From Patescibacteria group bacterium (GTDB lineage: Bacteria > Patescibacteriota > Patescibacteriia > SG8-24 > DYFX01), in NCBI GenBank assembly GCA_030583805.1, contig CP129476.1, positions 1,094,657 to 1,158,656 on the forward strand: a DNA stretch of 64,000 bases, in the 5' to 3' direction. The translations under genes and the position numbers were made by a program. Below, one piece after another: positions 1 through 64,000 of the stretch. The notes under the pieces are model-generated. The model was not told the DNA's origin, did no database searches, and saw only the letters and a list, made by a program, of their open reading frames with translations. How positions within the stretch are numbered: position 1 is the stretch's first letter; the number at the start of each line of letters is the position of its first letter.

Positions 1-567
1 GGCGATTTCGCGGTAGGCGATCTCGACGCGCTCCTGGTAGGCACGGTCGCGCTCGTGCAGGTCTTTTTCCTGGCCCGCGGTATAGGCGCGCGCTTCTTTT
101 TTCTCGACGAGCATGTCGCGCAGCGCGGCGGGAACGGACATGATCAGCGTCAGGTCGGGGCGGGGGAGATTCATGCGGACGAACTCCAGGTCCTCAACCC
201 AAAGGCGGAAGACGGCGCGTTCTTTGGGGTCGGCAAAAAACGCGCTTTCATAGGCCATCGCGGATGCGACAAAGCGATCGGCGACCACGATTTTTCCCGC
301 ATCGAGCCAGCCTTGGATTTTTTCTTTCGTGGTTTGGCGGTCGCGGGCGTACAGCGCGGCCACGACGTAGGCGCCGACGTCATCGCGCGTGCCGAACTCC
401 CCGCGCAGATACATGTCGATAATTTTTGCGGACGGCTGGCCGTGCTGCGGGAAACTGATGGTCTCGACTTCGCGGCCGAGCGAACGCAAGCGCTCGACGA
501 GCATCTTCATCTGCGCGCTCTTGCCGGAGCCGTCTCCGCCTTCGAAATTCAGGAAGAATCCCTTCAT
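1..567 (-). CDS. tmk: Thymidylate kinase (dTMP kinase). The 5' end is complete, with ATG at 567; the 3' end runs off the window.
   Basis: Manual translation of the minus strand from 567 gives MKGFFLNFEGGDGSGKSAQMKMLVERLRS..., the classic Tmk P-loop. It is not in the ORF track because there is no in-window stop. The frame stays open to position 1. Confidence 0.8.
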   Translation of the reverse strand, partial: MKGFFLNFEGGDGSGKSAQMKMLVERLRSLGREVETISFPQHGQPSAKIIDMYLRGEFGTRDDVGAYVVAALYARDRQTTKEKIQGWLDAGKIVVADRFVASAMAYESAFFADPKERAVFRLWVEDLEFVRMNLPRPDLTLIMSVPAALRDMLVEKKEARAYTAGQEKDLHERDRAYQERVEIAYREIA

Positions 568-568
568 G

Positions 569-2194
569 TCAGGATTTAGCTTCGAGTTCGGCTTCCTTCA
601 CGCGCTGCTTGGCTTCGGAATCCGCGCGGCTCCAGAAGTAGTCGTTGTGGTCGGCGAATTTCATCGCCTCCGCGCGCCACGAAGAACGGGCAGCGACGGC
701 CTTGTGCATCAGCTGGGCGACGCGGCGGTATGTCGGGTGGCCCTGCGGCGTCGAGCGCAGTTCGATCAGGTGCATGAGCGCGCGGTCGTTGATGCCGAGC
801 GTCCAGCGGACGAGGTTGCCGTGCAAGGTCGCGTACGGAGCCTGTTCCGGGAAATCGGAAAGCAAACGCTCGTAAAGCGCGATGGCTTTCTGTTGGCAGG
901 CCTCGGCGCGATCAGCGAAGCCGGCTTTCTTCAGGTCTTCCGGCATGGAGAATCCGTGGAGCGGCGTGAACTTCTGGCGTTCCTGGCTGGCCATGCGGTG
1001 CCGCTCCAGATCCTTATAGGTGCCGTAGTCGACCAGCATGTCGAAGGTATACGGGTAGCCGCCTTCCAGCGCGCGACCCGGGCGGTCGCGGCGGCTCTTG
1101 CGGTTGCCGATGTAGGTCGCGATGATCGCGTTGCGCTTTTCGTCAGACAACGACTTCACCACCTCGCGGATTTGCGCGAGCGGGTGGGTGAGGTGCGGGT
1201 ACAGCATGAGCGCGAGCGTGAGATCGTCGGCTTCGCGTTCCGTGGCGGTGCGGTCCAAGAGCGCGACGGGCGCGGCCTCCTGCGGCGCAATGCCTGCGAA
1301 GAGCGCTTGTGCGAGCGTGCGGACGGCGTTCCTGGTCTCGATCGTGTACTCGTTCGCTTTCGCGCGTTTGACGTACCGCGGAATGATTTTTTCAAGCGCG
1401 GCGTGCGTGCGCGCGGCGACGTCCCGCGCTTCCGGAAGCGCCGAGGAGTAGCAATGCGTCATGACCGTCTGGAAGAAACGGCCGTTGCCGAAAATGCCGA
1501 CGTTGGTGAGCGTCGAAAGCGGCAAAAGCGCGCGGAGCGTGTCGCAGGCTTTCGATCGGATATCGGCTTGATAGGTGATGCGGAAGGCTTTCTGCTGCTT
1601 CTCGTCCGTGAGCTCGGCGTAGCGTTCCTTCACGCCGTCGCCGTTCACGTCGTATTCGGCGGCATCGAGCGGCTTGAGCTGCTCGTAGTACGCCTTCATG
1701 GGCGGGATCAATTCGCAGTACGTCGAGAAAATAAAATCCATCGTTTCGACGTACGCGCCGGCATGCGCGGAAGCCATGATGGCCGGATCGCGGTAATAGC
1801 GATAGCGGCCTTCGGCGTCTTTCTGATCGTAAAACACGTAGCGCGTCGACTGCTCGATGGGGGAGCCGCCGATGCGGCGATCCTCGATTTCTTTGGTGAC
1901 GAGCGTCGAGATGCTTTCAAATGAAACGTGCGCGCCCTCGAGCTCGCCGACGGAGTCGTCGCCGTAGGCGATCAAGACGCGCTCGATCAGGTCGCCGGCC
2001 TTCTTGGCGTCGATGGCGCCTTCGCGGATGAACTCCTTGAGGAGCGTTTCGCGGAAACCGCCAGGTGCTCGGCTGTAGCGCGCGTAGACCGCGCCCGTCA
2101 TGCCGTCCAGGCCCTTCACGGCAAAGATGTCGTCTTCCGTGCTGGTGACGTACGGGGCAAGGAGAGCCTTTTCTTCATCGGAAAATTTCGGCAT
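569..2194 (-). CDS. thyX: Flavin-dependent thymidylate synthase ThyX, long tandem-fused form (two ThyX-like halves, about 542 aa).
   Basis: The C-terminal half carries the ThyX signature RHRmasqerq and a conserved C-terminal helix. The N-terminal half is ThyX-like, but the RHR is degenerated to DRRIGGS...STRY. ATG at 2194 (MPKFSDEE); the in-frame extension to 2320 is unlikely to be translated. Confidence 0.6.
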   Translation of the reverse strand: MPKFSDEEKALLAPYVTSTEDDIFAVKGLDGMTGAVYARYSRAPGGFRETLLKEFIREGAIDAKKAGDLIERVLIAYGDDSVGELEGAHVSFESISTLVTKEIEDRRIGGSPIEQSTRYVFYDQKDAEGRYRYYRDPAIMASAHAGAYVETMDFIFSTYCELIPPMKAYYEQLKPLDAAEYDVNGDGVKERYAELTDEKQQKAFRITYQADIRSKACDTLRALLPLSTLTNVGIFGNGRFFQTVMTHCYSSALPEARDVAARTHAALEKIIPRYVKRAKANEYTIETRNAVRTLAQALFAGIAPQEAAPVALLDRTATEREADDLTLALMLYPHLTHPLAQIREVVKSLSDEKRNAIIATYIGNRKSRRDRPGRALEGGYPYTFDMLVDYGTYKDLERHRMASQERQKFTPLHGFSMPEDLKKAGFADRAEACQQKAIALYERLLSDFPEQAPYATLHGNLVRWTLGINDRALMHLIELRSTPQGHPTYRRVAQLMHKAVAARSSWRAEAMKFADHNDYFWSRADSEAKQRVKEAELEAKS

Positions 2195-2294
2195 GGAGTG
2201 GCGGGTAAGGATTCGTTTCTGCAGTACATCACCCCGCTTCGACCTGTTGAAGTGGACAAGCCTGTGGATAAGAAAAAAGGGGCCCCAAGCCCCT

Positions 2295-2720
2295 TTATCC
2301 GGTGGTGCCGAAGCCGCCACGCGTTTTGTCGGTCAGCGCCGGGCCCTCGTCCCAAACGGCGCGGTCGATGCGGACAAAGCCGGCCTGGCAAACGCGGTCG
2401 CCTTTTTTGATTTCGACCGGTGCGTCGGTGAAGTTCATGACGCGGAGCTTGAGTTCATCCTCGGGACCGCAGTAATCCTGATCGATGATGCCGATGCCGT
2501 GCGGCAGCTGGACGCCTTTTTTCGGCGTCGAGGAACGTGAAGCGACAAGCAACATGTAGCCTTCGGGAATGCCGAAAACGAGGCCGGTCGGAAGGTCGGC
2601 CATGCTTTTCGGTTCGAGCACGATATCCTCGACACAAACAATGTCGAAACAGACGGCGCCCGGCGTCTTGTATTCGGGCAACGCGGCGTCGGGCCGCGTG
2701 CGGGTGATGCGGACGTGCAT
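2295..2720 (-). CDS. dut: dUTP diphosphatase (dUTPase).
   Basis: Conserved dUTPase motifs: GLVFGIPEGY, SRSS, GIIDQDYCG and a C-terminal GGFGTTG. ATGA overlap with the upstream kinase gene. Confidence 0.9.
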   Translation of the reverse strand: MHVRITRTRPDAALPEYKTPGAVCFDIVCVEDIVLEPKSMADLPTGLVFGIPEGYMLLVASRSSTPKKGVQLPHGIGIIDQDYCGPEDELKLRVMNFTDAPVEIKKGDRVCQAGFVRIDRAVWDEGPALTDKTRGGFGTTG

Positions 2721-3325
2721 CAGAGTGTCGGGTGAATTTTGTTGCGATGCGGATGCGGGTGGTCGAAGTCGCCGGCTTTGATGTACTCGACGATCGATTC
2801 CATCGAGGTATACAGCTCCTCGATCTTGCCGCTGTTGTCGACGATGAATTCTGCCTTCTGTCCGATCGCCTTGATCTCGAGTTCCGTCGGCAGGAGTTCT
2901 TCTTGCTTGAATTGTTCGAGCGTCATCGTCGCTTCCGTGGCTTTTTCTCCGCGCTTGCGAGCGCGCTCCCAGCGGAGTTCCACCGGGGCGGTGACGTATA
3001 TCAGATGGAAGCCGGAAAGCTCTTTCAGATTCGCGTAGTCGGCCGGGCGGCGGATGCCGTCGACAACGACCAAAGCGTCCTCGGAGTTCTTGGCGTCTTC
3101 CGCGACGACGCGAGCGTACAAGTCTTCACCGTATGCCTTGCGGGTGAATTCGGAAAACGCCGTCAGGTTCTCGCGGGAGAGGGGAACGAGCAGGCGCTTC
3201 AGGCAATCTTTCATCGGCGTCGAAAACGCCAGCGTTTTCGCACGGTACTTTTCGAGCAGGTAAGCGGCGACGGTGCCTTTGCCGGAAGCGGCTTCACCGA
3301 CCAGGCCGATGATGATCTTGTTCAT
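2720..3325 (-). CDS. P-loop deoxynucleotide monophosphate kinase-like protein (T4 gene 1-like dNMP kinase family), 201 aa.
   Basis: Real start is MNKIIIGLVGEAASGKGT at 3325. It has the non-canonical Walker A GxxxxGKGT, as T4 gp1 has GKDT, and a D-G-x-R-R-P motif resembling the T4 dNMP kinase DTRQD region. It is paralogous to ORF 14352-15008. ATGA overlaps on both sides. Confidence 0.55.
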   Translation of the reverse strand: MNKIIIGLVGEAASGKGTVAAYLLEKYRAKTLAFSTPMKDCLKRLLVPLSRENLTAFSEFTRKAYGEDLYARVVAEDAKNSEDALVVVDGIRRPADYANLKELSGFHLIYVTAPVELRWERARKRGEKATEATMTLEQFKQEELLPTELEIKAIGQKAEFIVDNSGKIEELYTSMESIVEYIKAGDFDHPHPHRNKIHPTL

Positions 3326-3837
3326 GCTTTGGAGACGTAATTTTCGAGAGGTGCGGTGAAGGCGTGCGCCAGGCGCTCGGTCCATTCGCGCGACGGCTGG
3401 TAGGAATCGAGCGTGATGCCCGCTTCCGGCAGCGCGGCGACGACGGCAGGGGAGCGATACTCGGCGCCGGCCACGATGCGTTTCACGCCGGCACCGGCCA
3501 ACGCCTTGAAACAATGGTAGCAAGGCGAGTGGGTCGTATAGAGCGTCGAGCCGACGGTGCCGTTACCGCCCATGACGGCGGCTTGAAGCACGCAGTTCTC
3601 TTCGGCGTGGACCGTGCGGATGCAGTGGTTCTCTTCCATGAGATGGCCGGCCGGGCCGTCGCAATGCGGCATGCCGGGCGGCGCGCCATTGTAGCCCGTC
3701 GCCACGATGCGGCGGTCTTTCACCAGAACCGCGCCGACCTGGAGGCGGTTGCAGGTGCCGCGCGTCGCCACGATCTTGGCGATGCCCATGAAATAGTCGT
3801 CCCAGGACGGGCGTTGGAGAGAGGTCATAGTGTTCAA
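3322..3837 (-). CDS. dCMP deaminase (deoxycytidylate deaminase).
   Basis: Zinc-binding motifs HAEENCVLQAA and PCYHCFKAL of the CDA/dCMP deaminase fold; 171 aa. Confidence 0.85.
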   Translation of the reverse strand: MNTMTSLQRPSWDDYFMGIAKIVATRGTCNRLQVGAVLVKDRRIVATGYNGAPPGMPHCDGPAGHLMEENHCIRTVHAEENCVLQAAVMGGNGTVGSTLYTTHSPCYHCFKALAGAGVKRIVAGAEYRSPAVVAALPEAGITLDSYQPSREWTERLAHAFTAPLENYVSKA

Positions 3838-3906
3838 ACCTTACCGCCTCGGGCGAGGCGTCGCAAGTGACGAAAAACCGACCCCTTTCGGGATCGGTTC
3901 TTTCGC

Positions 3907-4578
3907 TTAGATCGTGCGGATGGCCGGACCCATGGTGGTCGCGACCGTGGCAGTCTTCAGGTAGACGCCCTTCGAAGAGGACGGCTTGATTTTGCGGATG
4001 GCTTCGAGCAGCGCTTCGTAGTTCTCGGCGAGCGCCTTGGCGTCGAACGAGACCTTGCCGATCACGGTGTGCACGATGCCGTAGTCATCGCTCTTGAAAG
4101 CGACTTTGCCCTTCTTGGGTTCCGAGACCATCTTGGTCACGTTCGTGCTGACGGTTTCGGATTTCGGGTTCGGCATGAGGCCCTTCGGACCGAGGACTTT
4201 CGCGACCTTGGCCATCTTCGGCATCATGTCCGGCGTGGCGACCGCGAGGTCCCATTCGAACTTGCCGGTCTTGGCGATCTCGGCGATCGTTTCTTCCGTG
4301 CCGATCGCGTCGGCGCCGGCGTCCTTCGCTTCCTTCTCCTTGTCGGCGGAGACGAAGGCGATGATCTTTTTGGTCTTGCCGCTGCCGTTCGGAAGCGAGA
4401 CCGTGCCGCGAACCTGCTGGTCGGACTTCTTCGGGTCGATGCCGAGGCGGATGTGAACTTCCACCGTGCCGTCGAACTTCGTCGTCGAGGTCTGCTTGGC
4501 CAGCTCCATCGCTTCGGCGGTCGAATACGTTTTCTTCGGATCGACGAGCGCGGCCGCGGCCTTGAATTTCTTGCCCAT
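3907..4578 (-). CDS. rplA: 50S ribosomal protein L1.
   Basis: Full-length L1 sequence: MGKKFKAAAALVDPKKTYS...GTVSLPNGSGKTKKI... Confidence 0.95.
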   Translation of the reverse strand: MGKKFKAAAALVDPKKTYSTAEAMELAKQTSTTKFDGTVEVHIRLGIDPKKSDQQVRGTVSLPNGSGKTKKIIAFVSADKEKEAKDAGADAIGTEETIAEIAKTGKFEWDLAVATPDMMPKMAKVAKVLGPKGLMPNPKSETVSTNVTKMVSEPKKGKVAFKSDDYGIVHTVIGKVSFDAKALAENYEALLEAIRKIKPSSSKGVYLKTATVATTMGPAIRTI

Positions 4579-4627
4579 ATCGTGTGGTCAGGTGCCTTTC
4601 GGCTCCCACATGCGTTAGAACTTAATG

Positions 4628-4655
4628 CCCGTATCCTAGGGGATACGGGCATTCC
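4628..4655 (-). promoter_or_regulatory. Perfect 10-bp inverted repeat (gcccgtatcc tagg ggatacgggc) in the rplA 5' leader. No U-tract follows it. Candidate regulatory or processing hairpin.
   Basis: Read directly from the sequence between the membrane-protein stop at 4669 and the rplA start at 4578. Confidence 0.4.
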
Positions 4656-4668
4656 TGTCAACCTTCTT

Positions 4669-5082
4669 TTAGGCGTTCATCTTGAGCTCCGTCTCGCGCT
4701 CTTTCTGCACCCACTTGAAGTGGAGGAGGAAGAGCGGGCCGGCGACGGCGAGCATCGAGATCCATTGGACGAGATCGCGCTGGCGCTCGGCGGATTTCTG
4801 CTCGGCCAAACCGCGTTCGCATTCAGCCTTGCGCTGGCTCTTTTCTTCGTCGCTGAGCGGCTTGGGCGCTTCGCCGTCTTTCATCATTTCGACCGGCAGG
4901 GCGCGCGGCTCGTAGTAGGTCATGCCCGCTTCGTCGCAGCGCATGCCGTACGCGTTGTCGGCCTTGGTGAAGACGTACGTTTTCAAGCCGAGGTTCAGGA
5001 GCGAGATCAGCGCGATGACCGACATGATCAGGAAGATCAGGGTCGCCGCGTAGAAATAAATCTGGCGGATGGTGTTTTTCAT
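4669..5082 (-). CDS. Small membrane protein (hypothetical) inserted between rplK and rplA.
   Basis: ATG at 5082 gives MKNTIRQIYFYAATLIFLIMSVIALISLLNLGL, an N-terminal TM helix. The ORF is in the six-frame track. An intrinsic terminator lies upstream. Confidence 0.5.
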   Translation of the reverse strand: MKNTIRQIYFYAATLIFLIMSVIALISLLNLGLKTYVFTKADNAYGMRCDEAGMTYYEPRALPVEMMKDGEAPKPLSDEEKSQRKAECERGLAEQKSAERQRDLVQWISMLAVAGPLFLLHFKWVQKERETELKMNA

Positions 5083-5119
5083 ATGTGACCAGCTTGCCAA
5101 AAAAACGGCCTTTTTGCAA

Positions 5120-5148
5120 CAAAAGACTCCCTCGCGGGAGTCTTTTTC
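5120..5148 (-). terminator. Intrinsic terminator just after the rplK stop. It uncouples rplK from the downstream inserted gene and rplA.
   Basis: Hairpin agactccc-tcgc-gggagtct flanked by A/T runs. Confidence 0.55.
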
Positions 5149-5150
5149 TC

Positions 5151-5576
5151 TTACGGCTTCACTTCGAGGCCCATCTGGCGCGCGGTACCTTCGATGGTAC
5201 GCATGGCCGATTCGATGGAGGTCGTGTTCAGGTCGGGAAGCTTCTTCTCCGCGATTTCGCGGATCTGGGCTTTCGTGACCTTGCCGACTTTCTCCTGGAG
5301 CGGCTTGCCGGAACCTTTTTCGAGGCCGGCGGCCTTCATGAGGAGGGTCGAAGCGGGCGGCGTCTTGAGGACGAAGTCGAACGAACGATCTTCGTAGATG
5401 GTCAGGACGGCCGGGATGATGTCGCCGCCGAGCTTGGCGGTGGCGGCGTTGAACTTCTGGACGAAGTCCTGGATGTTCACGCCGTGCTGGCCCAGGGTCG
5501 GACCGATCGGCGGGGCGGGAGTCGCCTTGCCGGCCGGGGCCTGGATTTTGACGATGGCTTTGACTTTCTTGGCCAT
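5151..5576 (-). CDS. rplK: 50S ribosomal protein L11.
   Basis: [35 protein letters not shown]...; ATG at 5576. The ORF-track N-terminal extension is spurious. Confidence 0.95.
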
Positions 5577-5721
5577 GGATATGGTTTTGCGCGTCGGGAG
5601 AAGCTGGCCTAAACGGCCACGCCGCGCACGTAGCCGGAGAGTACCGGAAACCTGTCGATTTGGCAAGGGGAGCGATTGACGAAGGGAAACAGAGGGCATA
5701 CCCTCGCGGTAGGAGGTTTCC

Positions 5722-5877
5722 ATGCTTCTAGAGATCATCCAAACCCTCGAAGCGATCGGGACTTTCCTGTTCGCCATCGCCGTGACGATCGCGTGCATGC
5801 CCCTCTGGCCGATCTTCGGCCTTGCCACGGCGCTATGGCTCACGGACCGGAAGTCGTCGCCGCTGTTTATCTCGTAG
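5722..5877 (+). CDS. Small hydrophobic protein, 51 aa ([51 protein letters not shown]).
   Basis: Strong SD aggagg 5 nt upstream of the ATG, immediately followed by a terminator hairpin. It falls below the ORF-track length cut-off. Confidence 0.35.
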
Positions 5878-5883
5878 TACGTC

Positions 5884-5911
5884 AACGCCCCGGCATAGCC
5901 GAGGCGTTTTT
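5884..5911 (+). terminator. Intrinsic terminator hairpin (aacgccccggc-ata-gccgaggcgtt + TTTTT); copy 1 of a 30-bp repeated element.
   Basis: The stem, loop and T-tract are visible in the sequence. An identical sequence is at 6242-6269. Confidence 0.6.
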
Positions 5912-5968
5912 CAGTATTGGAACGTTGACAGGTAGGGTAAAATATGATGACCTGCGGCGTAGGAGGAA

Positions 5969-6235
5969 ATGATGGCGAAGCGATACAGAATCACGATCGC
6001 AACTTCGCAGGAACTGAGCGACGCTCTGGAGTCCACTCGCGCAGCAACCGGTCGTGACACCGTCAGCGATGTCGTGCGCGACAGCCTGGACTTCTACGAT
6101 CTTATCGTCCAGAAGATACGCGAAGGCAAGCACATCTACATCGGTGATTCCCGCGAGTCGGCCGGAGAAGTGCTCTTGCCGCGACTCGAACGCGCGCGCG
6201 GCCATCGGCTCGCTTCCGAAGACGACGGTTCCTGA
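5969..6235 (+). CDS. Small ribbon-helix-helix-like protein, 88 aa ([28 protein letters not shown]...).
   Basis: SD aggagg with spacing 5 to the ATG at 5972, plus its own terminator. The N-terminal pattern of a beta-strand then a helix is typical of CopG/RHH. It is encoded opposite to nusG and rplK. Confidence 0.45.
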
Positions 6236-6241
6236 AACACC

Positions 6242-6269
6242 AACGCCCCGGCATAGCCGAGGCGTTTTT
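6242..6269 (+). terminator. Intrinsic terminator hairpin; copy 2 of the 30-bp repeat (identical to 5882-5911).
   Basis: caacgccccggcatagccgaggcgtttttc is repeated verbatim. Confidence 0.6.
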
Positions 6270-6297
6270 CTGTTGAACAAGCGGGTTGTTCTTCCGT

Positions 6298-6843
6298 TTA
6301 GATCTTCTTGACCTGGAGGAAGTCGAGCTCGATCGGCGTTTCGCGGCCGAACATGTTGACGAGCACCTTGATTTTGCCGCGCGCTTCGTCGATTTCGGCG
6401 ACCTTGCCTTCGAAGCCCTTGAACGGGCCGTCGGCGATCGAGACGGGGGAGCCCGGTTCGACGTCGATCTTGTATTCCGGCTCGTCGACGCCCATGCGCT
6501 TCTGGAGGGACTTCACTTCCTCGTCGGAGAGCGGGGTCGGGGTGGTGCCGGTGCCGATGAAGCCGGTGACGTTCGGCGTGTTGCGGACGACGTACCAGGA
6601 GTCGTCGGTCACGACCATTTCGACCAGCACGTAGCCGGGGAAGATCTTCTCTTCAACCGTCTTGCGCTTGCCGTTCTTGATCTTGATCTTCTTTTCCTTC
6701 GGGATCATGACGCCGAAGATCTTGTCCTGCATGTCGAGCGATTCGATACGCTGCTTCAGGTTGTCGGAGACGTTCTCCTCGTAGCCCGAGTAGGTATGGA
6801 TCGCGTACCAGCGACGACCCTGTTGGAGTACTTGTTTCGGCAT
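6298..6843 (-). CDS. nusG: Transcription termination/antitermination factor NusG.
   Basis: NGN and KOW domain sequence: WYAIHTYSGYEENV... and ...GKVAEIDEARGKIKVLVNMFGRETPIEL. Confidence 0.95.
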   Translation of the reverse strand: MPKQVLQQGRRWYAIHTYSGYEENVSDNLKQRIESLDMQDKIFGVMIPKEKKIKIKNGKRKTVEEKIFPGYVLVEMVVTDDSWYVVRNTPNVTGFIGTGTTPTPLSDEEVKSLQKRMGVDEPEYKIDVEPGSPVSIADGPFKGFEGKVAEIDEARGKIKVLVNMFGRETPIELDFLQVKKI

Positions 6844-6846
6844 AGC

Positions 6847-7044
6847 TTACTTGGCGACGACCGCTTGGAGCGCCAGGTTCAATCCGAAGTCGATGCCGCC
6901 GAGGACGGCGGCCGTGCCGATCGAAACGCCGATCACGATGAGGGTCGAAATGATCGTCTGGCGGCGCGTCGGCCAGGTCACCTTTTCGAGCTCCTCCTTC
7001 GCTTCGTAGAAGTACCGGATAACCTTGTTTTCCTTGAGGCTCAT
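6847..7044 (-). CDS. secE: Preprotein translocase subunit SecE.
   Basis: 65 aa, a single TM helix, with the conserved WPTRRQT motif. It lies immediately upstream of nusG. Confidence 0.85.
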   Translation of the reverse strand: MSLKENKVIRYFYEAKEELEKVTWPTRRQTIISTLIVIGVSIGTAAVLGGIDFGLNLALQAVVAK

Positions 7045-7176
7045 ACCAAATGAAGTTTTTTAAAGAGACCCCTGGGGGTCTCTGTTCGCAACTACTGTAG
7101 CACGGCCGGAGATCGGTGTCAATTGACCGTGGCGGCGAGAGGAGTAGGGTGGGGGTACCCTGAACAGGAGGCTGCG

Positions 7177-7509
7177 GTGACGCACCGGTTGGACTGGCCG
7201 TATCCAAGCGTGGCCGAACGCTGGCTCATGCGCTATCTCCGCCTGCTCGGTTTCTGCGTCGCCGGACACGAAACGTTCGAGGCTGCGGCGCGCGCCGGTG
7301 CGGCGGAGGATGATCTGGAAGCGGCGGAGGCATTTTCCCTCCTGCGGCGGCGCGGCTGGGTTGCCCATGCGAACGGCGCGTTCTTTCTTACACGGGACGG
7401 CCAGGCGGCCGCGGAAGCCATCGCGATGTTGTCGAGACAATTGCGCGATCCGGCCGTTCCCATACCCGAGAGATTCCTCCCGAGGCTCGCTTGGACCGAC
7501 GACGACTAA
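7177..7509 (+). CDS. Hypothetical winged-helix-like protein, about 110 aa, with a GTG start.
   Basis: SD aggagg 5 nt upstream of GTG 7177. Motif LLRRRGWVAHANGAFFLTRDGQAAAEAI (wH-like). This is the internal start of track ORF 7123-7509. Confidence 0.4.
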   Translation: MTHRLDWPYPSVAERWLMRYLRLLGFCVAGHETFEAAARAGAAEDDLEAAEAFSLLRRRGWVAHANGAFFLTRDGQAAAEAIAMLSRQLRDPAVPIPERFLPRLAWTDDD

Positions 7510-7592
7510 GACGGTCGTCTTTTTTCTTCTTGACGATGTCGTCGCGCACGGGCAGGCTGAGGCATGAGTCCCAGACTCAGAAGGAGGCCAGC

Positions 7593-8702
7593 ATGGATCC
7601 TCTCGGCTCGAACAAGAACCCGACAACCAGAGAAAGCGCACGCGCGTCGGTCGAGAAATACGCCCGCATCATCCTGACAAGGGTGACGTCCGACGGCGCC
7701 GGTTTCTACGACATGGAAGACTTTCGCGGTTTCTGCGGCGTCGGAGAAAAGGATCGCCTGCGCGGCGACTTCGTGCTCCAAGCGGCCAAGAAGCTCGTTC
7801 AGGAGGGCGAGCTTCAAAGCGTGAAGGGCGGCATGTTCAAGCGGGTCGAGAAGGAGGACAACGAGTCTTCCGAAGAAGGCGCGCCTGCCGCGGTACCCGA
7901 GCAGCTTGATCAGGACGCGACCGCGTCCGTCGACGAGCTCGTGGAGATCGAGGTGCTCCAAGGCGCGAAGGCGAAGGAGGAGGTGGTCGAAGAGGACGCG
8001 GACGAGGGTGCCGAGGAGAAAGCCGAGGAACCGACCGCTGTCCCGGCCAAGCGGAAGATGTCGCCTCGCGGCAGCTTCCGCGCCTGGGCGCTCTCCTACA
8101 TGCAGCCCGACGTGATCTTTCGGACGAAGGATCTGCTGCTGCTCGCTGTTGAAGCCGAGGTGGTCGTTACGACCGCGGCGGGCCAGCTGCAGCTCAACCG
8201 CTTGGTGAAGGAAGGTCTCTTGAACCGCAAGCGGCGCGGATACGTCAGCCTCGCCGTCGCCGAGAAGGCATCGGCGCCAGACGTCTCCGTACAAGAGGAG
8301 GCAACGGTCTCGGATGCGGCGAGGGCGGAGGTTGTACACGTCGTTCCCGCGCAAGAGCCGGAGCCTCCGTCGAACGAGGAGCCGAAGCCAGCGGTTCGCA
8401 AGAAAGCGAAGGGGAAGCCGAAGGCCGCGAAGCGGCGGAAAGCTCCCGCGCCGAAAACGGATCCCAACGCGCTCGATGCGTTCATCAAGTTGTTCCAGAT
8501 GCAGCGTGACGAGCTCGCGAAACACCTCAGGGCGACGGTTCCCGTCCGCAAGACGCTAGCCGCCGCGGTACGATCGGCCCAAGCGGCGCTCGACACGCTC
8601 GATGACAGCCGAGCCGACGCCCAGGCGAAGATCGAGGGACTCGATCGCTCGATGAAAACGCTGAAGGAACTCTCGCGCAGCCTGCGCCCGCAGGCTCGCT
8701 GA
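7593..8702 (+). CDS. Hypothetical protein, 369 aa. It has two winged-helix-like repeats, an acidic low-complexity segment, a Lys/Pro-rich basic segment and a C-terminal coiled coil.
   Basis: SD aaggagg before ATG 7593. Features were read from the translation. Confidence 0.6.
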   Translation: MDPLGSNKNPTTRESARASVEKYARIILTRVTSDGAGFYDMEDFRGFCGVGEKDRLRGDFVLQAAKKLVQEGELQSVKGGMFKRVEKEDNESSEEGAPAAVPEQLDQDATASVDELVEIEVLQGAKAKEEVVEEDADEGAEEKAEEPTAVPAKRKMSPRGSFRAWALSYMQPDVIFRTKDLLLLAVEAEVVVTTAAGQLQLNRLVKEGLLNRKRRGYVSLAVAEKASAPDVSVQEEATVSDAARAEVVHVVPAQEPEPPSNEEPKPAVRKKAKGKPKAAKRRKAPAPKTDPNALDAFIKLFQMQRDELAKHLRATVPVRKTLAAAVRSAQAALDTLDDSRADAQAKIEGLDRSMKTLKELSRSLRPQAR

Positions 8703-8731
8703 CCGCGCCGTCTCGGCGCGGTTTTTCTTTT
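8703..8731 (+). terminator. Intrinsic terminator (ccgcgcc-tctc-ggcgcgg + T-run).
   Basis: Visible hairpin and T-tract after the stop at 8702. Confidence 0.6.
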
Positions 8732-8733
8732 TG

Positions 8734-9366
8734 ATGTTCCGCGCGCGCAGATCGTTGTACACTGTCCGTATGCAATCCGCGCGCAACGTCATTGAACGCG
8801 TTTTCATTTTCGCGCTTGTCTGCGGCCTTTGGTCGCTGGCGTATTTGGGCGTTGGGCATTGGGGCGGCGGACGGGCGGCGCCGACGCTTTCGTGGGATCC
8901 GGTGCGCGCCGTACCGCTCGTGAGCGTCTTCGTCGTCCCGTATCTTTCGGCGTTCGTCATGCCGCTCCTCTTGCTGTACACGATGCGCGATCGGGCAACC
9001 TATCGGAAGTACGCGCTTGCCGTTGCCGGCACGATCGCCGTCTCCGCCGCGTTTTTCATTTTTCTTCCGCTTACGATCGAGCGTCCGGTTATCGAGGGCG
9101 TGTCGGTTTTTGATCGCTGGCTCGCCACGCTGTACGCCAACGACCGTCCGACGAACCTGTTCCCCAGCCTGCACGTCTCGCTCGCGTTCCTGTTCGCTTT
9201 CGGCGTTTCTCACGACCGTCCTCGGTGGAAAGTTTGGATGCTTTCCTGGGCCGCCCTGATCGCCGTCTCCACCGTTTTTACGAAACAGCACTATGTCGTC
9301 GACGCGCTGGCGGGCGCCCTGCTTGCCTGGGTCGCGTGGCGGGCGTTTCTCAAAAGCGTGAAATAA
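8734..9366 (+). CDS. PAP2-family membrane phosphatase (phosphatidic acid / undecaprenyl-PP phosphatase-like).
   Basis: PAP2 motifs PSLHVS and HYVVDALAG; multiple TM helices. The start is ambiguous: ATG at 8734 or at 8770. Confidence 0.8.
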   Translation: MFRARRSLYTVRMQSARNVIERVFIFALVCGLWSLAYLGVGHWGGGRAAPTLSWDPVRAVPLVSVFVVPYLSAFVMPLLLLYTMRDRATYRKYALAVAGTIAVSAAFFIFLPLTIERPVIEGVSVFDRWLATLYANDRPTNLFPSLHVSLAFLFAFGVSHDRPRWKVWMLSWAALIAVSTVFTKQHYVVDALAGALLAWVAWRAFLKSVK

Positions 9367-9392
9367 AAGAGAGCCTCGCGGCTCTCTTTTGC
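9367..9392. terminator. Bidirectional terminator between the PAP2 gene and gyrB (aagagagcc-tcgc-ggctctctt).
   Basis: Hairpin flanked by an A-run and a T-run. Confidence 0.55.
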
Positions 9393-9394
9393 GA

Positions 9395-11491
<2,097 letters not shown>

Positions 11492-11551
11492 CTACCCTGA
11501 ATGAGGCGCGGCGACAAGGGAGGAATCAACGATCTGCTATACTTAGAAGGT

Positions 11552-12427
11552 ATGGCAGATCCGTTGAACGGCGGCTTCGAATCCGTCGGCGCCGCGACCG
11601 ACAAAGAGCTCCGTTGGAGCCAGTGGTGGGTGGATCACAAGGAGCAGGTCAAAAAGACCGGGCTCGGAATTTTCATCGCCTTCGACGCGATCTTGATCGG
11701 CGCCGGCTTTTGGGGATTCATCGACTGGCTGGCGATCGGCGGTATAAAGGAAGAGCAAGCGATCCGCCAAATGACGTCGCCGGAGTACGGTCGCTTCAAC
11801 AGTCTGAGGCTCGAGGAGATTCAGATCGGCGCGCCGATCGTGCTTTCCGGCGGCAGCGGGAAAATCGACATCCTGGCGCCGGTTGAAAACCGGAACGCGA
11901 CCTTCTGGGCGGACATCGAATATCGGTTCCTGGTCGGCGGCGCCGAGCAGCCGTTGCGGAAGACGTTCATCCTGCCGGGGCAGGCCAAGTATCTGAGCGA
12001 GCTGGGCGCCTCTTCCTCTTCCGGAGCGAGCGTCGAGTTGAAGATCGAGAGCCGCACCTGGCGACGCGTCGACCTGCAAGGCGCTTCGAGCGCGGCCGAC
12101 TTCGCCGCTCCGCGTCTCGACATCCGCGCCGAGAATCCGGTGTACCTGCCCTCCGACCCGCTCGCGACCGTGCCGTCGTCGAGCGCCACCTTCACCTTGG
12201 TGAACGGCACCGCCTACGGCTACTACGAAATCGATCTCCTCGTGCTGCTCTATCGCGGCGACGCCATCGTCGGCGTGAACAAGGTGCAGGTCGATACGCT
12301 GGCGGCGGGGGAGAGAAAGCCGATGCAACTGTTCTGGTACCAGCTCTTGCCGCAAGTCACGAAGGTTCAAGTCGTACCCGAGATCAACATCTTCGATCCG
12401 TACGTGTACCGTTCGCCGCGCGGATGA
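11552..12427 (+). CDS. Hypothetical membrane-anchored protein, 291 aa.
   Basis: ATG at 11552 with a gaagg SD; one N-terminal TM segment (GLGIFIAFDAILIGAGFWGFIDWLAIGG). Confidence 0.55.
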   Translation: MADPLNGGFESVGAATDKELRWSQWWVDHKEQVKKTGLGIFIAFDAILIGAGFWGFIDWLAIGGIKEEQAIRQMTSPEYGRFNSLRLEEIQIGAPIVLSGGSGKIDILAPVENRNATFWADIEYRFLVGGAEQPLRKTFILPGQAKYLSELGASSSSGASVELKIESRTWRRVDLQGASSAADFAAPRLDIRAENPVYLPSDPLATVPSSSATFTLVNGTAYGYYEIDLLVLLYRGDAIVGVNKVQVDTLAAGERKPMQLFWYQLLPQVTKVQVVPEINIFDPYVYRSPRG

Positions 12428-12441
12428 GAAAAGTGAGAGGC

Positions 12442-12476
12442 AAAAAAACCGTGCGTCGAGCGCACGGTTTTTTTCT
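12442..12476. terminator. Bidirectional terminator (A-run accgtgcg-tcga-gcgcacggt T-run).
   Basis: Read from the sequence between convergent genes. Confidence 0.6.
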
Positions 12477-13082
12477 TTAACACGTTCCTGCCGGACTCTG
12501 GATGATGCTGTCGGGATACCCGAGCGCGCCGAGGACGGCTTTGAGCTGCTTCACGGCGTTTTCCTCCGCTTCGCCGAGAATGCCGGCGGCGCAGGCGGCG
12601 TCGCGGATCGATTGTTCAGCCGCGAGGCGCGCTTCCGATTCGAGGTCTTTGTCGCCGCGGGTCAGGATGCCCTGGTCGCGGTCGTAGACGCGCGTCTTCT
12701 CGTTGTCGAGACGGACTGAGAGGATCTGCGGTGCCGGGAGCCGCACGCGCAGGGAGTCGGAGGTTTTCTCGACGTCGTCTTCGGAAAGGCCGCTCAGGTC
12801 GTAGCCGGCAACGACTTCGCCGTGGGCGATGAGAAGCAATTTGTCGCCGAACAAAATGTTGCGCCAGGGTCCGCCGCCGTCCTTTTTGGCTTCAATGATC
12901 TTCTCGATCGTGAATGAAGAGGTCTCGAGCCGTCCGAGCTGCCGCATCTCTTTGATGACGGCGGCACGGCTCGTGTCGATGCGCGTACCGGAATCCCCGG
13001 GCCGCAAAAAGAACCAGCTGGCGAGGCCGATGCCGGCGAGAAGCGTGATGAGCGAGACGGTCGCAGTTGCGCGCATTGTCAT
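12477..13082 (-). CDS. Hypothetical membrane-anchored protein (DUF4230-like architecture), 201 aa.
   Basis: N-terminal TM helix plus a soluble domain. The family assignment is from memory of DUF4230 and is uncertain. Confidence 0.5.
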   Translation of the reverse strand: MTMRATATVSLITLLAGIGLASWFFLRPGDSGTRIDTSRAAVIKEMRQLGRLETSSFTIEKIIEAKKDGGGPWRNILFGDKLLLIAHGEVVAGYDLSGLSEDDVEKTSDSLRVRLPAPQILSVRLDNEKTRVYDRDQGILTRGDKDLESEARLAAEQSIRDAACAAGILGEAEENAVKQLKAVLGALGYPDSIIQSPAGTC

Positions 13083-13122
13083 AGGGGGTGGGTTTCAGTA
13101 GTATCGTAGGGAACTTTGACGC

Positions 13123-14220
13123 ATGTTGCAACGCACGATCCAGGCGTACCGAAAATTCGATTGGCTGCTCTTCGGCTCGGCGGTTTTGCTGACGGGTCTC
13201 GGCCTCCTCGCGCTTTACTCGATCGGCCTCGGCGCCGACGGCGATTTCGGCGCTTTCAAGAAGCAGCTGTTTTTCTTCGCGCTGGGCCTTCTGATCGTCG
13301 CGGTCGGCACGGTCGGCTTCCATTACCGTTGGCTGTCCTTCGTCACGGTGCCGATGTACTTCGGCATGATGCTGCTTCTCCTCACGGTGCTCGTCACGGG
13401 CCAGGTGATCCGCGGCACGCGCGGCTGGATCTACATCGGTTCCGCCGGCTTCCAGCCCGTCGAGCTCGCCAAGGTCGTGCTGATCATCATCATGGCGAAA
13501 TTCCTGGCGACGCACGGGCGCTATACGAAAGATATCCGCGTCGTAATCCAGAGCGCGGTCACGGTCGTTCTCATGCTCCTGCTCGTCGTGCTGCAGCCGG
13601 ACTTGGGCGGCGCCATCATCCTCGCTTCGATCTGGTTCGGCATGGTGCTCGTCTCGGGTCTTCGCGCCAAGCACCTCCTCACGATGGCCGCGATCGCGAT
13701 CGCCTTCGGCGCGGTCTCGTGGCTGTTCCTCCTGCGGCCGTATCAAAAGGAACGTATCGCGACGTTCTTGAACCCGGCCAGCGATCCGTTCGGGCAAGGC
13801 TATAACGTCACGCAATCGGTGATCGCGATCGGCGCCGGACAGCTGACGGGCAGGGGAGTCGCTTCCGGTTCGCAGAGCCAGCTGCGCTTCTTGCCGGAAG
13901 CGAAAACCGACTTCATCTTTTCCGTCATCGCCGAGGAGATGGGCTTCATCGGCGTGCTGATCCTGCTCGGTCTCTTCGGCGTTCTCTTTTCGCGCCTGTA
14001 CGTTTTGGCCGCGACGTCCCGTGACGACTTCACGCTCTTCCTCGTGATCGGTACGTCGGTACTGATCGCTTCCGAGACGTTCGTGAACATCGGCGTCGCT
14101 TCCGGCATCCTGCCGGTCACCGGCCTCGCGCTGCCGTTCGTGAGCTATGGCGGCACCTCGCTCGTCATGCACTTCGTTCTGATCGCGCTCATGCAGAACA
14201 TCGCCGTGCGAAGAAGCTGA
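13123..14220 (+). CDS. SEDS-family peptidoglycan glycosyltransferase (FtsW/RodA).
   Basis: Ten TM segments. Conserved motifs GYNVTQSVIAIGAGQLTGRG and FIFSVIAEEMGFIGV. Confidence 0.9.
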   Translation: MLQRTIQAYRKFDWLLFGSAVLLTGLGLLALYSIGLGADGDFGAFKKQLFFFALGLLIVAVGTVGFHYRWLSFVTVPMYFGMMLLLLTVLVTGQVIRGTRGWIYIGSAGFQPVELAKVVLIIIMAKFLATHGRYTKDIRVVIQSAVTVVLMLLLVVLQPDLGGAIILASIWFGMVLVSGLRAKHLLTMAAIAIAFGAVSWLFLLRPYQKERIATFLNPASDPFGQGYNVTQSVIAIGAGQLTGRGVASGSQSQLRFLPEAKTDFIFSVIAEEMGFIGVLILLGLFGVLFSRLYVLAATSRDDFTLFLVIGTSVLIASETFVNIGVASGILPVTGLALPFVSYGGTSLVMHFVLIALMQNIAVRRS

Positions 14221-14261
14221 AAAGCAGGTGAACAAGATTGTTGTTCGAAGGGATCTACGAT

Positions 14262-14300
14262 AAAAACGCGCGCCGTCGCATGATTGACGCGCGTTTTTTG
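14262..14300 (+). terminator. Intrinsic terminator after the SEDS gene (cgcgcg...cgcgcg + TTTTTT).
   Basis: Hairpin and T-run visible. Confidence 0.5.
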
Positions 14301-14351
14301 TTTTGTTATTTTTCGCGCGTCAGGAACGGTTCTTGAACAAGGAAGTGATCC

Positions 14352-15008
14352 ATGGGCGATGCAAGCAACTGGCCGTACGGTTTCGCGAACAATCGCCAGC
14401 CACCGACGGAGAAGCGTGTCTGGGCGTTTGCAGGCCGCAAACTGGCCGGAAAAGAGACGGCCGCGCGCTATGTCGCTATGGCGCTCGGAGCCAGCGAAAC
14501 GCACACGTACTCGGACATTCTCTACGACACGTTCGCTTTATGGGGCTTCGATCGGCACATGAACAGCCGGGCCGAACTGATCGCTCTTTCCGATTTCATG
14601 CGCGGGCTCAAGGGCCAGGAGGCCATGACAAACGTGCTTCATGAGCGCCTTCGAACCGGGCGAGGAACGGACGCGATCATCGACGGCCTCCGCCTTCCGC
14701 CGGACGTCGACCGCTTGATCGCCGACTTCGGACGCCCGAACGTGACGCTCGTTTGGATCGAAGCCTCCGCCGACAATCGCTTCGAACGCGCCTGCCGGCG
14801 CAAGGACAAGAAGGGCGAGGAGCGCATGGCGCGGGCGCAGTTCGATGCCGAAGAGGCTGCTTCGACCGAGGCGCTGCTCGAACAGATACGCGCGCGTTGC
14901 GACGTCGAGATCGACAACAATGCGGCGTTGGATGCGGATGGGAACCCTCAAGCGATGTGGGATCAGCTCGACGCGATGCTGGCGCAACGGCGCGCTCCGC
15001 GACTCTGA
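14352..15008 (+). CDS. P-loop dNMP-kinase-like protein; paralogue of ORF 2720-3325. It has the non-canonical Walker A GRKLAGKET.
   Basis: Walker A GKET, and the shared segment IIDGLRLPPDVDRLIADFG...VTLVWIEAS...RFERACRRKDKKGE, which aligns to VVDGIRRPADYANLKELSG...LIYVTAP...RWERARKRGEK of the other copy. Confidence 0.5.
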   Translation: MGDASNWPYGFANNRQPPTEKRVWAFAGRKLAGKETAARYVAMALGASETHTYSDILYDTFALWGFDRHMNSRAELIALSDFMRGLKGQEAMTNVLHERLRTGRGTDAIIDGLRLPPDVDRLIADFGRPNVTLVWIEASADNRFERACRRKDKKGEERMARAQFDAEEAASTEALLEQIRARCDVEIDNNAALDADGNPQAMWDQLDAMLAQRRAPRL

Positions 15009-15020
15009 AACGATATGCGC

Positions 15021-15046
15021 GACGCCTCTCGAAGGCGTCTTTTTTG
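15021..15046 (+). terminator. Intrinsic terminator (gacgcc-tctcgaa-ggcgtc + TTTTTT).
   Basis: Visible in the sequence after the stop at 15008. Confidence 0.65.
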
Positions 15047-15203
15047 TACGTTTGGATCCTGGATCCCGGCCTGCGCCGGGATGGCTTCGCAGGCAAAGTT
15101 AAGGCGCTTTGATTACCTGCTCGCCAGTTATACACTCGACAAGTCTTGCAAAAAATGGTATCGTGTGAAGGTAAAACAAAGTTCGTCCACAATACCAAAG
15201 GCT

Positions 15204-15572
15204 ATGGCTCCGCTTTCACAATCTACGCCAAGCTATTATCAGGACGGCCTCCGGATGATCTCGTTTTGCCCTCTGTGCGAAACGAATTACAACCCGATGG
15301 AGGCGCGCGTTCTGGGCGAAAAAGAAGATGGCCATCTCCTGCACATCCGCTGTAAGAAGTGCTGGAACTCCATCCTGGCTTTGGTGCTTGTCTCGAACGC
15401 CGGCGTCTCTTCGGTCGGCCTCATCACCGACCTGACCTTCGACGACGTCCGCAAATTTTCCACCCGCGAAACGGCCGTCACGACCGACGACGTCATCAGC
15501 GTACATCAACTGCTTGCGCAGGATGGCGACGGCTCGTTCGACTTCATCGACGCGGTCCTGGAGTACATGTAA
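15204..15572 (+). CDS. Hypothetical zinc-ribbon protein, 122 aa (CPLC...CKKC).
   Basis: ATG at 15204. Two CxxC pairs, followed by a hydrophobic segment. An AT-rich, promoter-like region lies upstream (15110-15200). Confidence 0.5.
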   Translation: MAPLSQSTPSYYQDGLRMISFCPLCETNYNPMEARVLGEKEDGHLLHIRCKKCWNSILALVLVSNAGVSSVGLITDLTFDDVRKFSTRETAVTTDDVISVHQLLAQDGDGSFDFIDAVLEYM

Positions 15573-15653
15573 ACCCGACGGCAAAGCCGGCCCTTGACAG
15601 GGTCGGCTTTTGCGTTTATCATCCCACCATAATTCTTATTGCTGAGTAGCCCT

Positions 15654-16340
15654 ATGGCGATGGATGCAATCAAGCTGCCTCTCACCAAACGCGACGTGAA
15701 GGTGAAGGCCAAGAAGCTGCGTGCGCAGGGTCTCATTCCGGCGGTCCTCTACGGACACGGAACCGAGAACCACCACCTGGCTGTCCCGTACAACGTCTTT
15801 ACGAAGGCCTTCAAGGCCGCCGGCGAATCCACCTTGCTCGACCTCGAACTCGAGGGTAACGGCACGGTGAAGGGTCTGGTCAAAGACTGGCAGGTCGATC
15901 CGCTCTCGAACCGCTACACCCACGTCGACTTCTATCAGGTGAACCTGAAGGAGAAGCTGAAGGTGACGATCGCGCTCAACTTCGTTGGCGAGTCGGCTGC
16001 GGTGAAGGAGCAGGGCGGTTCGCTCGTGAAGAGCATGGACAGCCTGCGCGTCGAATGTCTGCCGGGCGACCTGGTGCACAACATCGACGTCGACGTTTCG
16101 GTCCTGAAGTCGTTCGACGACATGATCCACGTCAGCGACCTCAAGCTCCCCGAGGGCATCGAGGTCCTGGAAGACGCGAACGCCGTGGTTGTCCTGGTCG
16201 AAGCTCCGATGACCGAAGACCAGCTGAAGGCGCTCGAGAACGCCGCTCCGGTCGACGTCACGGCGATCAAGACCGAGGCCGAAGAAAAGAAAGCTGCCGA
16301 GGAAGCCGCCAAGGCCGCCGAGGAAGCCGCGAAGGAGTAA
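15654..16340 (+). CDS. rplY: 50S ribosomal protein L25 / general stress protein Ctc, with a C-terminal Ala/Glu/Lys tail.
   Basis: Conserved L25 start KRDVKVKAKKLRAQGLIPAVLYGHG, plus the beta-barrel C-terminal domain. Confidence 0.9.
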   Translation: MAMDAIKLPLTKRDVKVKAKKLRAQGLIPAVLYGHGTENHHLAVPYNVFTKAFKAAGESTLLDLELEGNGTVKGLVKDWQVDPLSNRYTHVDFYQVNLKEKLKVTIALNFVGESAAVKEQGGSLVKSMDSLRVECLPGDLVHNIDVDVSVLKSFDDMIHVSDLKLPEGIEVLEDANAVVVLVEAPMTEDQLKALENAAPVDVTAIKTEAEEKKAAEEAAKAAEEAAKE

Positions 16341-16354
16341 TCTCCTCGCAAAGC

Positions 16355-16378
16355 AAAACGCCCCTCACGGGGCGTTTT
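16355..16378. terminator. Bidirectional terminator (aaaacgcccc-tcac-ggggcgtttt) overlapping the prmC stop codon.
   Basis: Perfect hairpin with A and T flanks, shared by rplY (+) and prmC (-). Confidence 0.6.
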
Positions 16379-17222
16379 GGTATTCGGCGATGAGGATGCG
16401 TTCGTCGCGGTGCAGGTCTTTCAGGATCGTGACGGACGCGCCGGGCATGGCTGATGCCGCCAATTGCGCCAGCTCCTTGAACTGCCCCGGCTCCGCTTCG
16501 AGCGCGAGAAGTTTCGGCGGGCGTTTCCAACGAGCCACGTGTTTGAACAATGCGCGGTAATGGTCGAGACCGTCTTTGCCGGAGACGAGCGCGAGCTTCG
16601 GCTCGTGCATACGGACTTCCGGCTGCGCGTGTTTCCAGGTCGCGATCGGCAGGTACGGAAGATTGGCGACGATCGCCACCGGGCCTCGAGGTTCCTGGAA
16701 CCGGTTTTTCAAAATATCGATCTTGGCGAAACGGACGCGGCGGCCGAGCTTCAGCCTTCGCGCGTTCGTCTTCGCTACGGCCAACGCCTTCGCCGAGACG
16801 TCGTAGAGGACGGCTTTGTTGTTCGCGCGTTCGGCGGCCAGGGTCAGACCGATCGCGCCGGAGCCGGTGCCGATGTCGAGGAACGTTTCGCCGTCTTTCG
16901 TCCGGGCAAGCACGGCTTCCACGAGCAGCTCCGTTTCCGGACGGGGAATCAGGACGTCTTTGGTAACCGTAAACACCCTTCCGTAGAAGCCGCGTTCGCC
17001 GATGATCTGGGCGAAGGGCACGTGCCGGGCGCGCGCCGCGACGCCCGTGGCGTAGGCTTTCGCCGTGGCGGGCGACACGGGCGCCTCCGGGTGCGCCAAG
17101 AGCCATGCGAGATCCTTCTTCAAGAGACGCGCCAAAAGCGACTCCGCTTCGAGAAGGGGTTCGGGAATGCGGGCGCGTTTCAAGCGGCTCGCGGCGGCAG
17201 AGGTGAGATCGCGTACGTGCAT
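16365..17222 (-). CDS. prmC: Release-factor glutamine N5-methyltransferase PrmC/HemK.
   Basis: SAM-MTase motifs LDIGTGSGAIGL and NLPY (an NPPY variant). First ATG at 17222; the track start at 17240 is TTG. Confidence 0.85.
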   Translation of the reverse strand: MHVRDLTSAAASRLKRARIPEPLLEAESLLARLLKKDLAWLLAHPEAPVSPATAKAYATGVAARARHVPFAQIIGERGFYGRVFTVTKDVLIPRPETELLVEAVLARTKDGETFLDIGTGSGAIGLTLAAERANNKAVLYDVSAKALAVAKTNARRLKLGRRVRFAKIDILKNRFQEPRGPVAIVANLPYLPIATWKHAQPEVRMHEPKLALVSGKDGLDHYRALFKHVARWKRPPKLLALEAEPGQFKELAQLAASAMPGASVTILKDLHRDERILIAEYQNAP

Positions 17223-17238
17223 GCGGGCACTGTACGAC

Positions 17239-17268
17239 AAAAAGAAAAGCTCCGCGAGAGACGGAGCG
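17239..17268 (-). terminator. Terminator-like hairpin (gctccg-cgagaga-cggagc + T-run on the minus strand) between the upstream hypothetical gene and prmC.
   Basis: Read from the sequence. Its position inside an operon suggests partial termination or attenuation. Confidence 0.35.
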
Positions 17269-17276
17269 TGCGTCGA

Positions 17277-17675
17277 TCAGACGGCCGGCTTCTCCATGAA
17301 GTCGGCCTCGGTCAGCTCGCCGCTGGCGAGAGCGTGCAGGAAGCGGGCGAGGCCGCCGAGGCACTCCTCGGGCTTCGCGAAGTGCTGCGCCCAGCTGTTG
17401 AGGAGGCCGGAGACGTCGAGGGCGTGGCCATGGATCTCCGGGTTGGCTTCGAAGAGCTCCGTGATCTCCGACCAGAGGAACGTTCCGACGTAGATGGGGC
17501 CGGGAATGCCGTAGCGGCTGATGATCTCGCGGACGCGTTCGCGTCCGGCGAAGCCGTCGGGACTCGGTTCCTTCCAGTGCGCCGCATGGGCGTGATGGCT
17601 GGCCCAGCCGAGCCACTTGATGGCGAAGAGCAGCTGGCCGATGCGGATCTGAAGCGGCGGAAAGACTTTCTTCAC
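17277..17675 (-). CDS. Hypothetical protein, 132 aa, His-rich (HHAHAAHW...HGH); possibly DinB-like.
   Basis: GTG start at 17675 with SD ggagga at spacing 4. The long N-terminal extension in the track overlaps the neighbouring gene and is rejected. Confidence 0.45.
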   Translation of the reverse strand: MKKVFPPLQIRIGQLLFAIKWLGWASHHAHAAHWKEPSPDGFAGRERVREIISRYGIPGPIYVGTFLWSEITELFEANPEIHGHALDVSGLLNSWAQHFAKPEECLGGLARFLHALASGELTEADFMEKPAV

Positions 17676-17721
17676 GTGTTCCTCCAGGTTGGACGGTGCC
17701 GTGGTATCACGCGGCGCGCGT

Positions 17722-18399
17722 TCAGTCAACCCTCGTGGCGCGGCGTGCGGCTTCAAGTTCGTCCGGCGTGCCCACGGGCATCCAGAATTTCGACTCGATG
17801 AGCTGAACAGGATTTTTATCCAGGTGCTTCGCCAGCGTTTGCGGCAAGCCGAACTCGCCGTTCGGCAGCGCCGCCGGTTCGAGATCGAAGAAGCGCGCGT
17901 CGAGCAGGCAGGCGCCGACGTACACTTCATGCGCTTCGAGACCGACGACGTCCTTGTTCGGAACGATCTTCTTCAAGAAGCCGTCCGCGCTTTCGAGGTG
18001 GCTGTACGGGTTCGGCGCCGGGACGCGGTGCGCGAGCATGGCGAAGGGCTTGGCCGCGGCGAGACGCTCCAAATCTTCCCGCGCGTAGAGGTCGTCGCCG
18101 TTCAGCGCCAAAAACGGTTCGGCGTCCAAAAACGGCTTGGCGCGCAGTAGGGCGTCGTAGGTGCCGCGCAGGTCGGTTTGGTCCACGCAGCGGACGCGGG
18201 CGGTGTTTTCAAAACGCATGCAGATCGCCTGGCTCAGGTAGCCGACGACGATTACGATTTCCGAAACGGTTTCGGGCAGCGCCTCGATCGTATGCTGAAG
18301 AATCGGCTTGCCGCCGATCTCGATCATCGGTTTCGGAATCGTATCCGTAAGGGGACGCAAACGAGTGCCGAGACCCGCTGCAAAAATGACAGCTTTCAT
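17722..18399 (-). CDS. NDP-sugar pyrophosphorylase (nucleotidyltransferase family).
   Basis: N-terminal signature [30 protein letters not shown] overlap with the prfA stop. Confidence 0.8.
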
Positions 18400-19484
18400 T
18401 CTTCGTCGGAATCACCACCGGCACCAAAGGTGCCCGCCCGGTCGGCCTCGTGGAGCGCGCGCATGATCTCGTCCAAGCCTCCGGCCAGGATCGCCGGCAT
18501 GCCGTGCCAGGACTGCTTGATGCGGTGGTCGGTCACGCGGTCTTGCGGGAAGTTGTAGGTGCGGATTTTTTCGGAACGCTCGCCGGTGCCGATCTGGCCT
18601 TGCCGCAAATCGGTGCGGGCCTTCCGGCGCTTTTCTTCTTCAAGAGCGAACAGGCGCGCGCGAAGCACGGCCATCGCTTTCTCGCGGTTCTGGATCTGGC
18701 TGCGTTCGTCCTGGCAGGCGACGATCATGCCGGTCGGGAGATAGGTGATGCGCACGGCCGAGTAGGTCGTCTGCACGCCCTGGCCGCCGTTGCCGCCGGA
18801 GAGGAACGTGTCGATACGGAGATCCTTCGGATCGATCTTGATGTCGATCTCCTCCGCTTCCGGCAGCGCGGCGACGGTGACGGTCGACGTGTGCACGCGC
18901 CCGGCCTTTTCGGTTTCGGGAACGCGCTGGACGCGGTGCACGCCGGACTCGTATTTCATTTGGCGGTAGACGTTCTTGCCTTGCACGCTGAAGACGGCTT
19001 CCTTCATGCCGCCCAGGTCGTTCAAGCTTTGCGAAATGGCCGCGACTTTCCAGCCCTGCTTTTCGGCGTAGCGGACGTACATGCGGAAGAGTTCCGCCGC
19101 GAAGAGCGCCGCTTCGTCGCCGCCGACGCCGGCGCGGATTTCGATGATCGTGTTTTTCTTGTCGAGCGGGTCGGGTTCGACCAGCGCGTCTTCGAGAGCC
19201 AAGCGCGCGGTGCCAAGCTCGCCGACGATACGCGCCGCTTCCGCTTCGGCCATCGCTTTCAGTTCCGGATCGGTTTCCGTCTTGAGCATCGCCGCCGTAT
19301 CGGCGGACTCCTTTTCCAGCGCCTCGTAACGTTCGGCGATGTCGAGCACTTCGCGCAGCTCGCTGTACTCCTGATTCAGCGCCCGCATTTTTTGGTTGTC
19401 AGAAATCACCTCCGGTTGCGACAGGAGGGTTTCGATCTCGCGGAAGCGCGCGCGCTTTTTTTCGATTTCGACGGGGACGTTCAT
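18396..19484 (-). CDS. prfA: Peptide chain release factor 1.
   Basis: GGQ motif ([12 protein letters not shown]) and RF1-type PxT region; 363 aa starting from [10 protein letters not shown] (ATG 19484). The track N-terminal extension is spurious. Confidence 0.95.
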
Positions 19485-19540
19485 AGGAAGCAGTATAACG
19501 CAGATAACCAAAACCCCGCTTCGGGCGGGGTTCGGCGAAG

Positions 19541-19825
19541 CTACTTCGAGGCTTTGGCAGCCTTCTGAGCGACGCGCTTGGCGGTACGGGCCTTCTTGCC
19601 GGTGGCCTTGGTGTCCGAGGACGGCTTCTTCGAGGTGCGCTCCTGGAACTTCTCGACGCGGCGGGACGTGTCGACCAGCTTCTGCTTGCCCGTGTAGAAC
19701 GGGTGGCAGGCGGAGCACAATTCGACAGAGAGCTCCTTGACGGTGGCTCCGGTCGTGAAGGCGTTGCCGCAGGCGCAAACGACCTTGGCTTCCGGGAAAT
19801 ATGTCGGGTGGGTGTCGGCTTTCAT
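19541..19825 (-). CDS. rpmE: 50S ribosomal protein L31.
   Basis: [28 protein letters not shown]...[12 protein letters not shown]; Cys4 zinc ribbon; ATG at 19825. Confidence 0.9.
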
Positions 19826-19939
19826 AGATTGACTACGGCGAGGACTATAGCAGGGACGCGCAGAGTTGGCAAGCCCTGGCGCTTTGGGGTTTGCGGGAAG
19901 GGGAGAAAGCCCGTAGTCTGGCTTAAGAAGGAGGCTTCC

Positions 19940-20305
19940 ATGCCGCTCCGCCTCGTCATACTGCTCGTTCTTCTTTCGGGCTGCGCTCCGCCGCCCGCTT
20001 CCGAACCTTCGCCGCCTTCCGAATCGCTCGGCGCCTGCCTCGCATCCGCCGGCGCCCGCCTCTACGGCGCGTCGTGGTGCCCGCAGTGCCACAGGCAGCT
20101 GCAGATGTTCGATCCGGAATCCGCGGACGTCCCGTATACGGATTGCGCGCCGGAAGGCACGGTCGGCTTCGTCTCCGCCTGCGAGCAAGGCGGCGTCCCA
20201 TACGGCACGACGCTCCCAGTCTGGATCTTCGCCGACGGTACGCGTCTCTACGGCGTTCGCGATCCCTTCGAGATCGCCGCGACGGCCGGTTGCCTCTCCC
20301 CATAA
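19940..20305 (+). CDS. Thioredoxin-fold lipoprotein (CxxC).
   Basis: Lipobox LLSGC; WCPQC active-site motif; SD aagaaggagg before ATG 19940. Confidence 0.65.
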
Positions 20306-20331
20306 AAGGTGGAGCGGCTTTTCTTTTCGAA

Positions 20332-20365
20332 TAGAAAACGCCCGCCATCAGCGTGATGACGGGCG
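20332..20365 (-). terminator. Intrinsic terminator for the RNA ligase gene; the hairpin overlaps the stop codon.
   Basis: cgcccgccatca-gcg-tgatgacgggcg, with a T-run on the minus strand. Confidence 0.5.
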
Positions 20366-21460
20366 AGCGGCGCGATCGAAATCGCGGACGAGCTTGTACC
20401 AGTTCGGTTCCTTGTGATCGAAGAGCATGAACACGGCTCCGTGGAGTTCCTTCCGCACGTTGTATCGCAGCCATGACGCGAAGGTCTTGCGATCCTCGGT
20501 GAACGGGCCGCAGAACAACGCGGACTCCGCCTCGACGCAGAGCGCCCGCGCCTTGGCGTCGATCTCCGCGACGATGCGGTCCGCTTCGATGCGGGCCTCT
20601 TCGTTCGCATCGGCGACGAGCTTCAGGTACGCCGGCTTGCCGCCCGCGACCAGCGTGTCGAGGATGTTGGGCGCGGAGATGCCCCACGTGCTCCGGCTCC
20701 GGGCGCAGTAGGCGTGCCCCTTCACCTTCACGCGCAGGCCGTTCGCGAACAGGAGGACGAATCCTTCCTGATCCGCCGGCAGCGCCTTGGCCGCCGCGTA
20801 CGCCTCCTCAAACGAGGAGAACGCATACGTCTTCGGCAGCCGCGCGCCGATCGCCTTCGCGACCTCGACGACCGTGTTCCATGGAAGCTCTTCGCCGGTG
20901 ACCCGGTGACGGAGTCCGAGGAGCACGAGTCCTTCGTAGTCGTAGGTGATGACTGAGAGCGCGACGTCTCCCGCCGTCTCGTGCTGCTTCGGGTACACGA
21001 TCTCGAAGATCGGGGTGTAGCCCTCGGGCAGCGCTTCGAGCCGGAGCTTGCGCAGCATTTCGGTACCGCGCAGCGCCTGCGGGGTGTCGAAGCTGCCGCG
21101 CGTCGCGATCCAGGCTTCACCGTGCTCGTCGCGGTACATCATGCCGAACGTGCCGTCGACCTTCTCGAACGCCGTGAACGGCAGGTCGGGAAGATCTTCG
21201 AACTTCGTCGACGTGGGATGGTTCCCGACGTTCGAGAACTTGTCGAAGCCGCGTGCCGCCACCGACCAGTCGCGCGTGTCGACGATCAGGCCGCGGCAGA
21301 CGCTCGTGACGTCGTCCCACGCGGCGCGCTTCTGGCAGTCCTGGTTGTAGTTCAGGAGGACGAAGGGGCCGCGGCGCTTCACGATGACGAGGTGGCCGTA
21401 GGCTTCTTGGAAGAGCGGTTCGTTCTGGAGAACGCGGATGAGCTGTTCGAGTCCGGTCAT
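20348..21460 (-). CDS. ATP-dependent RNA ligase (Rnl2/REL-like covalent nucleotidyltransferase), 370 aa.
   Basis: NTase motif I (FEKVDGTFG), motif IV (QEGFVLL) and motif V (LRVKVKG). ATG at 21460 with a ggagg SD. Codon usage looks atypical: AAG only, very high GC3. Confidence 0.7.
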   Translation of the reverse strand: MTGLEQLIRVLQNEPLFQEAYGHLVIVKRRGPFVLLNYNQDCQKRAAWDDVTSVCRGLIVDTRDWSVAARGFDKFSNVGNHPTSTKFEDLPDLPFTAFEKVDGTFGMMYRDEHGEAWIATRGSFDTPQALRGTEMLRKLRLEALPEGYTPIFEIVYPKQHETAGDVALSVITYDYEGLVLLGLRHRVTGEELPWNTVVEVAKAIGARLPKTYAFSSFEEAYAAAKALPADQEGFVLLFANGLRVKVKGHAYCARSRSTWGISAPNILDTLVAGGKPAYLKLVADANEEARIEADRIVAEIDAKARALCVEAESALFCGPFTEDRKTFASWLRYNVRKELHGAVFMLFDHKEPNWYKLVRDFDRAARPSSR

Positions 21461-21572
21461 GGTGCCTCCGTTCGGGCGGTTTTGGGATGGGGCGCGCGAG
21501 AAACGTCTCTCGGGAGCGCAAAGAGCGACCCGCCAAACTACCCAATTTTCGGCCAAACGTCAAGATTCCCGC

Positions 21573-21601
21573 TTGACAGGCGGCGGGAACCCCTTTATAG
21601 T
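21573..21601 (+). promoter_or_regulatory. Sigma70-like promoter for rpsB (TTGACA, 17 nt, TATAGT), followed by a leader of about 100 nt.
   Basis: Consensus hexamers with 17-nt spacing, read directly from the sequence. Confidence 0.55.
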
Positions 21602-21704
21602 GCGCCCATTATTAACCTCACATTCCCGACAACACTCCTGGGCGCTTCCATCCTCTGGATACGGAAGTCCCGGCCGGGAAGGTGATAAAAGGAGTTTTCT
21701 CTCT

Positions 21705-22469
21705 ATGTACGAGATCCCCGATCTTCTTGAGTTTCTCAAGACGGGCGCCCACTTCGGCCACCAGGTTTCGAAGTGGCACCCGAAAATGAAGCCGTTCCTC
21801 TTCGGTTCCCGGAACGGCATCCATATCATCGACCTGGAACAGACCGTCTTGAAGTTGAAGGAAGCGCTCGACGCCGCGCGCGACATGACCGCCAAGGGCG
21901 GCACGATCGTGTTCCTCGGCACCAAGCGCCAGGCCGCGCCGATCGTCGAGAAGTACGCCAAGGCCTGCGGCGCGCCGTACATCACGACCCGCTGGCTCGG
22001 CGGCACCTTCACGAACTTCCCGGAACTCTCGAAGCTCATCAAGAAGCTGAACGAGTACCGCACGAAGCGCGACACCGGCGGCTTCGACAAGTACACCAAG
22101 AAGGAGCGCGTCGTCATCGATCGCGAGATCGAAGACATGGAGCGCAAGGTCGGCGGCATCGCCACCCTCACCAAGCTCCCGGAAGCGCTGTTCGTCATCG
22201 ACGCCAAGCATGAAAAGACGGCGGTCGAGGAATCGCGCGCGAAGAAGGTTCCGATCTTCTCCCTGATCGACTCCAACATCAACCCGGAAGACATTACCTA
22301 CGGTATTCCGGCCAACGACGACGCCGTGAAGTCCATTGAACTCTTCACGCGCCTCTTCTCCGAAGCCGTGGCCGAAGGCCGCAAGCTCCGCGAGAAGGAC
22401 ATGGCCGTGAAGAAGGCTGAAGCCGTCAAAGCGGAATCGGCCGAACCGGCCCGCGTCATCACCGCGTAA
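21705..22469 (+). CDS. rpsB: 30S ribosomal protein S2.
   Basis: MYEIPDLLEFLKTGAHFGHQVSKWHPKMKPF...; SD aaaaggag; ATG at 21705. Confidence 0.95.
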   Translation: MYEIPDLLEFLKTGAHFGHQVSKWHPKMKPFLFGSRNGIHIIDLEQTVLKLKEALDAARDMTAKGGTIVFLGTKRQAAPIVEKYAKACGAPYITTRWLGGTFTNFPELSKLIKKLNEYRTKRDTGGFDKYTKKERVVIDREIEDMERKVGGIATLTKLPEALFVIDAKHEKTAVEESRAKKVPIFSLIDSNINPEDITYGIPANDDAVKSIELFTRLFSEAVAEGRKLREKDMAVKKAEAVKAESAEPARVITA

Positions 22470-22517
22470 GACGCCGCGCCTCGCGCGCCGCATCCATTCG
22501 TTCTTCAACCAACTACT

Positions 22518-23126
22518 ATGATCGACGCCAAAACCGTTTCCGAACTTCGCGCCATGACCGGCGCCGGCATCGTCGAGTGCAAGAAAGCGCTCGAGGAAGC
22601 GAACGGCGACCTCGCCGCGGCCGCCGAGCTGCTGCGCAAGAAGGGTATCGCCAAGGCCGGATCGAAATCGGATCGCAACACCTCCGAAGGGCTCGTCTAC
22701 GCCTACGTGCACGGCAACGGCAAAGTCGGCGCGATGGTCGAAGTCCTGTGCGAAACCGACTTCGTCGCCCGCACCGACGGTTTCAAGGAACTGTGCCACG
22801 AGCTCGCGCTCCAGGTCGCAGCCATGAATCCGCTCTACGTGTCGAAAGACGCGATTCCGCCGGAAGTCACCGAAAAGGAAAAATCGATCTACGCCGAGGA
22901 GTTTGCCGGATCGAGCAAGCCTGCCGAGGTCGTCGAAAAGATTCTCGAAGGCAAGCTCTCCAAGTGGCATTCCGAGGTGTGCCTCCTGAACCAGGCCTTC
23001 ATCAAAGATGAAGACAAGACAATCGAGGACGTCGTCAAAGAGACGATCTCCAAGTGCGGAGAAAACATCCAGATCAAGCGCTTCACGCGCTTCGCGATGG
23101 AGTCCACGACGCAAGTCCCTGGCTAA
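22518..23126 (+). CDS. tsf: Elongation factor Ts (short ~200-aa form).
   Basis: N-terminal UBA-like TVSELRAMTGAGIVECKKALEEANGDL. It lies immediately downstream of rpsB. Confidence 0.9.
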   Translation: MIDAKTVSELRAMTGAGIVECKKALEEANGDLAAAAELLRKKGIAKAGSKSDRNTSEGLVYAYVHGNGKVGAMVEVLCETDFVARTDGFKELCHELALQVAAMNPLYVSKDAIPPEVTEKEKSIYAEEFAGSSKPAEVVEKILEGKLSKWHSEVCLLNQAFIKDEDKTIEDVVKETISKCGENIQIKRFTRFAMESTTQVPG

Positions 23127-23182
23127 CGCAACGCGCAGAAAATCCCGACCTGCTCGGGCTTTCTGCACGATGCTCGCCCAAC

Positions 23183-23212
23183 AAAAACCGCCCACAAGGG
23201 CGGTTTTTCGTT
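23183..23212 (+). terminator. Intrinsic terminator after tsf (accgccc-acaa-gggcggt + TTTTT). A weaker hairpin lies just upstream.
   Basis: Hairpin and T-run visible. Confidence 0.65.
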
Positions 23213-23251
23213 TCATGGTAGGGTAGAGAGACATGTGCAAAGGAGGTTGCG

Positions 23252-23914
23252 ATGCACGTGCGATACCTGACGCTTCTCGCATTCGCGGTCGTTCTCAGCT
23301 GCGGCACCCGTCCGAACAGGATCAATGCGGCAAAGCCGGATGCGGATGATCCGCTGAGGGTCGTTCGGGTCTGGGTCAAGGAAGACGCGCGCATGCCCAA
23401 GGAGGACGTGCTGCGCGGTTGCCGGGAATGGCGGATGAAGAACGTGCTCTGTCTCGAGGTCGACGATCGGGATGACGCCGATATCCGCGTCACGGCCGAT
23501 GACGGCCAGTGCGTCGAGCGTGACGCGAAAACCGGCGCGGTCACGCGCAGGATTCTGGCCTGGGCGTACCCGAACGGCGACGTCACGATGATGGCGAAGT
23601 GCATGACGAAGACGCCGGAAGGAACGTTTCAAGCGCACCAGCTGGCCGGCGTCGCCACGCACGAAGTCGGCCATGAGCTCGGTATTTGGGATCATGTGCC
23701 GGAGACTTGCGACGGCGAGAAGGTTCTGGTGCATGCTGGCACCGGCAAAAAGATCTGCGGCTCCGCCGTGATGAATCCGGCGTACGATCCCAAGGTCGTC
23801 GTCGTGACCGTCATCGACGGCCTGGCCTACGACGCGGCCGACCCGTCTCGCGTGCCGGAAACCGGCAGTGCCGAACGGTCCGCCGTCTGCGTCTATGCGC
23901 GCTACGGCCCATGA
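23252..23914 (+). CDS. Metzincin (matrixin-like) zinc metalloprotease lipoprotein.
   Basis: Lipobox VLSCG; extended zinc motif HEVGHELGIWDH (HExxHxxGxxH) followed by a Met-turn (AVMNPAY). SD aaaggagg. Confidence 0.7.
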   Translation: MHVRYLTLLAFAVVLSCGTRPNRINAAKPDADDPLRVVRVWVKEDARMPKEDVLRGCREWRMKNVLCLEVDDRDDADIRVTADDGQCVERDAKTGAVTRRILAWAYPNGDVTMMAKCMTKTPEGTFQAHQLAGVATHEVGHELGIWDHVPETCDGEKVLVHAGTGKKICGSAVMNPAYDPKVVVVTVIDGLAYDAADPSRVPETGSAERSAVCVYARYGP

Positions 23915-23975
23915 ACGTCACGACACCTGGACTCCCGGGTGTTTTTATGAACTTCACGCGGCAGGTCATGTCTCC

Positions 23976-23981
23976 TATACT
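23976..23981 (+). promoter_or_regulatory. -10 element TATACT 8 nt upstream of ATG 23990; a leaderless-type promoter.
   Basis: No SD. A terminator hairpin lies just upstream (23928-23952). Confidence 0.4.
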
Positions 23982-23989
23982 GTGAGCGT

Positions 23990-24574
23990 ATGTCTCTGTG
24001 GAGGGTGAAACATGCGTTGTCTCCGTCCGTTGAAGCCGCGCTCATCAGCGTCGTTGTCGCGTACGGGCTTTTCGTCGTTTGGTATGCGTCGCTTTCGCCG
24101 CTCGCCGTGCCCATGACGGCGGTTCTGGCGACGGTGCCGCAGCCCGTGTCGCTCGACACCGATGAATGGACGCGTCGCGACGAGCCGTCACGCGGCTTCG
24201 CTTTCGCGCTGCCGGTCGGCTGGCTCGTCGATGATACTGATCCGTCGCACGTCCGTCTCGGCCGTTCCGTCCGGGAGCTGGCAACAGCGGCCGCGGCCAA
24301 CGAAGGTATCTTGATGGAAACAGTTCCGCTCGGCGCGCGCGAGGAAATCGCCAATCTCGTTGCCGAAGATTTTGCCGGTACGCGCCCGGCGCTCTACGAC
24401 GTGTACGTCGACGGCCGCCACGCTCTGTTCGTGCTGACCTTCGAAAGGAACCGCGTGCGCCGGCAGGCCGTGTACGTTCCGATGGGCGAGGAAGCTCTCG
24501 TCATCCGCGCGGCGACGACCGATCCCGCCGTCTTCGCCACGTTCGTCTCTACCATTAAATTCTACAAGCCATGA
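23990..24574 (+). CDS. Hypothetical membrane-anchored protein, 194 aa; first gene of the glycolytic operon.
   Basis: N-terminal TM helix. ATGA overlap with the gap start. Confidence 0.5.
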   Translation: MSLWRVKHALSPSVEAALISVVVAYGLFVVWYASLSPLAVPMTAVLATVPQPVSLDTDEWTRRDEPSRGFAFALPVGWLVDDTDPSHVRLGRSVRELATAAAANEGILMETVPLGAREEIANLVAEDFAGTRPALYDVYVDGRHALFVLTFERNRVRRQAVYVPMGEEALVIRAATTDPAVFATFVSTIKFYKP

Positions 24575-25581
24575 TTCGCGTCGCCATCAACGGTTTCGGT
24601 CGCATCGGTCGCAACACCTTCAAAGCCGGATTCGGACGCCTGAAAGACATCGAGTTCGTCGCCGTCAACGATCTGACGGACACGAAAACGCTGGCGCATC
24701 TTTTGAAGCATGATACGAGCTACGGCACGTACGAGCGCGAAGTTTCCTACGACGAGAAGCACGTCATCGTCGACGGCAAGAAGATTCTCGTGATCGCCGA
24801 AAAGGATCCGACGAAGCTTCCGTGGAAGGATTTGAAAATCGACGTCGTGCTCGAGTCGACCGGACGCTTCACCGACGAAGCGGGCGCCTCGCAGCATCTC
24901 ACGGCTGGCGCCAAGCGCGTCATTATTTCGGCGCCCGCCAAAGGCGGCAACGTGCCGACGTACGTGCTCGGCGTGAACGGCGAAACGTACGACAAGGAGC
25001 ATGCCGTCATTAACAACGCTTCGTGCACCACGAACTGCATCGCCCCGGTCGCAGCCGTCATGACCGAAGCCTTCGGCGTGAAAAAGGCGATGATGACTAC
25101 GATCCACAGCTACACGGCCGATCAAAACCTGCAGGACGGGCCGCACAAGGATCTGCGCCGCGCCCGCGCCGCCGCCGTCAATATGGTGCCGACCTCGACG
25201 GGCGCCGCCATTGCCGTCACCGAAACGCTTCCTGAATTGAAAGGCCTGTTCGACGGCCTCTCGATCCGCGTCCCTACGGCGGTCGTCTCGCTCGCGGACT
25301 TTACCTTCGTGATCGACAAAGCGACGACGGTTGAAGAAGTGAACCTCGCGCTCAAGAAAGCGTGCACCAGCAGCCGGTTCAAAGGGGTTATGACCTGCAC
25401 CGACGAAGAACTCGTGTCCTCCGACTTCATCAAGAATCCACATTCGGCCATCATCGATCTCGGCCTGACGCAGGTCGTTGACGGTGATCTCGTCAAAGTC
25501 GTCGCCTGGTACGACAACGAATGGGGTTATTCGAACCGCCTGATCGAAATGGCGGAACGCGTCGGCAAGGCGATCAGGTAA
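24571..25581 (+). CDS. gap: Glyceraldehyde-3-phosphate dehydrogenase.
   Basis: NGFGRIGR Rossmann motif and the catalytic SCTTNC. Confidence 0.95.
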   Translation: MIRVAINGFGRIGRNTFKAGFGRLKDIEFVAVNDLTDTKTLAHLLKHDTSYGTYEREVSYDEKHVIVDGKKILVIAEKDPTKLPWKDLKIDVVLESTGRFTDEAGASQHLTAGAKRVIISAPAKGGNVPTYVLGVNGETYDKEHAVINNASCTTNCIAPVAAVMTEAFGVKKAMMTTIHSYTADQNLQDGPHKDLRRARAAAVNMVPTSTGAAIAVTETLPELKGLFDGLSIRVPTAVVSLADFTFVIDKATTVEEVNLALKKACTSSRFKGVMTCTDEELVSSDFIKNPHSAIIDLGLTQVVDGDLVKVVAWYDNEWGYSNRLIEMAERVGKAIR

Positions 25582-26519
25582 TGCCGGGCAAGTACTCCAA
25601 GCCGGTCTACGTCCTCGATCTTCCGTGGCAGATCTTTGATCTTGCCATTGTCAGCGCGTTGGCATTTTTTTCGGCGGCTTTTTTCTGGAGCCGATCGGTT
25701 GAAGGATCGTTCGGAATCCTGGTGATGCTCGCAAGCGCCGCCGGTTTTGCGACGATCTTCTACGGTTCGTTCATCGAGCCGCGCCGTTTGCGCGTCCGCC
25801 GCTATTCCGTAGGAGCGGGGGAGCGCAGTCTTACCGTCGCGTTCCTCTCCGATATCCACGTCGGCCCTTATAAAGGAAGGTCGTGGGTGCGGCACGTCGC
25901 GCGGAAAACGCAAGCGCTGAAGCCGGACGTACTTCTTCTCGGCGGCGACTTTCTTTATGAAAAAGCGGAAGCGTTGCCGCATCTCGCGCCGCTCAAGGAC
26001 ATGCGCGCGCCGCTCGGCGTCTACGCGATTCTCGGCAATCACGACGAATGGAAATCGCGCACCGAAGCGCTGGCGTGGTTCGAGGCCTCAGGCATTCCGC
26101 TGCTTCATAATCGCTCCGCGCGGGTTGAAAAAGACGGCGCGTCGGTCGTGATCGCCGGTGCGGAGGATGATTGGTATGGCGAGACCGACCTGGCGGCGGC
26201 ATTGCGCGATGTCGGCATGGCGGATCTCTCGCTCGTCATGCTGCACAATCCCGACCTGGCGCATCCGTCCGCCGCGCTTCTTCAGGCGCGTTCCGGGAAA
26301 ACGGTCTTTTTCTCGGGCCACACCCACGGCGGACAAATCCGCCTGCCGTTCGTCGGCTCGGTCATGCGCTTGCCGCATTATCTGGGTCGCCGCTATGACC
26401 GCGGCGTCTTTTCCTTCGACGGCGTGCCCCTGGTTCTCGGCGCCGGCCTCGGCGAATCCGGCCCCCGCGCCCGCCTGTTTTGCCCGCCGGAGATCGTACT
26501 GGTTACGGTACGCTTCTGA
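25581..26519 (+). CDS. Membrane-anchored calcineurin-like metallophosphoesterase.
   Basis: Two N-terminal TM helices; motifs DIHVG, GGDFL, GNHD, GHTHGG. TAATG overlap with the gap stop. Confidence 0.75.
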   Translation: MPGKYSKPVYVLDLPWQIFDLAIVSALAFFSAAFFWSRSVEGSFGILVMLASAAGFATIFYGSFIEPRRLRVRRYSVGAGERSLTVAFLSDIHVGPYKGRSWVRHVARKTQALKPDVLLLGGDFLYEKAEALPHLAPLKDMRAPLGVYAILGNHDEWKSRTEALAWFEASGIPLLHNRSARVEKDGASVVIAGAEDDWYGETDLAAALRDVGMADLSLVMLHNPDLAHPSAALLQARSGKTVFFSGHTHGGQIRLPFVGSVMRLPHYLGRRYDRGVFSFDGVPLVLGAGLGESGPRARLFCPPEIVLVTVRF

Positions 26520-26544
26520 ACACATCCACGGTTTCTTTTCGTGG

Positions 26545-26550
26545 TATACT
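26545..26550 (+). promoter_or_regulatory. Extended -10 (TGgTATACT) 8 nt upstream of the NDH-2 ATG; a possible internal leaderless promoter.
   Basis: Sequence tcgTGgTATACTctcgatatATG. Confidence 0.35.
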
Positions 26551-26558
26551 CTCGATAT

Positions 26559-27875
26559 ATGGCAACGCCTCAACGCTGCGAACGTATTGTGATTCTTGGC
26601 GCCGGTTTCGGCGGTTTGACGACGGCCGTGCAATTGGCGAAACGTCTTGGCAAGCGCGAAGGCTGCGAGATCGTCGTCGTCGATAAGTGCACGCACCACC
26701 TGTACCGCCCTTGGCTGTATGAAGTCGCGACAGGCAACGCGCCGGAAGAGCGCCTGAAATCCGGTGTCGCCACGCCGTACGAAGATTTGCGCACGCATCT
26801 CTCCGGCCTCGGCGTGAAAGTGGAGTACCAGGAAGTCATCGGCGTCGATTGGGAAACCAAATCGGTCAAGCTCTGCGACGACCGCGGTTTGCCGTTCGAC
26901 CATCTCGTGGTCGCGCTCGGCGCCTCGCCGGACTTTTACGGCATCGAAGGACTCGAGCAGCATGCCGTTCCGATGTACAGCCTGCAGAACGCGCTCGTCG
27001 TGCAGCGCAAACTCGTGCATCTCGTCGAACAGAAACGCCGCAACGAGATTCCGTTCATCCGCATCCTGATCGGCGGCGCCGGCCCGACCGGCGTCGAGTT
27101 CGCGTGCGAAGCGGCGCAGTTCATGAAAACGCAAGTGCGAAAAAAGATGCTTGGCGCGAGCGAGTACTCGATCGAGCTTGTCGAGGCGTCGCCGCGCCCG
27201 TTGCAGGCGCTTCATCCGCAGTTGTCCGCTTGGGCCAAGACGCGTCTTGAGAAGCTCGGCGTGAAACTGTTGCTCGACGCCTGCATCAAGGGCGCGCACA
27301 AGGACCACGTCGTCTTGGCGCCGCGTCCGCTCAAGCCGGGCGAGACGATGGATATGCTCGTCTGCGATTTCAAAAACGAGAACCAGAAGGAAGTCACGAC
27401 CGACCTTCTCGTTTGGTGCGGCGGTTTCCGCGCCAACCCCATCATGAAGAATCTCGGAGTGACGCTGAATGAACGCGGCAAGATCGAGGTCGATGACACG
27501 ATGCAGGTCAGGAACATGCCCGGCGCTTGGGCTGTCGGGGATTGCATCGCGCTTTTCGATCCGTCCGCAAAACGGCCCGTGCCGCAGCTTGCGCAGGGCG
27601 CGATTCACCAAGCAGAACTCGCCGCCGAGAATATCGTGCGCGCGATGCGGAAGGATCCGCTCGCGCGGTACGGTTTCCCGGCCATGCACGCGCTCGTGCC
27701 GATGGGCGGCGCTTGGGGCGTCGGCGAAGTCTTCGGTATTCGTTTTAAAGGCGTCTGGGTTTGGCCCGTTCGCTTGGCCGCCGACATCCGGTATTTCCTG
27801 AGGACGCTGCCGCTCAGGAGCGCCTGGAAGCTGATCCGCGCGCCGTTGACCGTCTTTCGCCGCAACAATCTATGA
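26559..27875 (+). CDS. Type II NADH dehydrogenase (NDH-2) / FAD-dependent pyridine nucleotide-disulfide oxidoreductase.
   Basis: Two dinucleotide-binding motifs, IVILGAGFGG and ILIGGAGPTGVE; ATG at 26559. Confidence 0.8.
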   Translation: MATPQRCERIVILGAGFGGLTTAVQLAKRLGKREGCEIVVVDKCTHHLYRPWLYEVATGNAPEERLKSGVATPYEDLRTHLSGLGVKVEYQEVIGVDWETKSVKLCDDRGLPFDHLVVALGASPDFYGIEGLEQHAVPMYSLQNALVVQRKLVHLVEQKRRNEIPFIRILIGGAGPTGVEFACEAAQFMKTQVRKKMLGASEYSIELVEASPRPLQALHPQLSAWAKTRLEKLGVKLLLDACIKGAHKDHVVLAPRPLKPGETMDMLVCDFKNENQKEVTTDLLVWCGGFRANPIMKNLGVTLNERGKIEVDDTMQVRNMPGAWAVGDCIALFDPSAKRPVPQLAQGAIHQAELAAENIVRAMRKDPLARYGFPAMHALVPMGGAWGVGEVFGIRFKGVWVWPVRLAADIRYFLRTLPLRSAWKLIRAPLTVFRRNNL

Positions 27876-29080
27876 AGCTTCGCACGCTCGACGAGCTCAC
27901 ATCGCTCAAAGGCAAGCGCGTTCTCTTGCGCGCCGATTTCAACGTGCCGGTGACGCGCGGCAAGGTGAGCGCCGACGAGGATTGGCGCATCCGCAAAGTC
28001 GTGCCGACGATCGAGCGTTTGCGTAAGGCTGGCGCGCGCGTCGTAGTCGCGACGCACCTCGGCCGCCCAGAAGGGAAAAAAGTCGCTTCGTTCAAAACGG
28101 ATCCCTTGGCCAAGCGGCTCTCGGAACTTTTGCATGCGCCTGTCGTAAAAATCGCGGATTGCGTCGGCGAAGCGGCGGAGGACGCGACGAGAGCGTTGGG
28201 AAACGGGCATGTCGCGATGCTCGAGAACCTGCGATTCAAGAAAGGGGAGGAAGCCAACGATCCGGCTTTTTCCGAAGCGCTGTCGCGCCTCGGCGACGTC
28301 TTCGTTAACGAGGCCTTCGGCACGTGCCATCGGGCCGCCGCATCGATCGTCGGCGTGACGCGCCACTTGCCGTCGTACGCCGGACCGCTGCTCGTTTCCG
28401 AAGTCGAAGCGCTGAGCCGTGTCATGGATGCGCCCGAGTCCCCATACGTCGTGGTGATGGGCGGCTCCAAAGTTTCCGACAAGATCGGCATCATTTCGCA
28501 AATGCTTTCGGCCGCCGACCGGGTGCTCTTGGGAGGAGCCCTAATCGCTCCGTTTTTCAAAGCCCAAAGCCACTGCATCGGGCTGACGCCGTGCACGGAC
28601 GAGGATCTTGAGGCGGCGCGCGAGCTCATGAAGCACCCGTACTACAAGAAATTGATTTTGCCGCACGATGTCGTGATCGCCGATTCCAAGGATCCGCGCA
28701 CCGCGCAGGTCGTCGATTTGCAGGAGGAACCGTTCGATCTCTGTCGCGACCACGAATCGATTCTCGATATCGGCCCCAAGACGATCACGGCCTACGCTGG
28801 CTACATCCGCACCGCCAAGACGATCGTCTGGAACGGTCCGCTCGGCCTTTTCGAGGTGCCGAAGTTCAGCCATGGCACGCTCGCCATCGGGCGCTTGATC
28901 GCCGCGCGTTCGAAAGGCAAGACGTTCGGCGTCGCGGGCGGAGGCGAGACGGCCGTCGCTCTGACGCGCACGGGGCTCGCGGACTGCATCGATCATCTGT
29001 CGACCGGAGGAGGCGCCATGCTCGAATTCCTTGAGGGCGCGATGTTACCCGGCCTCCAGCCGCTGCGTATAGACGAATAG
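27872..29080 (+). CDS. pgk: Phosphoglycerate kinase.
   Basis: RADFNVP, GGGA, and the full-length PGK sequence. ATGA overlap with the NDH-2 stop. Confidence 0.95.
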   Translation: MKLRTLDELTSLKGKRVLLRADFNVPVTRGKVSADEDWRIRKVVPTIERLRKAGARVVVATHLGRPEGKKVASFKTDPLAKRLSELLHAPVVKIADCVGEAAEDATRALGNGHVAMLENLRFKKGEEANDPAFSEALSRLGDVFVNEAFGTCHRAAASIVGVTRHLPSYAGPLLVSEVEALSRVMDAPESPYVVVMGGSKVSDKIGIISQMLSAADRVLLGGALIAPFFKAQSHCIGLTPCTDEDLEAARELMKHPYYKKLILPHDVVIADSKDPRTAQVVDLQEEPFDLCRDHESILDIGPKTITAYAGYIRTAKTIVWNGPLGLFEVPKFSHGTLAIGRLIAARSKGKTFGVAGGGETAVALTRTGLADCIDHLSTGGGAMLEFLEGAMLPGLQPLRIDE

Positions 29081-29115
29081 AACTCATAATCTTTTTTCCG
29101 TCTATGGAAGGAAAC

Positions 29116-29859
29116 ATGCCCGGTAAGAGCGCGCTTTGGAACCTGCTGCTCGCGACGGCCGTCGTCTATCTCGGCGTCATGGCAGCGAATGCGTATAAGG
29201 AGAACGACTACATCGGAAGGCCCGACGCCTCGCGAGACACGATCGCGATCTCGGCCGAGGGTAAGGTGACCGCGCTTCCCGACATCGCCACGGTTTCAGT
29301 CGGCGTCCAGACGGACAACAGGGCTGTCTCCGCCGCGCAGAAGGAGAACTCGACCAAGATGAACGCCATTATCGAAAAGGTGAAGAGCTTCGGCGTCGCC
29401 GCGGAAGACATCAAAACGAGCAACTACTCGATCTATCCGCAGTACGACTACGTGAACGGCCGCCAAGTCGAGCGCGGATTCATGGTGACGCAGAACATCG
29501 ACGTCAAAGTCCGCAATCTCGACGCGATCGGCGAGATTCTCGCGGCGGCTGGCGATCTCGGCGCCAATCAGGTTGGCGGCGTCTCCTTCACGATCGACGA
29601 GCCGGAAGACCTTCGCCAGCAGGCGCGTCTCAAGGCGCTTGAAGCCGCCAAGAAGAAGGCGCAGGCGCTGGCGGACGCCTCCGGCGTGAAGCTCGGCAAA
29701 GTGGTCGGCTTCAGCGAGAACGAAGGCTACGTGCCGTCCCCGATGTACTATGCCAAAGATGCGGCCATGGGCATGGGCGGCGGAGCGGCTCCCTCGATCT
29801 CGTCCGGATCGCAAGACGTGATCGTCAACGTCACGGTGCTGTACGAAATCCTTCCTTAA
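29116..29859 (+). CDS. SIMPL/DUF541 (YggE-like) periplasmic protein.
   Basis: N-terminal TM/signal segment; conserved SIMPL core (YSIYPQYDY...GFMVTQNIDVKV). The ATG at 29116 has a better SD than the one at 29104. Confidence 0.75.
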   Translation: MPGKSALWNLLLATAVVYLGVMAANAYKENDYIGRPDASRDTIAISAEGKVTALPDIATVSVGVQTDNRAVSAAQKENSTKMNAIIEKVKSFGVAAEDIKTSNYSIYPQYDYVNGRQVERGFMVTQNIDVKVRNLDAIGEILAAAGDLGANQVGGVSFTIDEPEDLRQQARLKALEAAKKKAQALADASGVKLGKVVGFSENEGYVPSPMYYAKDAAMGMGGGAAPSISSGSQDVIVNVTVLYEILP

Positions 29860-29927
29860 GCCGGAAGCGGACGCGTCGTCAGGTTCGCCTGGCGGCGCGG
29901 CGCTTACTGCGTAAGGTTTCACTTGCT

Positions 29928-31190
29928 ATGCCCACCATTCGCGAAATTACAGGACGGGAAATTCTCGACTCGCGCGGCAACCCGACGGTCGAGGCGAAGA
30001 TCACGCTCTCGGACGGTACCGTCGCCAAGGCGTCGGTGCCTTCGGGCGCTTCGACGGGCGTACATGAGGCGCATGAGCTGCGCGACGGCGACAAGCGCCG
30101 CTACGGGGGTTTGGGCGTCTTGAAGGCGGTCAAGAACATCGACGGCCCGATCGCCGACGCGCTGCGCGGCATGGAAGTGCAGGAACAGCGCAAGATCGAC
30201 GCGCGCATGTGCGACTTGGACGGCACGCCGAACAAGTCGAAGCTGGGCGCGAACGCCATCCTCGGCGTCTCGCTGGCCGCCGCGCGGGCCGGAGCGACGT
30301 CCCTCCAGCTCCCGCTCTACCGCTATCTGCGCGACGTTTTCGACCTGCCGCGCGAAGACGGATACAAGATGCCGCTGCCGATGATGAACGTCTTGAACGG
30401 CGGCGCGCACGCCGATTGGAGCATCGATTTCCAGGAGTGCATCATTATTCCGAAGCAGAAAAAATTCCGGGAACGCGTCCGCTGCGGCTCGGAAATTTTC
30501 CACGCGCTGCGCGGCATCCTGAAGGCCAAGAAGTTTTCAGTCGGCGTCGGTGATGAAGGCGGCTTCGCGCCGAAACTCAAGAAGAACGCCCAGGCTTTCG
30601 AATTGATCGCGCTCGCGGTGCGCAAGGCTCGTTACAAGCTCGGCACGGACGTCGGATTCGGCATGGATCCGGCGACCTCCGAGTTCTATGACGCGAAGAA
30701 GAAGAAATACATCCTGGCCACCGACGGCCGCAAGCTGGACGCCGACGGCATGGTCAAGATGTGGGCGTCGTACGTGAAGAAATGGCCGTTCGTCTCGATC
30801 GAAGACGGCATGGCCGAAGACGATTGGAGCGGCTGGAAGCAATTGACCGACGCGCTCGGAAAGAAGATCGCGCTGGTCGGCGACGATTTCTTCGTCACGA
30901 ACGCCGACCGGCTCCGTATGGGCATCGAGCGCGGCGCGGCCAACGCGATCCTGATCAAGGTGAACCAGATCGGCACGCTTTCGGAGACGATCGACGCGAT
31001 CCGCCTCGCGCAGCGCAGCGACTACAAAGTCGCCGTTTCGCACCGTTCCGGAGAAACGGCCGACACGATGATCGCCGACTTGGCGGTCGCGGTGAACGCC
31101 GAATTCATCAAAACTGGATCCCTCTCGAGGAGCGAGCGCCTCGAGAAATACAACCGCTTGATGGAAATCGAGGATGAAGTCGGAGCCTAA
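29928..31190 (+). CDS. eno: Enolase.
   Basis: Full-length enolase: SRGNPTVEA...; SGETED-like motif SGETAD. Confidence 0.95.
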   Translation: MPTIREITGREILDSRGNPTVEAKITLSDGTVAKASVPSGASTGVHEAHELRDGDKRRYGGLGVLKAVKNIDGPIADALRGMEVQEQRKIDARMCDLDGTPNKSKLGANAILGVSLAAARAGATSLQLPLYRYLRDVFDLPREDGYKMPLPMMNVLNGGAHADWSIDFQECIIIPKQKKFRERVRCGSEIFHALRGILKAKKFSVGVGDEGGFAPKLKKNAQAFELIALAVRKARYKLGTDVGFGMDPATSEFYDAKKKKYILATDGRKLDADGMVKMWASYVKKWPFVSIEDGMAEDDWSGWKQLTDALGKKIALVGDDFFVTNADRLRMGIERGAANAILIKVNQIGTLSETIDAIRLAQRSDYKVAVSHRSGETADTMIADLAVAVNAEFIKTGSLSRSERLEKYNRLMEIEDEVGA

Positions 31191-32748
31191 AAAAGCGATT
31201 CGTCCGGTCGTTCTCGTGATTTGCGACGGCTTCGGTTCGGCTCCCGCCGGGCTGCAAGGTAACGCCGTCCTGATGGCGCGCCTGCCGAACCTTTCCGCGC
31301 TATGGGAAAAGTATCCCCGCACGGAATTGTTTGCGCATGGCCAGCACGTCGGGTTGCCGAAGCATCAGCCGGGCAATTCCGAGGCTGGGCACATGAATCT
31401 CGGCGCCGGCCGCGTCGTGAAACAGGACGCCGTCTACATCACCGAAGCGATCGAGGACGGCGTTTTCTTCAAGAACACGGCGTTTCTTGAAGCGTTCAAG
31501 CACGTCAGGAAATACAAGACGCGCGTGCACCTCATGGGCCTCATTTCGGCCGGCAAGTCGGCGCACGCCTCGATGGATCATCTTTACGCGCTCTTGGAGT
31601 TGTGCCGGCGCCAGAAAATCGACGACGTGGCGTTGCATCTTTTTACCGACGGACGCGACAGCCCGCGCTTTGCCGCTACGGCGCAGGTGCATGAGATCGA
31701 GGCGCGACTCCGACCGGGCGAGCGCATCGCCACGATCATGGGGCGTTTCTATCCGATGGACCGCAATCGGAATTGGAAACGCGTCGATTTGGCGTACCAC
31801 GCCATCGTGAACGGCGAAGGGCTTGCGGCAGCGAGCGCCGAAGAAGCCTTGCTCGGCGCCTATAACCGCGGCGAGACCGACGAATTCGTGCTGCCGACCG
31901 TCATCGTCGACAAGGAGCACGTGCCGCACGGCACGGTGCGCGACAACGACGCGATCTTCTTTTTCAATCTCCGCTCCGACCGCGCGCGCCAGCTCACCAA
32001 ATCCTTCTTGCTCGACGATTTCGAAAAGAGCGTGCCGGACGCCTTTAAGCGCCGCCGCGTGCCGAAGAAAACGCGCTTCGTCGCCATGACGGACTTCGGT
32101 CCGGACCTGCCGTACATCCTCACGGCTTATCCCAGCCGGGAATTGCACCGCACGCTGCCGGAGGTGCTCAAGAACCTGAAGCAGTTCTACGTCGCCGAGT
32201 CGGAAAAATTTTCGCACATCACGTTTTTCTTCAACGGCGGCTATCCCGACCACAAGTTCGGCGAGGAGCGCCTGCGCATCGAGTCGCTGCGCATTCCGCG
32301 CCACGACATGCGACCGGAGATGAAATCGATGGAAGTCACGACGGAAGTGCTGAAGCGCTTGCGCTCCGGCAAATACCACTTCATCGCCCTGAACTTCGCC
32401 AACGCCGACATGATCGGTCACACCGGCAACCTGGAAGCGGCGGTCGGCGCGCTCGAGGTGATCGACGACTGCATCGGGCGCCTTTGGAAAGAAGTCGAGG
32501 CAAGGGACGGAACGCTGTTCGTGACCGGCGACCATGGCAACGTCGAATCCATGATCGACGTCGCGACGGGCGCGATCGTCACCGAGCACTCCGCCAACCC
32601 GGTGCCGTTCGTGGTTGCGAGCAAGGCGTTGAAAGGCGCGCGCGAGCTGCCGCGCGGCGTACTGGCCGACGTCGCCCCGACGATCCTGGACGTCATGGGC
32701 ATCCGCCCGCCGGACGAGATGAGCGGACGCTCTTTGCTGGCCGATTGA
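31174..32748 (+). CDS. gpmI: 2,3-bisphosphoglycerate-independent phosphoglycerate mutase, copy 1.
   Basis: iPGM motifs VVLVICDGFG and GNSEAGHMNLGAGR, plus the C-terminal metal-binding domain. It overlaps the eno 3' end by 17 nt. Confidence 0.9.
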   Translation: MKSEPKKAIRPVVLVICDGFGSAPAGLQGNAVLMARLPNLSALWEKYPRTELFAHGQHVGLPKHQPGNSEAGHMNLGAGRVVKQDAVYITEAIEDGVFFKNTAFLEAFKHVRKYKTRVHLMGLISAGKSAHASMDHLYALLELCRRQKIDDVALHLFTDGRDSPRFAATAQVHEIEARLRPGERIATIMGRFYPMDRNRNWKRVDLAYHAIVNGEGLAAASAEEALLGAYNRGETDEFVLPTVIVDKEHVPHGTVRDNDAIFFFNLRSDRARQLTKSFLLDDFEKSVPDAFKRRRVPKKTRFVAMTDFGPDLPYILTAYPSRELHRTLPEVLKNLKQFYVAESEKFSHITFFFNGGYPDHKFGEERLRIESLRIPRHDMRPEMKSMEVTTEVLKRLRSGKYHFIALNFANADMIGHTGNLEAAVGALEVIDDCIGRLWKEVEARDGTLFVTGDHGNVESMIDVATGAIVTEHSANPVPFVVASKALKGARELPRGVLADVAPTILDVMGIRPPDEMSGRSLLAD

Positions 32749-32770
32749 AAAAGAGTAGACTTGCCTGACT

Positions 32771-34348
32771 ATGCCTACACCGAAACCCGTCGTACTCCTG
32801 ATTCTCGATGGCTGGGGCGTCGCCCCGCCCGACCAGGGAAATGCGCTCGCCATCGCCAAGACCCCCAACATCCGCGCGCTGGCCTCGAAATATCCGGCCA
32901 TGACGCTCCAGTCCTCCGGCGAAGAAGTCGGGCTCATGTGGGGCGAGATGGGCAATTCGGAAGTCGGCCACCTGACGATCGGCGCCGGCAAGGTCTACTA
33001 CCAGAGCCTGCCGCGCATCAACCGTGCCGTCCAAGGCGGCGAATTTGCGACGAACATGGCGTTCGTCAAAGCGGTCGAGCACGTGAAGAAGAACGGAACG
33101 AAATTGCACTTGCTCGGCCTCGCCTCGATCGGCAACGTGCACGCTTCGCTCGAGCACCTGCTCGCGCTGCTTGATTTCGCCAAGGCCAACGACGTCAAGG
33201 AAACGTACGTGCACGCCGTGCTCGACGGGCGCGACACCACGTTCAACGCCGGCATTGACTTCATCACCACGGTGACGGAGCGCATGAAGAAGAACGGCGT
33301 CGGCAAGATCGCCACGCTCTCCGGACGCTTTTACGCCATGGACCGCGACAATCGCTGGGATCGCATCGAGAAGGCATATCGCGCCATGGTCGAAGGCAAG
33401 GCCGACGCGACGAGCGACGACCCGCTCGCGGCCATCCGCGCTTCCTACGAAGCCAAAGTCTACGACGAGGAATTCGTTCCGACGGTGATTACCGAGAACG
33501 GCGCGCCTGTCGCCACGATCGGCGCCGGCGACGCCGTGATCGTCTTCAATTACCGCCCCGACCGCTCGCGCGAAATCACGAGGGCGCTGGCGCTGCCGGA
33601 TTTCGACAAGTTCGCGCGCCCGCAAGTCAGCGATCTTCTCGTCATTACGATGACAGAATACGAAAAAGGTTTCCCGGTCGAAGTCGCCTTTCCGCCCGAG
33701 CCGATTTCGACGTGCCTGGCCAAAGTCATTTCCGACGCCGGCATGAAGCAGCTGCATATCGCCGAGACGGAAAAATACGCGCACGTCACCTTCTTCTTGA
33801 ACGGCATGAAGGAAGATCCTTTCCGCGGCGAGGACCGCGTCATCATTCCGTCGCCGCAGGTTTCCTCGTACGACCAGCAGCCCGAAATGTCGGCGCCGCT
33901 CATCACCGAGCGCATCGTCAAGGAAATCAACGCCGGAAAATACGATCTGATCGCCGCCAACTACGCCAACGGTGACATGGTCGGCCACACCGGCAATCTG
34001 GACGCGACCGTCAAAGCGGCAGAAGTCGTCGACGCCTCGATCGGCAAGATCGTCGAAGCGGCGCTCGAAAAAGGCGGCGTCGTGCTCATCACCGCCGACC
34101 ACGGCAACGCCGAAGAGGTCGTCAATTTGCAGACCGGATCGATCGACAAGGAACACTCCACCTATCCCGTGCCTTTCTTGATCATCGGCCAGCAGTTCGA
34201 AGGCATGGCCGGCGAAGCGCAAGAAATGGTCGGCGGCGACCTGAGCCTCAGCCCGCCGGTCGGCATGCTCTCCGACGTCACCCCGACAATTCTCCGCATC
34301 ATGGGCATTCCGCAGCCGAGCGACATGACGGGGAGGCCGTTGATTTGA
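32771..34348 (+). CDS. gpmI: 2,3-bisphosphoglycerate-independent phosphoglycerate mutase, copy 2; a diverged tandem paralogue.
   Basis: iPGM motifs VVLLILDGWG and GNSEVGHLTIGAGK. It is clearly homologous to, but distinct from, copy 1. Confidence 0.9.
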   Translation: MPTPKPVVLLILDGWGVAPPDQGNALAIAKTPNIRALASKYPAMTLQSSGEEVGLMWGEMGNSEVGHLTIGAGKVYYQSLPRINRAVQGGEFATNMAFVKAVEHVKKNGTKLHLLGLASIGNVHASLEHLLALLDFAKANDVKETYVHAVLDGRDTTFNAGIDFITTVTERMKKNGVGKIATLSGRFYAMDRDNRWDRIEKAYRAMVEGKADATSDDPLAAIRASYEAKVYDEEFVPTVITENGAPVATIGAGDAVIVFNYRPDRSREITRALALPDFDKFARPQVSDLLVITMTEYEKGFPVEVAFPPEPISTCLAKVISDAGMKQLHIAETEKYAHVTFFLNGMKEDPFRGEDRVIIPSPQVSSYDQQPEMSAPLITERIVKEINAGKYDLIAANYANGDMVGHTGNLDATVKAAEVVDASIGKIVEAALEKGGVVLITADHGNAEEVVNLQTGSIDKEHSTYPVPFLIIGQQFEGMAGEAQEMVGGDLSLSPPVGMLSDVTPTILRIMGIPQPSDMTGRPLI

Positions 34349-34409
34349 AGCATTAACCCGAGCATGGTGATGAGGAATTCGGCGCCGCGATGGCCAAGTT
34401 GTAACAAGC

Positions 34410-34434
34410 AAAACTCCCCGAAAGGGGAGTTTTG
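34410..34434 (+). terminator. Intrinsic terminator after the glycolytic operon (aaaactcccc-gaaa-ggggagtttt).
   Basis: Perfect hairpin plus a T-run. Confidence 0.65.
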
Positions 34435-34469
34435 ATCTATACTGCAACCATCATTCACTGAATACGACT

Positions 34470-34796
34470 ATGGGCGATGCAAAAAAGTTTTTGGGTAAGG
34501 GCGTTGCACTCGCGACGCTGATCGGTGCGGCGGTGGCGCTCGCGCACGCGGTGAAAAAGAACAAGAAGGCGAAGCTGCTCAAGACTGCGGCAGAAGACGC
34601 GAAGGGGCATGTGCTCTCGCATGCCAAGAAGCTCGGGGGCGTCTCCAAGGCGTCGTACGGAAAAATCGTCGATTCCGTGCTGGCCGAGTACGCCAACATG
34701 AAGACCTTTTCGAAAAAGGAGATTGCCGAGATGGCGCACGAGCTGAAAGACGGCTGGCGGGAAGTCGGAAAGATGTTGAAGGGTAAGAAGCGTTAG
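34470..34796 (+). CDS. Hypothetical Lys-rich small protein, 108 aa.
   Basis: ORF in the track; a TATACT -10 lies at 34438. Its own terminator is at 34805-34830. Confidence 0.5.
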   Translation: MGDAKKFLGKGVALATLIGAAVALAHAVKKNKKAKLLKTAAEDAKGHVLSHAKKLGGVSKASYGKIVDSVLAEYANMKTFSKKEIAEMAHELKDGWREVGKMLKGKKR

Positions 34797-34804
34797 AGGC
34801 AACA

Positions 34805-34830
34805 GACCGGGCTTCGGCCCGGTTTTTGTG
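34805..34830 (+). terminator. Intrinsic terminator (gaccgggc-ttcg-gcccggt + TTTTT).
   Basis: Visible in the sequence. Confidence 0.65.
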
Positions 34831-34867
34831 TTGACAAACGCCGTTTTTACGGACAGAATGGATCGTT

Positions 34868-36028
34868 ATGTCCCAGAACTTCACGCTTACGCATCAGGAC
34901 AAGTACTCGCGCGCACGCGCGGGGGTTTTGCATACCGAGCACGGCGACGTGGAGACGCCTGTTTTCATGCCGGTCGGCACGCAGGCGACCGTGAAGGCGC
35001 TCGACGCGGCCGACATGGAAATGCTCGGCGCGCAGATCATCCTGAACAATACCTATCACTTGCACTTACGGCCGGGGGAGGACATCGTCAAAAACCTCGG
35101 CGGCGCGCATGCGTTCCAGCATTGGAACCGCGCGATTTTGACCGACTCGGGCGGCTACCAGGTGTTTTCGCTCGGCGCGAAGAAAGCGGCGACGGGAAAT
35201 TTGGTAAAGATCGACGAAGACGGCGTGACCTTCAAGTCACATCTCGACGGTTCGAGCCACCGCTTCACGCCGGAAGAGGCAATCAGGATCCAGCAGAAAC
35301 TTGGCGCCGACGTCATCATGGCGTTCGATCAGTGCACGTCGGACAGCGCCTCGGAGGAAGAAGCGCGTACGGCGATGGAGCGCACGCACCGCTGGGCGGA
35401 CCGCTGTCTTGCGGCCTTTGCCGACAAGAAGGATGCGCCGACGTTCAAACAGCAGCTCTTCGGCATCGTCCAGGGCGGCGTGCACAAGGACTTGCGCCGC
35501 GCTTCGGCGGAGTTCATCGCGTCGCGCCCGTTCGACGGTTTCGCGATCGGCGGCGAGTCGGTCGGCTACAACATGGAAAAGACGCGCGAGATTCTCGGTT
35601 GGATCGAAGACCTCATGCCCGCAGACAAAGCGCGCTATACGATGGGTGTCGGGCTTTCGCCGGAGGATCTCTTTGATGTCGTCGAGGGCGGCGCCGACAT
35701 GTTCGACTGCGTTTCACCGACCCGCGTGGCGCGCAACGGCGCCTTGTTCAACCGCAAGGCCGGACGCTCGAAAAAATACCGCATCGAAATCGGCAACAAG
35801 GCGCACGAGCAGGACACGCGCCTGATCGACGAAGAATGCGGCTGCTTCACGTGCAAAAACTATTCGCGCGCCTATCTTCGCCATCTCTTCCTCGCCGAAG
35901 AGCTCGCGTATTTCCGTCTCGGTACGATCCATAACCTGCACTTCCTCCTCAATCTGATGCGCGAAATGCGCAAAGCGATTTTGGAAGACCGCTTCCTGGA
36001 GTTCAAGAAAAGCTGGATCGTCGAATAA
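34868..36028 (+). CDS. tgt: Queuine tRNA-ribosyltransferase.
   Basis: Full-length Tgt: TPVFMPVGTQATVK, DSGGYQVFSL, and the zinc site CGCFTC...H. Confidence 0.95.
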   Translation: MSQNFTLTHQDKYSRARAGVLHTEHGDVETPVFMPVGTQATVKALDAADMEMLGAQIILNNTYHLHLRPGEDIVKNLGGAHAFQHWNRAILTDSGGYQVFSLGAKKAATGNLVKIDEDGVTFKSHLDGSSHRFTPEEAIRIQQKLGADVIMAFDQCTSDSASEEEARTAMERTHRWADRCLAAFADKKDAPTFKQQLFGIVQGGVHKDLRRASAEFIASRPFDGFAIGGESVGYNMEKTREILGWIEDLMPADKARYTMGVGLSPEDLFDVVEGGADMFDCVSPTRVARNGALFNRKAGRSKKYRIEIGNKAHEQDTRLIDEECGCFTCKNYSRAYLRHLFLAEELAYFRLGTIHNLHFLLNLMREMRKAILEDRFLEFKKSWIVE

Positions 36029-36066
36029 AAATCCCCGCAGCCGCAGCTGCCGGGAGAGAAAAACGT

Positions 36067-36582
36067 TCAGTTTTTTTCGCGCTCTTCAAGAGTGCTCGCA
36101 TGCATCTGCTCCGCGGCGGCGCGGGCCGTCGCTTTGACGAGCAGAATCGCGCGCTCGCGATCCACGTCCGAGTGGCGGTAGAGCAGATAGCTGTACCTGC
36201 CGAACCGGTCCTGCGCCGCAACGAAGGCGGCGGCGACATGCGGCGGATGGGAAACGCTGAGCTCGCCTTTTTCCTCGACGGTGATCTTGATTTCCAGGCT
36301 CTCGATCTTTTCAGCCATGGTCACGATCAGGTCGTCCTCGCCGGCGGCGACTTCGAACCGCTTGAAAAGAAAGCTCGGCGCGCGGCCTTCCATCATGCAG
36401 GCGTAGACGCCAGCGAGCACGTGGTCCTCTGACGAGGCTGCCGCCGGTTCTCCCTCGAGCACCTCGGCGACCAGATCGCCGCTGTGGATCTCGTACACCA
36501 GGCTGAGCAGCTTCGAGTCCCGCCCCGCGGGCATGAGGGTTTTGGCGTAGTGGTACACGTCCGCGCCGTCCATCTTTTTCAT
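36067..36582 (-). CDS. Hypothetical acidic protein, 171 aa (cassette member d).
   Basis: ATG at 36582 with SD gggaggaag. No recognisable domain. Confidence 0.55.
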   Translation of the reverse strand: MKKMDGADVYHYAKTLMPAGRDSKLLSLVYEIHSGDLVAEVLEGEPAAASSEDHVLAGVYACMMEGRAPSFLFKRFEVAAGEDDLIVTMAEKIESLEIKITVEEKGELSVSHPPHVAAAFVAAQDRFGRYSYLLYRHSDVDRERAILLVKATARAAAEQMHASTLEEREKN

Positions 36583-36636
36583 ACTTCCTCCCGGAAAGAC
36601 GCATGCTCACTCCATCAGGGAACGCCGCAGCCGTCA

Positions 36637-36661
36637 AATAAAAAACCATCCGTACGGATGG
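36637..36661 (-). terminator. Intrinsic terminator ending the queA operon (ccatccgtacggatgg + T-run on the minus strand).
   Basis: The hairpin sits immediately after the stop of ORF 36662-37153. Confidence 0.6.
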
Positions 36662-37153
36662 TTAGGAATCGACGGCGATCGCGCCTTTCAGGGCGGCAAA
36701 GATCGTCGCTTCGTCGAACATCGGCAGGTAGAAGAGCATCACGGCCGGACGTTCCGACCGCGCGCGCGACATGGTGATCGCGGCGACGATCTCCCGCCCG
36801 GTGTGCGCGAGCGTCGACAGCGCTTCCGCTGGATACGCGCTTGAGCCCGGCAGCGTGTGCGCAAGGTACGTTTGCAGCGCGTCGCTTGCGGACGCGACGT
36901 CTTCCGGGTTCTCGCCGTGAATGTATGTCGCCATCGTGCCGCCGTGTTCGTACGCCATGACGACGAGCGCGTCGTGCTCCAAGATTTCTTCGAGCGATTC
37001 GACGTTTCCAAAGAGCGGCCGATAGGCGAGGAAGCCGTTTACCAGGTCGTCAAGAAAGTCGAGATAGATCCAGAGCGACGACGACGCGTCGGCGCCTTCA
37101 GCCATCTCGTACATGTGCGCCTTGATGGCTTCGAGTCCGGTCTTGGTCTCCAT
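36662..37153 (-). CDS. Hypothetical acidic protein, 163 aa (cassette member a).
   Basis: TGATG overlap with the upstream gene. No recognisable domain. Confidence 0.55.
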   Translation of the reverse strand: METKTGLEAIKAHMYEMAEGADASSSLWIYLDFLDDLVNGFLAYRPLFGNVESLEEILEHDALVVMAYEHGGTMATYIHGENPEDVASASDALQTYLAHTLPGSSAYPAEALSTLAHTGREIVAAITMSRARSERPAVMLFYLPMFDEATIFAALKGAIAVDS

Positions 37154-37671
37154 CAGCTGCCGCCTTTCGCGGCTTCATCTTCTTGCTCGCGGATGAACTG
37201 CACGAGCAGCTTCAGATGGCCGACCGCCTGCGCAAAGGTCTGATCCCGTTGCCAGGCGATGCCGATGCGCCGCGTGCCGTCGTCGAGCGTGCTGCAGTAG
37301 GCGAAGACGAGCGTCGTCAATGGTTCGGGGACGGCAGCCAGCGCTTCGTCCGCCGTGGCGGACCTTTCCGGCCGGGCCGCCAGGGCGTCGAGCAGCACGT
37401 CGCGGATGCGCAGCTCCTCGGTCGTATTCGCGGCCGGATAGATGAAGTACCTAAGCCGGCCGTCCGCCGTGGTGCCGAGCGTGAGCAGGCAGTCGAAGAC
37501 TTGCCGCTCCGCTTCTTCCGCGCCTTCGAGCGTGCGGTGGTCGAGCTCGTCGCTTTCCAGGTCGGAAAGCGCCTTGAGCAGCGTCCGTCCGCCATGGTTC
37601 ATGGGCAACTGCGTCTCCCATTCCTCCATCGCTTCGGAGACGGTCTTCAGGTCGTCATCGTCTTTCGTCAT
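37153..37671 (-). CDS. Hypothetical acidic protein, 172 aa (cassette member b).
   Basis: ATG at 37671 (MTKDDDDLKTV...). The longer track ORF is an R/S-rich spurious extension. Only 1 nt separates it from the upstream stop. Confidence 0.55.
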   Translation of the reverse strand: MTKDDDDLKTVSEAMEEWETQLPMNHGGRTLLKALSDLESDELDHRTLEGAEEAERQVFDCLLTLGTTADGRLRYFIYPAANTTEELRIRDVLLDALAARPERSATADEALAAVPEPLTTLVFAYCSTLDDGTRRIGIAWQRDQTFAQAVGHLKLLVQFIREQEDEAAKGGS

Positions 37672-37672
37672 C

Positions 37673-38146
37673 TCACGACTCCGATCCGGTGCGGACGATT
37701 CCGCGTCCGAGCATGGTGACGAGCCAGCTTTTGGCTTCCGTCTCCGTGAAGCTGGGGTGGTGGAACAGCGCGAGGAACGCCTCGCCGTTTGCGTTCTCTC
37801 CCCACATGGCCAGGAGCAGCGTATCGGGCTCTTCGAGCATGGCGCGCAAAAGCGAGTCGCGCTCCGGGACTTCGGCGGCACTGTCGCCGAGAAGTTTCCT
37901 GAGCGCCATGAAGCGCGCTTCGTCAGGAATGTTTCCGGCGTCGACGCAGAAGTCGCCGTAGAGCGTACCGTCGATTTTCGCGGCGGCCCAGACGTCGCAA
38001 AACGTCGGCTTCACGACCGGCCAACGGCCGTACGCTTGCGCGAGCAGCAGCTTGCCGTCGGCCAGGTCCGTCGCCGAAACCTGGAACAGCCGCTCGCGCG
38101 CCTCCGAGGAGGGAAAGACGTGTTCTGGCGGTTTCGAAATGGACAT
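37673..38146 (-). CDS. Hypothetical acidic protein, 157 aa (cassette member c).
   Basis: SD caaaggagg before ATG 38146. It lies directly downstream of queA. Confidence 0.55.
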   Translation of the reverse strand: MSISKPPEHVFPSSEARERLFQVSATDLADGKLLLAQAYGRWPVVKPTFCDVWAAAKIDGTLYGDFCVDAGNIPDEARFMALRKLLGDSAAEVPERDSLLRAMLEEPDTLLLAMWGENANGEAFLALFHHPSFTETEAKSWLVTMLGRGIVRTGSES

Positions 38147-38212
38147 GGCGCCTCCTTTGTAAGGGCCATGTCCATTTGAGCATTACGGGGCGGCACGGTC
38201 AATCCTGAAACC

Positions 38213-39238
38213 TCAGACGATCAGCATGGCGTCGCCGTAACTATAGAAGCGGTATTTTTTCTTCACGGCCTCGCGGTACGTTTTGAGCATGCGATCGCGA
38301 CCGGCCAAAGTTGAAACGAGCACGAGCAGCGTTGATTTCGGAAGGTGAAAATTCGTCATCAGGGCGTCGACGACGCGGAACTTGAAACCGGGACGGATGA
38401 AAATATTCACGTCGCCGTGCCAGGCGCAAAGTTCGCCGCCGCATTGCGCAACGGCGCCTTCAAGCGCGCGGACCGTGGTCGTACCGACGGCGATCACGCG
38501 GCGCTTCTCGACTTTTGCCTTCAAGATTTCCTTGACGGTTTTTTCTGGGATCTCAACCCACTCGGCGTGCATCTGATGCGCATCGATCTCATCGGCGCGG
38601 ATCGGTAGGAAGGTGCCGAGTCCGACATGCAGCGTGACTTCCAAAAACGTCACGCCTTTCTTTTTCAGCTTCGCGATCAAGGCCTTGGTGAGATGGAATC
38701 CGGCTGTCGGCGCGGCGACGGAACCGACGCTTTTGGCGTACGCGGTCTGGTATTCGGACGCGCGCGGTTTGCGCGTGATGTAGGGCGGCAGGGGAATCTC
38801 GCCGTTTTTGTCGGCCAGCTTGATGACCGCGTCTTTCTTCATGCCGAAATCGACGAGGATCGAGCCGTCCGCGTCTTTCCATTCGACGGTCGCCACGAAT
38901 CCGCGCGCGATCGTGATTTTCGATCCGTGCGAAAGTTTACGGCCCGGTTTCGCGAGCGCGCGCCAGAATTTGCCCTCAGGGCGCACCAAGAAAATTTCAA
39001 CGGCGGTTTTCTTCGTGTCATTCAGCGTCCCGCCCAGCCGCGCCTTAAAGACCTTGCTGACGTTCACGACGAGCACGTCGCCCTTCTTCAAAAAGTCAGG
39101 GAGATCCTTCACGCGCTTGTGCGAGAGGGTGTCGCTTTTCCGATCCAATACCAAAAGGCGGGCCGACTCGCGCGGCGAGGCCGGTTTCTGGGCAATCAGC
39201 GTTTCTGGGAGGTGATAGTCAAAATCAGATGTGCGCAT
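38213..39238 (-). CDS. queA: S-adenosylmethionine:tRNA ribosyltransferase-isomerase.
   Basis: Full-length QueA: DFDYHLPETLIAQKP... Confidence 0.9.
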   Translation of the reverse strand: MRTSDFDYHLPETLIAQKPASPRESARLLVLDRKSDTLSHKRVKDLPDFLKKGDVLVVNVSKVFKARLGGTLNDTKKTAVEIFLVRPEGKFWRALAKPGRKLSHGSKITIARGFVATVEWKDADGSILVDFGMKKDAVIKLADKNGEIPLPPYITRKPRASEYQTAYAKSVGSVAAPTAGFHLTKALIAKLKKKGVTFLEVTLHVGLGTFLPIRADEIDAHQMHAEWVEIPEKTVKEILKAKVEKRRVIAVGTTTVRALEGAVAQCGGELCAWHGDVNIFIRPGFKFRVVDALMTNFHLPKSTLLVLVSTLAGRDRMLKTYREAVKKKYRFYSYGDAMLIV

Positions 39239-39263
39239 ACGGCGTCCATTGTAGCACGGGCGG

Positions 39264-39292
39264 TTGACACGCTCCCTTTTTTCGACTAGGGT
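39264..39292 (+). promoter_or_regulatory. Promoter (TTGACA, 17 nt, TAGGGT) for the gene at 39322, in the queA-divergent intergenic region.
   Basis: Consensus -35 with 17-nt spacing. Confidence 0.45.
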
Positions 39293-39321
39293 TCCGACGT
39301 TCCAATCACGGAGGAGGAATC

Positions 39322-39876
39322 GTGAACTTCTTTCATCTCGATGACGATGAGTCCCCGCAAGTGCCTGCCGAGCGCGTCACTCTCGAGGGCATCACGGTCA
39401 CTCGACCGATCGCGTGCTACGGCCTGCACGTATCGATCGACACGGAGAACGACTGGGCCTGTCTGGCGCACGTGTTGATCACGTTCGATGACGAGCAGGA
39501 TCCGGACACGCTCGCCGTGTCGCTGCCGGACTGCCTCTCGCCGCTGCTCTTCAAGGACTGGGCGATCGCCGTCACCTTTCTGCTCGCCGAGGGTGTCGAG
39601 ACGCTCGAGCGGGCGATGGGTCGCCATCTTTCAAATGGCGTTCGCATCGACTTCGAGGCTCTGGGTGAGGAAGTGCGCATGACCGTCACGTTCGATGATG
39701 GGCGCGAACAGGTCGCCCGATTGCCGTTCGAACACTTCGGCGGCGCCTTCATCGAGTACGATGACACGGAAGACCTTCTCGAAGAAGCGGCGTGCGTCGA
39801 CGAGCGCACATCTGTCGAGAAGCCGATGGTCAAGACGGCTCCTCCCGGGAACGCCTCCGAATACGATCCGTCCTGA
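39322..39876 (+). CDS. Hypothetical acidic protein, 184 aa (cassette member e), with a GTG start.
   Basis: SD ggaggagg before GTG 39322. No recognisable domain. Confidence 0.55.
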   Translation: MNFFHLDDDESPQVPAERVTLEGITVTRPIACYGLHVSIDTENDWACLAHVLITFDDEQDPDTLAVSLPDCLSPLLFKDWAIAVTFLLAEGVETLERAMGRHLSNGVRIDFEALGEEVRMTVTFDDGREQVARLPFEHFGGAFIEYDDTEDLLEEAACVDERTSVEKPMVKTAPPGNASEYDPS

Positions 39877-39920
39877 CGCCCCTTTCTCCGGGGCGTCTTT
39901 TCTTTTACACTGGCCACGCT

Positions 39921-40766
39921 ATGCCCGAACTCCCCGAAGTCGAAACCCTGCGCCGTCAGATGGAAAAAGCGCTCGTCGGACGCTCCGTGAAGAGCGTGGA
40001 CGTGCGTTTCGGTCGGAAAATTTTTCCGTCGGCCGCCGCGCTCGTGCGGGCCGCTTCCGGCGCGAAGTTCAAGGCCTTCGGCCGCCGCGCGAAGCTCCTG
40101 CTCGCGCACCTTTCGAACGGCTGGACGATCGTCACGCATTTAAAAATGACCGGTTCGTATCTTTTAAAGAAAGAAAGGGAGACGCCGACCAAGCATACGC
40201 ACGTCGTGTTTCATCTCGATAAGAAGGAGCAGCTTTGGTTCGAAGACGTGCGCAAGTTCGGGTTCTTGAAACTCGTGAAAACCGCCGATCTCGAAAAAGT
40301 TCTCTTCGAGAAAGAAGGGTACGGACCGGAACCGCTCGATCCGTCGTTCACGTTCAAGAGGTTCAAGATGTGCGTGACGGCGCGCCCACACAAGAAAATC
40401 AAACCGCTCTTGCTCGACCAAGGCTGCATTGCGGGCATTGGCAACATTTATGCCGACGAAGCGTGCTGGTACGCGAAGGTGCATCCCGAACGCACGGTCG
40501 GCTCGCTTTCGGAAAAGGAATTGAAGGGCGTGTATGACGGCGCCGTGAAAGCTTTGTGCGCCTCCGTGAAGCGCCTTGGTTCCTCGTCCGACAACTATCG
40601 CGACCTCTACGGCGAGAAAGGCGGCAACGTGCCGCATCTTTGGGTTTACAACCGCGAAGGGAAGCCGTGCCGGCGTTGCGGCGCGTCGCTCAAGAAAATG
40701 TGGGTCGCAAGCCGCGGCGCGCACTATTGCCCCGTATGCCAGAAGCCGCCGCGATCCGCAAAGTGA
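39921..40766 (+). CDS. mutM: Formamidopyrimidine-DNA glycosylase (Fpg/MutM).
   Basis: N-terminal PELPEVE catalytic motif; H2TH; C-terminal CxxC-x-CxxC zinc finger. ATG at 39921. Confidence 0.9.
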   Translation: MPELPEVETLRRQMEKALVGRSVKSVDVRFGRKIFPSAAALVRAASGAKFKAFGRRAKLLLAHLSNGWTIVTHLKMTGSYLLKKERETPTKHTHVVFHLDKKEQLWFEDVRKFGFLKLVKTADLEKVLFEKEGYGPEPLDPSFTFKRFKMCVTARPHKKIKPLLLDQGCIAGIGNIYADEACWYAKVHPERTVGSLSEKELKGVYDGAVKALCASVKRLGSSSDNYRDLYGEKGGNVPHLWVYNREGKPCRRCGASLKKMWVASRGAHYCPVCQKPPRSAK

Positions 40767-41377
40767 TCGAAACGCTCAGGCGTCACTTTCCCGGGAAAGG
40801 TGCCGTCGAGCTTGATCGTCCTGAAGACGTGCTTTTGGCGACCGTCTTGTCCGCCCGGACGCGCGACGAGCAAGTGCTGAAGGTCTATCCGAAATTGCGG
40901 AAACGATTCCCGACGCTCGCATCCCTAAAGAAAGCCTCCGTGTCGGAGATCGCGGACGCGATCAAAGAGATCGGCTTATACCGTGCCAAGGCGAAATCAG
41001 TGAAGGGGATCGCCGAAGCGTTGCTCGACGCGCACGGCGGAAACGTTCCCGATACGATGGAGGCCTTGGTCGCGCTGCCGGGCGTCGGCCGCAAAACGGC
41101 CAACTGCGTTTTGTGTTATGCTTTCAAAAAGCCCGCAATCGCCGTCGATACGCACGTGCACCGCATCGCGAACCGCCTCGGCTGGGTGCGCACGCCTGAT
41201 CCGCAAAAAACGGAATTCGCGCTCATGCGGCTGATTCCTAAGGGTCTCTGGCTCCACGTGAACCGCGTCTTCGTCCAATTCGGCCGCGCCGTCTGCGTGC
41301 CGGGCCGGCCGCGTTGCTGGAAGTGCCCCGTCGCGCGCTTGTGCCGCTATCCTCGCAAGACCATCACACCATCATGA
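40736..41377 (+). CDS. nth: Endonuclease III.
   Basis: HhH-GPD (LPGVGRKTANCVL...AVDTHVHR) and a 4Fe-4S cluster (CVPGRPRCWKCPVARLC). It overlaps the mutM 3' end by 31 nt. Confidence 0.9.
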   Translation: MPEAAAIRKVIETLRRHFPGKGAVELDRPEDVLLATVLSARTRDEQVLKVYPKLRKRFPTLASLKKASVSEIADAIKEIGLYRAKAKSVKGIAEALLDAHGGNVPDTMEALVALPGVGRKTANCVLCYAFKKPAIAVDTHVHRIANRLGWVRTPDPQKTEFALMRLIPKGLWLHVNRVFVQFGRAVCVPGRPRCWKCPVARLCRYPRKTITPS

Positions 41378-42936
41378 AATCGAAAGGGTTCACGCTCATC
41401 GAGCTGCTCATCACGACGGTCATCATCGGACTTCTCTCCGTGGCGGCTTCGACGACGTATCAATTCGTCCGCTCAAATGCGCGCGATGCCCGACGCGTTG
41501 CCGACATGCGCACGATCCGAAACGCGATCGAGATTTATTACGAGCAAAACGCGAAATATCCGACGGCGCCACCGGAAGGCATCGTGCTTGGCTCCGACGC
41601 CGGCAAGATGATTTCCGACGCCGGCATTACGCCGTACGGCGGCGAGCGCGGCTTGGTGTATTTGCAGAACGTGCCGTTCAACGTGCTGCCGTACGGCCTT
41701 CCGTACACGTACCGTTCGTTGAGCCGCGATGGGAAAGTCTGCCAGGTCGATTGTCCGAGTTATGAAGTGGCTTTTGCGCTTGAGGCGCCCGTCGGCTCGC
41801 TCGCGGCCGGACCCCACCTGCTGACGGAAGCGGGGATTCTCGGCGAGGAATCCGAAACGAGCGGCGTGTCCCGCTTCGCCGTGATCGTCAACTACTTGCC
41901 GTCATCGAAGGAATTGGATGCGGCTTTCGGCACAGCCGAAGAGCTCGCCGCGCTTGCCAGCGAAACGGCGGCGCGCGAGGACGTGCAAGCCGCGAACACG
42001 ATGGTCGTCGTGCCGGTCTCGCTGTTGTCGATCTTGGCGAGCGTCAGCGCGGCGTTTTCCTCCGCCGTGCCGATCGGCAACGCCGGGCAGGTGTTTCTCG
42101 CCTTTTTGGCGCAACCGCTCCTGCTCTTCTCTCGCCGAAAACGGCGGCGCTGGGGCGTCGTCTATCACGCCGGCACCAAAGTGCCGATCGATCTGGCCAC
42201 GGTGCGACTGCTCGACGGCAAGACGGGTCGCGTCGTCGCGACGAAAGTCACCGACAAGGACGGACGCTTCGCGTTCGCGCCGGATGCGGGAGAGTACCGC
42301 CTGGAAGTCGTGAAGCCCGGATTCGTTTTTCCGGCCGCGTCCCTCCAAGCCGTGAACGAGGACGGCGCTTTTGCCGACATTTACCATGGAACGCTGCTTC
42401 ACGCGGAAGGCGGAGCGCAGGTGCTGACCGTCAACGTGCCTCTTGATCCCGAGGACGAGCCGCTCACCGACGTGCGCGAGCTCCTGTCCGCGAAGAACAA
42501 GAATACGCTGCGTAAGGCCGGCGCGCTTGCCGGTCCGACGCTCAGCGTCCTGGCGCTGGCCATTACGCCGACGCTCAAGATGCTCGCGCTGTTCGCGTTG
42601 CAGGTCGTCTTGTACCGGATGTTCAAGCGGTTCGCCGTACCGCCGGTGCCGAAATCGTTCGGCGTGCTTCATGACATCGATACGCGCAAACCGATCCCCG
42701 GCGCGGTCGTGCGCGTGCTCTCGTTGCCGTACCATAAAGTGCTGGAAACGCGCCTGACCGACGCGCAGGGTCGTTACGCGTTCAACGTCGGCGCGGGCCT
42801 GTACTACCTGACCGCCCTCAAACCCGGTTATGAGAAAACGGAAACAGACCAGATCGACTTCAGCAAGAACGAGAAGCCGGCCTGGATCGCCGCCGACCTG
42901 CCGATGCGCAAAACCCGCACGAGACTGGAAACCTAA
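41374..42936 (+). CDS. Giant type IV pilin-like protein: an N-terminal prepilin domain, then TM segments and two transthyretin/CarbopepD-regulatory-like repeats.
   Basis: Prepilin motif MKSKG|FTLIELLITTVIIGLL. The repeats are GKTGRVVATKVTDKDGRFAF...YRLEVVKPGF and VLETRLTDAQGRYAF...YYLTALKPGYE. ATGA overlap with the nth stop. Confidence 0.7.
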   Translation: MKSKGFTLIELLITTVIIGLLSVAASTTYQFVRSNARDARRVADMRTIRNAIEIYYEQNAKYPTAPPEGIVLGSDAGKMISDAGITPYGGERGLVYLQNVPFNVLPYGLPYTYRSLSRDGKVCQVDCPSYEVAFALEAPVGSLAAGPHLLTEAGILGEESETSGVSRFAVIVNYLPSSKELDAAFGTAEELAALASETAAREDVQAANTMVVVPVSLLSILASVSAAFSSAVPIGNAGQVFLAFLAQPLLLFSRRKRRRWGVVYHAGTKVPIDLATVRLLDGKTGRVVATKVTDKDGRFAFAPDAGEYRLEVVKPGFVFPAASLQAVNEDGAFADIYHGTLLHAEGGAQVLTVNVPLDPEDEPLTDVRELLSAKNKNTLRKAGALAGPTLSVLALAITPTLKMLALFALQVVLYRMFKRFAVPPVPKSFGVLHDIDTRKPIPGAVVRVLSLPYHKVLETRLTDAQGRYAFNVGAGLYYLTALKPGYEKTETDQIDFSKNEKPAWIAADLPMRKTRTRLET

Positions 42937-42960
42937 CGGGTTTTAAGCTACGATGCCTCC

Positions 42961-43722
42961 ATGACCTTCGTTTGGATCCTGACGGCCAGCGGGTTGTCCG
43001 GGCTCATCGCCTTGCTGCTCGCGCTCGCGCTTTATAAGGGGAAACTCTGGTCCCACGACCGTTCCCACGACTTTTTGAGTTTCGCCGCCGGAACGCTTTT
43101 GACCGTCGCCTTCCTCGACCTGCTTCCCGAAGCCGTCGAGGCGTATGAAGAAGCTTCAGGCGGCCACGCCATCGACTCGGCCGTATTGGCGGTGCTGGGC
43201 GGATTCCTCGTGTTCTTCGTCATCGAGAAGCTGCTCTTTTGGTATCACTGCCACGAAGAGCACTGCGACGTGCATACGTCCTCGACGATGGTGCTGATCG
43301 GCGACACCCTGCACAACTTTTTGGACGGCATCGCGATCGCCGTCGCGTTCCTGGTAAGCCCGGCTGTCGGCGTCGCCACCACGGTTGCCGTTTTCCTTCA
43401 CGAGATTCCGCAAGAGGTCGCCGACTTCAGCACGCTGCTCTCCAGCGGCATGCGGCCGCGGCGCGCGATTTTCTTCAACGCGATGTCGGCGATGGCCAGT
43501 CTTGCCGGCGCCATGCTCGCATACTTCTTCTCGACGCAAATTGGCGGCGCGCTGCCGGCGCTTCTCGGCCTGACCGCCGGCGGCTTTATCTACGTCGCCG
43601 CCTCCGACCTGATCCCCGAGATCCATAAGGAACGCCGCCGCTCGATGATGGTGCGCCAGTTCACGATCTTCCTCATGGGCTGCGCGATCATCTTCGCCCT
43701 GACCCGCCTGATCGCCCACTGA
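42961..43722 (+). CDS. ZIP-family metal (zinc) transporter.
   Basis: ZIP signatures HNFLDGIAIA and HEIPQEVADF; eight TM segments. Confidence 0.85.
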   Translation: MTFVWILTASGLSGLIALLLALALYKGKLWSHDRSHDFLSFAAGTLLTVAFLDLLPEAVEAYEEASGGHAIDSAVLAVLGGFLVFFVIEKLLFWYHCHEEHCDVHTSSTMVLIGDTLHNFLDGIAIAVAFLVSPAVGVATTVAVFLHEIPQEVADFSTLLSSGMRPRRAIFFNAMSAMASLAGAMLAYFFSTQIGGALPALLGLTAGGFIYVAASDLIPEIHKERRRSMMVRQFTIFLMGCAIIFALTRLIAH

Positions 43723-44303
43723 TGAACTACGACATCGAACTCTTTCGCGCGATAAACGGATTGGCGGGACGCAATGTTTCCGCCGATGCTGTTTTTATTT
43801 TCGGCGCGAAGTGGCTGATTTTCGTCATGGCGATGCTCATCGTCGCGTACGTCGCTTGGGCGTGGAAAACGTCCGAGTTTGAACATCGCGTCGAGCACGC
43901 TTGGCATATCACGGTCGGTTTTGCGCTCGCCTTCGTGACAGAACGTCTCATCGGGTTCTTGTGGTTCCGCCCGCGTCCCTTCGTCGCGCTGCCGGACGTG
44001 GTCAAATTGATCGAAAAATCAGCGGAAGAAAAATCATTTCCTTCGGGACATACGACGTCGGCGTTCGTGCTGGCATTCGGACTCCTGCTTCATCATCGCA
44101 AGTGGGGCGCGGCGCTCTGCGTGTTGGCGGCGTGGGTAAGCTTTTCGCGCGTCTTCGTCGGCGTGCATTACCCGACGGATCTTCTCGGCGGCGTCGTCGT
44201 CGCGGCCGTCGCGGCATTGGCGACCCGGCCGGTCGCGAAGGCCATCGAACCCTATCTCGAGTTCTTGCCGGTCTTCCGCAAGTATAAGCAACGCGACGCA
44301 TGA
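43722..44303 (+). CDS. PAP2-family phosphatase (undecaprenyl-diphosphatase-like).
   Basis: KxxxxxxRP, PSGH, and SRxxxxxHxxxD motifs (FPSGHTTSA, SRVFVGVHYPTD). Confidence 0.8.
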   Translation: MNYDIELFRAINGLAGRNVSADAVFIFGAKWLIFVMAMLIVAYVAWAWKTSEFEHRVEHAWHITVGFALAFVTERLIGFLWFRPRPFVALPDVVKLIEKSAEEKSFPSGHTTSAFVLAFGLLLHHRKWGAALCVLAAWVSFSRVFVGVHYPTDLLGGVVVAAVAALATRPVAKAIEPYLEFLPVFRKYKQRDA

Positions 44304-45391
44304 GCCTGTACGCCATTCTTTTGGCAGGCGGCAGCGGTACGCGCCTCTGGCCCGTCTCCCGAAAAAACACCCCGAAGCAGCTCCAGCCGATTCTCGGGTC
44401 GGACACGCTGCTGCGTTCCACCTGGAAGCGGCTCCGTGCCGGCTTGCCGGCTTCGCGCATCTTGGTCGTGACGAACGCCGCGCAGGCGGAACTGATCCGC
44501 AAGGATCTGCCGGAACTTCCGGAAGCGAACCTGCTCGTCGAGCCGATGAAGCGCGACACGGCCGCCGCCGTCGGCTTCGGCGCCGCGATCGCTTTGTCGC
44601 GCGACCCGCAAGCGACGGTCGCCACCATCAATTCCGACGCCTACGTCAAAAACGAAAAGGAATACTGGCGCGTGATCCGCATGGCCGAAAAGGCCGCGCG
44701 AAAATCCGGCAAGATCGCCTTAATCGGCGTGCGCCCTTCCTATCCGGAAACGGGCTACGGCTACATCAAGATGGGATCGCAGCTCTTCCGCTTCAAGCGC
44801 GAGGGCGGCTACGACGAAGTCTTCGGCGTCGAAGGCTTCCGCGAGAAGCCCGATCTCGCCACGGCTGAAACGTACGTTTCGCGCTGGGAATATCTCTGGA
44901 ACCCGACCTTGATCGTCGCCGAAGGAAAAACGCTGATGCAGGCGTTCAAGGCGCACCTGCCGAAAACCTGGAAGCTCTTGGAACAGATCCGTGCCGCCGC
45001 CGGCACGCCGCGATTCCAAAAAACCCTCGCGAAAGCGTTTGCGCGTATCGTGCCGATCTCGATCGATTACGGCGTGCTCGAAAAGGAAAAGGGGATGGTC
45101 GTGGTGCCCGCCGACTTCGGCTGGGCCGACGTCGGGCACTGGCGCGCGGTCCACGACACGCTTTCCGGCAAGAAAAACAACAACGTCGTGCGCGGGAAAC
45201 ATATCAGCCACGATTCAAGCGGAAACCTGCTGTACAGCTTTACCGGAAAGCTGATCGCCACCGCGGGTTTGAACAGCATGATCGTGCTTGAAACGGAGGA
45301 CGTGATTCTCGTCTGCCCGAAAGATCGGGCGCAAGACGTGAAGAAGCTCGTCGAAGCGCTCGAAAAGAAAAAAATGAAAAAGTATCTCTGA
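44300..45391 (+). CDS. Mannose-1-phosphate guanylyltransferase-like NDP-sugar pyrophosphorylase.
   Basis: LAGGSGTRLWPVSR N-terminal signature. The length (363 aa) and C-terminal region fit ManC/GMP. Confidence 0.8.
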   Translation: MSLYAILLAGGSGTRLWPVSRKNTPKQLQPILGSDTLLRSTWKRLRAGLPASRILVVTNAAQAELIRKDLPELPEANLLVEPMKRDTAAAVGFGAAIALSRDPQATVATINSDAYVKNEKEYWRVIRMAEKAARKSGKIALIGVRPSYPETGYGYIKMGSQLFRFKREGGYDEVFGVEGFREKPDLATAETYVSRWEYLWNPTLIVAEGKTLMQAFKAHLPKTWKLLEQIRAAAGTPRFQKTLAKAFARIVPISIDYGVLEKEKGMVVVPADFGWADVGHWRAVHDTLSGKKNNNVVRGKHISHDSSGNLLYSFTGKLIATAGLNSMIVLETEDVILVCPKDRAQDVKKLVEALEKKKMKKYL

Positions 45392-45392
45392 T

Positions 45393-45953
45393 ATGGAAAT
45401 CAAGCCTTGGAAAGTTCTCGATTCGAAAACGGCGTTCAACAACCGTTTTTGGAACATCATGCAGGAAACGGTGGAACTTCCTGATGGAAGCGTTTACTCC
45501 GAATTTTTCGTGAACGAGCATACGGGCGCCGCACAAGTCTTTGCGCTCACGGAAGACGGCATGGTCGTGATGAACCGGCAGTACAAGCACGGCACCAGGG
45601 TTATCGAAACGGAACACGCGATCGGCGCGCTCAAAGCCGGCGAAGACCCGCTCCTGGCCGCGCAGCGCGAGTTGCTGGAAGAAACCGGGTACGGAGAAGG
45701 CGAATGGGAATCGCTCGGCGCGCACGCGCCCAGTCCCACGGCCTCGCGCTCCTTGTTCCACGCCTACATCGCCAAAAACGTTCGGCTGATCGCTGAGCCC
45801 GTCTCCGATCCGCGCGAAGTCATCGAAACGTTTTTGGTCGATCCGAAAGCGCTGCCTGAAATGATCGCGCGCGGCGAGATTCGTTCGCTCGCGTCGATTT
45901 CCCTCGCGTTTCTCGCGCTTACGAAACTTGGATTGCTTGAAACGAAATCATGA
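45393..45953 (+). CDS. NUDIX hydrolase.
   Basis: Nudix box GALKAGEDPLLAAQRELLEETGY. Confidence 0.75.
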   Translation: MEIKPWKVLDSKTAFNNRFWNIMQETVELPDGSVYSEFFVNEHTGAAQVFALTEDGMVVMNRQYKHGTRVIETEHAIGALKAGEDPLLAAQRELLEETGYGEGEWESLGAHAPSPTASRSLFHAYIAKNVRLIAEPVSDPREVIETFLVDPKALPEMIARGEIRSLASISLAFLALTKLGLLETKS

Positions 45954-46975
45954 AGTCGTTCCTCCTCGCGGTTCTCCTCGTCATTTTTGCAGGCAGTTTC
46001 GTCTTTTTGCGTTCCGACCGGCCGGTATCGAAGGACGCGAAGAGCGTCGTGTATATCGTGAACCCCGGTGACGGCGCGCGCGTGATCGCCGAGGGCCTCG
46101 AGAAGGCCGCGCTGATCCGCAGCGAGCGCTATTTCCTGTTCACCGTCTGGCGCCGCGGCAGCCAGGCGAAGTTCGCGGCCGGTGCCTTCGAACTGTCGCC
46201 GTCCATGACGACGGGGGAGATTGAAAAGATGCTCACGGGCGGCAAGCCGATCTCGAACGAGCGCAACGTCACGGTTCTTGAGGGCTGGACGATCGACGAC
46301 ATCGCCGAGTATTTGGAAAACGAAGGTGTCGCTTCGCAAAAAGAGTTTTACGCCGAGGTCGGGAAAAGCGCGACGTTCGCGAAAGCGGGCGAGTTGCCGG
46401 ATTGGGCCGCTTCGTATCCCGCGCTCGCCGGCTTGCCGGCGACGGCCTCGCTCGAAGGGTATTTGTTCCCCGACACCTATCGCATCTACGCCGATGGCGG
46501 CGCCAAAGCCCTCGTGCGCCGCATGCTCGACAATTTCGAAACCAAGCTGACGCCTGAGTTGCGGGCGGAGATCGCGGCTTCGGGCCGCTCAATCCGCGAT
46601 ATCGTGATCATGGCTTCGGTTATCGAGCGCGAAGTGCGCGGCGCGGAAGACAGCGCGATGGTCTCCGACGTTTTTTGGAAACGCGTCGACGCGGGTTGGG
46701 GTCTCGAAGCGGACTCGACGGTCAACTACATCACTGGCCACTCGAAACCGTCGGTGAGCTACGCCGAAACGCGCATCGATCATCCCTGGAACACCTATAA
46801 GTACCGCGGCCTGCCGGCCGGACCGATCGGCAATCCCGGCATGACGGCGATCATCGCCGCGATCCGTCCCAAGAGCAATCCCTACTGGTACTTCCTGACC
46901 GACGAAGCGGGGACGGTCTACTACGGCAAGACGCTCGACGAGCATAACGCCAATAAAGCGAAGTATCTCCGCTGA
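45950..46975 (+). CDS. mltG: Endolytic murein transglycosylase MltG (YceG family).
   Basis: N-terminal TM; conserved EGYLFPDTY, LEADSTVNY and NTYKYRGLPAGPIGNPG. Confidence 0.85.
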   Translation: MKSFLLAVLLVIFAGSFVFLRSDRPVSKDAKSVVYIVNPGDGARVIAEGLEKAALIRSERYFLFTVWRRGSQAKFAAGAFELSPSMTTGEIEKMLTGGKPISNERNVTVLEGWTIDDIAEYLENEGVASQKEFYAEVGKSATFAKAGELPDWAASYPALAGLPATASLEGYLFPDTYRIYADGGAKALVRRMLDNFETKLTPELRAEIAASGRSIRDIVIMASVIEREVRGAEDSAMVSDVFWKRVDAGWGLEADSTVNYITGHSKPSVSYAETRIDHPWNTYKYRGLPAGPIGNPGMTAIIAAIRPKSNPYWYFLTDEAGTVYYGKTLDEHNANKAKYLR

Positions 46976-46976
46976 T

Positions 46977-48629
46977 ATGAAACGACTCCTCGCCGCGCTC
47001 GCGATCATCGGATTGTTTCCGTTTGCGTCCGCCAATGCGCAAGCGGCGTGGAGCATGGAAAGTTTCGATGTCGATCTGACCGTGCGTCAGGACGGAGTCC
47101 TGGAAGTGCGTGAAACGATCGTCGCCGATTTTTTGACCGCGCGGCACGGCATCTACCGGTATGTTCCGTATCAGGGCTACGACGATCAAGGTAAAAAGTA
47201 CGTACTGGACGTCAAGCTGCAAGGCGTCATGCTGGACGGCCTCGTCGCGAAGGCATCGAGCTCCAGGCGCGACGGCAACGTCGTTTGGAAAATCGGCGAT
47301 CCGGACGCGACGATCGCTGGCCGCCATACGTACGTGCTGTCGTATCTCGTCGAAGGCGCGATCGGCCGCTACGAGTCTTTCGACGAACTCTATTGGAACG
47401 CAACGGGCTTTGGCTGGGACGTTCCGCTGCCGGCTGCGACCGTGAGCGTCAAGCTTCCCGACGGCGTCGAGCCGACGCAAAGCGCGTGTTATACGGGCGA
47501 CTACGGATCCGCGGAACAGTATTGCGAGATTGAAACGTTCGCGGGCGAAACGCGCGTCAGGTCTTCGTATAGCGGGGAAGCGCTCACGGTTGCCGTCGGT
47601 TTCCCTAAGGGCGCCGTGGCCGAGCCTCCGTTCTGGAAGCGCGTTTTGGCTTGGCTGCGCATGTATGCGGTCTGGTTCTTGCCGCTCGCCGTCTTGGCGT
47701 TCGCCTATCGCGCCTGGCGCAGGCATGGCGCCGATGCGCCGCTCGGCACGATCGTTGCGCAATACGAGCCGCCAGCCGGGCTTTCGCCTGCCGAAACGCG
47801 GGCGCTTCTCTCGCAGAGCGCGCAAGCCAAAGACCTGACCTCGACGATCATCGATCTCGCCGCCCGCGGCCACTTGGCGATTCAAGAATCCGAAAAGAAG
47901 GGGATCCTGCGCACGTCGAAAGAGTACGCGCTAGTTTCCGCGAAGGAACCGGTCGTCGACGCGTCGCTCAAGGACTTCGAGCGCACGCTGCTCGCGGCGT
48001 TGTTCGACGGTCAGGCCGGAAGAAACGTTCCCATCTCTTCGCTTCGAAAAACGTTCCATACGCACGTGCAGGAATTCGTGAAGGGCGTTACGGTCAGTCT
48101 TACGACTCAAGGCTATTTCGTCGGAGATCCCGGACGCGTTCGCGCGATTTGGATGGGTATCGGCGGCGCTTTCATCATCGCCGGCTTCTTCGCGCTCGCT
48201 TTCGCCGCGCCGCTCATGATAAGCGGCGGTATTCTCATGGTCTTTGGCTGGTTCATGCCGAAATGGTCTCCGAAGGGCCTTGAAGCCGCCCGGCACGCGA
48301 GCGGTTACAAGGAATTCATTTCCAAAGTCGAAAAATACCGCGCGCCGTGGATGGAAGATCAAAACGTCTTTTTCCGCGCCCTGCCGTACGCGATCGCCTT
48401 CGGGCTCGGAGCGAAGTGGGCCAAGGCCTTCGCGCATCTGCAGATGCAGCCGCCGAATTGGTATCACGGCGCCAATATGGCCGCCTGGTCGTCCGTCGAT
48501 TTTGAAAAAAATCTCCAGGGTTGGACGACGTCGATGATGGTCGCCGCGGTTCCGTCTTCGCGCTCCGGATCCGGCGGAGGCGGTTTCTCCGGCGGCGGTT
48601 TCGGCGGCGGAGGCGGCGGATCATGGTAG
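46977..48629 (+). CDS. DUF2207-family membrane protein with a C-terminal Gly-rich tail.
   Basis: Signal peptide, large extracellular domain, TM helices, then SGSGGGGFSGGGFGGGGGGSW. Confidence 0.7.
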   Translation: MKRLLAALAIIGLFPFASANAQAAWSMESFDVDLTVRQDGVLEVRETIVADFLTARHGIYRYVPYQGYDDQGKKYVLDVKLQGVMLDGLVAKASSSRRDGNVVWKIGDPDATIAGRHTYVLSYLVEGAIGRYESFDELYWNATGFGWDVPLPAATVSVKLPDGVEPTQSACYTGDYGSAEQYCEIETFAGETRVRSSYSGEALTVAVGFPKGAVAEPPFWKRVLAWLRMYAVWFLPLAVLAFAYRAWRRHGADAPLGTIVAQYEPPAGLSPAETRALLSQSAQAKDLTSTIIDLAARGHLAIQESEKKGILRTSKEYALVSAKEPVVDASLKDFERTLLAALFDGQAGRNVPISSLRKTFHTHVQEFVKGVTVSLTTQGYFVGDPGRVRAIWMGIGGAFIIAGFFALAFAAPLMISGGILMVFGWFMPKWSPKGLEAARHASGYKEFISKVEKYRAPWMEDQNVFFRALPYAIAFGLGAKWAKAFAHLQMQPPNWYHGANMAAWSSVDFEKNLQGWTTSMMVAAVPSSRSGSGGGGFSGGGFGGGGGGSW

Positions 48630-48639
48630 AATACCGCGC

Positions 48640-49860
48640 ATGACTGTTCTCCTTGTCGTTGGGCTTATCGTGATCGCGCTGTCCGCGCTGGCCTCAGGGT
48701 CCGAAGCGGCGCTGTTTTCCGTGTCGTACGCGCGTGCGCGCGCCCTGCTCGATGCCGGCAAGCCTGGAGCGAAAGCGCTGGTGCGGATCAAGGAAGATAT
48801 GACGCGCGCGATCGGCACGATTGTCATTATCAACAACGTCGCGAACATCGTCGGCTCGGCCTTGGTCGGCGCGCTGGCCGCCGCCGTGTTTTCCTCCGCG
48901 ATCCTGGGCGTCTTCTTTGCTTGTTTTACGCTGACGATTATCGTCTTTTCCGAACTGCTTCCGAAAACGCTGGCCGAGCAGCATGCGGACCGAATCGCGA
49001 CCTTGATCGCCCCGGCCGTGCTCATGCTCGTGAGCGTGCTGCGTCCGGTGTTGTGGCTCGTGAACGCCATGCTGCGTCCGTTCCACGTACCGCACGCCAT
49101 GCGGACGAAAGTTTCCGAGGATGAAATTAAAATGATGGCGCTGCTCGGGCGCGAGTCGGGCGCGATTGAACAGGACGAATCCGCCATGATCCGCCGCGTT
49201 TTCCGTTTGAACGACATTACGGCCGACGACATGATGACGCCGACGGACCGCGTCGAATCGATTCCCGGAGAAATCGCGATCGGGGAACAGCGGAAACGCG
49301 TTTTGGATCTGCGGCACTCGCGCGTTCCTGTGACGGGCGACGCGCCCGATCAGATTCTCGGCATCGTCCTCACGCGCGACCTGATCGCGGCGGCCGCGCG
49401 CGACGAGTTCCAAGCGACGCCGACCGACTTCCTGCAAGAAGCCTTGCGCGTTCGTCATGACGTGGCGGCTGACGACCTGTTGCCGTTGTTTCAGAAAAAA
49501 GAACAGCACCTGGCGATCGTCGAAGACGCCGACGGGCGCATGACCGGCGTCGTCACGCTTGAAGACGTGTTGGAGGAACTGGTCGGAGAAATTACCGACG
49601 AGAAAGACGTGAGACCCGAAACGATCAAGCGCGTCTCCAAGAACGAGATTATCGTCGATGAAGGCACCGCGGTTTCCAAGATCAATCACTTTTTCAACGT
49701 CGCCATCCCGTTCGACGGGCAAATCGGCGAGTACGTTCTTGAGCGCTTCAGGCGCAGGCCGAAAGTGGGCGAGACGCTTGACGAAGGCGGGTTAATCTTC
49801 GTAATCTCCTCCATGTCGCGCACGCGGCCGAAACACATCACCGTCCGCAAGCGCGGATAA
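48640..49860 (+). CDS. CNNM/CorC-HlyC family transporter (DUF21 + CBS pair + CorC_HlyC).
   Basis: DUF21 N-terminal TM domain (LSALASGSEAALFSVS), tandem CBS domains, and a C-terminal transporter-associated domain. Confidence 0.85.
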   Translation: MTVLLVVGLIVIALSALASGSEAALFSVSYARARALLDAGKPGAKALVRIKEDMTRAIGTIVIINNVANIVGSALVGALAAAVFSSAILGVFFACFTLTIIVFSELLPKTLAEQHADRIATLIAPAVLMLVSVLRPVLWLVNAMLRPFHVPHAMRTKVSEDEIKMMALLGRESGAIEQDESAMIRRVFRLNDITADDMMTPTDRVESIPGEIAIGEQRKRVLDLRHSRVPVTGDAPDQILGIVLTRDLIAAAARDEFQATPTDFLQEALRVRHDVAADDLLPLFQKKEQHLAIVEDADGRMTGVVTLEDVLEELVGEITDEKDVRPETIKRVSKNEIIVDEGTAVSKINHFFNVAIPFDGQIGEYVLERFRRRPKVGETLDEGGLIFVISSMSRTRPKHITVRKRG

Positions 49861-49874
49861 GCAGGAGGTTCGAC

Positions 49875-50168
49875 ATGGGGGTAGATCCCAAGCGCCAGTG
49901 GCACGAGCAAGTACGGAGCGCGCTCGAGAAGTGCGATCATGACACCAGCCCCGACGCGTTCGCCGCGCTCATCGCCGTGATGCTGTACGGCAAGGAGAAT
50001 CCCCAGGATTTCCTCGCCAGTCTCGCCGGCTTCACGCACGACCAGGAGAAGCTCTGGATCCAGGCCTGGGCCAAGGGCGCCATGGTGCCGACGCCCAGGA
50101 TGCGCCAGATGATCGTCTTCGGCGTGCGGGAACACCTCTCCAAGTTCCGAGAGGGTGGTCATGCCTGA
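49875..50168 (+). CDS. Hypothetical small protein, 97 aa; first gene of a compositionally atypical two-gene cassette.
   Basis: SD aagcaggagg before the ATG. Codons are AAG/GAG-only with high GC3, unlike the flanking genes. Confidence 0.5.
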   Translation: MGVDPKRQWHEQVRSALEKCDHDTSPDAFAALIAVMLYGKENPQDFLASLAGFTHDQEKLWIQAWAKGAMVPTPRMRQMIVFGVREHLSKFREGGHA

Positions 50169-50430
50169 CGACGCGCGCCGCGCCATGAAGGAGAAGCTGC
50201 TCGACGACGCTCGCGCCTGGGAGACGGATCATCCCGACCGCAGCTTCGTCGACATTCTGCGGAACGCCATCGATCTCGATCCGACGTACCTCGATCGCCT
50301 GCGCGGCTCGCTCGGGCTCGAAGAGGAGGATGTGCTCGACTGGTGCGCCGGTCGCGCGCTTCCCGACACGTTCGCCCGTTGGGCCGTGATCGACGATCTG
50401 AAGAAGTTTCTCGAAGCCGACCTCGACTGA
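50161..50430 (+). CDS. Hypothetical small acidic protein, 89 aa; second cassette gene.
   Basis: 8-nt overlap with the previous gene and the same atypical codon usage. A terminator follows at 50432-50453. Confidence 0.5.
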   Translation: MPDDARRAMKEKLLDDARAWETDHPDRSFVDILRNAIDLDPTYLDRLRGSLGLEEEDVLDWCAGRALPDTFARWAVIDDLKKFLEADLD

Positions 50431-50431
50431 C

Positions 50432-50453
50432 CCCGCATCGCGCGGGGTTTTTC
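50432..50453 (+). terminator. Intrinsic terminator (ccccgc-atcgc-gcgggg + TTTTT).
   Basis: Visible after the stop at 50430. Confidence 0.65.
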
Positions 50454-50491
50454 ATTTGCCTTGTTCGCCCCTTGAACGCTAGACTGGCGCC

Positions 50492-52567
50492 ATGAAAACG
50501 TACGTCCTCAAAAAATCGGGAGACGCGCCCGAATTCCGCATCGACTACGCGGCGGAATTGAACGAAGAGCAGCTCGCCGTCGTCATGAATGGCGACGGGC
50601 CGTGCTTGGTCTTGGCCGGCGCGGGTTCCGGCAAGACGCGCACGATCGTCTACCGGGTCGCGTATTTGCTGGAGAAGGGTGTGCTGCCGGAGCAGATCCT
50701 GCTTTTGACCTTCACGAATAAAGCGGCGCGGGAAATGCGCGAGCGCGTCGCTTCCCTGATCGGCGCGGAACCGTCGCGTCTGTGGGGCGGCACGTTCCAC
50801 CACGTTTGCCACCGCATCTTGCGGGAGCGGGGGAATCGCGTCGGCTTGCGCGAAGGCTTCACGATCCTCGATTCCGAAGACGCCAAGGATTTGATGAAGG
50901 CCTGTGTGCGGGAACTCGGCGTCGACACGAAAGCGAAGCGTTTTCCGTCGCCGGCGGTGCTTTTGAGCCTCGCGTCATTTTCGTTCAACGCGGGGTTGTC
51001 GATTCCGGAAACGATCGAAGCGAAGCATCCGGCGTTCCGCGACCACGCTTCGTCCATCGAAGACGTCGTCGCGCGCTACATGGCGAAAAAGCGCGCCTCG
51101 AACGCCGTCGACTTCGACGATCTTCTGCTGCTCACGGCCAAGCTCCTGCGCGAAGACGACGACTCGCGCAAGCGCTACGCCGAACAATTCCGGTACATCC
51201 TTGTCGACGAGTACCAGGACACCAACCGTATCCAAGCGGAAATCGTCTGCCGGCTGGCCACGGTACACAACAACGTCGTCGTCGTCGGCGATGACGCGCA
51301 GTCCATCTACTCCTTCCGCGGCGCCGACATCCGCAACATTTTGGCGTTCCCGAAACTGTTCTCGAACACCAAGACGTTCCGCCTCGAGACCAACTACCGT
51401 TCGACGCCGGAGATTCTCGACTTGGCAAACGACGTCATTTCGAAAAATACCGAACAGTTCCCGAAGGAACTGAAGAGCATGAAGGCTTCGTTCGCCAAGC
51501 CGTCGGTCGTGAACGCCGTCTCCGGCGCGCAAGAAGCGGAATTTGTCGCCCAGCGCATTCTTGAACTGCACGACGAGGGCACGCCGTTCGACGAAATCGC
51601 CGTGCTCTTCCGCGCCACCTTCCATTCGCAGGCGCTTGAATTCGAACTCATGAAGCGCGGCATCCCGTACGACTACCGCGGCGGCATGAAGTTTTTCGAT
51701 CGTGCGCACATTAAGGATGCGCTGGCCTTTTTGCGCATCGCCACGAACAAGGACGACGAGGTCGCTTGGATGCGCATCCTGTCGCTCCAGGTCGGTATCG
51801 GCCCGGCCACGGCCGTGAGGCTGTTCGAACGCGTCCGTGCCCTCTCGACGCTCGACGACGTCGCTGACGACGCCGCGATCGGCTTGCCGAGCCGCGCCGC
51901 AGCGGGCTGGAAAGCTTTTTTGAAGACGTTCGGCGACGTGCTCGACGCCCGGCCGTCCCCGTCGAACATGCTGCGGACCGTGGCGGATTCGGAATACAAA
52001 ATCTATCTCGAAAACGAGTATCCGGATTACCGCGACCGGCTTGAAGACCTCGAGCAGATCGCGGGCTTTGCCGAACAGTACCCCGACGTCGAATCCTTCC
52101 TGGCCGACGCCGCGCTGCGCGACGATATCGCCGCCGCCGGCAAGAACGCGCGCATCCTCCTGCCGACCGACACCGAGGACGGCAAAGTCGTGCTCTCGAC
52201 GATTCATCAAGCCAAAGGTCTCGAATGGGACGCCGTTTTTGTCATTCACATGACGCAAGGCGCTTTTCCGAACAAGCGCGCACTGGTGGAAGGGGATGCG
52301 GGTTCGGGGCTGGAAGAGGAACGCCGCCTTTTTTACGTAGCCGTGACGCGCGCCCGCCGCGACCTCTGGCTCACGTATCCCATCACGACTGGGTACGGGG
52401 ATTTTTCCTTCGAGCCGAAATCAGAATTTCTTCAAGAGATCTCGCCGCGCTTGGTCGAGGAAATCCGCATCGAAGAATCCTACGACGATCTGCCGACGAT
52501 TTCGTACGATGAAAACGGCGATCCGATCCAGCGCAAAGGGCTGTTGAAAGACATCGACGAATATTGA
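50492..52567 (+). CDS. UvrD/PcrA-family ATP-dependent DNA helicase.
   Basis: Helicase motifs: AGAGSGKT (Walker A), DEYQDTN, and the full set of SF1 motifs; 691 aa. A TAGACT -10 lies 6 nt upstream of the ATG. Confidence 0.9.
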   Translation: MKTYVLKKSGDAPEFRIDYAAELNEEQLAVVMNGDGPCLVLAGAGSGKTRTIVYRVAYLLEKGVLPEQILLLTFTNKAAREMRERVASLIGAEPSRLWGGTFHHVCHRILRERGNRVGLREGFTILDSEDAKDLMKACVRELGVDTKAKRFPSPAVLLSLASFSFNAGLSIPETIEAKHPAFRDHASSIEDVVARYMAKKRASNAVDFDDLLLLTAKLLREDDDSRKRYAEQFRYILVDEYQDTNRIQAEIVCRLATVHNNVVVVGDDAQSIYSFRGADIRNILAFPKLFSNTKTFRLETNYRSTPEILDLANDVISKNTEQFPKELKSMKASFAKPSVVNAVSGAQEAEFVAQRILELHDEGTPFDEIAVLFRATFHSQALEFELMKRGIPYDYRGGMKFFDRAHIKDALAFLRIATNKDDEVAWMRILSLQVGIGPATAVRLFERVRALSTLDDVADDAAIGLPSRAAAGWKAFLKTFGDVLDARPSPSNMLRTVADSEYKIYLENEYPDYRDRLEDLEQIAGFAEQYPDVESFLADAALRDDIAAAGKNARILLPTDTEDGKVVLSTIHQAKGLEWDAVFVIHMTQGAFPNKRALVEGDAGSGLEEERRLFYVAVTRARRDLWLTYPITTGYGDFSFEPKSEFLQEISPRLVEEIRIEESYDDLPTISYDENGDPIQRKGLLKDIDEY

Positions 52568-52574
52568 GCCATAT

Positions 52575-52613
52575 AAAAACCCAGGATGTCATGCCTGGGA
52601 TTTGCCGTTTTTT
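52575..52613. terminator. Bidirectional terminator (aaaaa cccagg-atgtcatg-cctggg a-tttgccgtttttt) between the helicase and the DHH gene.
   Basis: Hairpin with A and T flanks. Confidence 0.6.
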
Positions 52614-53689
52614 CCGTTCCGGTCGCTGCCGCCGCGTCCGCGCATCTGCTGGATGCGGCACTTGTATTGCGCGCTGAGGAACTTGATGAGCAGCTCGGCC
52701 GTATCGGGGAAGGGTACGTGCGGTTCGGCAAGCTGGTAGCGCGCGCCGCCGGATCCGTGCTTGGCGCCGCCCTTGCCTTTGCCGAAGATCGCTTCGATGA
52801 ACTTCGTGAGCGGCAACTCTTTGCTGTAGCTGCGGATCGAAGCCCGTACCCAGCCGCCGGTGACGCCCCAGATGACGGTCGTCGCCGCGCCTTCGTTGCG
52901 GCGCTGGCGGTTGGCGATGATCGAAAGCAGGTCGCCGTCCTCTTCCTTCATGAGACTTGTCGCGTGGGCGATGCGCACACCGTCGACCATCTCGAGAGTG
53001 GAGAGCACTTCGCGCTCGAGATCCGCGAACTGAGGCGGCAGGCGAAAGTTGAAGCTGGCTTCGAGCTTTTCCTGGTCGCCTTCGCTCATGAGCCAGGCGA
53101 ACGATTGGATGTCCTCGTTGCGCGTGATGCTGAGCGTTAGTTGCTCGGTATCGGAGTGGATGCCGACGGCCGCCAGCGTACGCAGCTGTTTGTCCAGCGG
53201 GACTTCGAGCGCTCGCGCCAAGAGGGTGCAAAGCGTCGTAGCCGAACCGCAGGACTCGATGAGATCGAAACCGTCCTTGATCTTCGTCGTCTGATCGAGG
53301 TGGTGATCGACGCGGAAGATGAAGCGTGCAGGATCGATCCGGACTTCGGAGCCGAACCGGGCGTCTTCGAACCGCGACGAATCGACGAGGCCGAGCGGCC
53401 CTTGTTCGGGCAGCTCGGAGATCGGCCGCATCGTTTTCATCAGCTCCCACTCGTTGTAGATGAGCTGGTTTTGCGGATGACCGAAGCTGCCGGCGTAATA
53501 GATCTCGCAGGCGATGCCCCGGGATTCGAAAATCGCTTTGGAAACGTGGGCCGAGGCGATGCCGTCGGGGTCGACCTGCGCGACGATGATGCTGATGCTC
53601 TCGCCGGTTTTCCATGATTCGAGCAGTTGCATGAACTGGCGCACCAGATCAGCTTTCAGAAAACCGCTGTCGTTGGAATGAGCTGGCAT
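52589..53689 (-). CDS. DHH-family phosphoesterase (NrnA-like; DHH + DHHA1) with a basic C-terminal tail.
   Basis: Motifs AQVDPDG, VDHH, and a GGGH-like DHHA1 motif (GGAKHGSGG). ATG at 53689 with SD ggaggaag. Confidence 0.75.
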   Translation of the reverse strand: MPAHSNDSGFLKADLVRQFMQLLESWKTGESISIIVAQVDPDGIASAHVSKAIFESRGIACEIYYAGSFGHPQNQLIYNEWELMKTMRPISELPEQGPLGLVDSSRFEDARFGSEVRIDPARFIFRVDHHLDQTTKIKDGFDLIESCGSATTLCTLLARALEVPLDKQLRTLAAVGIHSDTEQLTLSITRNEDIQSFAWLMSEGDQEKLEASFNFRLPPQFADLEREVLSTLEMVDGVRIAHATSLMKEEDGDLLSIIANRQRRNEGAATTVIWGVTGGWVRASIRSYSKELPLTKFIEAIFGKGKGGAKHGSGGARYQLAEPHVPFPDTAELLIKFLSAQYKCRIQQMRGRGGSDRNGKNGKSQA

Positions 53690-53765
53690 GCTTCCTCCGT
53701 CCGCGAGCATACTCCTTTTGCGAGGTGCGTCAATGTGCTACATTCGTGCCGGAGGAAATCCATCT

Positions 53766-54302
53766 ATGGTTCAGACGACGCCGAACAAGGAGTACGAAGA
53801 AAAGTTTCTCGTGCGGCAGGATCTCTTGCCGAACGAGCTTCTTTTGAACCTCTCGGACATCCGGCAGGGCTTCCTCTCGCTCGAGCCCGTCGTGCGCATC
53901 CGCGAGCAGGACGGCGTCTACATCGCCGAGTTCAAGGGCGGAAACGACGACGAAATTCTCATCGGTCACCCCTCTTCGAAAGACGGGGCGCAGCTTCTCG
54001 GGCATTGCGCGGCCGTGGCCGGCATCGTCACGAAAGGGCGCGCCCGCATCGCGGCCGGATTCGACCGGCGGGTATGGGAACTCGACGTCTTCCGCGGCAA
54101 GAACGCGCCGCTCATGGTCGTCGAAATCGAGAAGCCTACGAAGCGCTATCCGCTCAAACGGTACAAGAAGCTCTGGCCCGAGTGGGTCGGCAAGAACGTC
54201 ACGAAGGACAAGCGTTTCAAGAACAAGGCGCTCGCCGTCCGGCCGTTCGCGAGCTGGCCGAAGGCGGAACGCAAAGAAATCCTCAAATTAATGGGCCTTT
54301 AG
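53766..54302 (+). CDS. CYTH-domain protein (triphosphate tunnel metalloenzyme-like).
   Basis: N-terminal EYEEKFLV (the ExExK motif), with the later acidic strand MVVEIE; 178 aa. Confidence 0.6.
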   Translation: MVQTTPNKEYEEKFLVRQDLLPNELLLNLSDIRQGFLSLEPVVRIREQDGVYIAEFKGGNDDEILIGHPSSKDGAQLLGHCAAVAGIVTKGRARIAAGFDRRVWELDVFRGKNAPLMVVEIEKPTKRYPLKRYKKLWPEWVGKNVTKDKRFKNKALAVRPFASWPKAERKEILKLMGL

Positions 54303-54439
54303 CCCATTTTTTCTTTGTGGATAACCCGGGGTTGTGCCTGGGGGCAGAGGTTCTATACTAGGGGCACCTAACGGACACCGCGTATGTTGAACCGGACGCA
54401 ATTCATTGCACGGAACGCATCCGATTTCCGATTGGTATC

Positions 54440-54468
54440 AAAAAACTCTTCGTCGTGAAGAGTTTTTT
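54440..54468 (+). promoter_or_regulatory. Perfect palindromic hairpin (aaaaaactcttc-gtcgt-gaagagtttttt) in the 5' region of the large atypical gene; terminator or attenuator-like.
   Basis: 12-nt perfect arms with A and T flanks. A TATACT -10-like element lies 85 nt upstream at 54354. Confidence 0.45.
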
Positions 54469-54522
54469 GGTCGCTCCTTGATCGGAGCTCTTTCCAAAGC
54501 CCACAGACCAGAGAGGTATGTC

Positions 54523-56787
54523 ATGTCGAAGGAAAAGACCCCGCGTGAAGTCGTTGCGGCGGCCGCTTCGGCGGTCTGCGGCAAGCCCCGCGTGATCACG
54601 CACGAGGAGCGCAACCAGATCAACGAACGCTGCCGGACGCAGGGCATCGGTCGTCGCAGCGTCGGCGAGTATCTCGCCACGCTCGGCTACGCGATGCCGG
54701 ATCCGGCGCGTCAGCAGCCCACGCTGCTCAAGCTGATCGAAGCGGCCTTCACCAAGGCGGCGGCGATCAAGGATCCCGAGGAGCTGCGCAAGCACAAGGG
54801 TGCCGTCGTTCAGGCGATCGCCAAGGAGGCCGAGAACCTCGGCATTCCGGCGCCGTCCTGGAACGTCGTTCGCGAGATCGCTCGCAACTTCGCCTGGCCG
54901 GCCTGGCCGAACCTGGGCGTGCAGCGAAGCGAAGAGGATGAGAAGTTGAAGCGTACGTTGGACTCGATGCGCAAGTTCGCGAAGGTCTACAACGACTTCA
55001 AGACGTGTCCGCTGATGCACGACCTGCTCCGGGTGCTCTACCCCGACAGCGTTCAGAAGGATCAGCGCGCCTTGCTCAAGCGCAAGATCGCGGCGTACCG
55101 CGCATTCCGCGCGGCGCATCCGGAGCACAACCTCCCGGAGCTCATCCTGCGCAAGGGCAAGGACGGCAGCATGATCGGGATCCCGGAGGGCGTGCGCGAG
55201 CAGCTCGCCGAGTTCCAGATCGACGTGCAGACGGTGCAGAAGGCCAAGGGCCTGATCATCACGTCCGCGCAGTTCGGCGCCACGCTGAACATCGACGCCT
55301 TCGACGCGTTCAAGCGCTATGCCAAGCACCTCGGCTACGTCCTGGTCGTCATGCCGATCAAGTACGGCGCGATCAAGACGGTGCACCAGAAGGAGCAGGA
55401 CAAGCGCGTGCTCATGTCGACCTTCGACGAGCGCCTCAAGGGGTACATGCTCTTCGAGGATCAGAGCGTCGCGGGCGACATGCTCACGCTGAACACGCTA
55501 CGGCTGCGTCCGACGCTCACCACCTTCCTCACGGATCCTGTCTGTGAGCGAGGCGGCGACGCGTCGCAGATCTTCGCGGCGCCAAAGCTCGAGCTCGAGT
55601 ACCGGCCCCGTTTGCGGCACGACTACCCGAAGGCGATCATGACGACGGGCGCGGTGACGCACCCGAACTACAACGTCGACAACCTCGGGCAGCAGGACCG
55701 CACGGGCGAGATTGCGCGCGCGGAGCATACCTACTCGGCGATCATCGTCGAGTTCACGGGCAAGAAGACGTTCCACTTCCGCCAGCTCTTGGCCAACACC
55801 AAGGGCGAGTTCTACGACATCGATCCGCTTCGCGGCGGCGCCGTCTTCGTGACTCCCAAGTCCGTGACGCACGCTCCTGACGCGGTCGAGGCGGTGGTGC
55901 TGGGCGACTGGCACGTCGGCAAGACGCACCCGGACGTGCGCAAGATCACGTTCGAGGACATGCTGCCGACGCTCAAGCCGAAGCACATCGTCCTCCACGA
56001 CCTGTTCGACGGCGACAGCATCAGCCACTGGGAAGAGAAGCAGGGGTCGCGGCGCGCCTACAAGGGCTCGCACTTCGCCAACGCGCTCGAGCCCGAGCTG
56101 AAGGCTGTCGGCAATGAGCTGGCCTGGATGGGGCGGTGCGTGCAGGGAGCCAAGCTGCACGTCGTGGCCTCGAACCACAACGAGTTCCTTCGCAAGTGGC
56201 TCGAAGAGGGGCGGTGGAAGCACGATGACGTGAACATCGTCATCGCGGCCGAGCTGTTCCTGGCGCTGCAGAAGGACTTGCAGCGACGTGATCCCGAGGC
56301 GCACGAGTTGGCGCCGATGGACCCCGTCAACTGGTGGCTCGATCAGCAGAAGTTGCCGAACGTGGTGACGCACAGCCGGCGCAGCACGCTGATCCTGCCG
56401 CAAGGCGAGAAGGCCAAGAAGATCATGCTCTCGCTGCATGGCGACATCGGCCCGCGCGGTCAGAAGGCCGGCGCGCTGAACGCGTTCCGCAAGTGGAACC
56501 ATTGGCTCATCGTCGGCCACGATCACTCCGGAGCGATCCGGGGACCGATCTGGCGCGTGGGCACGTCGTCGCACCTCACGGATCATTACGTGAGCGGTCC
56601 GTCCACCAACTGGACGCACACGCACGCCGTCGTGTACGCCAACGGTCAGCGTCAGCTGATCAACATCATGAACGGCACCTACCACGGCCGCCGGAAGCAC
56701 CGCTCGAAGAGCGCGGGGCTCCAACCGGAAGGCGCGCGGAAGCCGCTCAAGAAGAAGGCACGTACGACGCGCAAGCGCGCTGCGTAA
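54523..56787 (+). CDS. Large hypothetical protein, 755 aa: an N-terminal domain of about 440 aa with unknown function, a C-terminal calcineurin-like metallophosphoesterase domain, and a polybasic tail.
   Basis: MPE motifs in order: GDWHVG, HDLFDGD, SNHNE, LHGD, PRG, GHDH. C-terminal tail GRRKHRSKS...KPLKKKARTTRKRAA. Codon usage is strikingly atypical (AAG/GAG almost exclusively, very high GC3). ATG at 54523. Confidence 0.65.
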   Translation: MSKEKTPREVVAAAASAVCGKPRVITHEERNQINERCRTQGIGRRSVGEYLATLGYAMPDPARQQPTLLKLIEAAFTKAAAIKDPEELRKHKGAVVQAIAKEAENLGIPAPSWNVVREIARNFAWPAWPNLGVQRSEEDEKLKRTLDSMRKFAKVYNDFKTCPLMHDLLRVLYPDSVQKDQRALLKRKIAAYRAFRAAHPEHNLPELILRKGKDGSMIGIPEGVREQLAEFQIDVQTVQKAKGLIITSAQFGATLNIDAFDAFKRYAKHLGYVLVVMPIKYGAIKTVHQKEQDKRVLMSTFDERLKGYMLFEDQSVAGDMLTLNTLRLRPTLTTFLTDPVCERGGDASQIFAAPKLELEYRPRLRHDYPKAIMTTGAVTHPNYNVDNLGQQDRTGEIARAEHTYSAIIVEFTGKKTFHFRQLLANTKGEFYDIDPLRGGAVFVTPKSVTHAPDAVEAVVLGDWHVGKTHPDVRKITFEDMLPTLKPKHIVLHDLFDGDSISHWEEKQGSRRAYKGSHFANALEPELKAVGNELAWMGRCVQGAKLHVVASNHNEFLRKWLEEGRWKHDDVNIVIAAELFLALQKDLQRRDPEAHELAPMDPVNWWLDQQKLPNVVTHSRRSTLILPQGEKAKKIMLSLHGDIGPRGQKAGALNAFRKWNHWLIVGHDHSGAIRGPIWRVGTSSHLTDHYVSGPSTNWTHTHAVVYANGQRQLINIMNGTYHGRRKHRSKSAGLQPEGARKPLKKKARTTRKRAA

Positions 56788-56822
56788 CAAAAACCCCCGA
56801 TGCTTGTCGGGGTTTTCTTTTT
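56788..56822 (+). terminator. Intrinsic terminator after the large gene (ccccga-tgcttg-tcgggg + TTTTCTTTTT).
   Basis: Visible in the sequence. Confidence 0.65.
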
Positions 56823-56829
56823 GCGCGAC

Positions 56830-57609
56830 TTACCGCTGCGGAGGGGTTTGCGCTGGCGCGGAGCCCGTGGCGGGCTGGAAGCCGGAGGAACCGGGGAGCA
56901 CGATCGTGATATCGAAGCCGAGGTCTTCTTTAATGACGCTGGCCAAGGTCGGGTTCTCGATATTGAAAACATCGCCGCGGCCGCGCGGTTCGAGGAGGAA
57001 GCCTCCGAAGACGAAGGTTTGCGCCGGTTGCGTATCGGCGCTCAGATTGGCGAGCAGAGCCTTTTCCGTGGCCATCACCTTCGCTTCCAGCGGCACGACG
57101 CCGAACACCGCCAAGCTGCGGCTAATGCCGACCTGGGCGTCAAAGGTGAAGAGTGTCTGTTTCTTTTCGAGCAGCGCCGCCTTCACGTCGCCGTTCGCAT
57201 AGGCCAATTCGGCGGCGGGGGAGAATTCAAGAGTCATCCGCGTCCAACGGCCGTCCGGAATCCGTTCGCTCAAGACTTTTTGGACGGCGCCCGGCTGCAA
57301 CATGACGCGTTGCGCGCCGGTAAAGAAGACGGCCGTCTTTCCGTCGTCGGCGCTCACGGTGGCTTTGAGCAGCGTCAGCTCGGCGCGCGCGGCGTTGTCC
57401 GCGATCGTCGTCGGAGGAGCCAAATAGAGGTTCAACGCGGCATGGCGCTCCTTTTCCACCACTTCGGGCGTCGGTGTCGTCGGCGCCGTGGGGGCGGGTT
57501 TTCCGAAGGGCGGCAGGCCATAGCGGGGCGCGATCAAGAGAAACCAAAGGAGGGCGACGAGCGCCAAGGCCGCCAGGGACAGAAAAAGCGCGATCTTCTT
57601 GCGTTGCAT
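56830..57609 (-). CDS. Hypothetical membrane-anchored / secreted protein, 259 aa.
   Basis: N-terminal TM/signal segment (IALFLSLAALALVALLWFLLIA). A TATAAT -10 sits 8 nt upstream of the ATG on the minus strand, so the transcript is probably leaderless. Confidence 0.5.
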   Translation of the reverse strand: MQRKKIALFLSLAALALVALLWFLLIAPRYGLPPFGKPAPTAPTTPTPEVVEKERHAALNLYLAPPTTIADNAARAELTLLKATVSADDGKTAVFFTGAQRVMLQPGAVQKVLSERIPDGRWTRMTLEFSPAAELAYANGDVKAALLEKKQTLFTFDAQVGISRSLAVFGVVPLEAKVMATEKALLANLSADTQPAQTFVFGGFLLEPRGRGDVFNIENPTLASVIKEDLGFDITIVLPGSSGFQPATGSAPAQTPPQR

Positions 57610-57646
57610 ACCCGACCATTATACACGTCCTTGGGGAAAAGCGTTG

Positions 57647-57675
57647 TTGACATTCACCCCCTCGGAGACTAAGGT
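57647..57675 (+). promoter_or_regulatory. Promoter for metK (TTGACA, 17 nt, TAAGGT). No SAM-riboswitch-like leader; the 5'UTR is only about 10 nt.
   Basis: Consensus -35 and spacing, read from the sequence. Confidence 0.45.
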
Positions 57676-57691
57676 TGGACGGCATTTCCTT

Positions 57692-58732
57692 ATGAAAACG
57701 GCAGAATCCGTCACTGAAGGCCATCCCGACAAAGTCTGCGACCAGATCGCCGACGCCTTGTTGGACGAATACCTCCGCCGCGACCCGCGCAGCCGCGTGG
57801 CGTTGGAGGTTTTCGGTTCGCACGGAATGCTCATGGTCGGCGGCGAAGTAACCTCGCAGGGCGAAGTCGACATCGAGGCCTTGGCCAAGCATGTGTATAA
57901 GCAAATCGGGTACGATGACGAGCTGGAAGTTTTCGTGAACATCGAGTTGCAATCCGGCGACATCGCGCAGGGCGTCGATACGGGCGGGGCGGGGGATCAG
58001 GGCATCATGTACGGCTATGCCTCGATCGAAACGCCGAGCTTCATGCCGGCGCCAATCGCGCACGCCCACGCGCTCTCCACGAGCCTGGCCGATCTGCGCC
58101 GCCACGATCCGGCGTTCGCCTGGCTTCGCCCCGACGGCAAGACGCAAGTCACGATGGATCACGGCCGCGTCACGACAGTCGTCGTCTCGGCGCAGCACGC
58201 TCCCGACGTTGCGCAAGAGGAAATCCGCGCGAAGATCACGGAGCGGGTGATCGCGCCCGTCATCGGCTCCCTCGACGGCGTCGAGATCCACGTCAATCCG
58301 ACGGGCCGTTTCGTCGTCGGCGGTTTTACGGCGGACACCGGTCTTACCGGCCGCAAGCTGATGGTCGATACCTACGGCGGCATCATTCCCCATGGCGGCG
58401 GCGCCTTTTCCGGAAAGGATTCGACGAAAGTCGATCGCTCGGCGGCTTACATGGCGCGTTTTGCGGCGAAGAACCTGGTCGCTGCCGGCTACGCCAAGAA
58501 GTGCATGGTTTCCGTCGCCTACGCGATCGGCAAAGCTGATCCGGTCATGCTGACGGCGCGTACCGAGGACGGGCGCGACCTTTCGCCTTTGCTTCTCAAA
58601 TATTTCGACTTCCGGCCGCAGGCGATCGTCGAACGCCTCGATTTGCGTAAGCCGATCTTTCGCGCCTCGGCGGCGTACGGCCACTTCGGCCGCGAGCAGT
58701 TCCCGTGGGAACGGCTGATCGAACTGAAATGA
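57692..58732 (+). CDS. metK: S-adenosylmethionine synthetase (short 346-aa form).
   Basis: ESVTEGHPDKVCDQI, GGGAFSGKD, and the remaining MetK core motifs. ATG at 57692. Confidence 0.85.
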   Translation: MKTAESVTEGHPDKVCDQIADALLDEYLRRDPRSRVALEVFGSHGMLMVGGEVTSQGEVDIEALAKHVYKQIGYDDELEVFVNIELQSGDIAQGVDTGGAGDQGIMYGYASIETPSFMPAPIAHAHALSTSLADLRRHDPAFAWLRPDGKTQVTMDHGRVTTVVVSAQHAPDVAQEEIRAKITERVIAPVIGSLDGVEIHVNPTGRFVVGGFTADTGLTGRKLMVDTYGGIIPHGGGAFSGKDSTKVDRSAAYMARFAAKNLVAAGYAKKCMVSVAYAIGKADPVMLTARTEDGRDLSPLLLKYFDFRPQAIVERLDLRKPIFRASAAYGHFGREQFPWERLIELK

Positions 58733-58781
58733 ACGCGGACTCCGGCGCGACGCCGGGGTTTTGTGATAGACTGAAGACACT

Positions 58782-59666
58782 ATGCGAATGAAAAACCTCA
58801 TCCTGCTCACGCTCGCGGTGCTCGTCCTGGCTGCTGTCGGGATGGCGTTTTCGTTCCGCGTCGTCATCCGAGACGCGGTCGCTTCGCGTTTCAAACCCGC
58901 GCTTCCGGCTGCGCAACCCTACGTTCCGCCACCGACGACTGATCCGGTCGCCATCCAGCCGGAGCCTGAAGCAGATCCGGTTCCGACGCCCACGCCGACC
59001 CCCGCGCCCACCCCGGCTCCTACGCCCGCACCCACGCCGACCCCCGCGCCGACGCCCACGCCGACCCCCGAACCCACGCCGGCTCCGCAACCGTCGACCA
59101 GCGGCAAAAATTTGGCCGTTCCGTTTACCTCGCAAGCGCCGAAGGCCGATTGGAGCATGCCGTATCAGGAAGCTTGCGAAGAAGCCTCCTTGCTCATGAC
59201 GGTCGCGTACCTGAACGGCGACGGAGCTTTCACGCCCGATACGGCGACGGAAAAAATCCTGGCGCTGGTCGATTGGCAAGTTGATCATTTCGGCTACTAC
59301 GAAGACACGACCGCCGAGGAAGTCGCTGAAACTGCGCGCCTGCGTTTCGGTTTTGCAAAGTCGCGCGCGATTAAGATTTCTTCGATTGCCGACGTCAAAG
59401 CCGTGATCGATCGCGGGTTGCCCGCGATCATTCCCGCCGCCGGACGCCAGCTTTTCAATCCGAACTTCAGCGGCGCCGGTCCGAAGTACCACATGCTCGT
59501 CGTCAAAGGCTATACGAAGGACGGAAAAATCATCACCAACGATCCGGGCACGCGCCGCGGCGCCGACTATGTCTACGAGGCCGATGTGCTCTGGAACGCG
59601 ATTCACGATTGGAACGGCGGCGACGTCGAGAACGGCGCCAAGATGATGGTCGTGGTCGAGAAATAA
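58782..59666 (+). CDS. Secreted or membrane-anchored C39-like peptidase-domain protein with a Pro/Thr-rich linker.
   Basis: Signal/TM segment, then a (PTPA)n linker, then a C39-like domain with Cys in QEACEEAS and His in YHMLVVKGY. Extended -10 TGaTAGACT 9 nt upstream. Confidence 0.65.
58985..59092 (+). repeat. Low-complexity tandem repeat encoding the Pro/Thr/Ala linker ([33 protein letters not shown]).
   Basis: Degenerate repeats of an acgccsacc unit are visible. Confidence 0.7.
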
Positions 59667-59677
59667 AAAACCGCTCC

Positions 59678-60028
59678 TCAGAGGAACGGGACGGCATCGT
59701 AGAGCACGAGAAAGTTCCAAACGACGACGCCGAGGAGCAGGAATATCGATACGATCAGGATGCGCCATGCCGCTTGGCCAAACGTTTTCGATCTTCGCGC
59801 GAGGAAAGCCAACAGTCCGGTGATCGCCGCGGCGAAACCAAGCTTGTAGACGATGAACGGCGTTGCGCCCAGCGCGAGCACGGCGCGAGGCAGCGGGTTC
59901 AGCTCTTGGCCGCCGTTCGAGATGACCGCAAGCGTCAGAACGAGATCAAGGGCGTGCAGCAGAATGAAAATGATCGCGTAGAGCGCAAGAAGCAGCCGCG
60001 GAGGGGGAGTCCAGGCGGACTCGGTCAT
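59678..60028 (-). CDS. Small polytopic membrane protein, 116 aa (DUF5658-like, ELNPL motif).
   Basis: ATG at 60028 with a ggagg SD. The rest of track ORF 59678-60478 is antisense to the tRNA and therefore spurious. Confidence 0.5.
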   Translation of the reverse strand: MTESAWTPPPRLLLALYAIIFILLHALDLVLTLAVISNGGQELNPLPRAVLALGATPFIVYKLGFAAAITGLLAFLARRSKTFGQAAWRILIVSIFLLLGVVVWNFLVLYDAVPFL

Positions 60029-60360
60029 GGCGCCTCCAGGTTGAGAAGTTCCTGCTCCCGTGGTATCAAGAAGCCACCTATACGTCAATCTATGGAAAAC
60101 CTCACATTCGATCTTGATGAGCTGTACGGAGCCGTAAAAGAGCGCGCGTTGTCCGAGGGCGCCTATACGCCGGAAGAGTGGAGCGACGTCATCGACATGA
60201 CGCTTCAAGATCGCGAAGAATTCGGCGAGGTGCACGACGACGAGGAGCTTTCGGCCGTGAAGGAGCAGCTCAAGGCGCGCTTCGAGGAGTTCAAAAGCGA
60301 AATCCCGGAAGCCTAGCCATTGACGTTTCCGTGAAAAAAGCGTACTCTGCGTACGCTCGG

Positions 60361-60436
60361 GTCGGTAGCTCAGTCGGTAGAGCAACAGCCTTTTAAGCTG
60401 ATGGTCCCGGGTTCGATCCCCGGCCGACCCACCAGA
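60361..60436 (+). tRNA. tRNA-Lys (anticodon UUU), with an encoded CCA.
   Basis: Cloverleaf: acceptor gggtcgg/ccgaccc; D-arm gctc...gagc; anticodon loop cuUUUaa; T-arm ccggg-ttcgatc-cccgg; discriminator A plus CCA. Confidence 0.85.
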
Positions 60437-60470
60437 AAAAGCCTTACTTCGGTAGGGTTTTTTCTTTTTT
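60437..60470 (+). terminator. Intrinsic terminator after the tRNA (ccttac-ttcg-gtaggg + a T-run).
   Basis: Visible in the sequence. Confidence 0.55.
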
Positions 60471-60508
60471 CCAAACAAAACCCGCTTCTTTTGCTATACT
60501 GGAACCGT

Positions 60509-60973
60509 ATGCCATTCGCTTTCTCGTGGGAATTCCCGGCCGCGATCATCGGGGCGGTTGCCGTGACGGTGACGACGCTCGCGATCGTCGTCGCGATCGC
60601 GCGAACGCATCACGGACCGACGCACGCGGAGCTCGCGCTTCTGGCGGTCGTTGCGGTGCTGAGCCTTTGGACGTGGAGCACGCGCAGCACGTTGGCGCAA
60701 CGGTTTTTTCCGGATGAGACGGGCGTCGTGGAAGAAGAGATTGCACTTCAAATGCTGAACCACAGCGATTGCGCGGCCTTCGTCGCGAAAACAGGGATGG
60801 GAAATGACGATGGCGCGATTTGTACCGTTCGCGTACTAAGCGAACGCGGACGCTTCGTGGCGGACGGCGCGCCTCGCAAATCGTTCGAATCGCCCTGCGA
60901 CGTCACGCCCGAGCCGGAGGTGCGGCTCTGGTCGTTCGCGGTCGGCTCCCTTCGCGATTGGTGCTCTCGCTGA
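60509..60973 (+). CDS. Hypothetical membrane protein, 154 aa.
   Basis: Extended -10 TGcTATACT 8 nt upstream of the ATG (leaderless type). Two TM helices. Confidence 0.45.
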   Translation: MPFAFSWEFPAAIIGAVAVTVTTLAIVVAIARTHHGPTHAELALLAVVAVLSLWTWSTRSTLAQRFFPDETGVVEEEIALQMLNHSDCAAFVAKTGMGNDDGAICTVRVLSERGRFVADGAPRKSFESPCDVTPEPEVRLWSFAVGSLRDWCSR

Positions 60974-60976
60974 ACG

Positions 60977-62026
60977 CTATTCGAACGCCACGCTGCCGCC
61001 GCGGTTCGCGCCGACGATGACGTACCAAACCTGCCCCTCAGCAAAGGGGATTTTTTGTCCTTGCGCGTCCGTCACGGTCGTCGGATCGGCGGCGGATGTT
61101 TTCTTCCACGCGCCAGACAGCATCAGGCCGTCTCGGAACACGGTCGCGGCCCCGGCGCCGATCGTTTCCAAACCAATAAGGCCAAGGTTTTGAGGATCGG
61201 GAACGCTGAGCACGTCCATTTCGAGCGCGACAACGGTTTGCGGCGCGATGACGGAACCGTCGCGATCGCGAATCTGTCGGTTGCGTCGCCAAAGGATGTA
61301 GCCGTTTTCTTCTTCGTCAAAACGGAACTCGATCGTCTCGGCGCCTTGGACGGGCACGATCTGGAGCCTGGTCGCAGCCGTGCCGGTCGCGACCTCGCGG
61401 CTCCGCGCCGTCGCGTCGACGGCGGCGGTGGTCGTTGACCACTCTTTTTTCCGTATCAGCTCCCAAAGGCGGGCGCTCGAGGTGTAGGTATTGTGCGGAG
61501 CGTTTCGCCGCGAGTCGCGCCAGAAGGCCGCACCGTTGCTGAATTCGTTCGCGTCGTCCAAACCGGTCGTGCCGCTCGCAAGCTGCTGCAGAGCATCGGT
61601 GCTGCCGCCGACGTGGGTATAGACGGCGTCGAACTCGCGCGCCCATTTCAAGAAATAGGGGCGCGCGCTCCGTACCGGGCCGATTTCCGTCGTGCTGGCG
61701 CTGCGGAAAATCAGCATGTTGCGCGTGAGGCTGCCCTCGACAGGCGCTTCCCAAACAACGTCCGCCTTGGAAACGCCCGATTGCGGCCGCGCGTTCGGAT
61801 GGTTATCGACCATGATCGCGACCGGACGCGTCGTATCGAGGATGCGCTCCGGTTCCGGCGGCGGCGGCGAAGGGAGCGTCACGGGGCCGAGCGAAGCGCG
61901 GATCCAGAGCGTAATCAGCCCTTCGTGCGCGAAGATGCGTCCGGAAAGCTGCAGCAAGAGCATGAACAGCAAGCCGAAAGCGATCGCTGCGAACGCCGTA
62001 AATTCTTTCTTCGCATGCGGGTGCAT
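60977..62026 (-). CDS. DUF3048-like (YerB-like) secreted or membrane-anchored protein.
   Basis: ATG at 62026 with a ggagg SD; N-terminal TM segment. The family assignment is from memory. Confidence 0.55.
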   Translation of the reverse strand: MHPHAKKEFTAFAAIAFGLLFMLLLQLSGRIFAHEGLITLWIRASLGPVTLPSPPPPEPERILDTTRPVAIMVDNHPNARPQSGVSKADVVWEAPVEGSLTRNMLIFRSASTTEIGPVRSARPYFLKWAREFDAVYTHVGGSTDALQQLASGTTGLDDANEFSNGAAFWRDSRRNAPHNTYTSSARLWELIRKKEWSTTTAAVDATARSREVATGTAATRLQIVPVQGAETIEFRFDEEENGYILWRRNRQIRDRDGSVIAPQTVVALEMDVLSVPDPQNLGLIGLETIGAGAATVFRDGLMLSGAWKKTSAADPTTVTDAQGQKIPFAEGQVWYVIVGANRGGSVAFE

Positions 62027-62133
62027 GCCTCCATCGTACCCTTCGCGCGGCGCGATTGACAATGGATTTTTTTCTTGGTGGAGTAGGCGCAGGTCTTTCC
62101 GACCCGCTAACCCTTCACTGAGGAGAAACCCCC

Positions 62134-63705
62134 ATGCCGAAGCTCGTAAAAGCGACGCTTGTCATGAGCGACCATCACCTCGGCGAGGGCAAGCCCAAGC
62201 TCGAGGATTTTCCGGCCGAAAACGAAAAAGCCTATCTCGAGATGCTCAAGGCGCATCTTGAGCTGATCGGTCCGGACGTGTCGTACTGCCACGTCATCGG
62301 CGGCGACTGGCTCGACTACCATGTGGTGGAGTTCGAAGGGCGCTACGGCGTCTTTCCCACCGAGGAAGCGGCGCTCGCCAAGACGGAAGCCATCATGCAA
62401 GCCCACGCGTCGTACTTTGCGGGGCTGCGCAGCTTGGCGGAAGCGTTTCCGCAGATGTTTTTCGAGATCGTTCCCGGAAACCACGACCTCGACCTGAAAT
62501 GGCCGAGCGTGCAGGAAGTGATCCGCGCTGCATTGGTGCCGCCGGAAGAGGGTCGGCGCGTCGCGTTTCCGAACGAAGTGCGGATCGCGGAGACGGTCTT
62601 GTTCTGCCACGGCGACCAGTTCGATCCGTTCTCGGCGAATCCGCCGGAGCACGACACGATCAAAGAAGACGTGATGATCAGCCGCAAGGTCATGCTCCTC
62701 ATGCTGCTGCTCTCGCTCGTGTTGGCCGGAGCACTGGCCGGGTTCACGTTCTCGCTCCTGCCGTATACCCTCGCGGGCGTCGGTGTCGGCGTGATCGTCT
62801 CCTTCGTGGTCCTGTTCCTGATGTTCCGTTGGATCGCCGGACACCTGGCGTTCCGATGGGGCCGCACGAAGACGGTCTTGAACGTGCCGATCGCTTCGCA
62901 CATGAACGCCGGTCTCGGCACGCGGCTGAAAAAGTGGATCTTCCACGGCATCGGCCGCCGCGTTGATCATGGCGACGAGTGGATCCTCGGCGTGGCGCGC
63001 AAATGGTACGTCTTGCCGATCCTCTTGCCGATGGTCGCGCTCGAAACCCTCGCGCTCAAGTTCTTTTACCTCTTCCGCCGGCCTCGCGAGAAGTTCAATC
63101 CTCGCCTGATGCTCGATCTCATCGCTTCCACGACGCATGCCGACCGCATCGAAAAGGGTCTCGCGGCGTTTTTGGAGGAGCGTCCGGGGGTGTGCCACCT
63201 GATCGCCGGCCACACGCACGACGGAAAGATGGAGACCGTCGAAATCGACGGCCGCACGGTCATCTACTACAACTCCGGCACGGCGATTCGTCAGATGCGC
63301 ACGTACAAGCCCGAGGTGCGCGCGGTGACCGCTTGGCCCAAGCTCGAAACGTTCTTTCGCCGCGTGCTGTACTACTGGATCCACGCGCCGTTTGGCGCCG
63401 CAGCCTCGACGATGGCCTATCTCGCGGTTCCGGTCGCGCTGTTCTTGCTCCCGGAGATGCCCTTCCTCACGGCGCTGCGCTGGCCGGTCGCGTTCGGAGC
63501 GGTCTTCCTGCTGCTCTGGTGGCAATTCGCCGCCGAGTACCGGGACGGCCACTTCTTCCGCTTCACGCCGCCCGAAGTGCTCGAATACGACGACGGTTCG
63601 GTGCGCGTCCGCATCCTGCAGTACGATCACGATGCCGGGCGCTTCCAGCTCGTCACCGGCGAGGAGGCGACGTGGGATCACTACGTCGAAGGTTCCGTCA
63701 ACTGA
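62134..63705 (+). CDS. Membrane-embedded calcineurin-like metallophosphoesterase (the catalytic domain is split by a TM block).
   Basis: Motifs SDHHLG, GGDWLD, GNHD, CHGDQF, then TM helices, then GHTHDG. SD gaggag. Confidence 0.7.
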   Translation: MPKLVKATLVMSDHHLGEGKPKLEDFPAENEKAYLEMLKAHLELIGPDVSYCHVIGGDWLDYHVVEFEGRYGVFPTEEAALAKTEAIMQAHASYFAGLRSLAEAFPQMFFEIVPGNHDLDLKWPSVQEVIRAALVPPEEGRRVAFPNEVRIAETVLFCHGDQFDPFSANPPEHDTIKEDVMISRKVMLLMLLLSLVLAGALAGFTFSLLPYTLAGVGVGVIVSFVVLFLMFRWIAGHLAFRWGRTKTVLNVPIASHMNAGLGTRLKKWIFHGIGRRVDHGDEWILGVARKWYVLPILLPMVALETLALKFFYLFRRPREKFNPRLMLDLIASTTHADRIEKGLAAFLEERPGVCHLIAGHTHDGKMETVEIDGRTVIYYNSGTAIRQMRTYKPEVRAVTAWPKLETFFRRVLYYWIHAPFGAAASTMAYLAVPVALFLLPEMPFLTALRWPVAFGAVFLLLWWQFAAEYRDGHFFRFTPPEVLEYDDGSVRVRILQYDHDAGRFQLVTGEEATWDHYVEGSVN

Positions 63706-63706
63706 C

Positions 63707-63738
63707 GCTCGCGGCCCACGCCGCGGGCTTTTCTTTTT
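63707..63738 (+). terminator. Intrinsic terminator (cgcggc-ccac-gccgcg + a T-run).
   Basis: Visible after the stop at 63705. Confidence 0.55.
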
Positions 63739-63768
63739 GGTCTTTTTCCGCTACCCTTGGCACAGACT

Positions 63769-64000
63769 ATGAAAAACGAAAGCTTCCTCAAGCACCTGAA
63801 GAGCGAGCACGAAACGTTCGACGCCTTGCGCCGCGAACTCATCGGAGCGGCTGCCAAAGCGCAAGGCGCCTCCAAGCGCGCGATTTTCGCCGTTCTGCGC
63901 GAGGACGAAGCGGGCGCCAAGGGGCTTCTGGCCGAAGCGGAAGACGCCTTTGAGACGATCCGCAGCAAAACGGAGCGGAACCCGCGCCTGGCGCACGAAG
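63769..64000 (+). CDS. Partial ORF running off the window end (MKNESFLKHLKSEHETFDALRRELIGAAAKAQG...), hypothetical.
   Basis: Open frame from ATG 63769 to the window end. No confident family. Confidence 0.3.
   Translation, partial: MKNESFLKHLKSEHETFDALRRELIGAAAKAQGASKRAIFAVLREDEAGAKGLLAEAEDAFETIRSKTERNPRLAHE

Follow-up and report, generated by a model that had tools for sequence, protein, structure and literature searches.

A gene for a 754-residue protein with unusual codon usage lies among housekeeping genes on the chromosome of a Patescibacteria group bacterium, which raises the question of what this protein is, whether it came from elsewhere and what it does for the cell. The stretch of DNA analysed here (the window) is 64 kb long. 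The original prediction, made from its letters, had proposed a gene of 'foreign' composition, acquired horizontally, for a nucleic-acid end-processing or anti-phage effector. The best explanation overall, with a probability of roughly 0.58, is a DNase of the phage T5 A1 type that is resident in Patescibacteria, where it has been domesticated and is kept under tight regulation. The features of the locus are listed in Table 1.

Table 1 Coordinates of the features at the A1-like locus (positions of the window)
Feature	Position	Strand	Details
Intrinsic terminator of the upstream CYTH-like gene	54290..54315	+	AATGGGCC-TTTAG-CCCATT + T-run; hairpin at 54290-54308; -9.4 kcal/mol
Perfect DnaA-box 9-mer	54316..54324	-	TTATCCACA on - strand, TGTGGATAA on + strand
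Sigma-70-like promoter (predicted)	54332..54359	+	-35 TTGTGC (54332-37), 16-nt spacer, -10 TATACT (54354-59)
Leader hairpin	54437..54471	+	15 bp in RNA; perfect palindrome core 54440-54468, AAAAAACTCTTC-GTCGT-GAAGAGTTTTTT, 12-bp arms
Second small leader hairpin	54473..54488	+	GCTCC-TTGATC-GGAGC then TCTTTCC; RNAalifold, weak support
RBS	54510..54515	+	GAGAGG, 7 nt ahead of ATG; kept in orthologues
A1-like ORF	54523..56787	+	ATG start, 754 aa
Helical N-terminal extension, residues 1-135	54523..54927	+	Alignment; AF2 pLDDT >90, all helical
Helical region, residues 136-239	54928..55239	+	FAKVYND...YRxFR...LPELI motif
First half of A1 core, residues 240-455	55240..55887	+	Metallophosphoesterase (MPE, calcineurin-like) fold without metal-ligand motifs
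Catalytic MPE domain, residues 456-722	55888..56688	+	Full dimetal motif set
Polybasic tail, residues 723-754, and stop codon	56689..56787	+	Alignment; pLDDT 57-69 (low)
Bidirectional intrinsic terminator	56795..56812	.	-11.8 kcal/mol; shared with the convergent gene below
Convergent 259-aa membrane-protein gene	56830..57609	-	

The gene and its codon usage

The ORF is real, but its length is 754 aa and not the 755 aa first given. A longer in-frame ORF with a TTG start opens at 54406; the ATG at 54523 was taken as the start because of the RBS directly before it and the public annotation (P0001, 754 aa). The product is very basic (pI 9.7), with no membrane segment predicted.

The codon bias had been described as about 50 AAG with no AAA and GAG far above GAA; counting gave 58 AAG and 0 AAA for lysine, and 37 GAG and 8 GAA for glutamate. 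The codon check that had been proposed also bears out the anomaly, with a GC3 of 0.90, where 53 window genes average 0.79 (sd 0.046), a G/(G+A) ratio at Lys/Glu/Gln codons of 0.93 against 0.55 (sd 0.13; window genes) and a codon chi-square against the other genes of 139 (41 df). This deviation is real and the greatest of its kind in the window. A simple high-expression signature accounts for it only partly. The bias runs in part along the axis of the window genes for L1, L25, NusG and enolase, and the gene ranks 8th of 53 in CAI against the ribosomal-protein, NusG and enolase genes of the window; in addition, GAG, ACG, GTG and GGG are preferred far above the ribosomal-protein set, an extra G-ending preference. 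Excess GC3 and AAG bias relative to the gene's own neighbours are kept in 4/4 orthologous loci tested. Excess GC3 was not seen in L013 or L016 and was only slight in L011. The codon usage lies at the GC3-rich extreme of the genome, a trait shared by the orthologues tested.

Relationship to phage T5 A1

Profile phrog_1745 ('DNA transfer protein') matches residues 235-719 over profile positions 80-538 of 542 (E 3.1e-93), and 1127 phage records annotated as A1, A1-like or DNA transfer protein were matched. By BLASTP, residues 238-720 align with residues 92-554 of 556 in the A1 of a Tequintavirus (phage Lindwurm) at 26% identity (E 4e-31). The protein is almost certainly a member of the phage T5 A1 family, which comprises about 1,800 clusters at 50% identity; genome-collection scans with a narrower alignment returned 11, 17 and 2 loci, and a census by that route is incomplete.

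T5 A1, predicted to be a metallophosphatase, is both required for the degradation of host DNA and enough to bring it about, and it is toxic in E. coli (bioRxiv 10.64898/2026.04.02.716235); the authors of the T5 work leave open that A1 may activate a host nuclease instead. A recent study describes it as belonging mainly to Demerecviridae. Loss of cellular DNA caused by A1, its requirement in second-step DNA transfer and its binding to A2 and RNA polymerase are known for T5 only, where the protein is pleiotropic in that it also modulates transcription and DNA transfer. As the family is that of T5 A1, a deep phage connection exists.

The window protein and T5 A1 are homologous over the whole A1 core at 24-26% identity. 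Both consist of a degenerate and an intact MPE with identical invariant metal ligands, and the window protein therefore probably shares the chemistry that underlies host-DNA degradation by T5. In contrast to T5 A1, it is longer by about 240 residues at the N terminus, ends in a polybasic tail, falls in a separate clade of the neighbour-joining family tree and is encoded by a gene with its own DnaA-box promoter and structured leader. The T5 gene lies in the first-step-transfer region, whereas the window gene occupies a conserved housekeeping neighbourhood of a Patescibacteria chromosome and not a pre-early phage region with A2 and dmp. Partners of this kind are absent: in tblastn against the window, A2, Dmp and two adjacent T5-like ORFs gave E > 1 only.

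Domain architecture

A C-terminal metallophosphoesterase with a full motif set had been predicted and was recovered, with motifs starting at residues 461 (GDWHVG), 492 (HDLFDGD), 550 (SNHNEF), 638 (LHGD), 644 (PRG) and 665 (GHDH). All five calcineurin-like motifs (DxH, GDxxD-type Asp, GNH(D/E), H, GHxH) are present in order, and the dimetal ligands (D462, H464, D493, N551-H552, H639, H666, H668) are invariant across 75 sequences. No Pfam family matched at E <= 1, PF00149 (Metallophos) included, nor did any NCBIfam family; the sole MPE-type profile match was phrog_221 'metallo-phosphoesterase' (E 3e-6). Membership of the MPE superfamily rests on the motifs and on the fold, an MPE alpha/beta sandwich over residues 456-722 in an AF2 model with a pLDDT of 93.

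In the N-terminal 440 residues or so, no motif had been recognised. They resolve into three parts: a helical extension specific to the lineage, a helical region specific to the clade, and the degenerate MPE of the A1 core. The extension (residues 1-135) is confined to the closest sub-clade in the alignment (P0002-P0007, P0011) and has no Pfam or NCBIfam match; a fused A2-like DNA-binding partner was considered for it and rejected, as it has no similarity to T5 A2. Residues 136-239 are common to the Patescibacteria-type clade, in which matches start near residue 140-150. Based on the model, the conserved core (residues ~240-722) is two tandem MPE folds, the first predicted to be degenerate and non-catalytic, the second with an intact two-metal site. 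The non-catalytic half is the better conserved one, with G376, Y383, E410, R420 and D432 invariant in the family. Inactivated MPE scaffolds are known from Vps29 and the B-subunits of eukaryotic DNA polymerases; here, unlike in those, the pseudo-MPE is fused in tandem with an active MPE and has invariant polar residues of its own (E410, R420, D432).

Among solved folds, those of the nucleases PolD-DP1, SbcD and Mre11 resemble the modelled second MPE most, and this MPE would form a two-metal site of the same nuclease type. Sequence similarity to the archaeal PolD DP1 3'-5' exonuclease and to SbcD/Mre11 is not detectable (none with PF00149 or in a PDB profile search), and the window protein differs from them in that it lacks a capping domain as well as a partner of the Rad50/SbcC or polymerase kind. 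In DP1, an OB fold precedes the phosphodiesterase domain, whereas the domain before the catalytic MPE is here a second MPE fold.

The highly basic tail had been correctly noticed: its 32 residues include 14 K/R and 1 D/E, and it is limited to the syntenic sub-clade. A nucleic-acid substrate, also proposed at the outset, is judged likely. A 523-aa Metallophos protein elsewhere in the window (62134-63705) was examined as a paralogue and rejected. The window ligase, called Rnl2-like before, is of the T4 RnlA (Rnl1) type.

Promoter, DnaA box and leader

The A1-like gene is its own transcription unit because the terminator of the CYTH-like gene isolates it from upstream. Both promoter hexamers are kept in 5/5 orthologous regions that cover them; the promoter scores under the 9/12 stringency of the scan tool. 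Its predicted transcript would have a leader of about 165 nt.

The perfect palindrome with 12-bp arms was found as described, between TATACT and the start codon. In the RNA, its 5' arm is an A-tract and its 3' arm a U-tract; paired, the two have the shape of a terminator or attenuator. The hairpin folds at -17.6 kcal/mol (z = -6.4 against shuffles) and is kept with several compensatory pair changes in four orthologues (L001, L026, L025, L027), in agreement with a regulatory-looking element of the sense-strand leader. A terminator working in either orientation is disfavoured because G-U pairs, valid in the sense RNA only, stabilise the sense strand: this strand reaches -16 to -23 kcal/mol across 5 orthologues and is the more stable in every one (e.g. 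-16.4 vs -9.4 in L001). The hairpin is absent from L028, and leaders of the L004 type have no equivalent; the promoter conserved among them is another one (TTGACGG...TACCAT). A dispersed repeat or REP element was rejected, the hairpin being single copy in the 64-kb window, and a known riboswitch or sRNA found no match in Rfam at the gathering threshold or at E <= 0.1. RNAalifold suggested an enclosing helix upstream in the leader from five sequences, too few for such a call, and the second small hairpin, one pair of which is retained through CG>GC changes in 2 sequences. A strong downstream terminator had been expected and is present.

The DnaA box, searched as a match to the 9-mer consensus, ends 7 nt upstream of the -35 hexamer. 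Perfect boxes number 2 in the 64 kb against 0.05 expected. The box is conserved in 5/5 orthologous promoters available, and in L001, L025, L027 and L028 the box at this position is the sole perfect one of the region. Upstream of more distant family members, 7 boxes were found in 8.4 kb against 59 in 200 kb, a modest enrichment of about 2.8-fold that comes partly from non-independent contigs. The second perfect box of the window precedes ThyX, in the interval from dUTPase to ThyX of a dNMP-kinase/dUTPase/ThyX cluster; the link between DnaA boxes and nucleotide supply rests on two sites in one window. Nucleotide-supply genes controlled by DnaA exist, e.g., E. coli nrdAB. The window gene likewise has a consensus DnaA box beside its promoter, and its product could contribute to dNTP pools. 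It differs from nrdAB in that this product would be a nuclease and not a reductase; its control by DnaA is a prediction.

Neighbourhood and evolution

At least nine related Patescibacteria contigs carry the A1-like gene in a place between MetK and UvrD, and the MetK/UvrD/DHH/CYTH/C39 neighbourhood is common to L001/L002, L003, L004, L009, L010 and L025-L028. The flanking genes in the window all encode cellular housekeeping functions (UvrD, MetK, CNNM, DUF2207, C39 peptidase). The syntenic proteins form one sub-clade of the neighbour-joining tree (no bootstrap support), and other family members adjoin GluRS/CysRS, RecA/GlpX or FtsX. The position is stable even where UvrD identity between genomes falls to 50-55%; in genomes of the L004 type, UvrD is on the other strand or other genes lie in between. 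No integrase, tRNA-adjacent junction or direct repeats were seen at the locus. Recent acquisition of a foreign gene is not supported, because the gene occupies the same neighbourhood in relatives and keeps its codon bias in the four orthologous loci tested, the outcome that had been named at the outset as refuting it; the gene is very likely a long-time resident.

The phylogeny of the gene does not agree in every respect with that of the genomes. The L003 protein is 74.7% identical over the core with a UvrD of only 51%, and the L001 protein is 74.5% identical with a UvrD of 91%, a mismatch that suggests lateral exchange within the clade. Between the window and L001, the DHH/CYTH/A1/259-aa block is 35-75% identical and the flanking UvrD and MetK 91-94%. 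Proteins P0035 and P0038 of large metagenomic phage contigs (46-50% identity) nest inside the Patescibacteria-type clade. To the same family belong A1-like proteins of the jumbo-phage contigs L018 and L019 and of Xanthomonas XacN1, Caulobacter phiCbK-like, Cellulophaga, Flavobacterium and T4-like metagenomic phages. The genes of large phages have phage replication genes around them (RNR with an intein, HNH endonucleases, phage RNAP beta, gp44/45 and UvsX), unlike the window gene. The window gene probably goes back to an ancient exchange with phages.

Proposed function and alternatives

The elements above would make up a single-gene unit, running from the upstream terminator over DnaA box, promoter, leader hairpin, RBS and ORF to the terminator. 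Since T5 A1 is both required and sufficient for breakdown of the host chromosome, metal-dependent DNA hydrolysis is the most likely activity, and by analogy the window protein is probably an active DNase. Such a regulated enzyme would supply deoxynucleotides or clear DNA, tied to the replication status through DnaA; a DnaA-linked role in deoxynucleotide salvage is tentative. A well-expressed, constitutive DNase that degrades chromosomes would harm its own cell; neither an inhibitor nor an immunity partner nor a homologue of A2/Dmp was found.

Another possibility, though a rather improbable one, is a repair or replication nuclease analogous to SbcD/Mre11 or a DP1-type exonuclease, which would act together with the UvrD helicase nearby; the DnaA box would then mark a replication-stress regulon and not nucleotide supply. 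The nearest solved folds fit this, as do the DnaA box, the basic tail and the pI, both suited to DNA binding, and the presence of UvrD nearby in every syntenic genome. That proximity may, however, merely mirror ancestral gene order, given the arrangement in L004-type genomes; no Rad50/SbcC-like partner is adjacent, and the one homologue whose function has been studied causes wholesale breakdown of chromosomes.

An anti-phage or abortive-infection nuclease acquired horizontally, kept off by the leader terminator and destroying DNA upon infection, is unlikely. Scanning against PADLOC-DB v2 gave 0 families at E <= 0.1, and because no defence model matched, this role has no positive evidence. The phage origin of the family, its close relatives on phages, the incongruent similarity of L003 and the far greater divergence of the DHH/CYTH/A1/259-aa block than of its flanks would suit such a gene, and a leader shaped like a terminator could keep a toxic product in check. 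Against this, it is a lone gene without sensor or partner, its chromosomal position is stable, its codon bias is conserved and not ameliorating, and strong codon optimisation ill suits a rarely used suicide gene.

That the protein is not a DNase at all is very unlikely. Its MPE would then cleave a phosphoester of a different kind (nucleotides, RNA ends or oligonucleotides, cyclic or linear), or its main action would be to bind RNA polymerase or DNA. The pleiotropy of T5 A1, itself a putative nuclease, the oligonucleotide/triphosphate metabolism theme suggested by the DHH and CYTH neighbours and the stronger conservation of the non-catalytic half agree with this; the top structural neighbours, however, are nucleases, and A1 alone suffices for chromosomal DNA loss in E. 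coli. A cryptic or decaying prophage gene or a contaminating phage fragment, for which the typical phage distribution of the family speaks, is effectively refuted by synteny, with the same arrangement in many independent assemblies, a contig of 1.17 Mb, housekeeping flanks and no other phage genes seen.

For the domesticated A1-type DNase, a more specific role can be imagined. Patescibacteria with reduced genomes are generally thought to have no de novo nucleotide synthesis. It is conceivable, if speculative, that a phage nuclease which serves T5 to destroy the chromosome of its host was domesticated under DnaA-box control, attenuator-gated and highly expressed, and would turn DNA acquired by uptake or from a host cell into deoxynucleotides; targeting or self-protection would come from the conserved pseudo-MPE and from the N-terminal and polybasic extensions peculiar to the lineage. 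If true, this would provide a cellular, experimentally separable A1 and could help explain how A1-type nucleases spare self DNA.

T5 A1 has remained a puzzle for decades, being essential and sufficient to erase the host chromosome. The locus broadens its family beyond Demerecviridae, adding a clade of stably inherited Patescibacteria chromosomal genes, and its core can now be read as a tandem of pseudo-MPE and MPE. A tolerated cellular homologue offers a route to the substrate specificity and self-DNA avoidance of A1-type enzymes, and the DnaA box and covarying leader hairpin are directly testable regulatory elements. In Patescibacteria biology, the DNA-catabolic step in the scavenging of nucleotides gains a concrete candidate in the A1-like gene.

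Family identity and protein architecture

Searches of Pfam, NCBIfam and PADLOC with the A1-like protein returned no match. In PHROGs, residues 235-719 match phrog_1745 'DNA transfer protein' (E = 3e-93), and of 50,697 phage records searched by tblastn, 1,127 matched, annotated as A1, A1-like or DNA transfer protein. Among them are T5-like phages of Salmonella, Escherichia, Klebsiella and Vibrio, as well as XacN1 and Caulobacter, Brevundimonas, Flavobacterium and Cellulophaga phages. Because residues 238-720 align collinearly with residues 92-554 of the 556 in Tequintavirus A1 (E = 4e-31), the window protein can be identified by sequence as a homologue of phage T5 A1. T5 A1 is a predicted metallophosphatase, essential and toxic on its own, described as 'both essential and sufficient' for E. 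coli chromosome digestion and as predominantly associated with Demerecviridae (2026 preprint, bioRxiv 10.64898/2026.04.02.716235). According to older work, it associates with A2 and membranes and is required for second-step DNA transfer. An exhaustive phmmer search (E <= 1e-3) yielded 1,791 A1-family clusters at 50% identity. Therefore, judged by similarity, the family is far broader than the Demerecviridae-centred description.

The metallophosphoesterase (MPE) motifs and polybasic tail of the original prediction were found where it placed them. The conserved A1 core is modelled as a tandem of a degenerate first fold (pseudo-MPE, residues 240-455) and a second, predicted-active MPE (residues 456-722). 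The two-metal site is intact and the fold nuclease-like. In the alignment, metal-site residues D462, H464, D493, N551/H552, H639, H666 and H668 are family-invariant, as are G376, Y383, E410, R420 and D432 of the pseudo-MPE, which within the Patescibacteria clade is better conserved than the MPE half (e.g. 85% against 70% versus the homologue P0002). Residues 136-239 form a helical region common to the clade and residues 1-135 a helical extension present in the closest relatives only; the polybasic tail is restricted to the syntenic sub-clade. The protein has a pI of 9.7 and no hydrophobic segment. An A2 fusion at the N-terminus was ruled out, no A2 or Dmp homologue was found in the window, and no gene for an inhibitor or partner that might provide self-protection was seen. 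A 523-aa MPE-like protein with a weak PF00149 match and a 75% identical counterpart in the related contig L001 was rejected by comparison as an A1-like paralogue.

Coordinates of the A1-like locus and other window features
Feature	Position	Strand	Remarks
Second perfect DnaA box	2263-2271		directly after dUTPase terminator, upstream of likely ThyX ATG (~2193)
403-aa ORF	7491-8702	+	
RnlA/Rnl1-type ligase	20348-21556	-	
244-aa ORF	21560-22294	-	beside ligase
Terminator of upstream CYTH-like gene	54290-54308		
DnaA box TGTGGATAA	54316-54324		7 nt 5' of -35
-35 TTGTGC	54332-54337		
-10 TATACT	54354-54359		
Palindrome AAAAAACTCTTC-GTCGT-GAAGAGTTTTTT	54440-54468		fold -17.6 kcal/mol, z = -6.4; single copy in window
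A1-like ORF	54523-56787	+	754 aa, ATG start
Terminator 3' of A1-like ORF	56795-56812		bidirectional
tRNA-Lys(UUU)	60359-60434	+	sole tRNA in window
523-aa MPE-like protein	62134-63705	+	

Codon usage

The predicted ORF is real: GAGAGG lies 7 nt 5' of the ATG, and public annotation (P0001, QY323_06130, 1.17-Mb contig) also takes this start, the alternative being a longer in-frame TTG ORF from 54406. Its AAG-only lysines and GAG excess are exactly as predicted (AAG 58 / AAA 0; GAG 37 / GAA 8). Among 53 window genes it ranks top in both GC3 (0.90 vs a mean of 0.79, sd 0.046) and G/(G+A) at Lys/Glu/Gln codons (0.93 vs 0.55, sd 0.13), with a codon chi-square of 139 (41 df) against the other genes. 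A preference for AAG and C-ending codons is common to the A1-like gene and the window's L1, L25, NusG and enolase genes, relative to which its CAI ranks 8/53; its surplus G-ending preference (GAG, ACG, GTG, GGG) is absent from them. All 58 of its lysines are AAG, and the tRNA-Lys of the window has a UUU anticodon. A similar G-ending preference is seen in a 403-aa ORF (AAG 26/7, GAG 30/10) that has no match in Pfam or NCBIfam. The ligase originally read as Rnl2-like (AAG 19 / AAA 0) matches the T4 RnlA/Rnl1 family instead (PF09511, E 3.5e-16; TIGR02308 below cutoff). In codon usage the neighbouring 244-aa ORF deviates more than any other gene of the window (chi2 per codon 1.17), and it has no family match.

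Synteny and relatives

The nearest homologues are 57-75% identical and lie in a window-type neighbourhood, with either the window order (UvrD, DHH, CYTH-like, A1-like, convergent ~255-aa gene, MetK, C39 peptidase) or a second arrangement (MetK, A1-like, [sigma/anti-sigma], UvrD, DUF2207, YceG). This neighbourhood is seen in the related loci L001/L002, L003, L004, L009, L010 and L025-L028, from genomes that share 51-91% UvrD identity with the window, and the A1-like proteins of these loci form one sub-clade in a neighbour-joining tree (no bootstrap). Codon usage was compared in four orthologous loci, and in each the A1-like gene is again the GC3 maximum of its neighbourhood (0.85-0.92 vs 0.66-0.88); AAG/AAA counts in orthologues are 54/6, 46/2 and 36/8. 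As synonymous sites are presumably saturated at 57-75% protein identity, the conserved bias would therefore be maintained rather than a relic of import. Shared synteny and a shared codon bias thus amount to vertical conservation with like composition, the outcome named at the outset as refuting the foreign origin originally proposed; the A1-like gene is a chromosomal resident. Distant members (41-51% identity), from genomes of 37-62% GC, adjoin GluRS/CysRS, RecA/GlpX, FtsX/M23 or a class-V aminotransferase, and no consistent GC3 excess was found among them.

Core identity to the window protein is 74.7% in L003 (gene at 158-2020) and 74.5% in L001, despite UvrD identities of 51% and 91%; UvrD, YceG and NTP-transferase of L003 are merely 46-51% identical to the window's. 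The L003 A1-like gene is thus closer to the window's than genome relatedness would predict, which hints at some lateral exchange, or replacement of alleles, among members of the clade. DHH and CYTH-like (window 52589-54302 vs L001 6967-8694) are 35% and 47% identical, with flanking UvrD at 91% and MetK at 94%; the two genes make up a rapidly diverging stretch flanked by highly conserved neighbours. Among syntenic MAG records (noted for L006, L007, L008 and L012), several are titled 'uncultured Gammaproteobacteria bacterium', apparently a placeholder or a mistake, and others bear the names Parcubacteria, Paceibacteria, Moranbacteria or Saccharibacteria.

The homologues P0035 and P0038, 46-50% identical to the window protein, are nested inside the Patescibacteria clade of a neighbour-joining tree (no bootstrap). 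Their contigs (146 kb, 270 kb) carry an intein-bearing RNR, HNH endonucleases, T4_Y16D and phage multisubunit RNAP beta. These contigs of the closest phage-borne relatives, L018 (270 kb; multisubunit RNAP beta, phrog_3148; noted region 16561-21156 (-)) and L019 (146 kb; intein-containing RNR, HNH endonucleases, NAD-dependent ligase), look like large or jumbo phages and may infect Patescibacteria. Because phage-borne members nest in the clade and T4-like phages hold more distant matches, the deep history of the family probably involved phage-cell exchange.

Promoter and leader

The A1-like gene stands alone as a predicted transcription unit, and its cis elements are conserved; the predicted downstream terminator is present. 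In an alignment of six orthologous upstream regions, both predicted promoter hexamers are conserved. TGTGGATAA is exactly complementary to the consensus DnaA box TTATCCACA. Just 2 perfect boxes occur in the window vs 0.05 expected, and in L001, L025, L027 and L028 the sole perfect box occupies the same position as the A1-like box. The second window box sits in a dNMP-kinase/dUTPase/ThyX cluster (569-2320 -, 2295-2720 -, 2720-3523 -; ThyX tandem/2-domain). Both sites share one layout: terminator T-run, box, then a TTGTsC hexamer (TTGTCC at ThyX). Upstream of distant A1-family members, DnaA boxes are modestly enriched only. L004-type genomes carry another promoter, TTGACGG-N-TACCAT, and their leaders are structured differently. 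In the other syntenic sub-clade (L003, L004, L009 and L010), a strongly conserved promoter of extended -10 type, TTGACGGCACTTCCCCGACTGTTACCAT, precedes the A1-like gene; CTCTCACAAC lies directly 5' of the RBS in L003, L004 and L009, and a one-mismatch DnaA box ~190 nt upstream of the gene in L004 and L010.

The leader hairpin is kept in the window, L026, L001, L025 and L027 (-16 to -23 kcal/mol) and absent from the short L028 leader; no Rfam family matches the leader. Given this conservation, several compensatory pair changes (U-A>C-G, A-U>U-A, A-U>G-C, U-A>A-U) and G-U pairs that stabilise the sense RNA over the antisense in every case, comparison identifies the attenuator-like hairpin originally proposed as a real, selected, sense-strand RNA element of the window's sub-clade. 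It may act in transcription termination, mRNA stabilisation or factor binding.

Proposed role

By analogy with T5 A1, the A1-like protein would hydrolyse DNA. Codon usage suggests that the gene is well expressed, and its transcription may follow DnaA status, with the leader acting as a gate. The chief alternatives are a nuclease of DNA repair or replication, a defence toxin kept under gating, and a phosphoesterase or regulator without DNase activity. Supply of deoxynucleotides or clearing of DNA by an A1-like DNase is preferred, as this would fit the ThyX-associated second DnaA box and the salvage dependence generally ascribed to Patescibacteria.

In place of a foreign, possibly undescribed effector, the window most likely encodes a domesticated cellular member of the T5 A1 family. 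The A1 kind is already known; the window protein adds a cellular form that is separately regulated and extended by new accessory domains.
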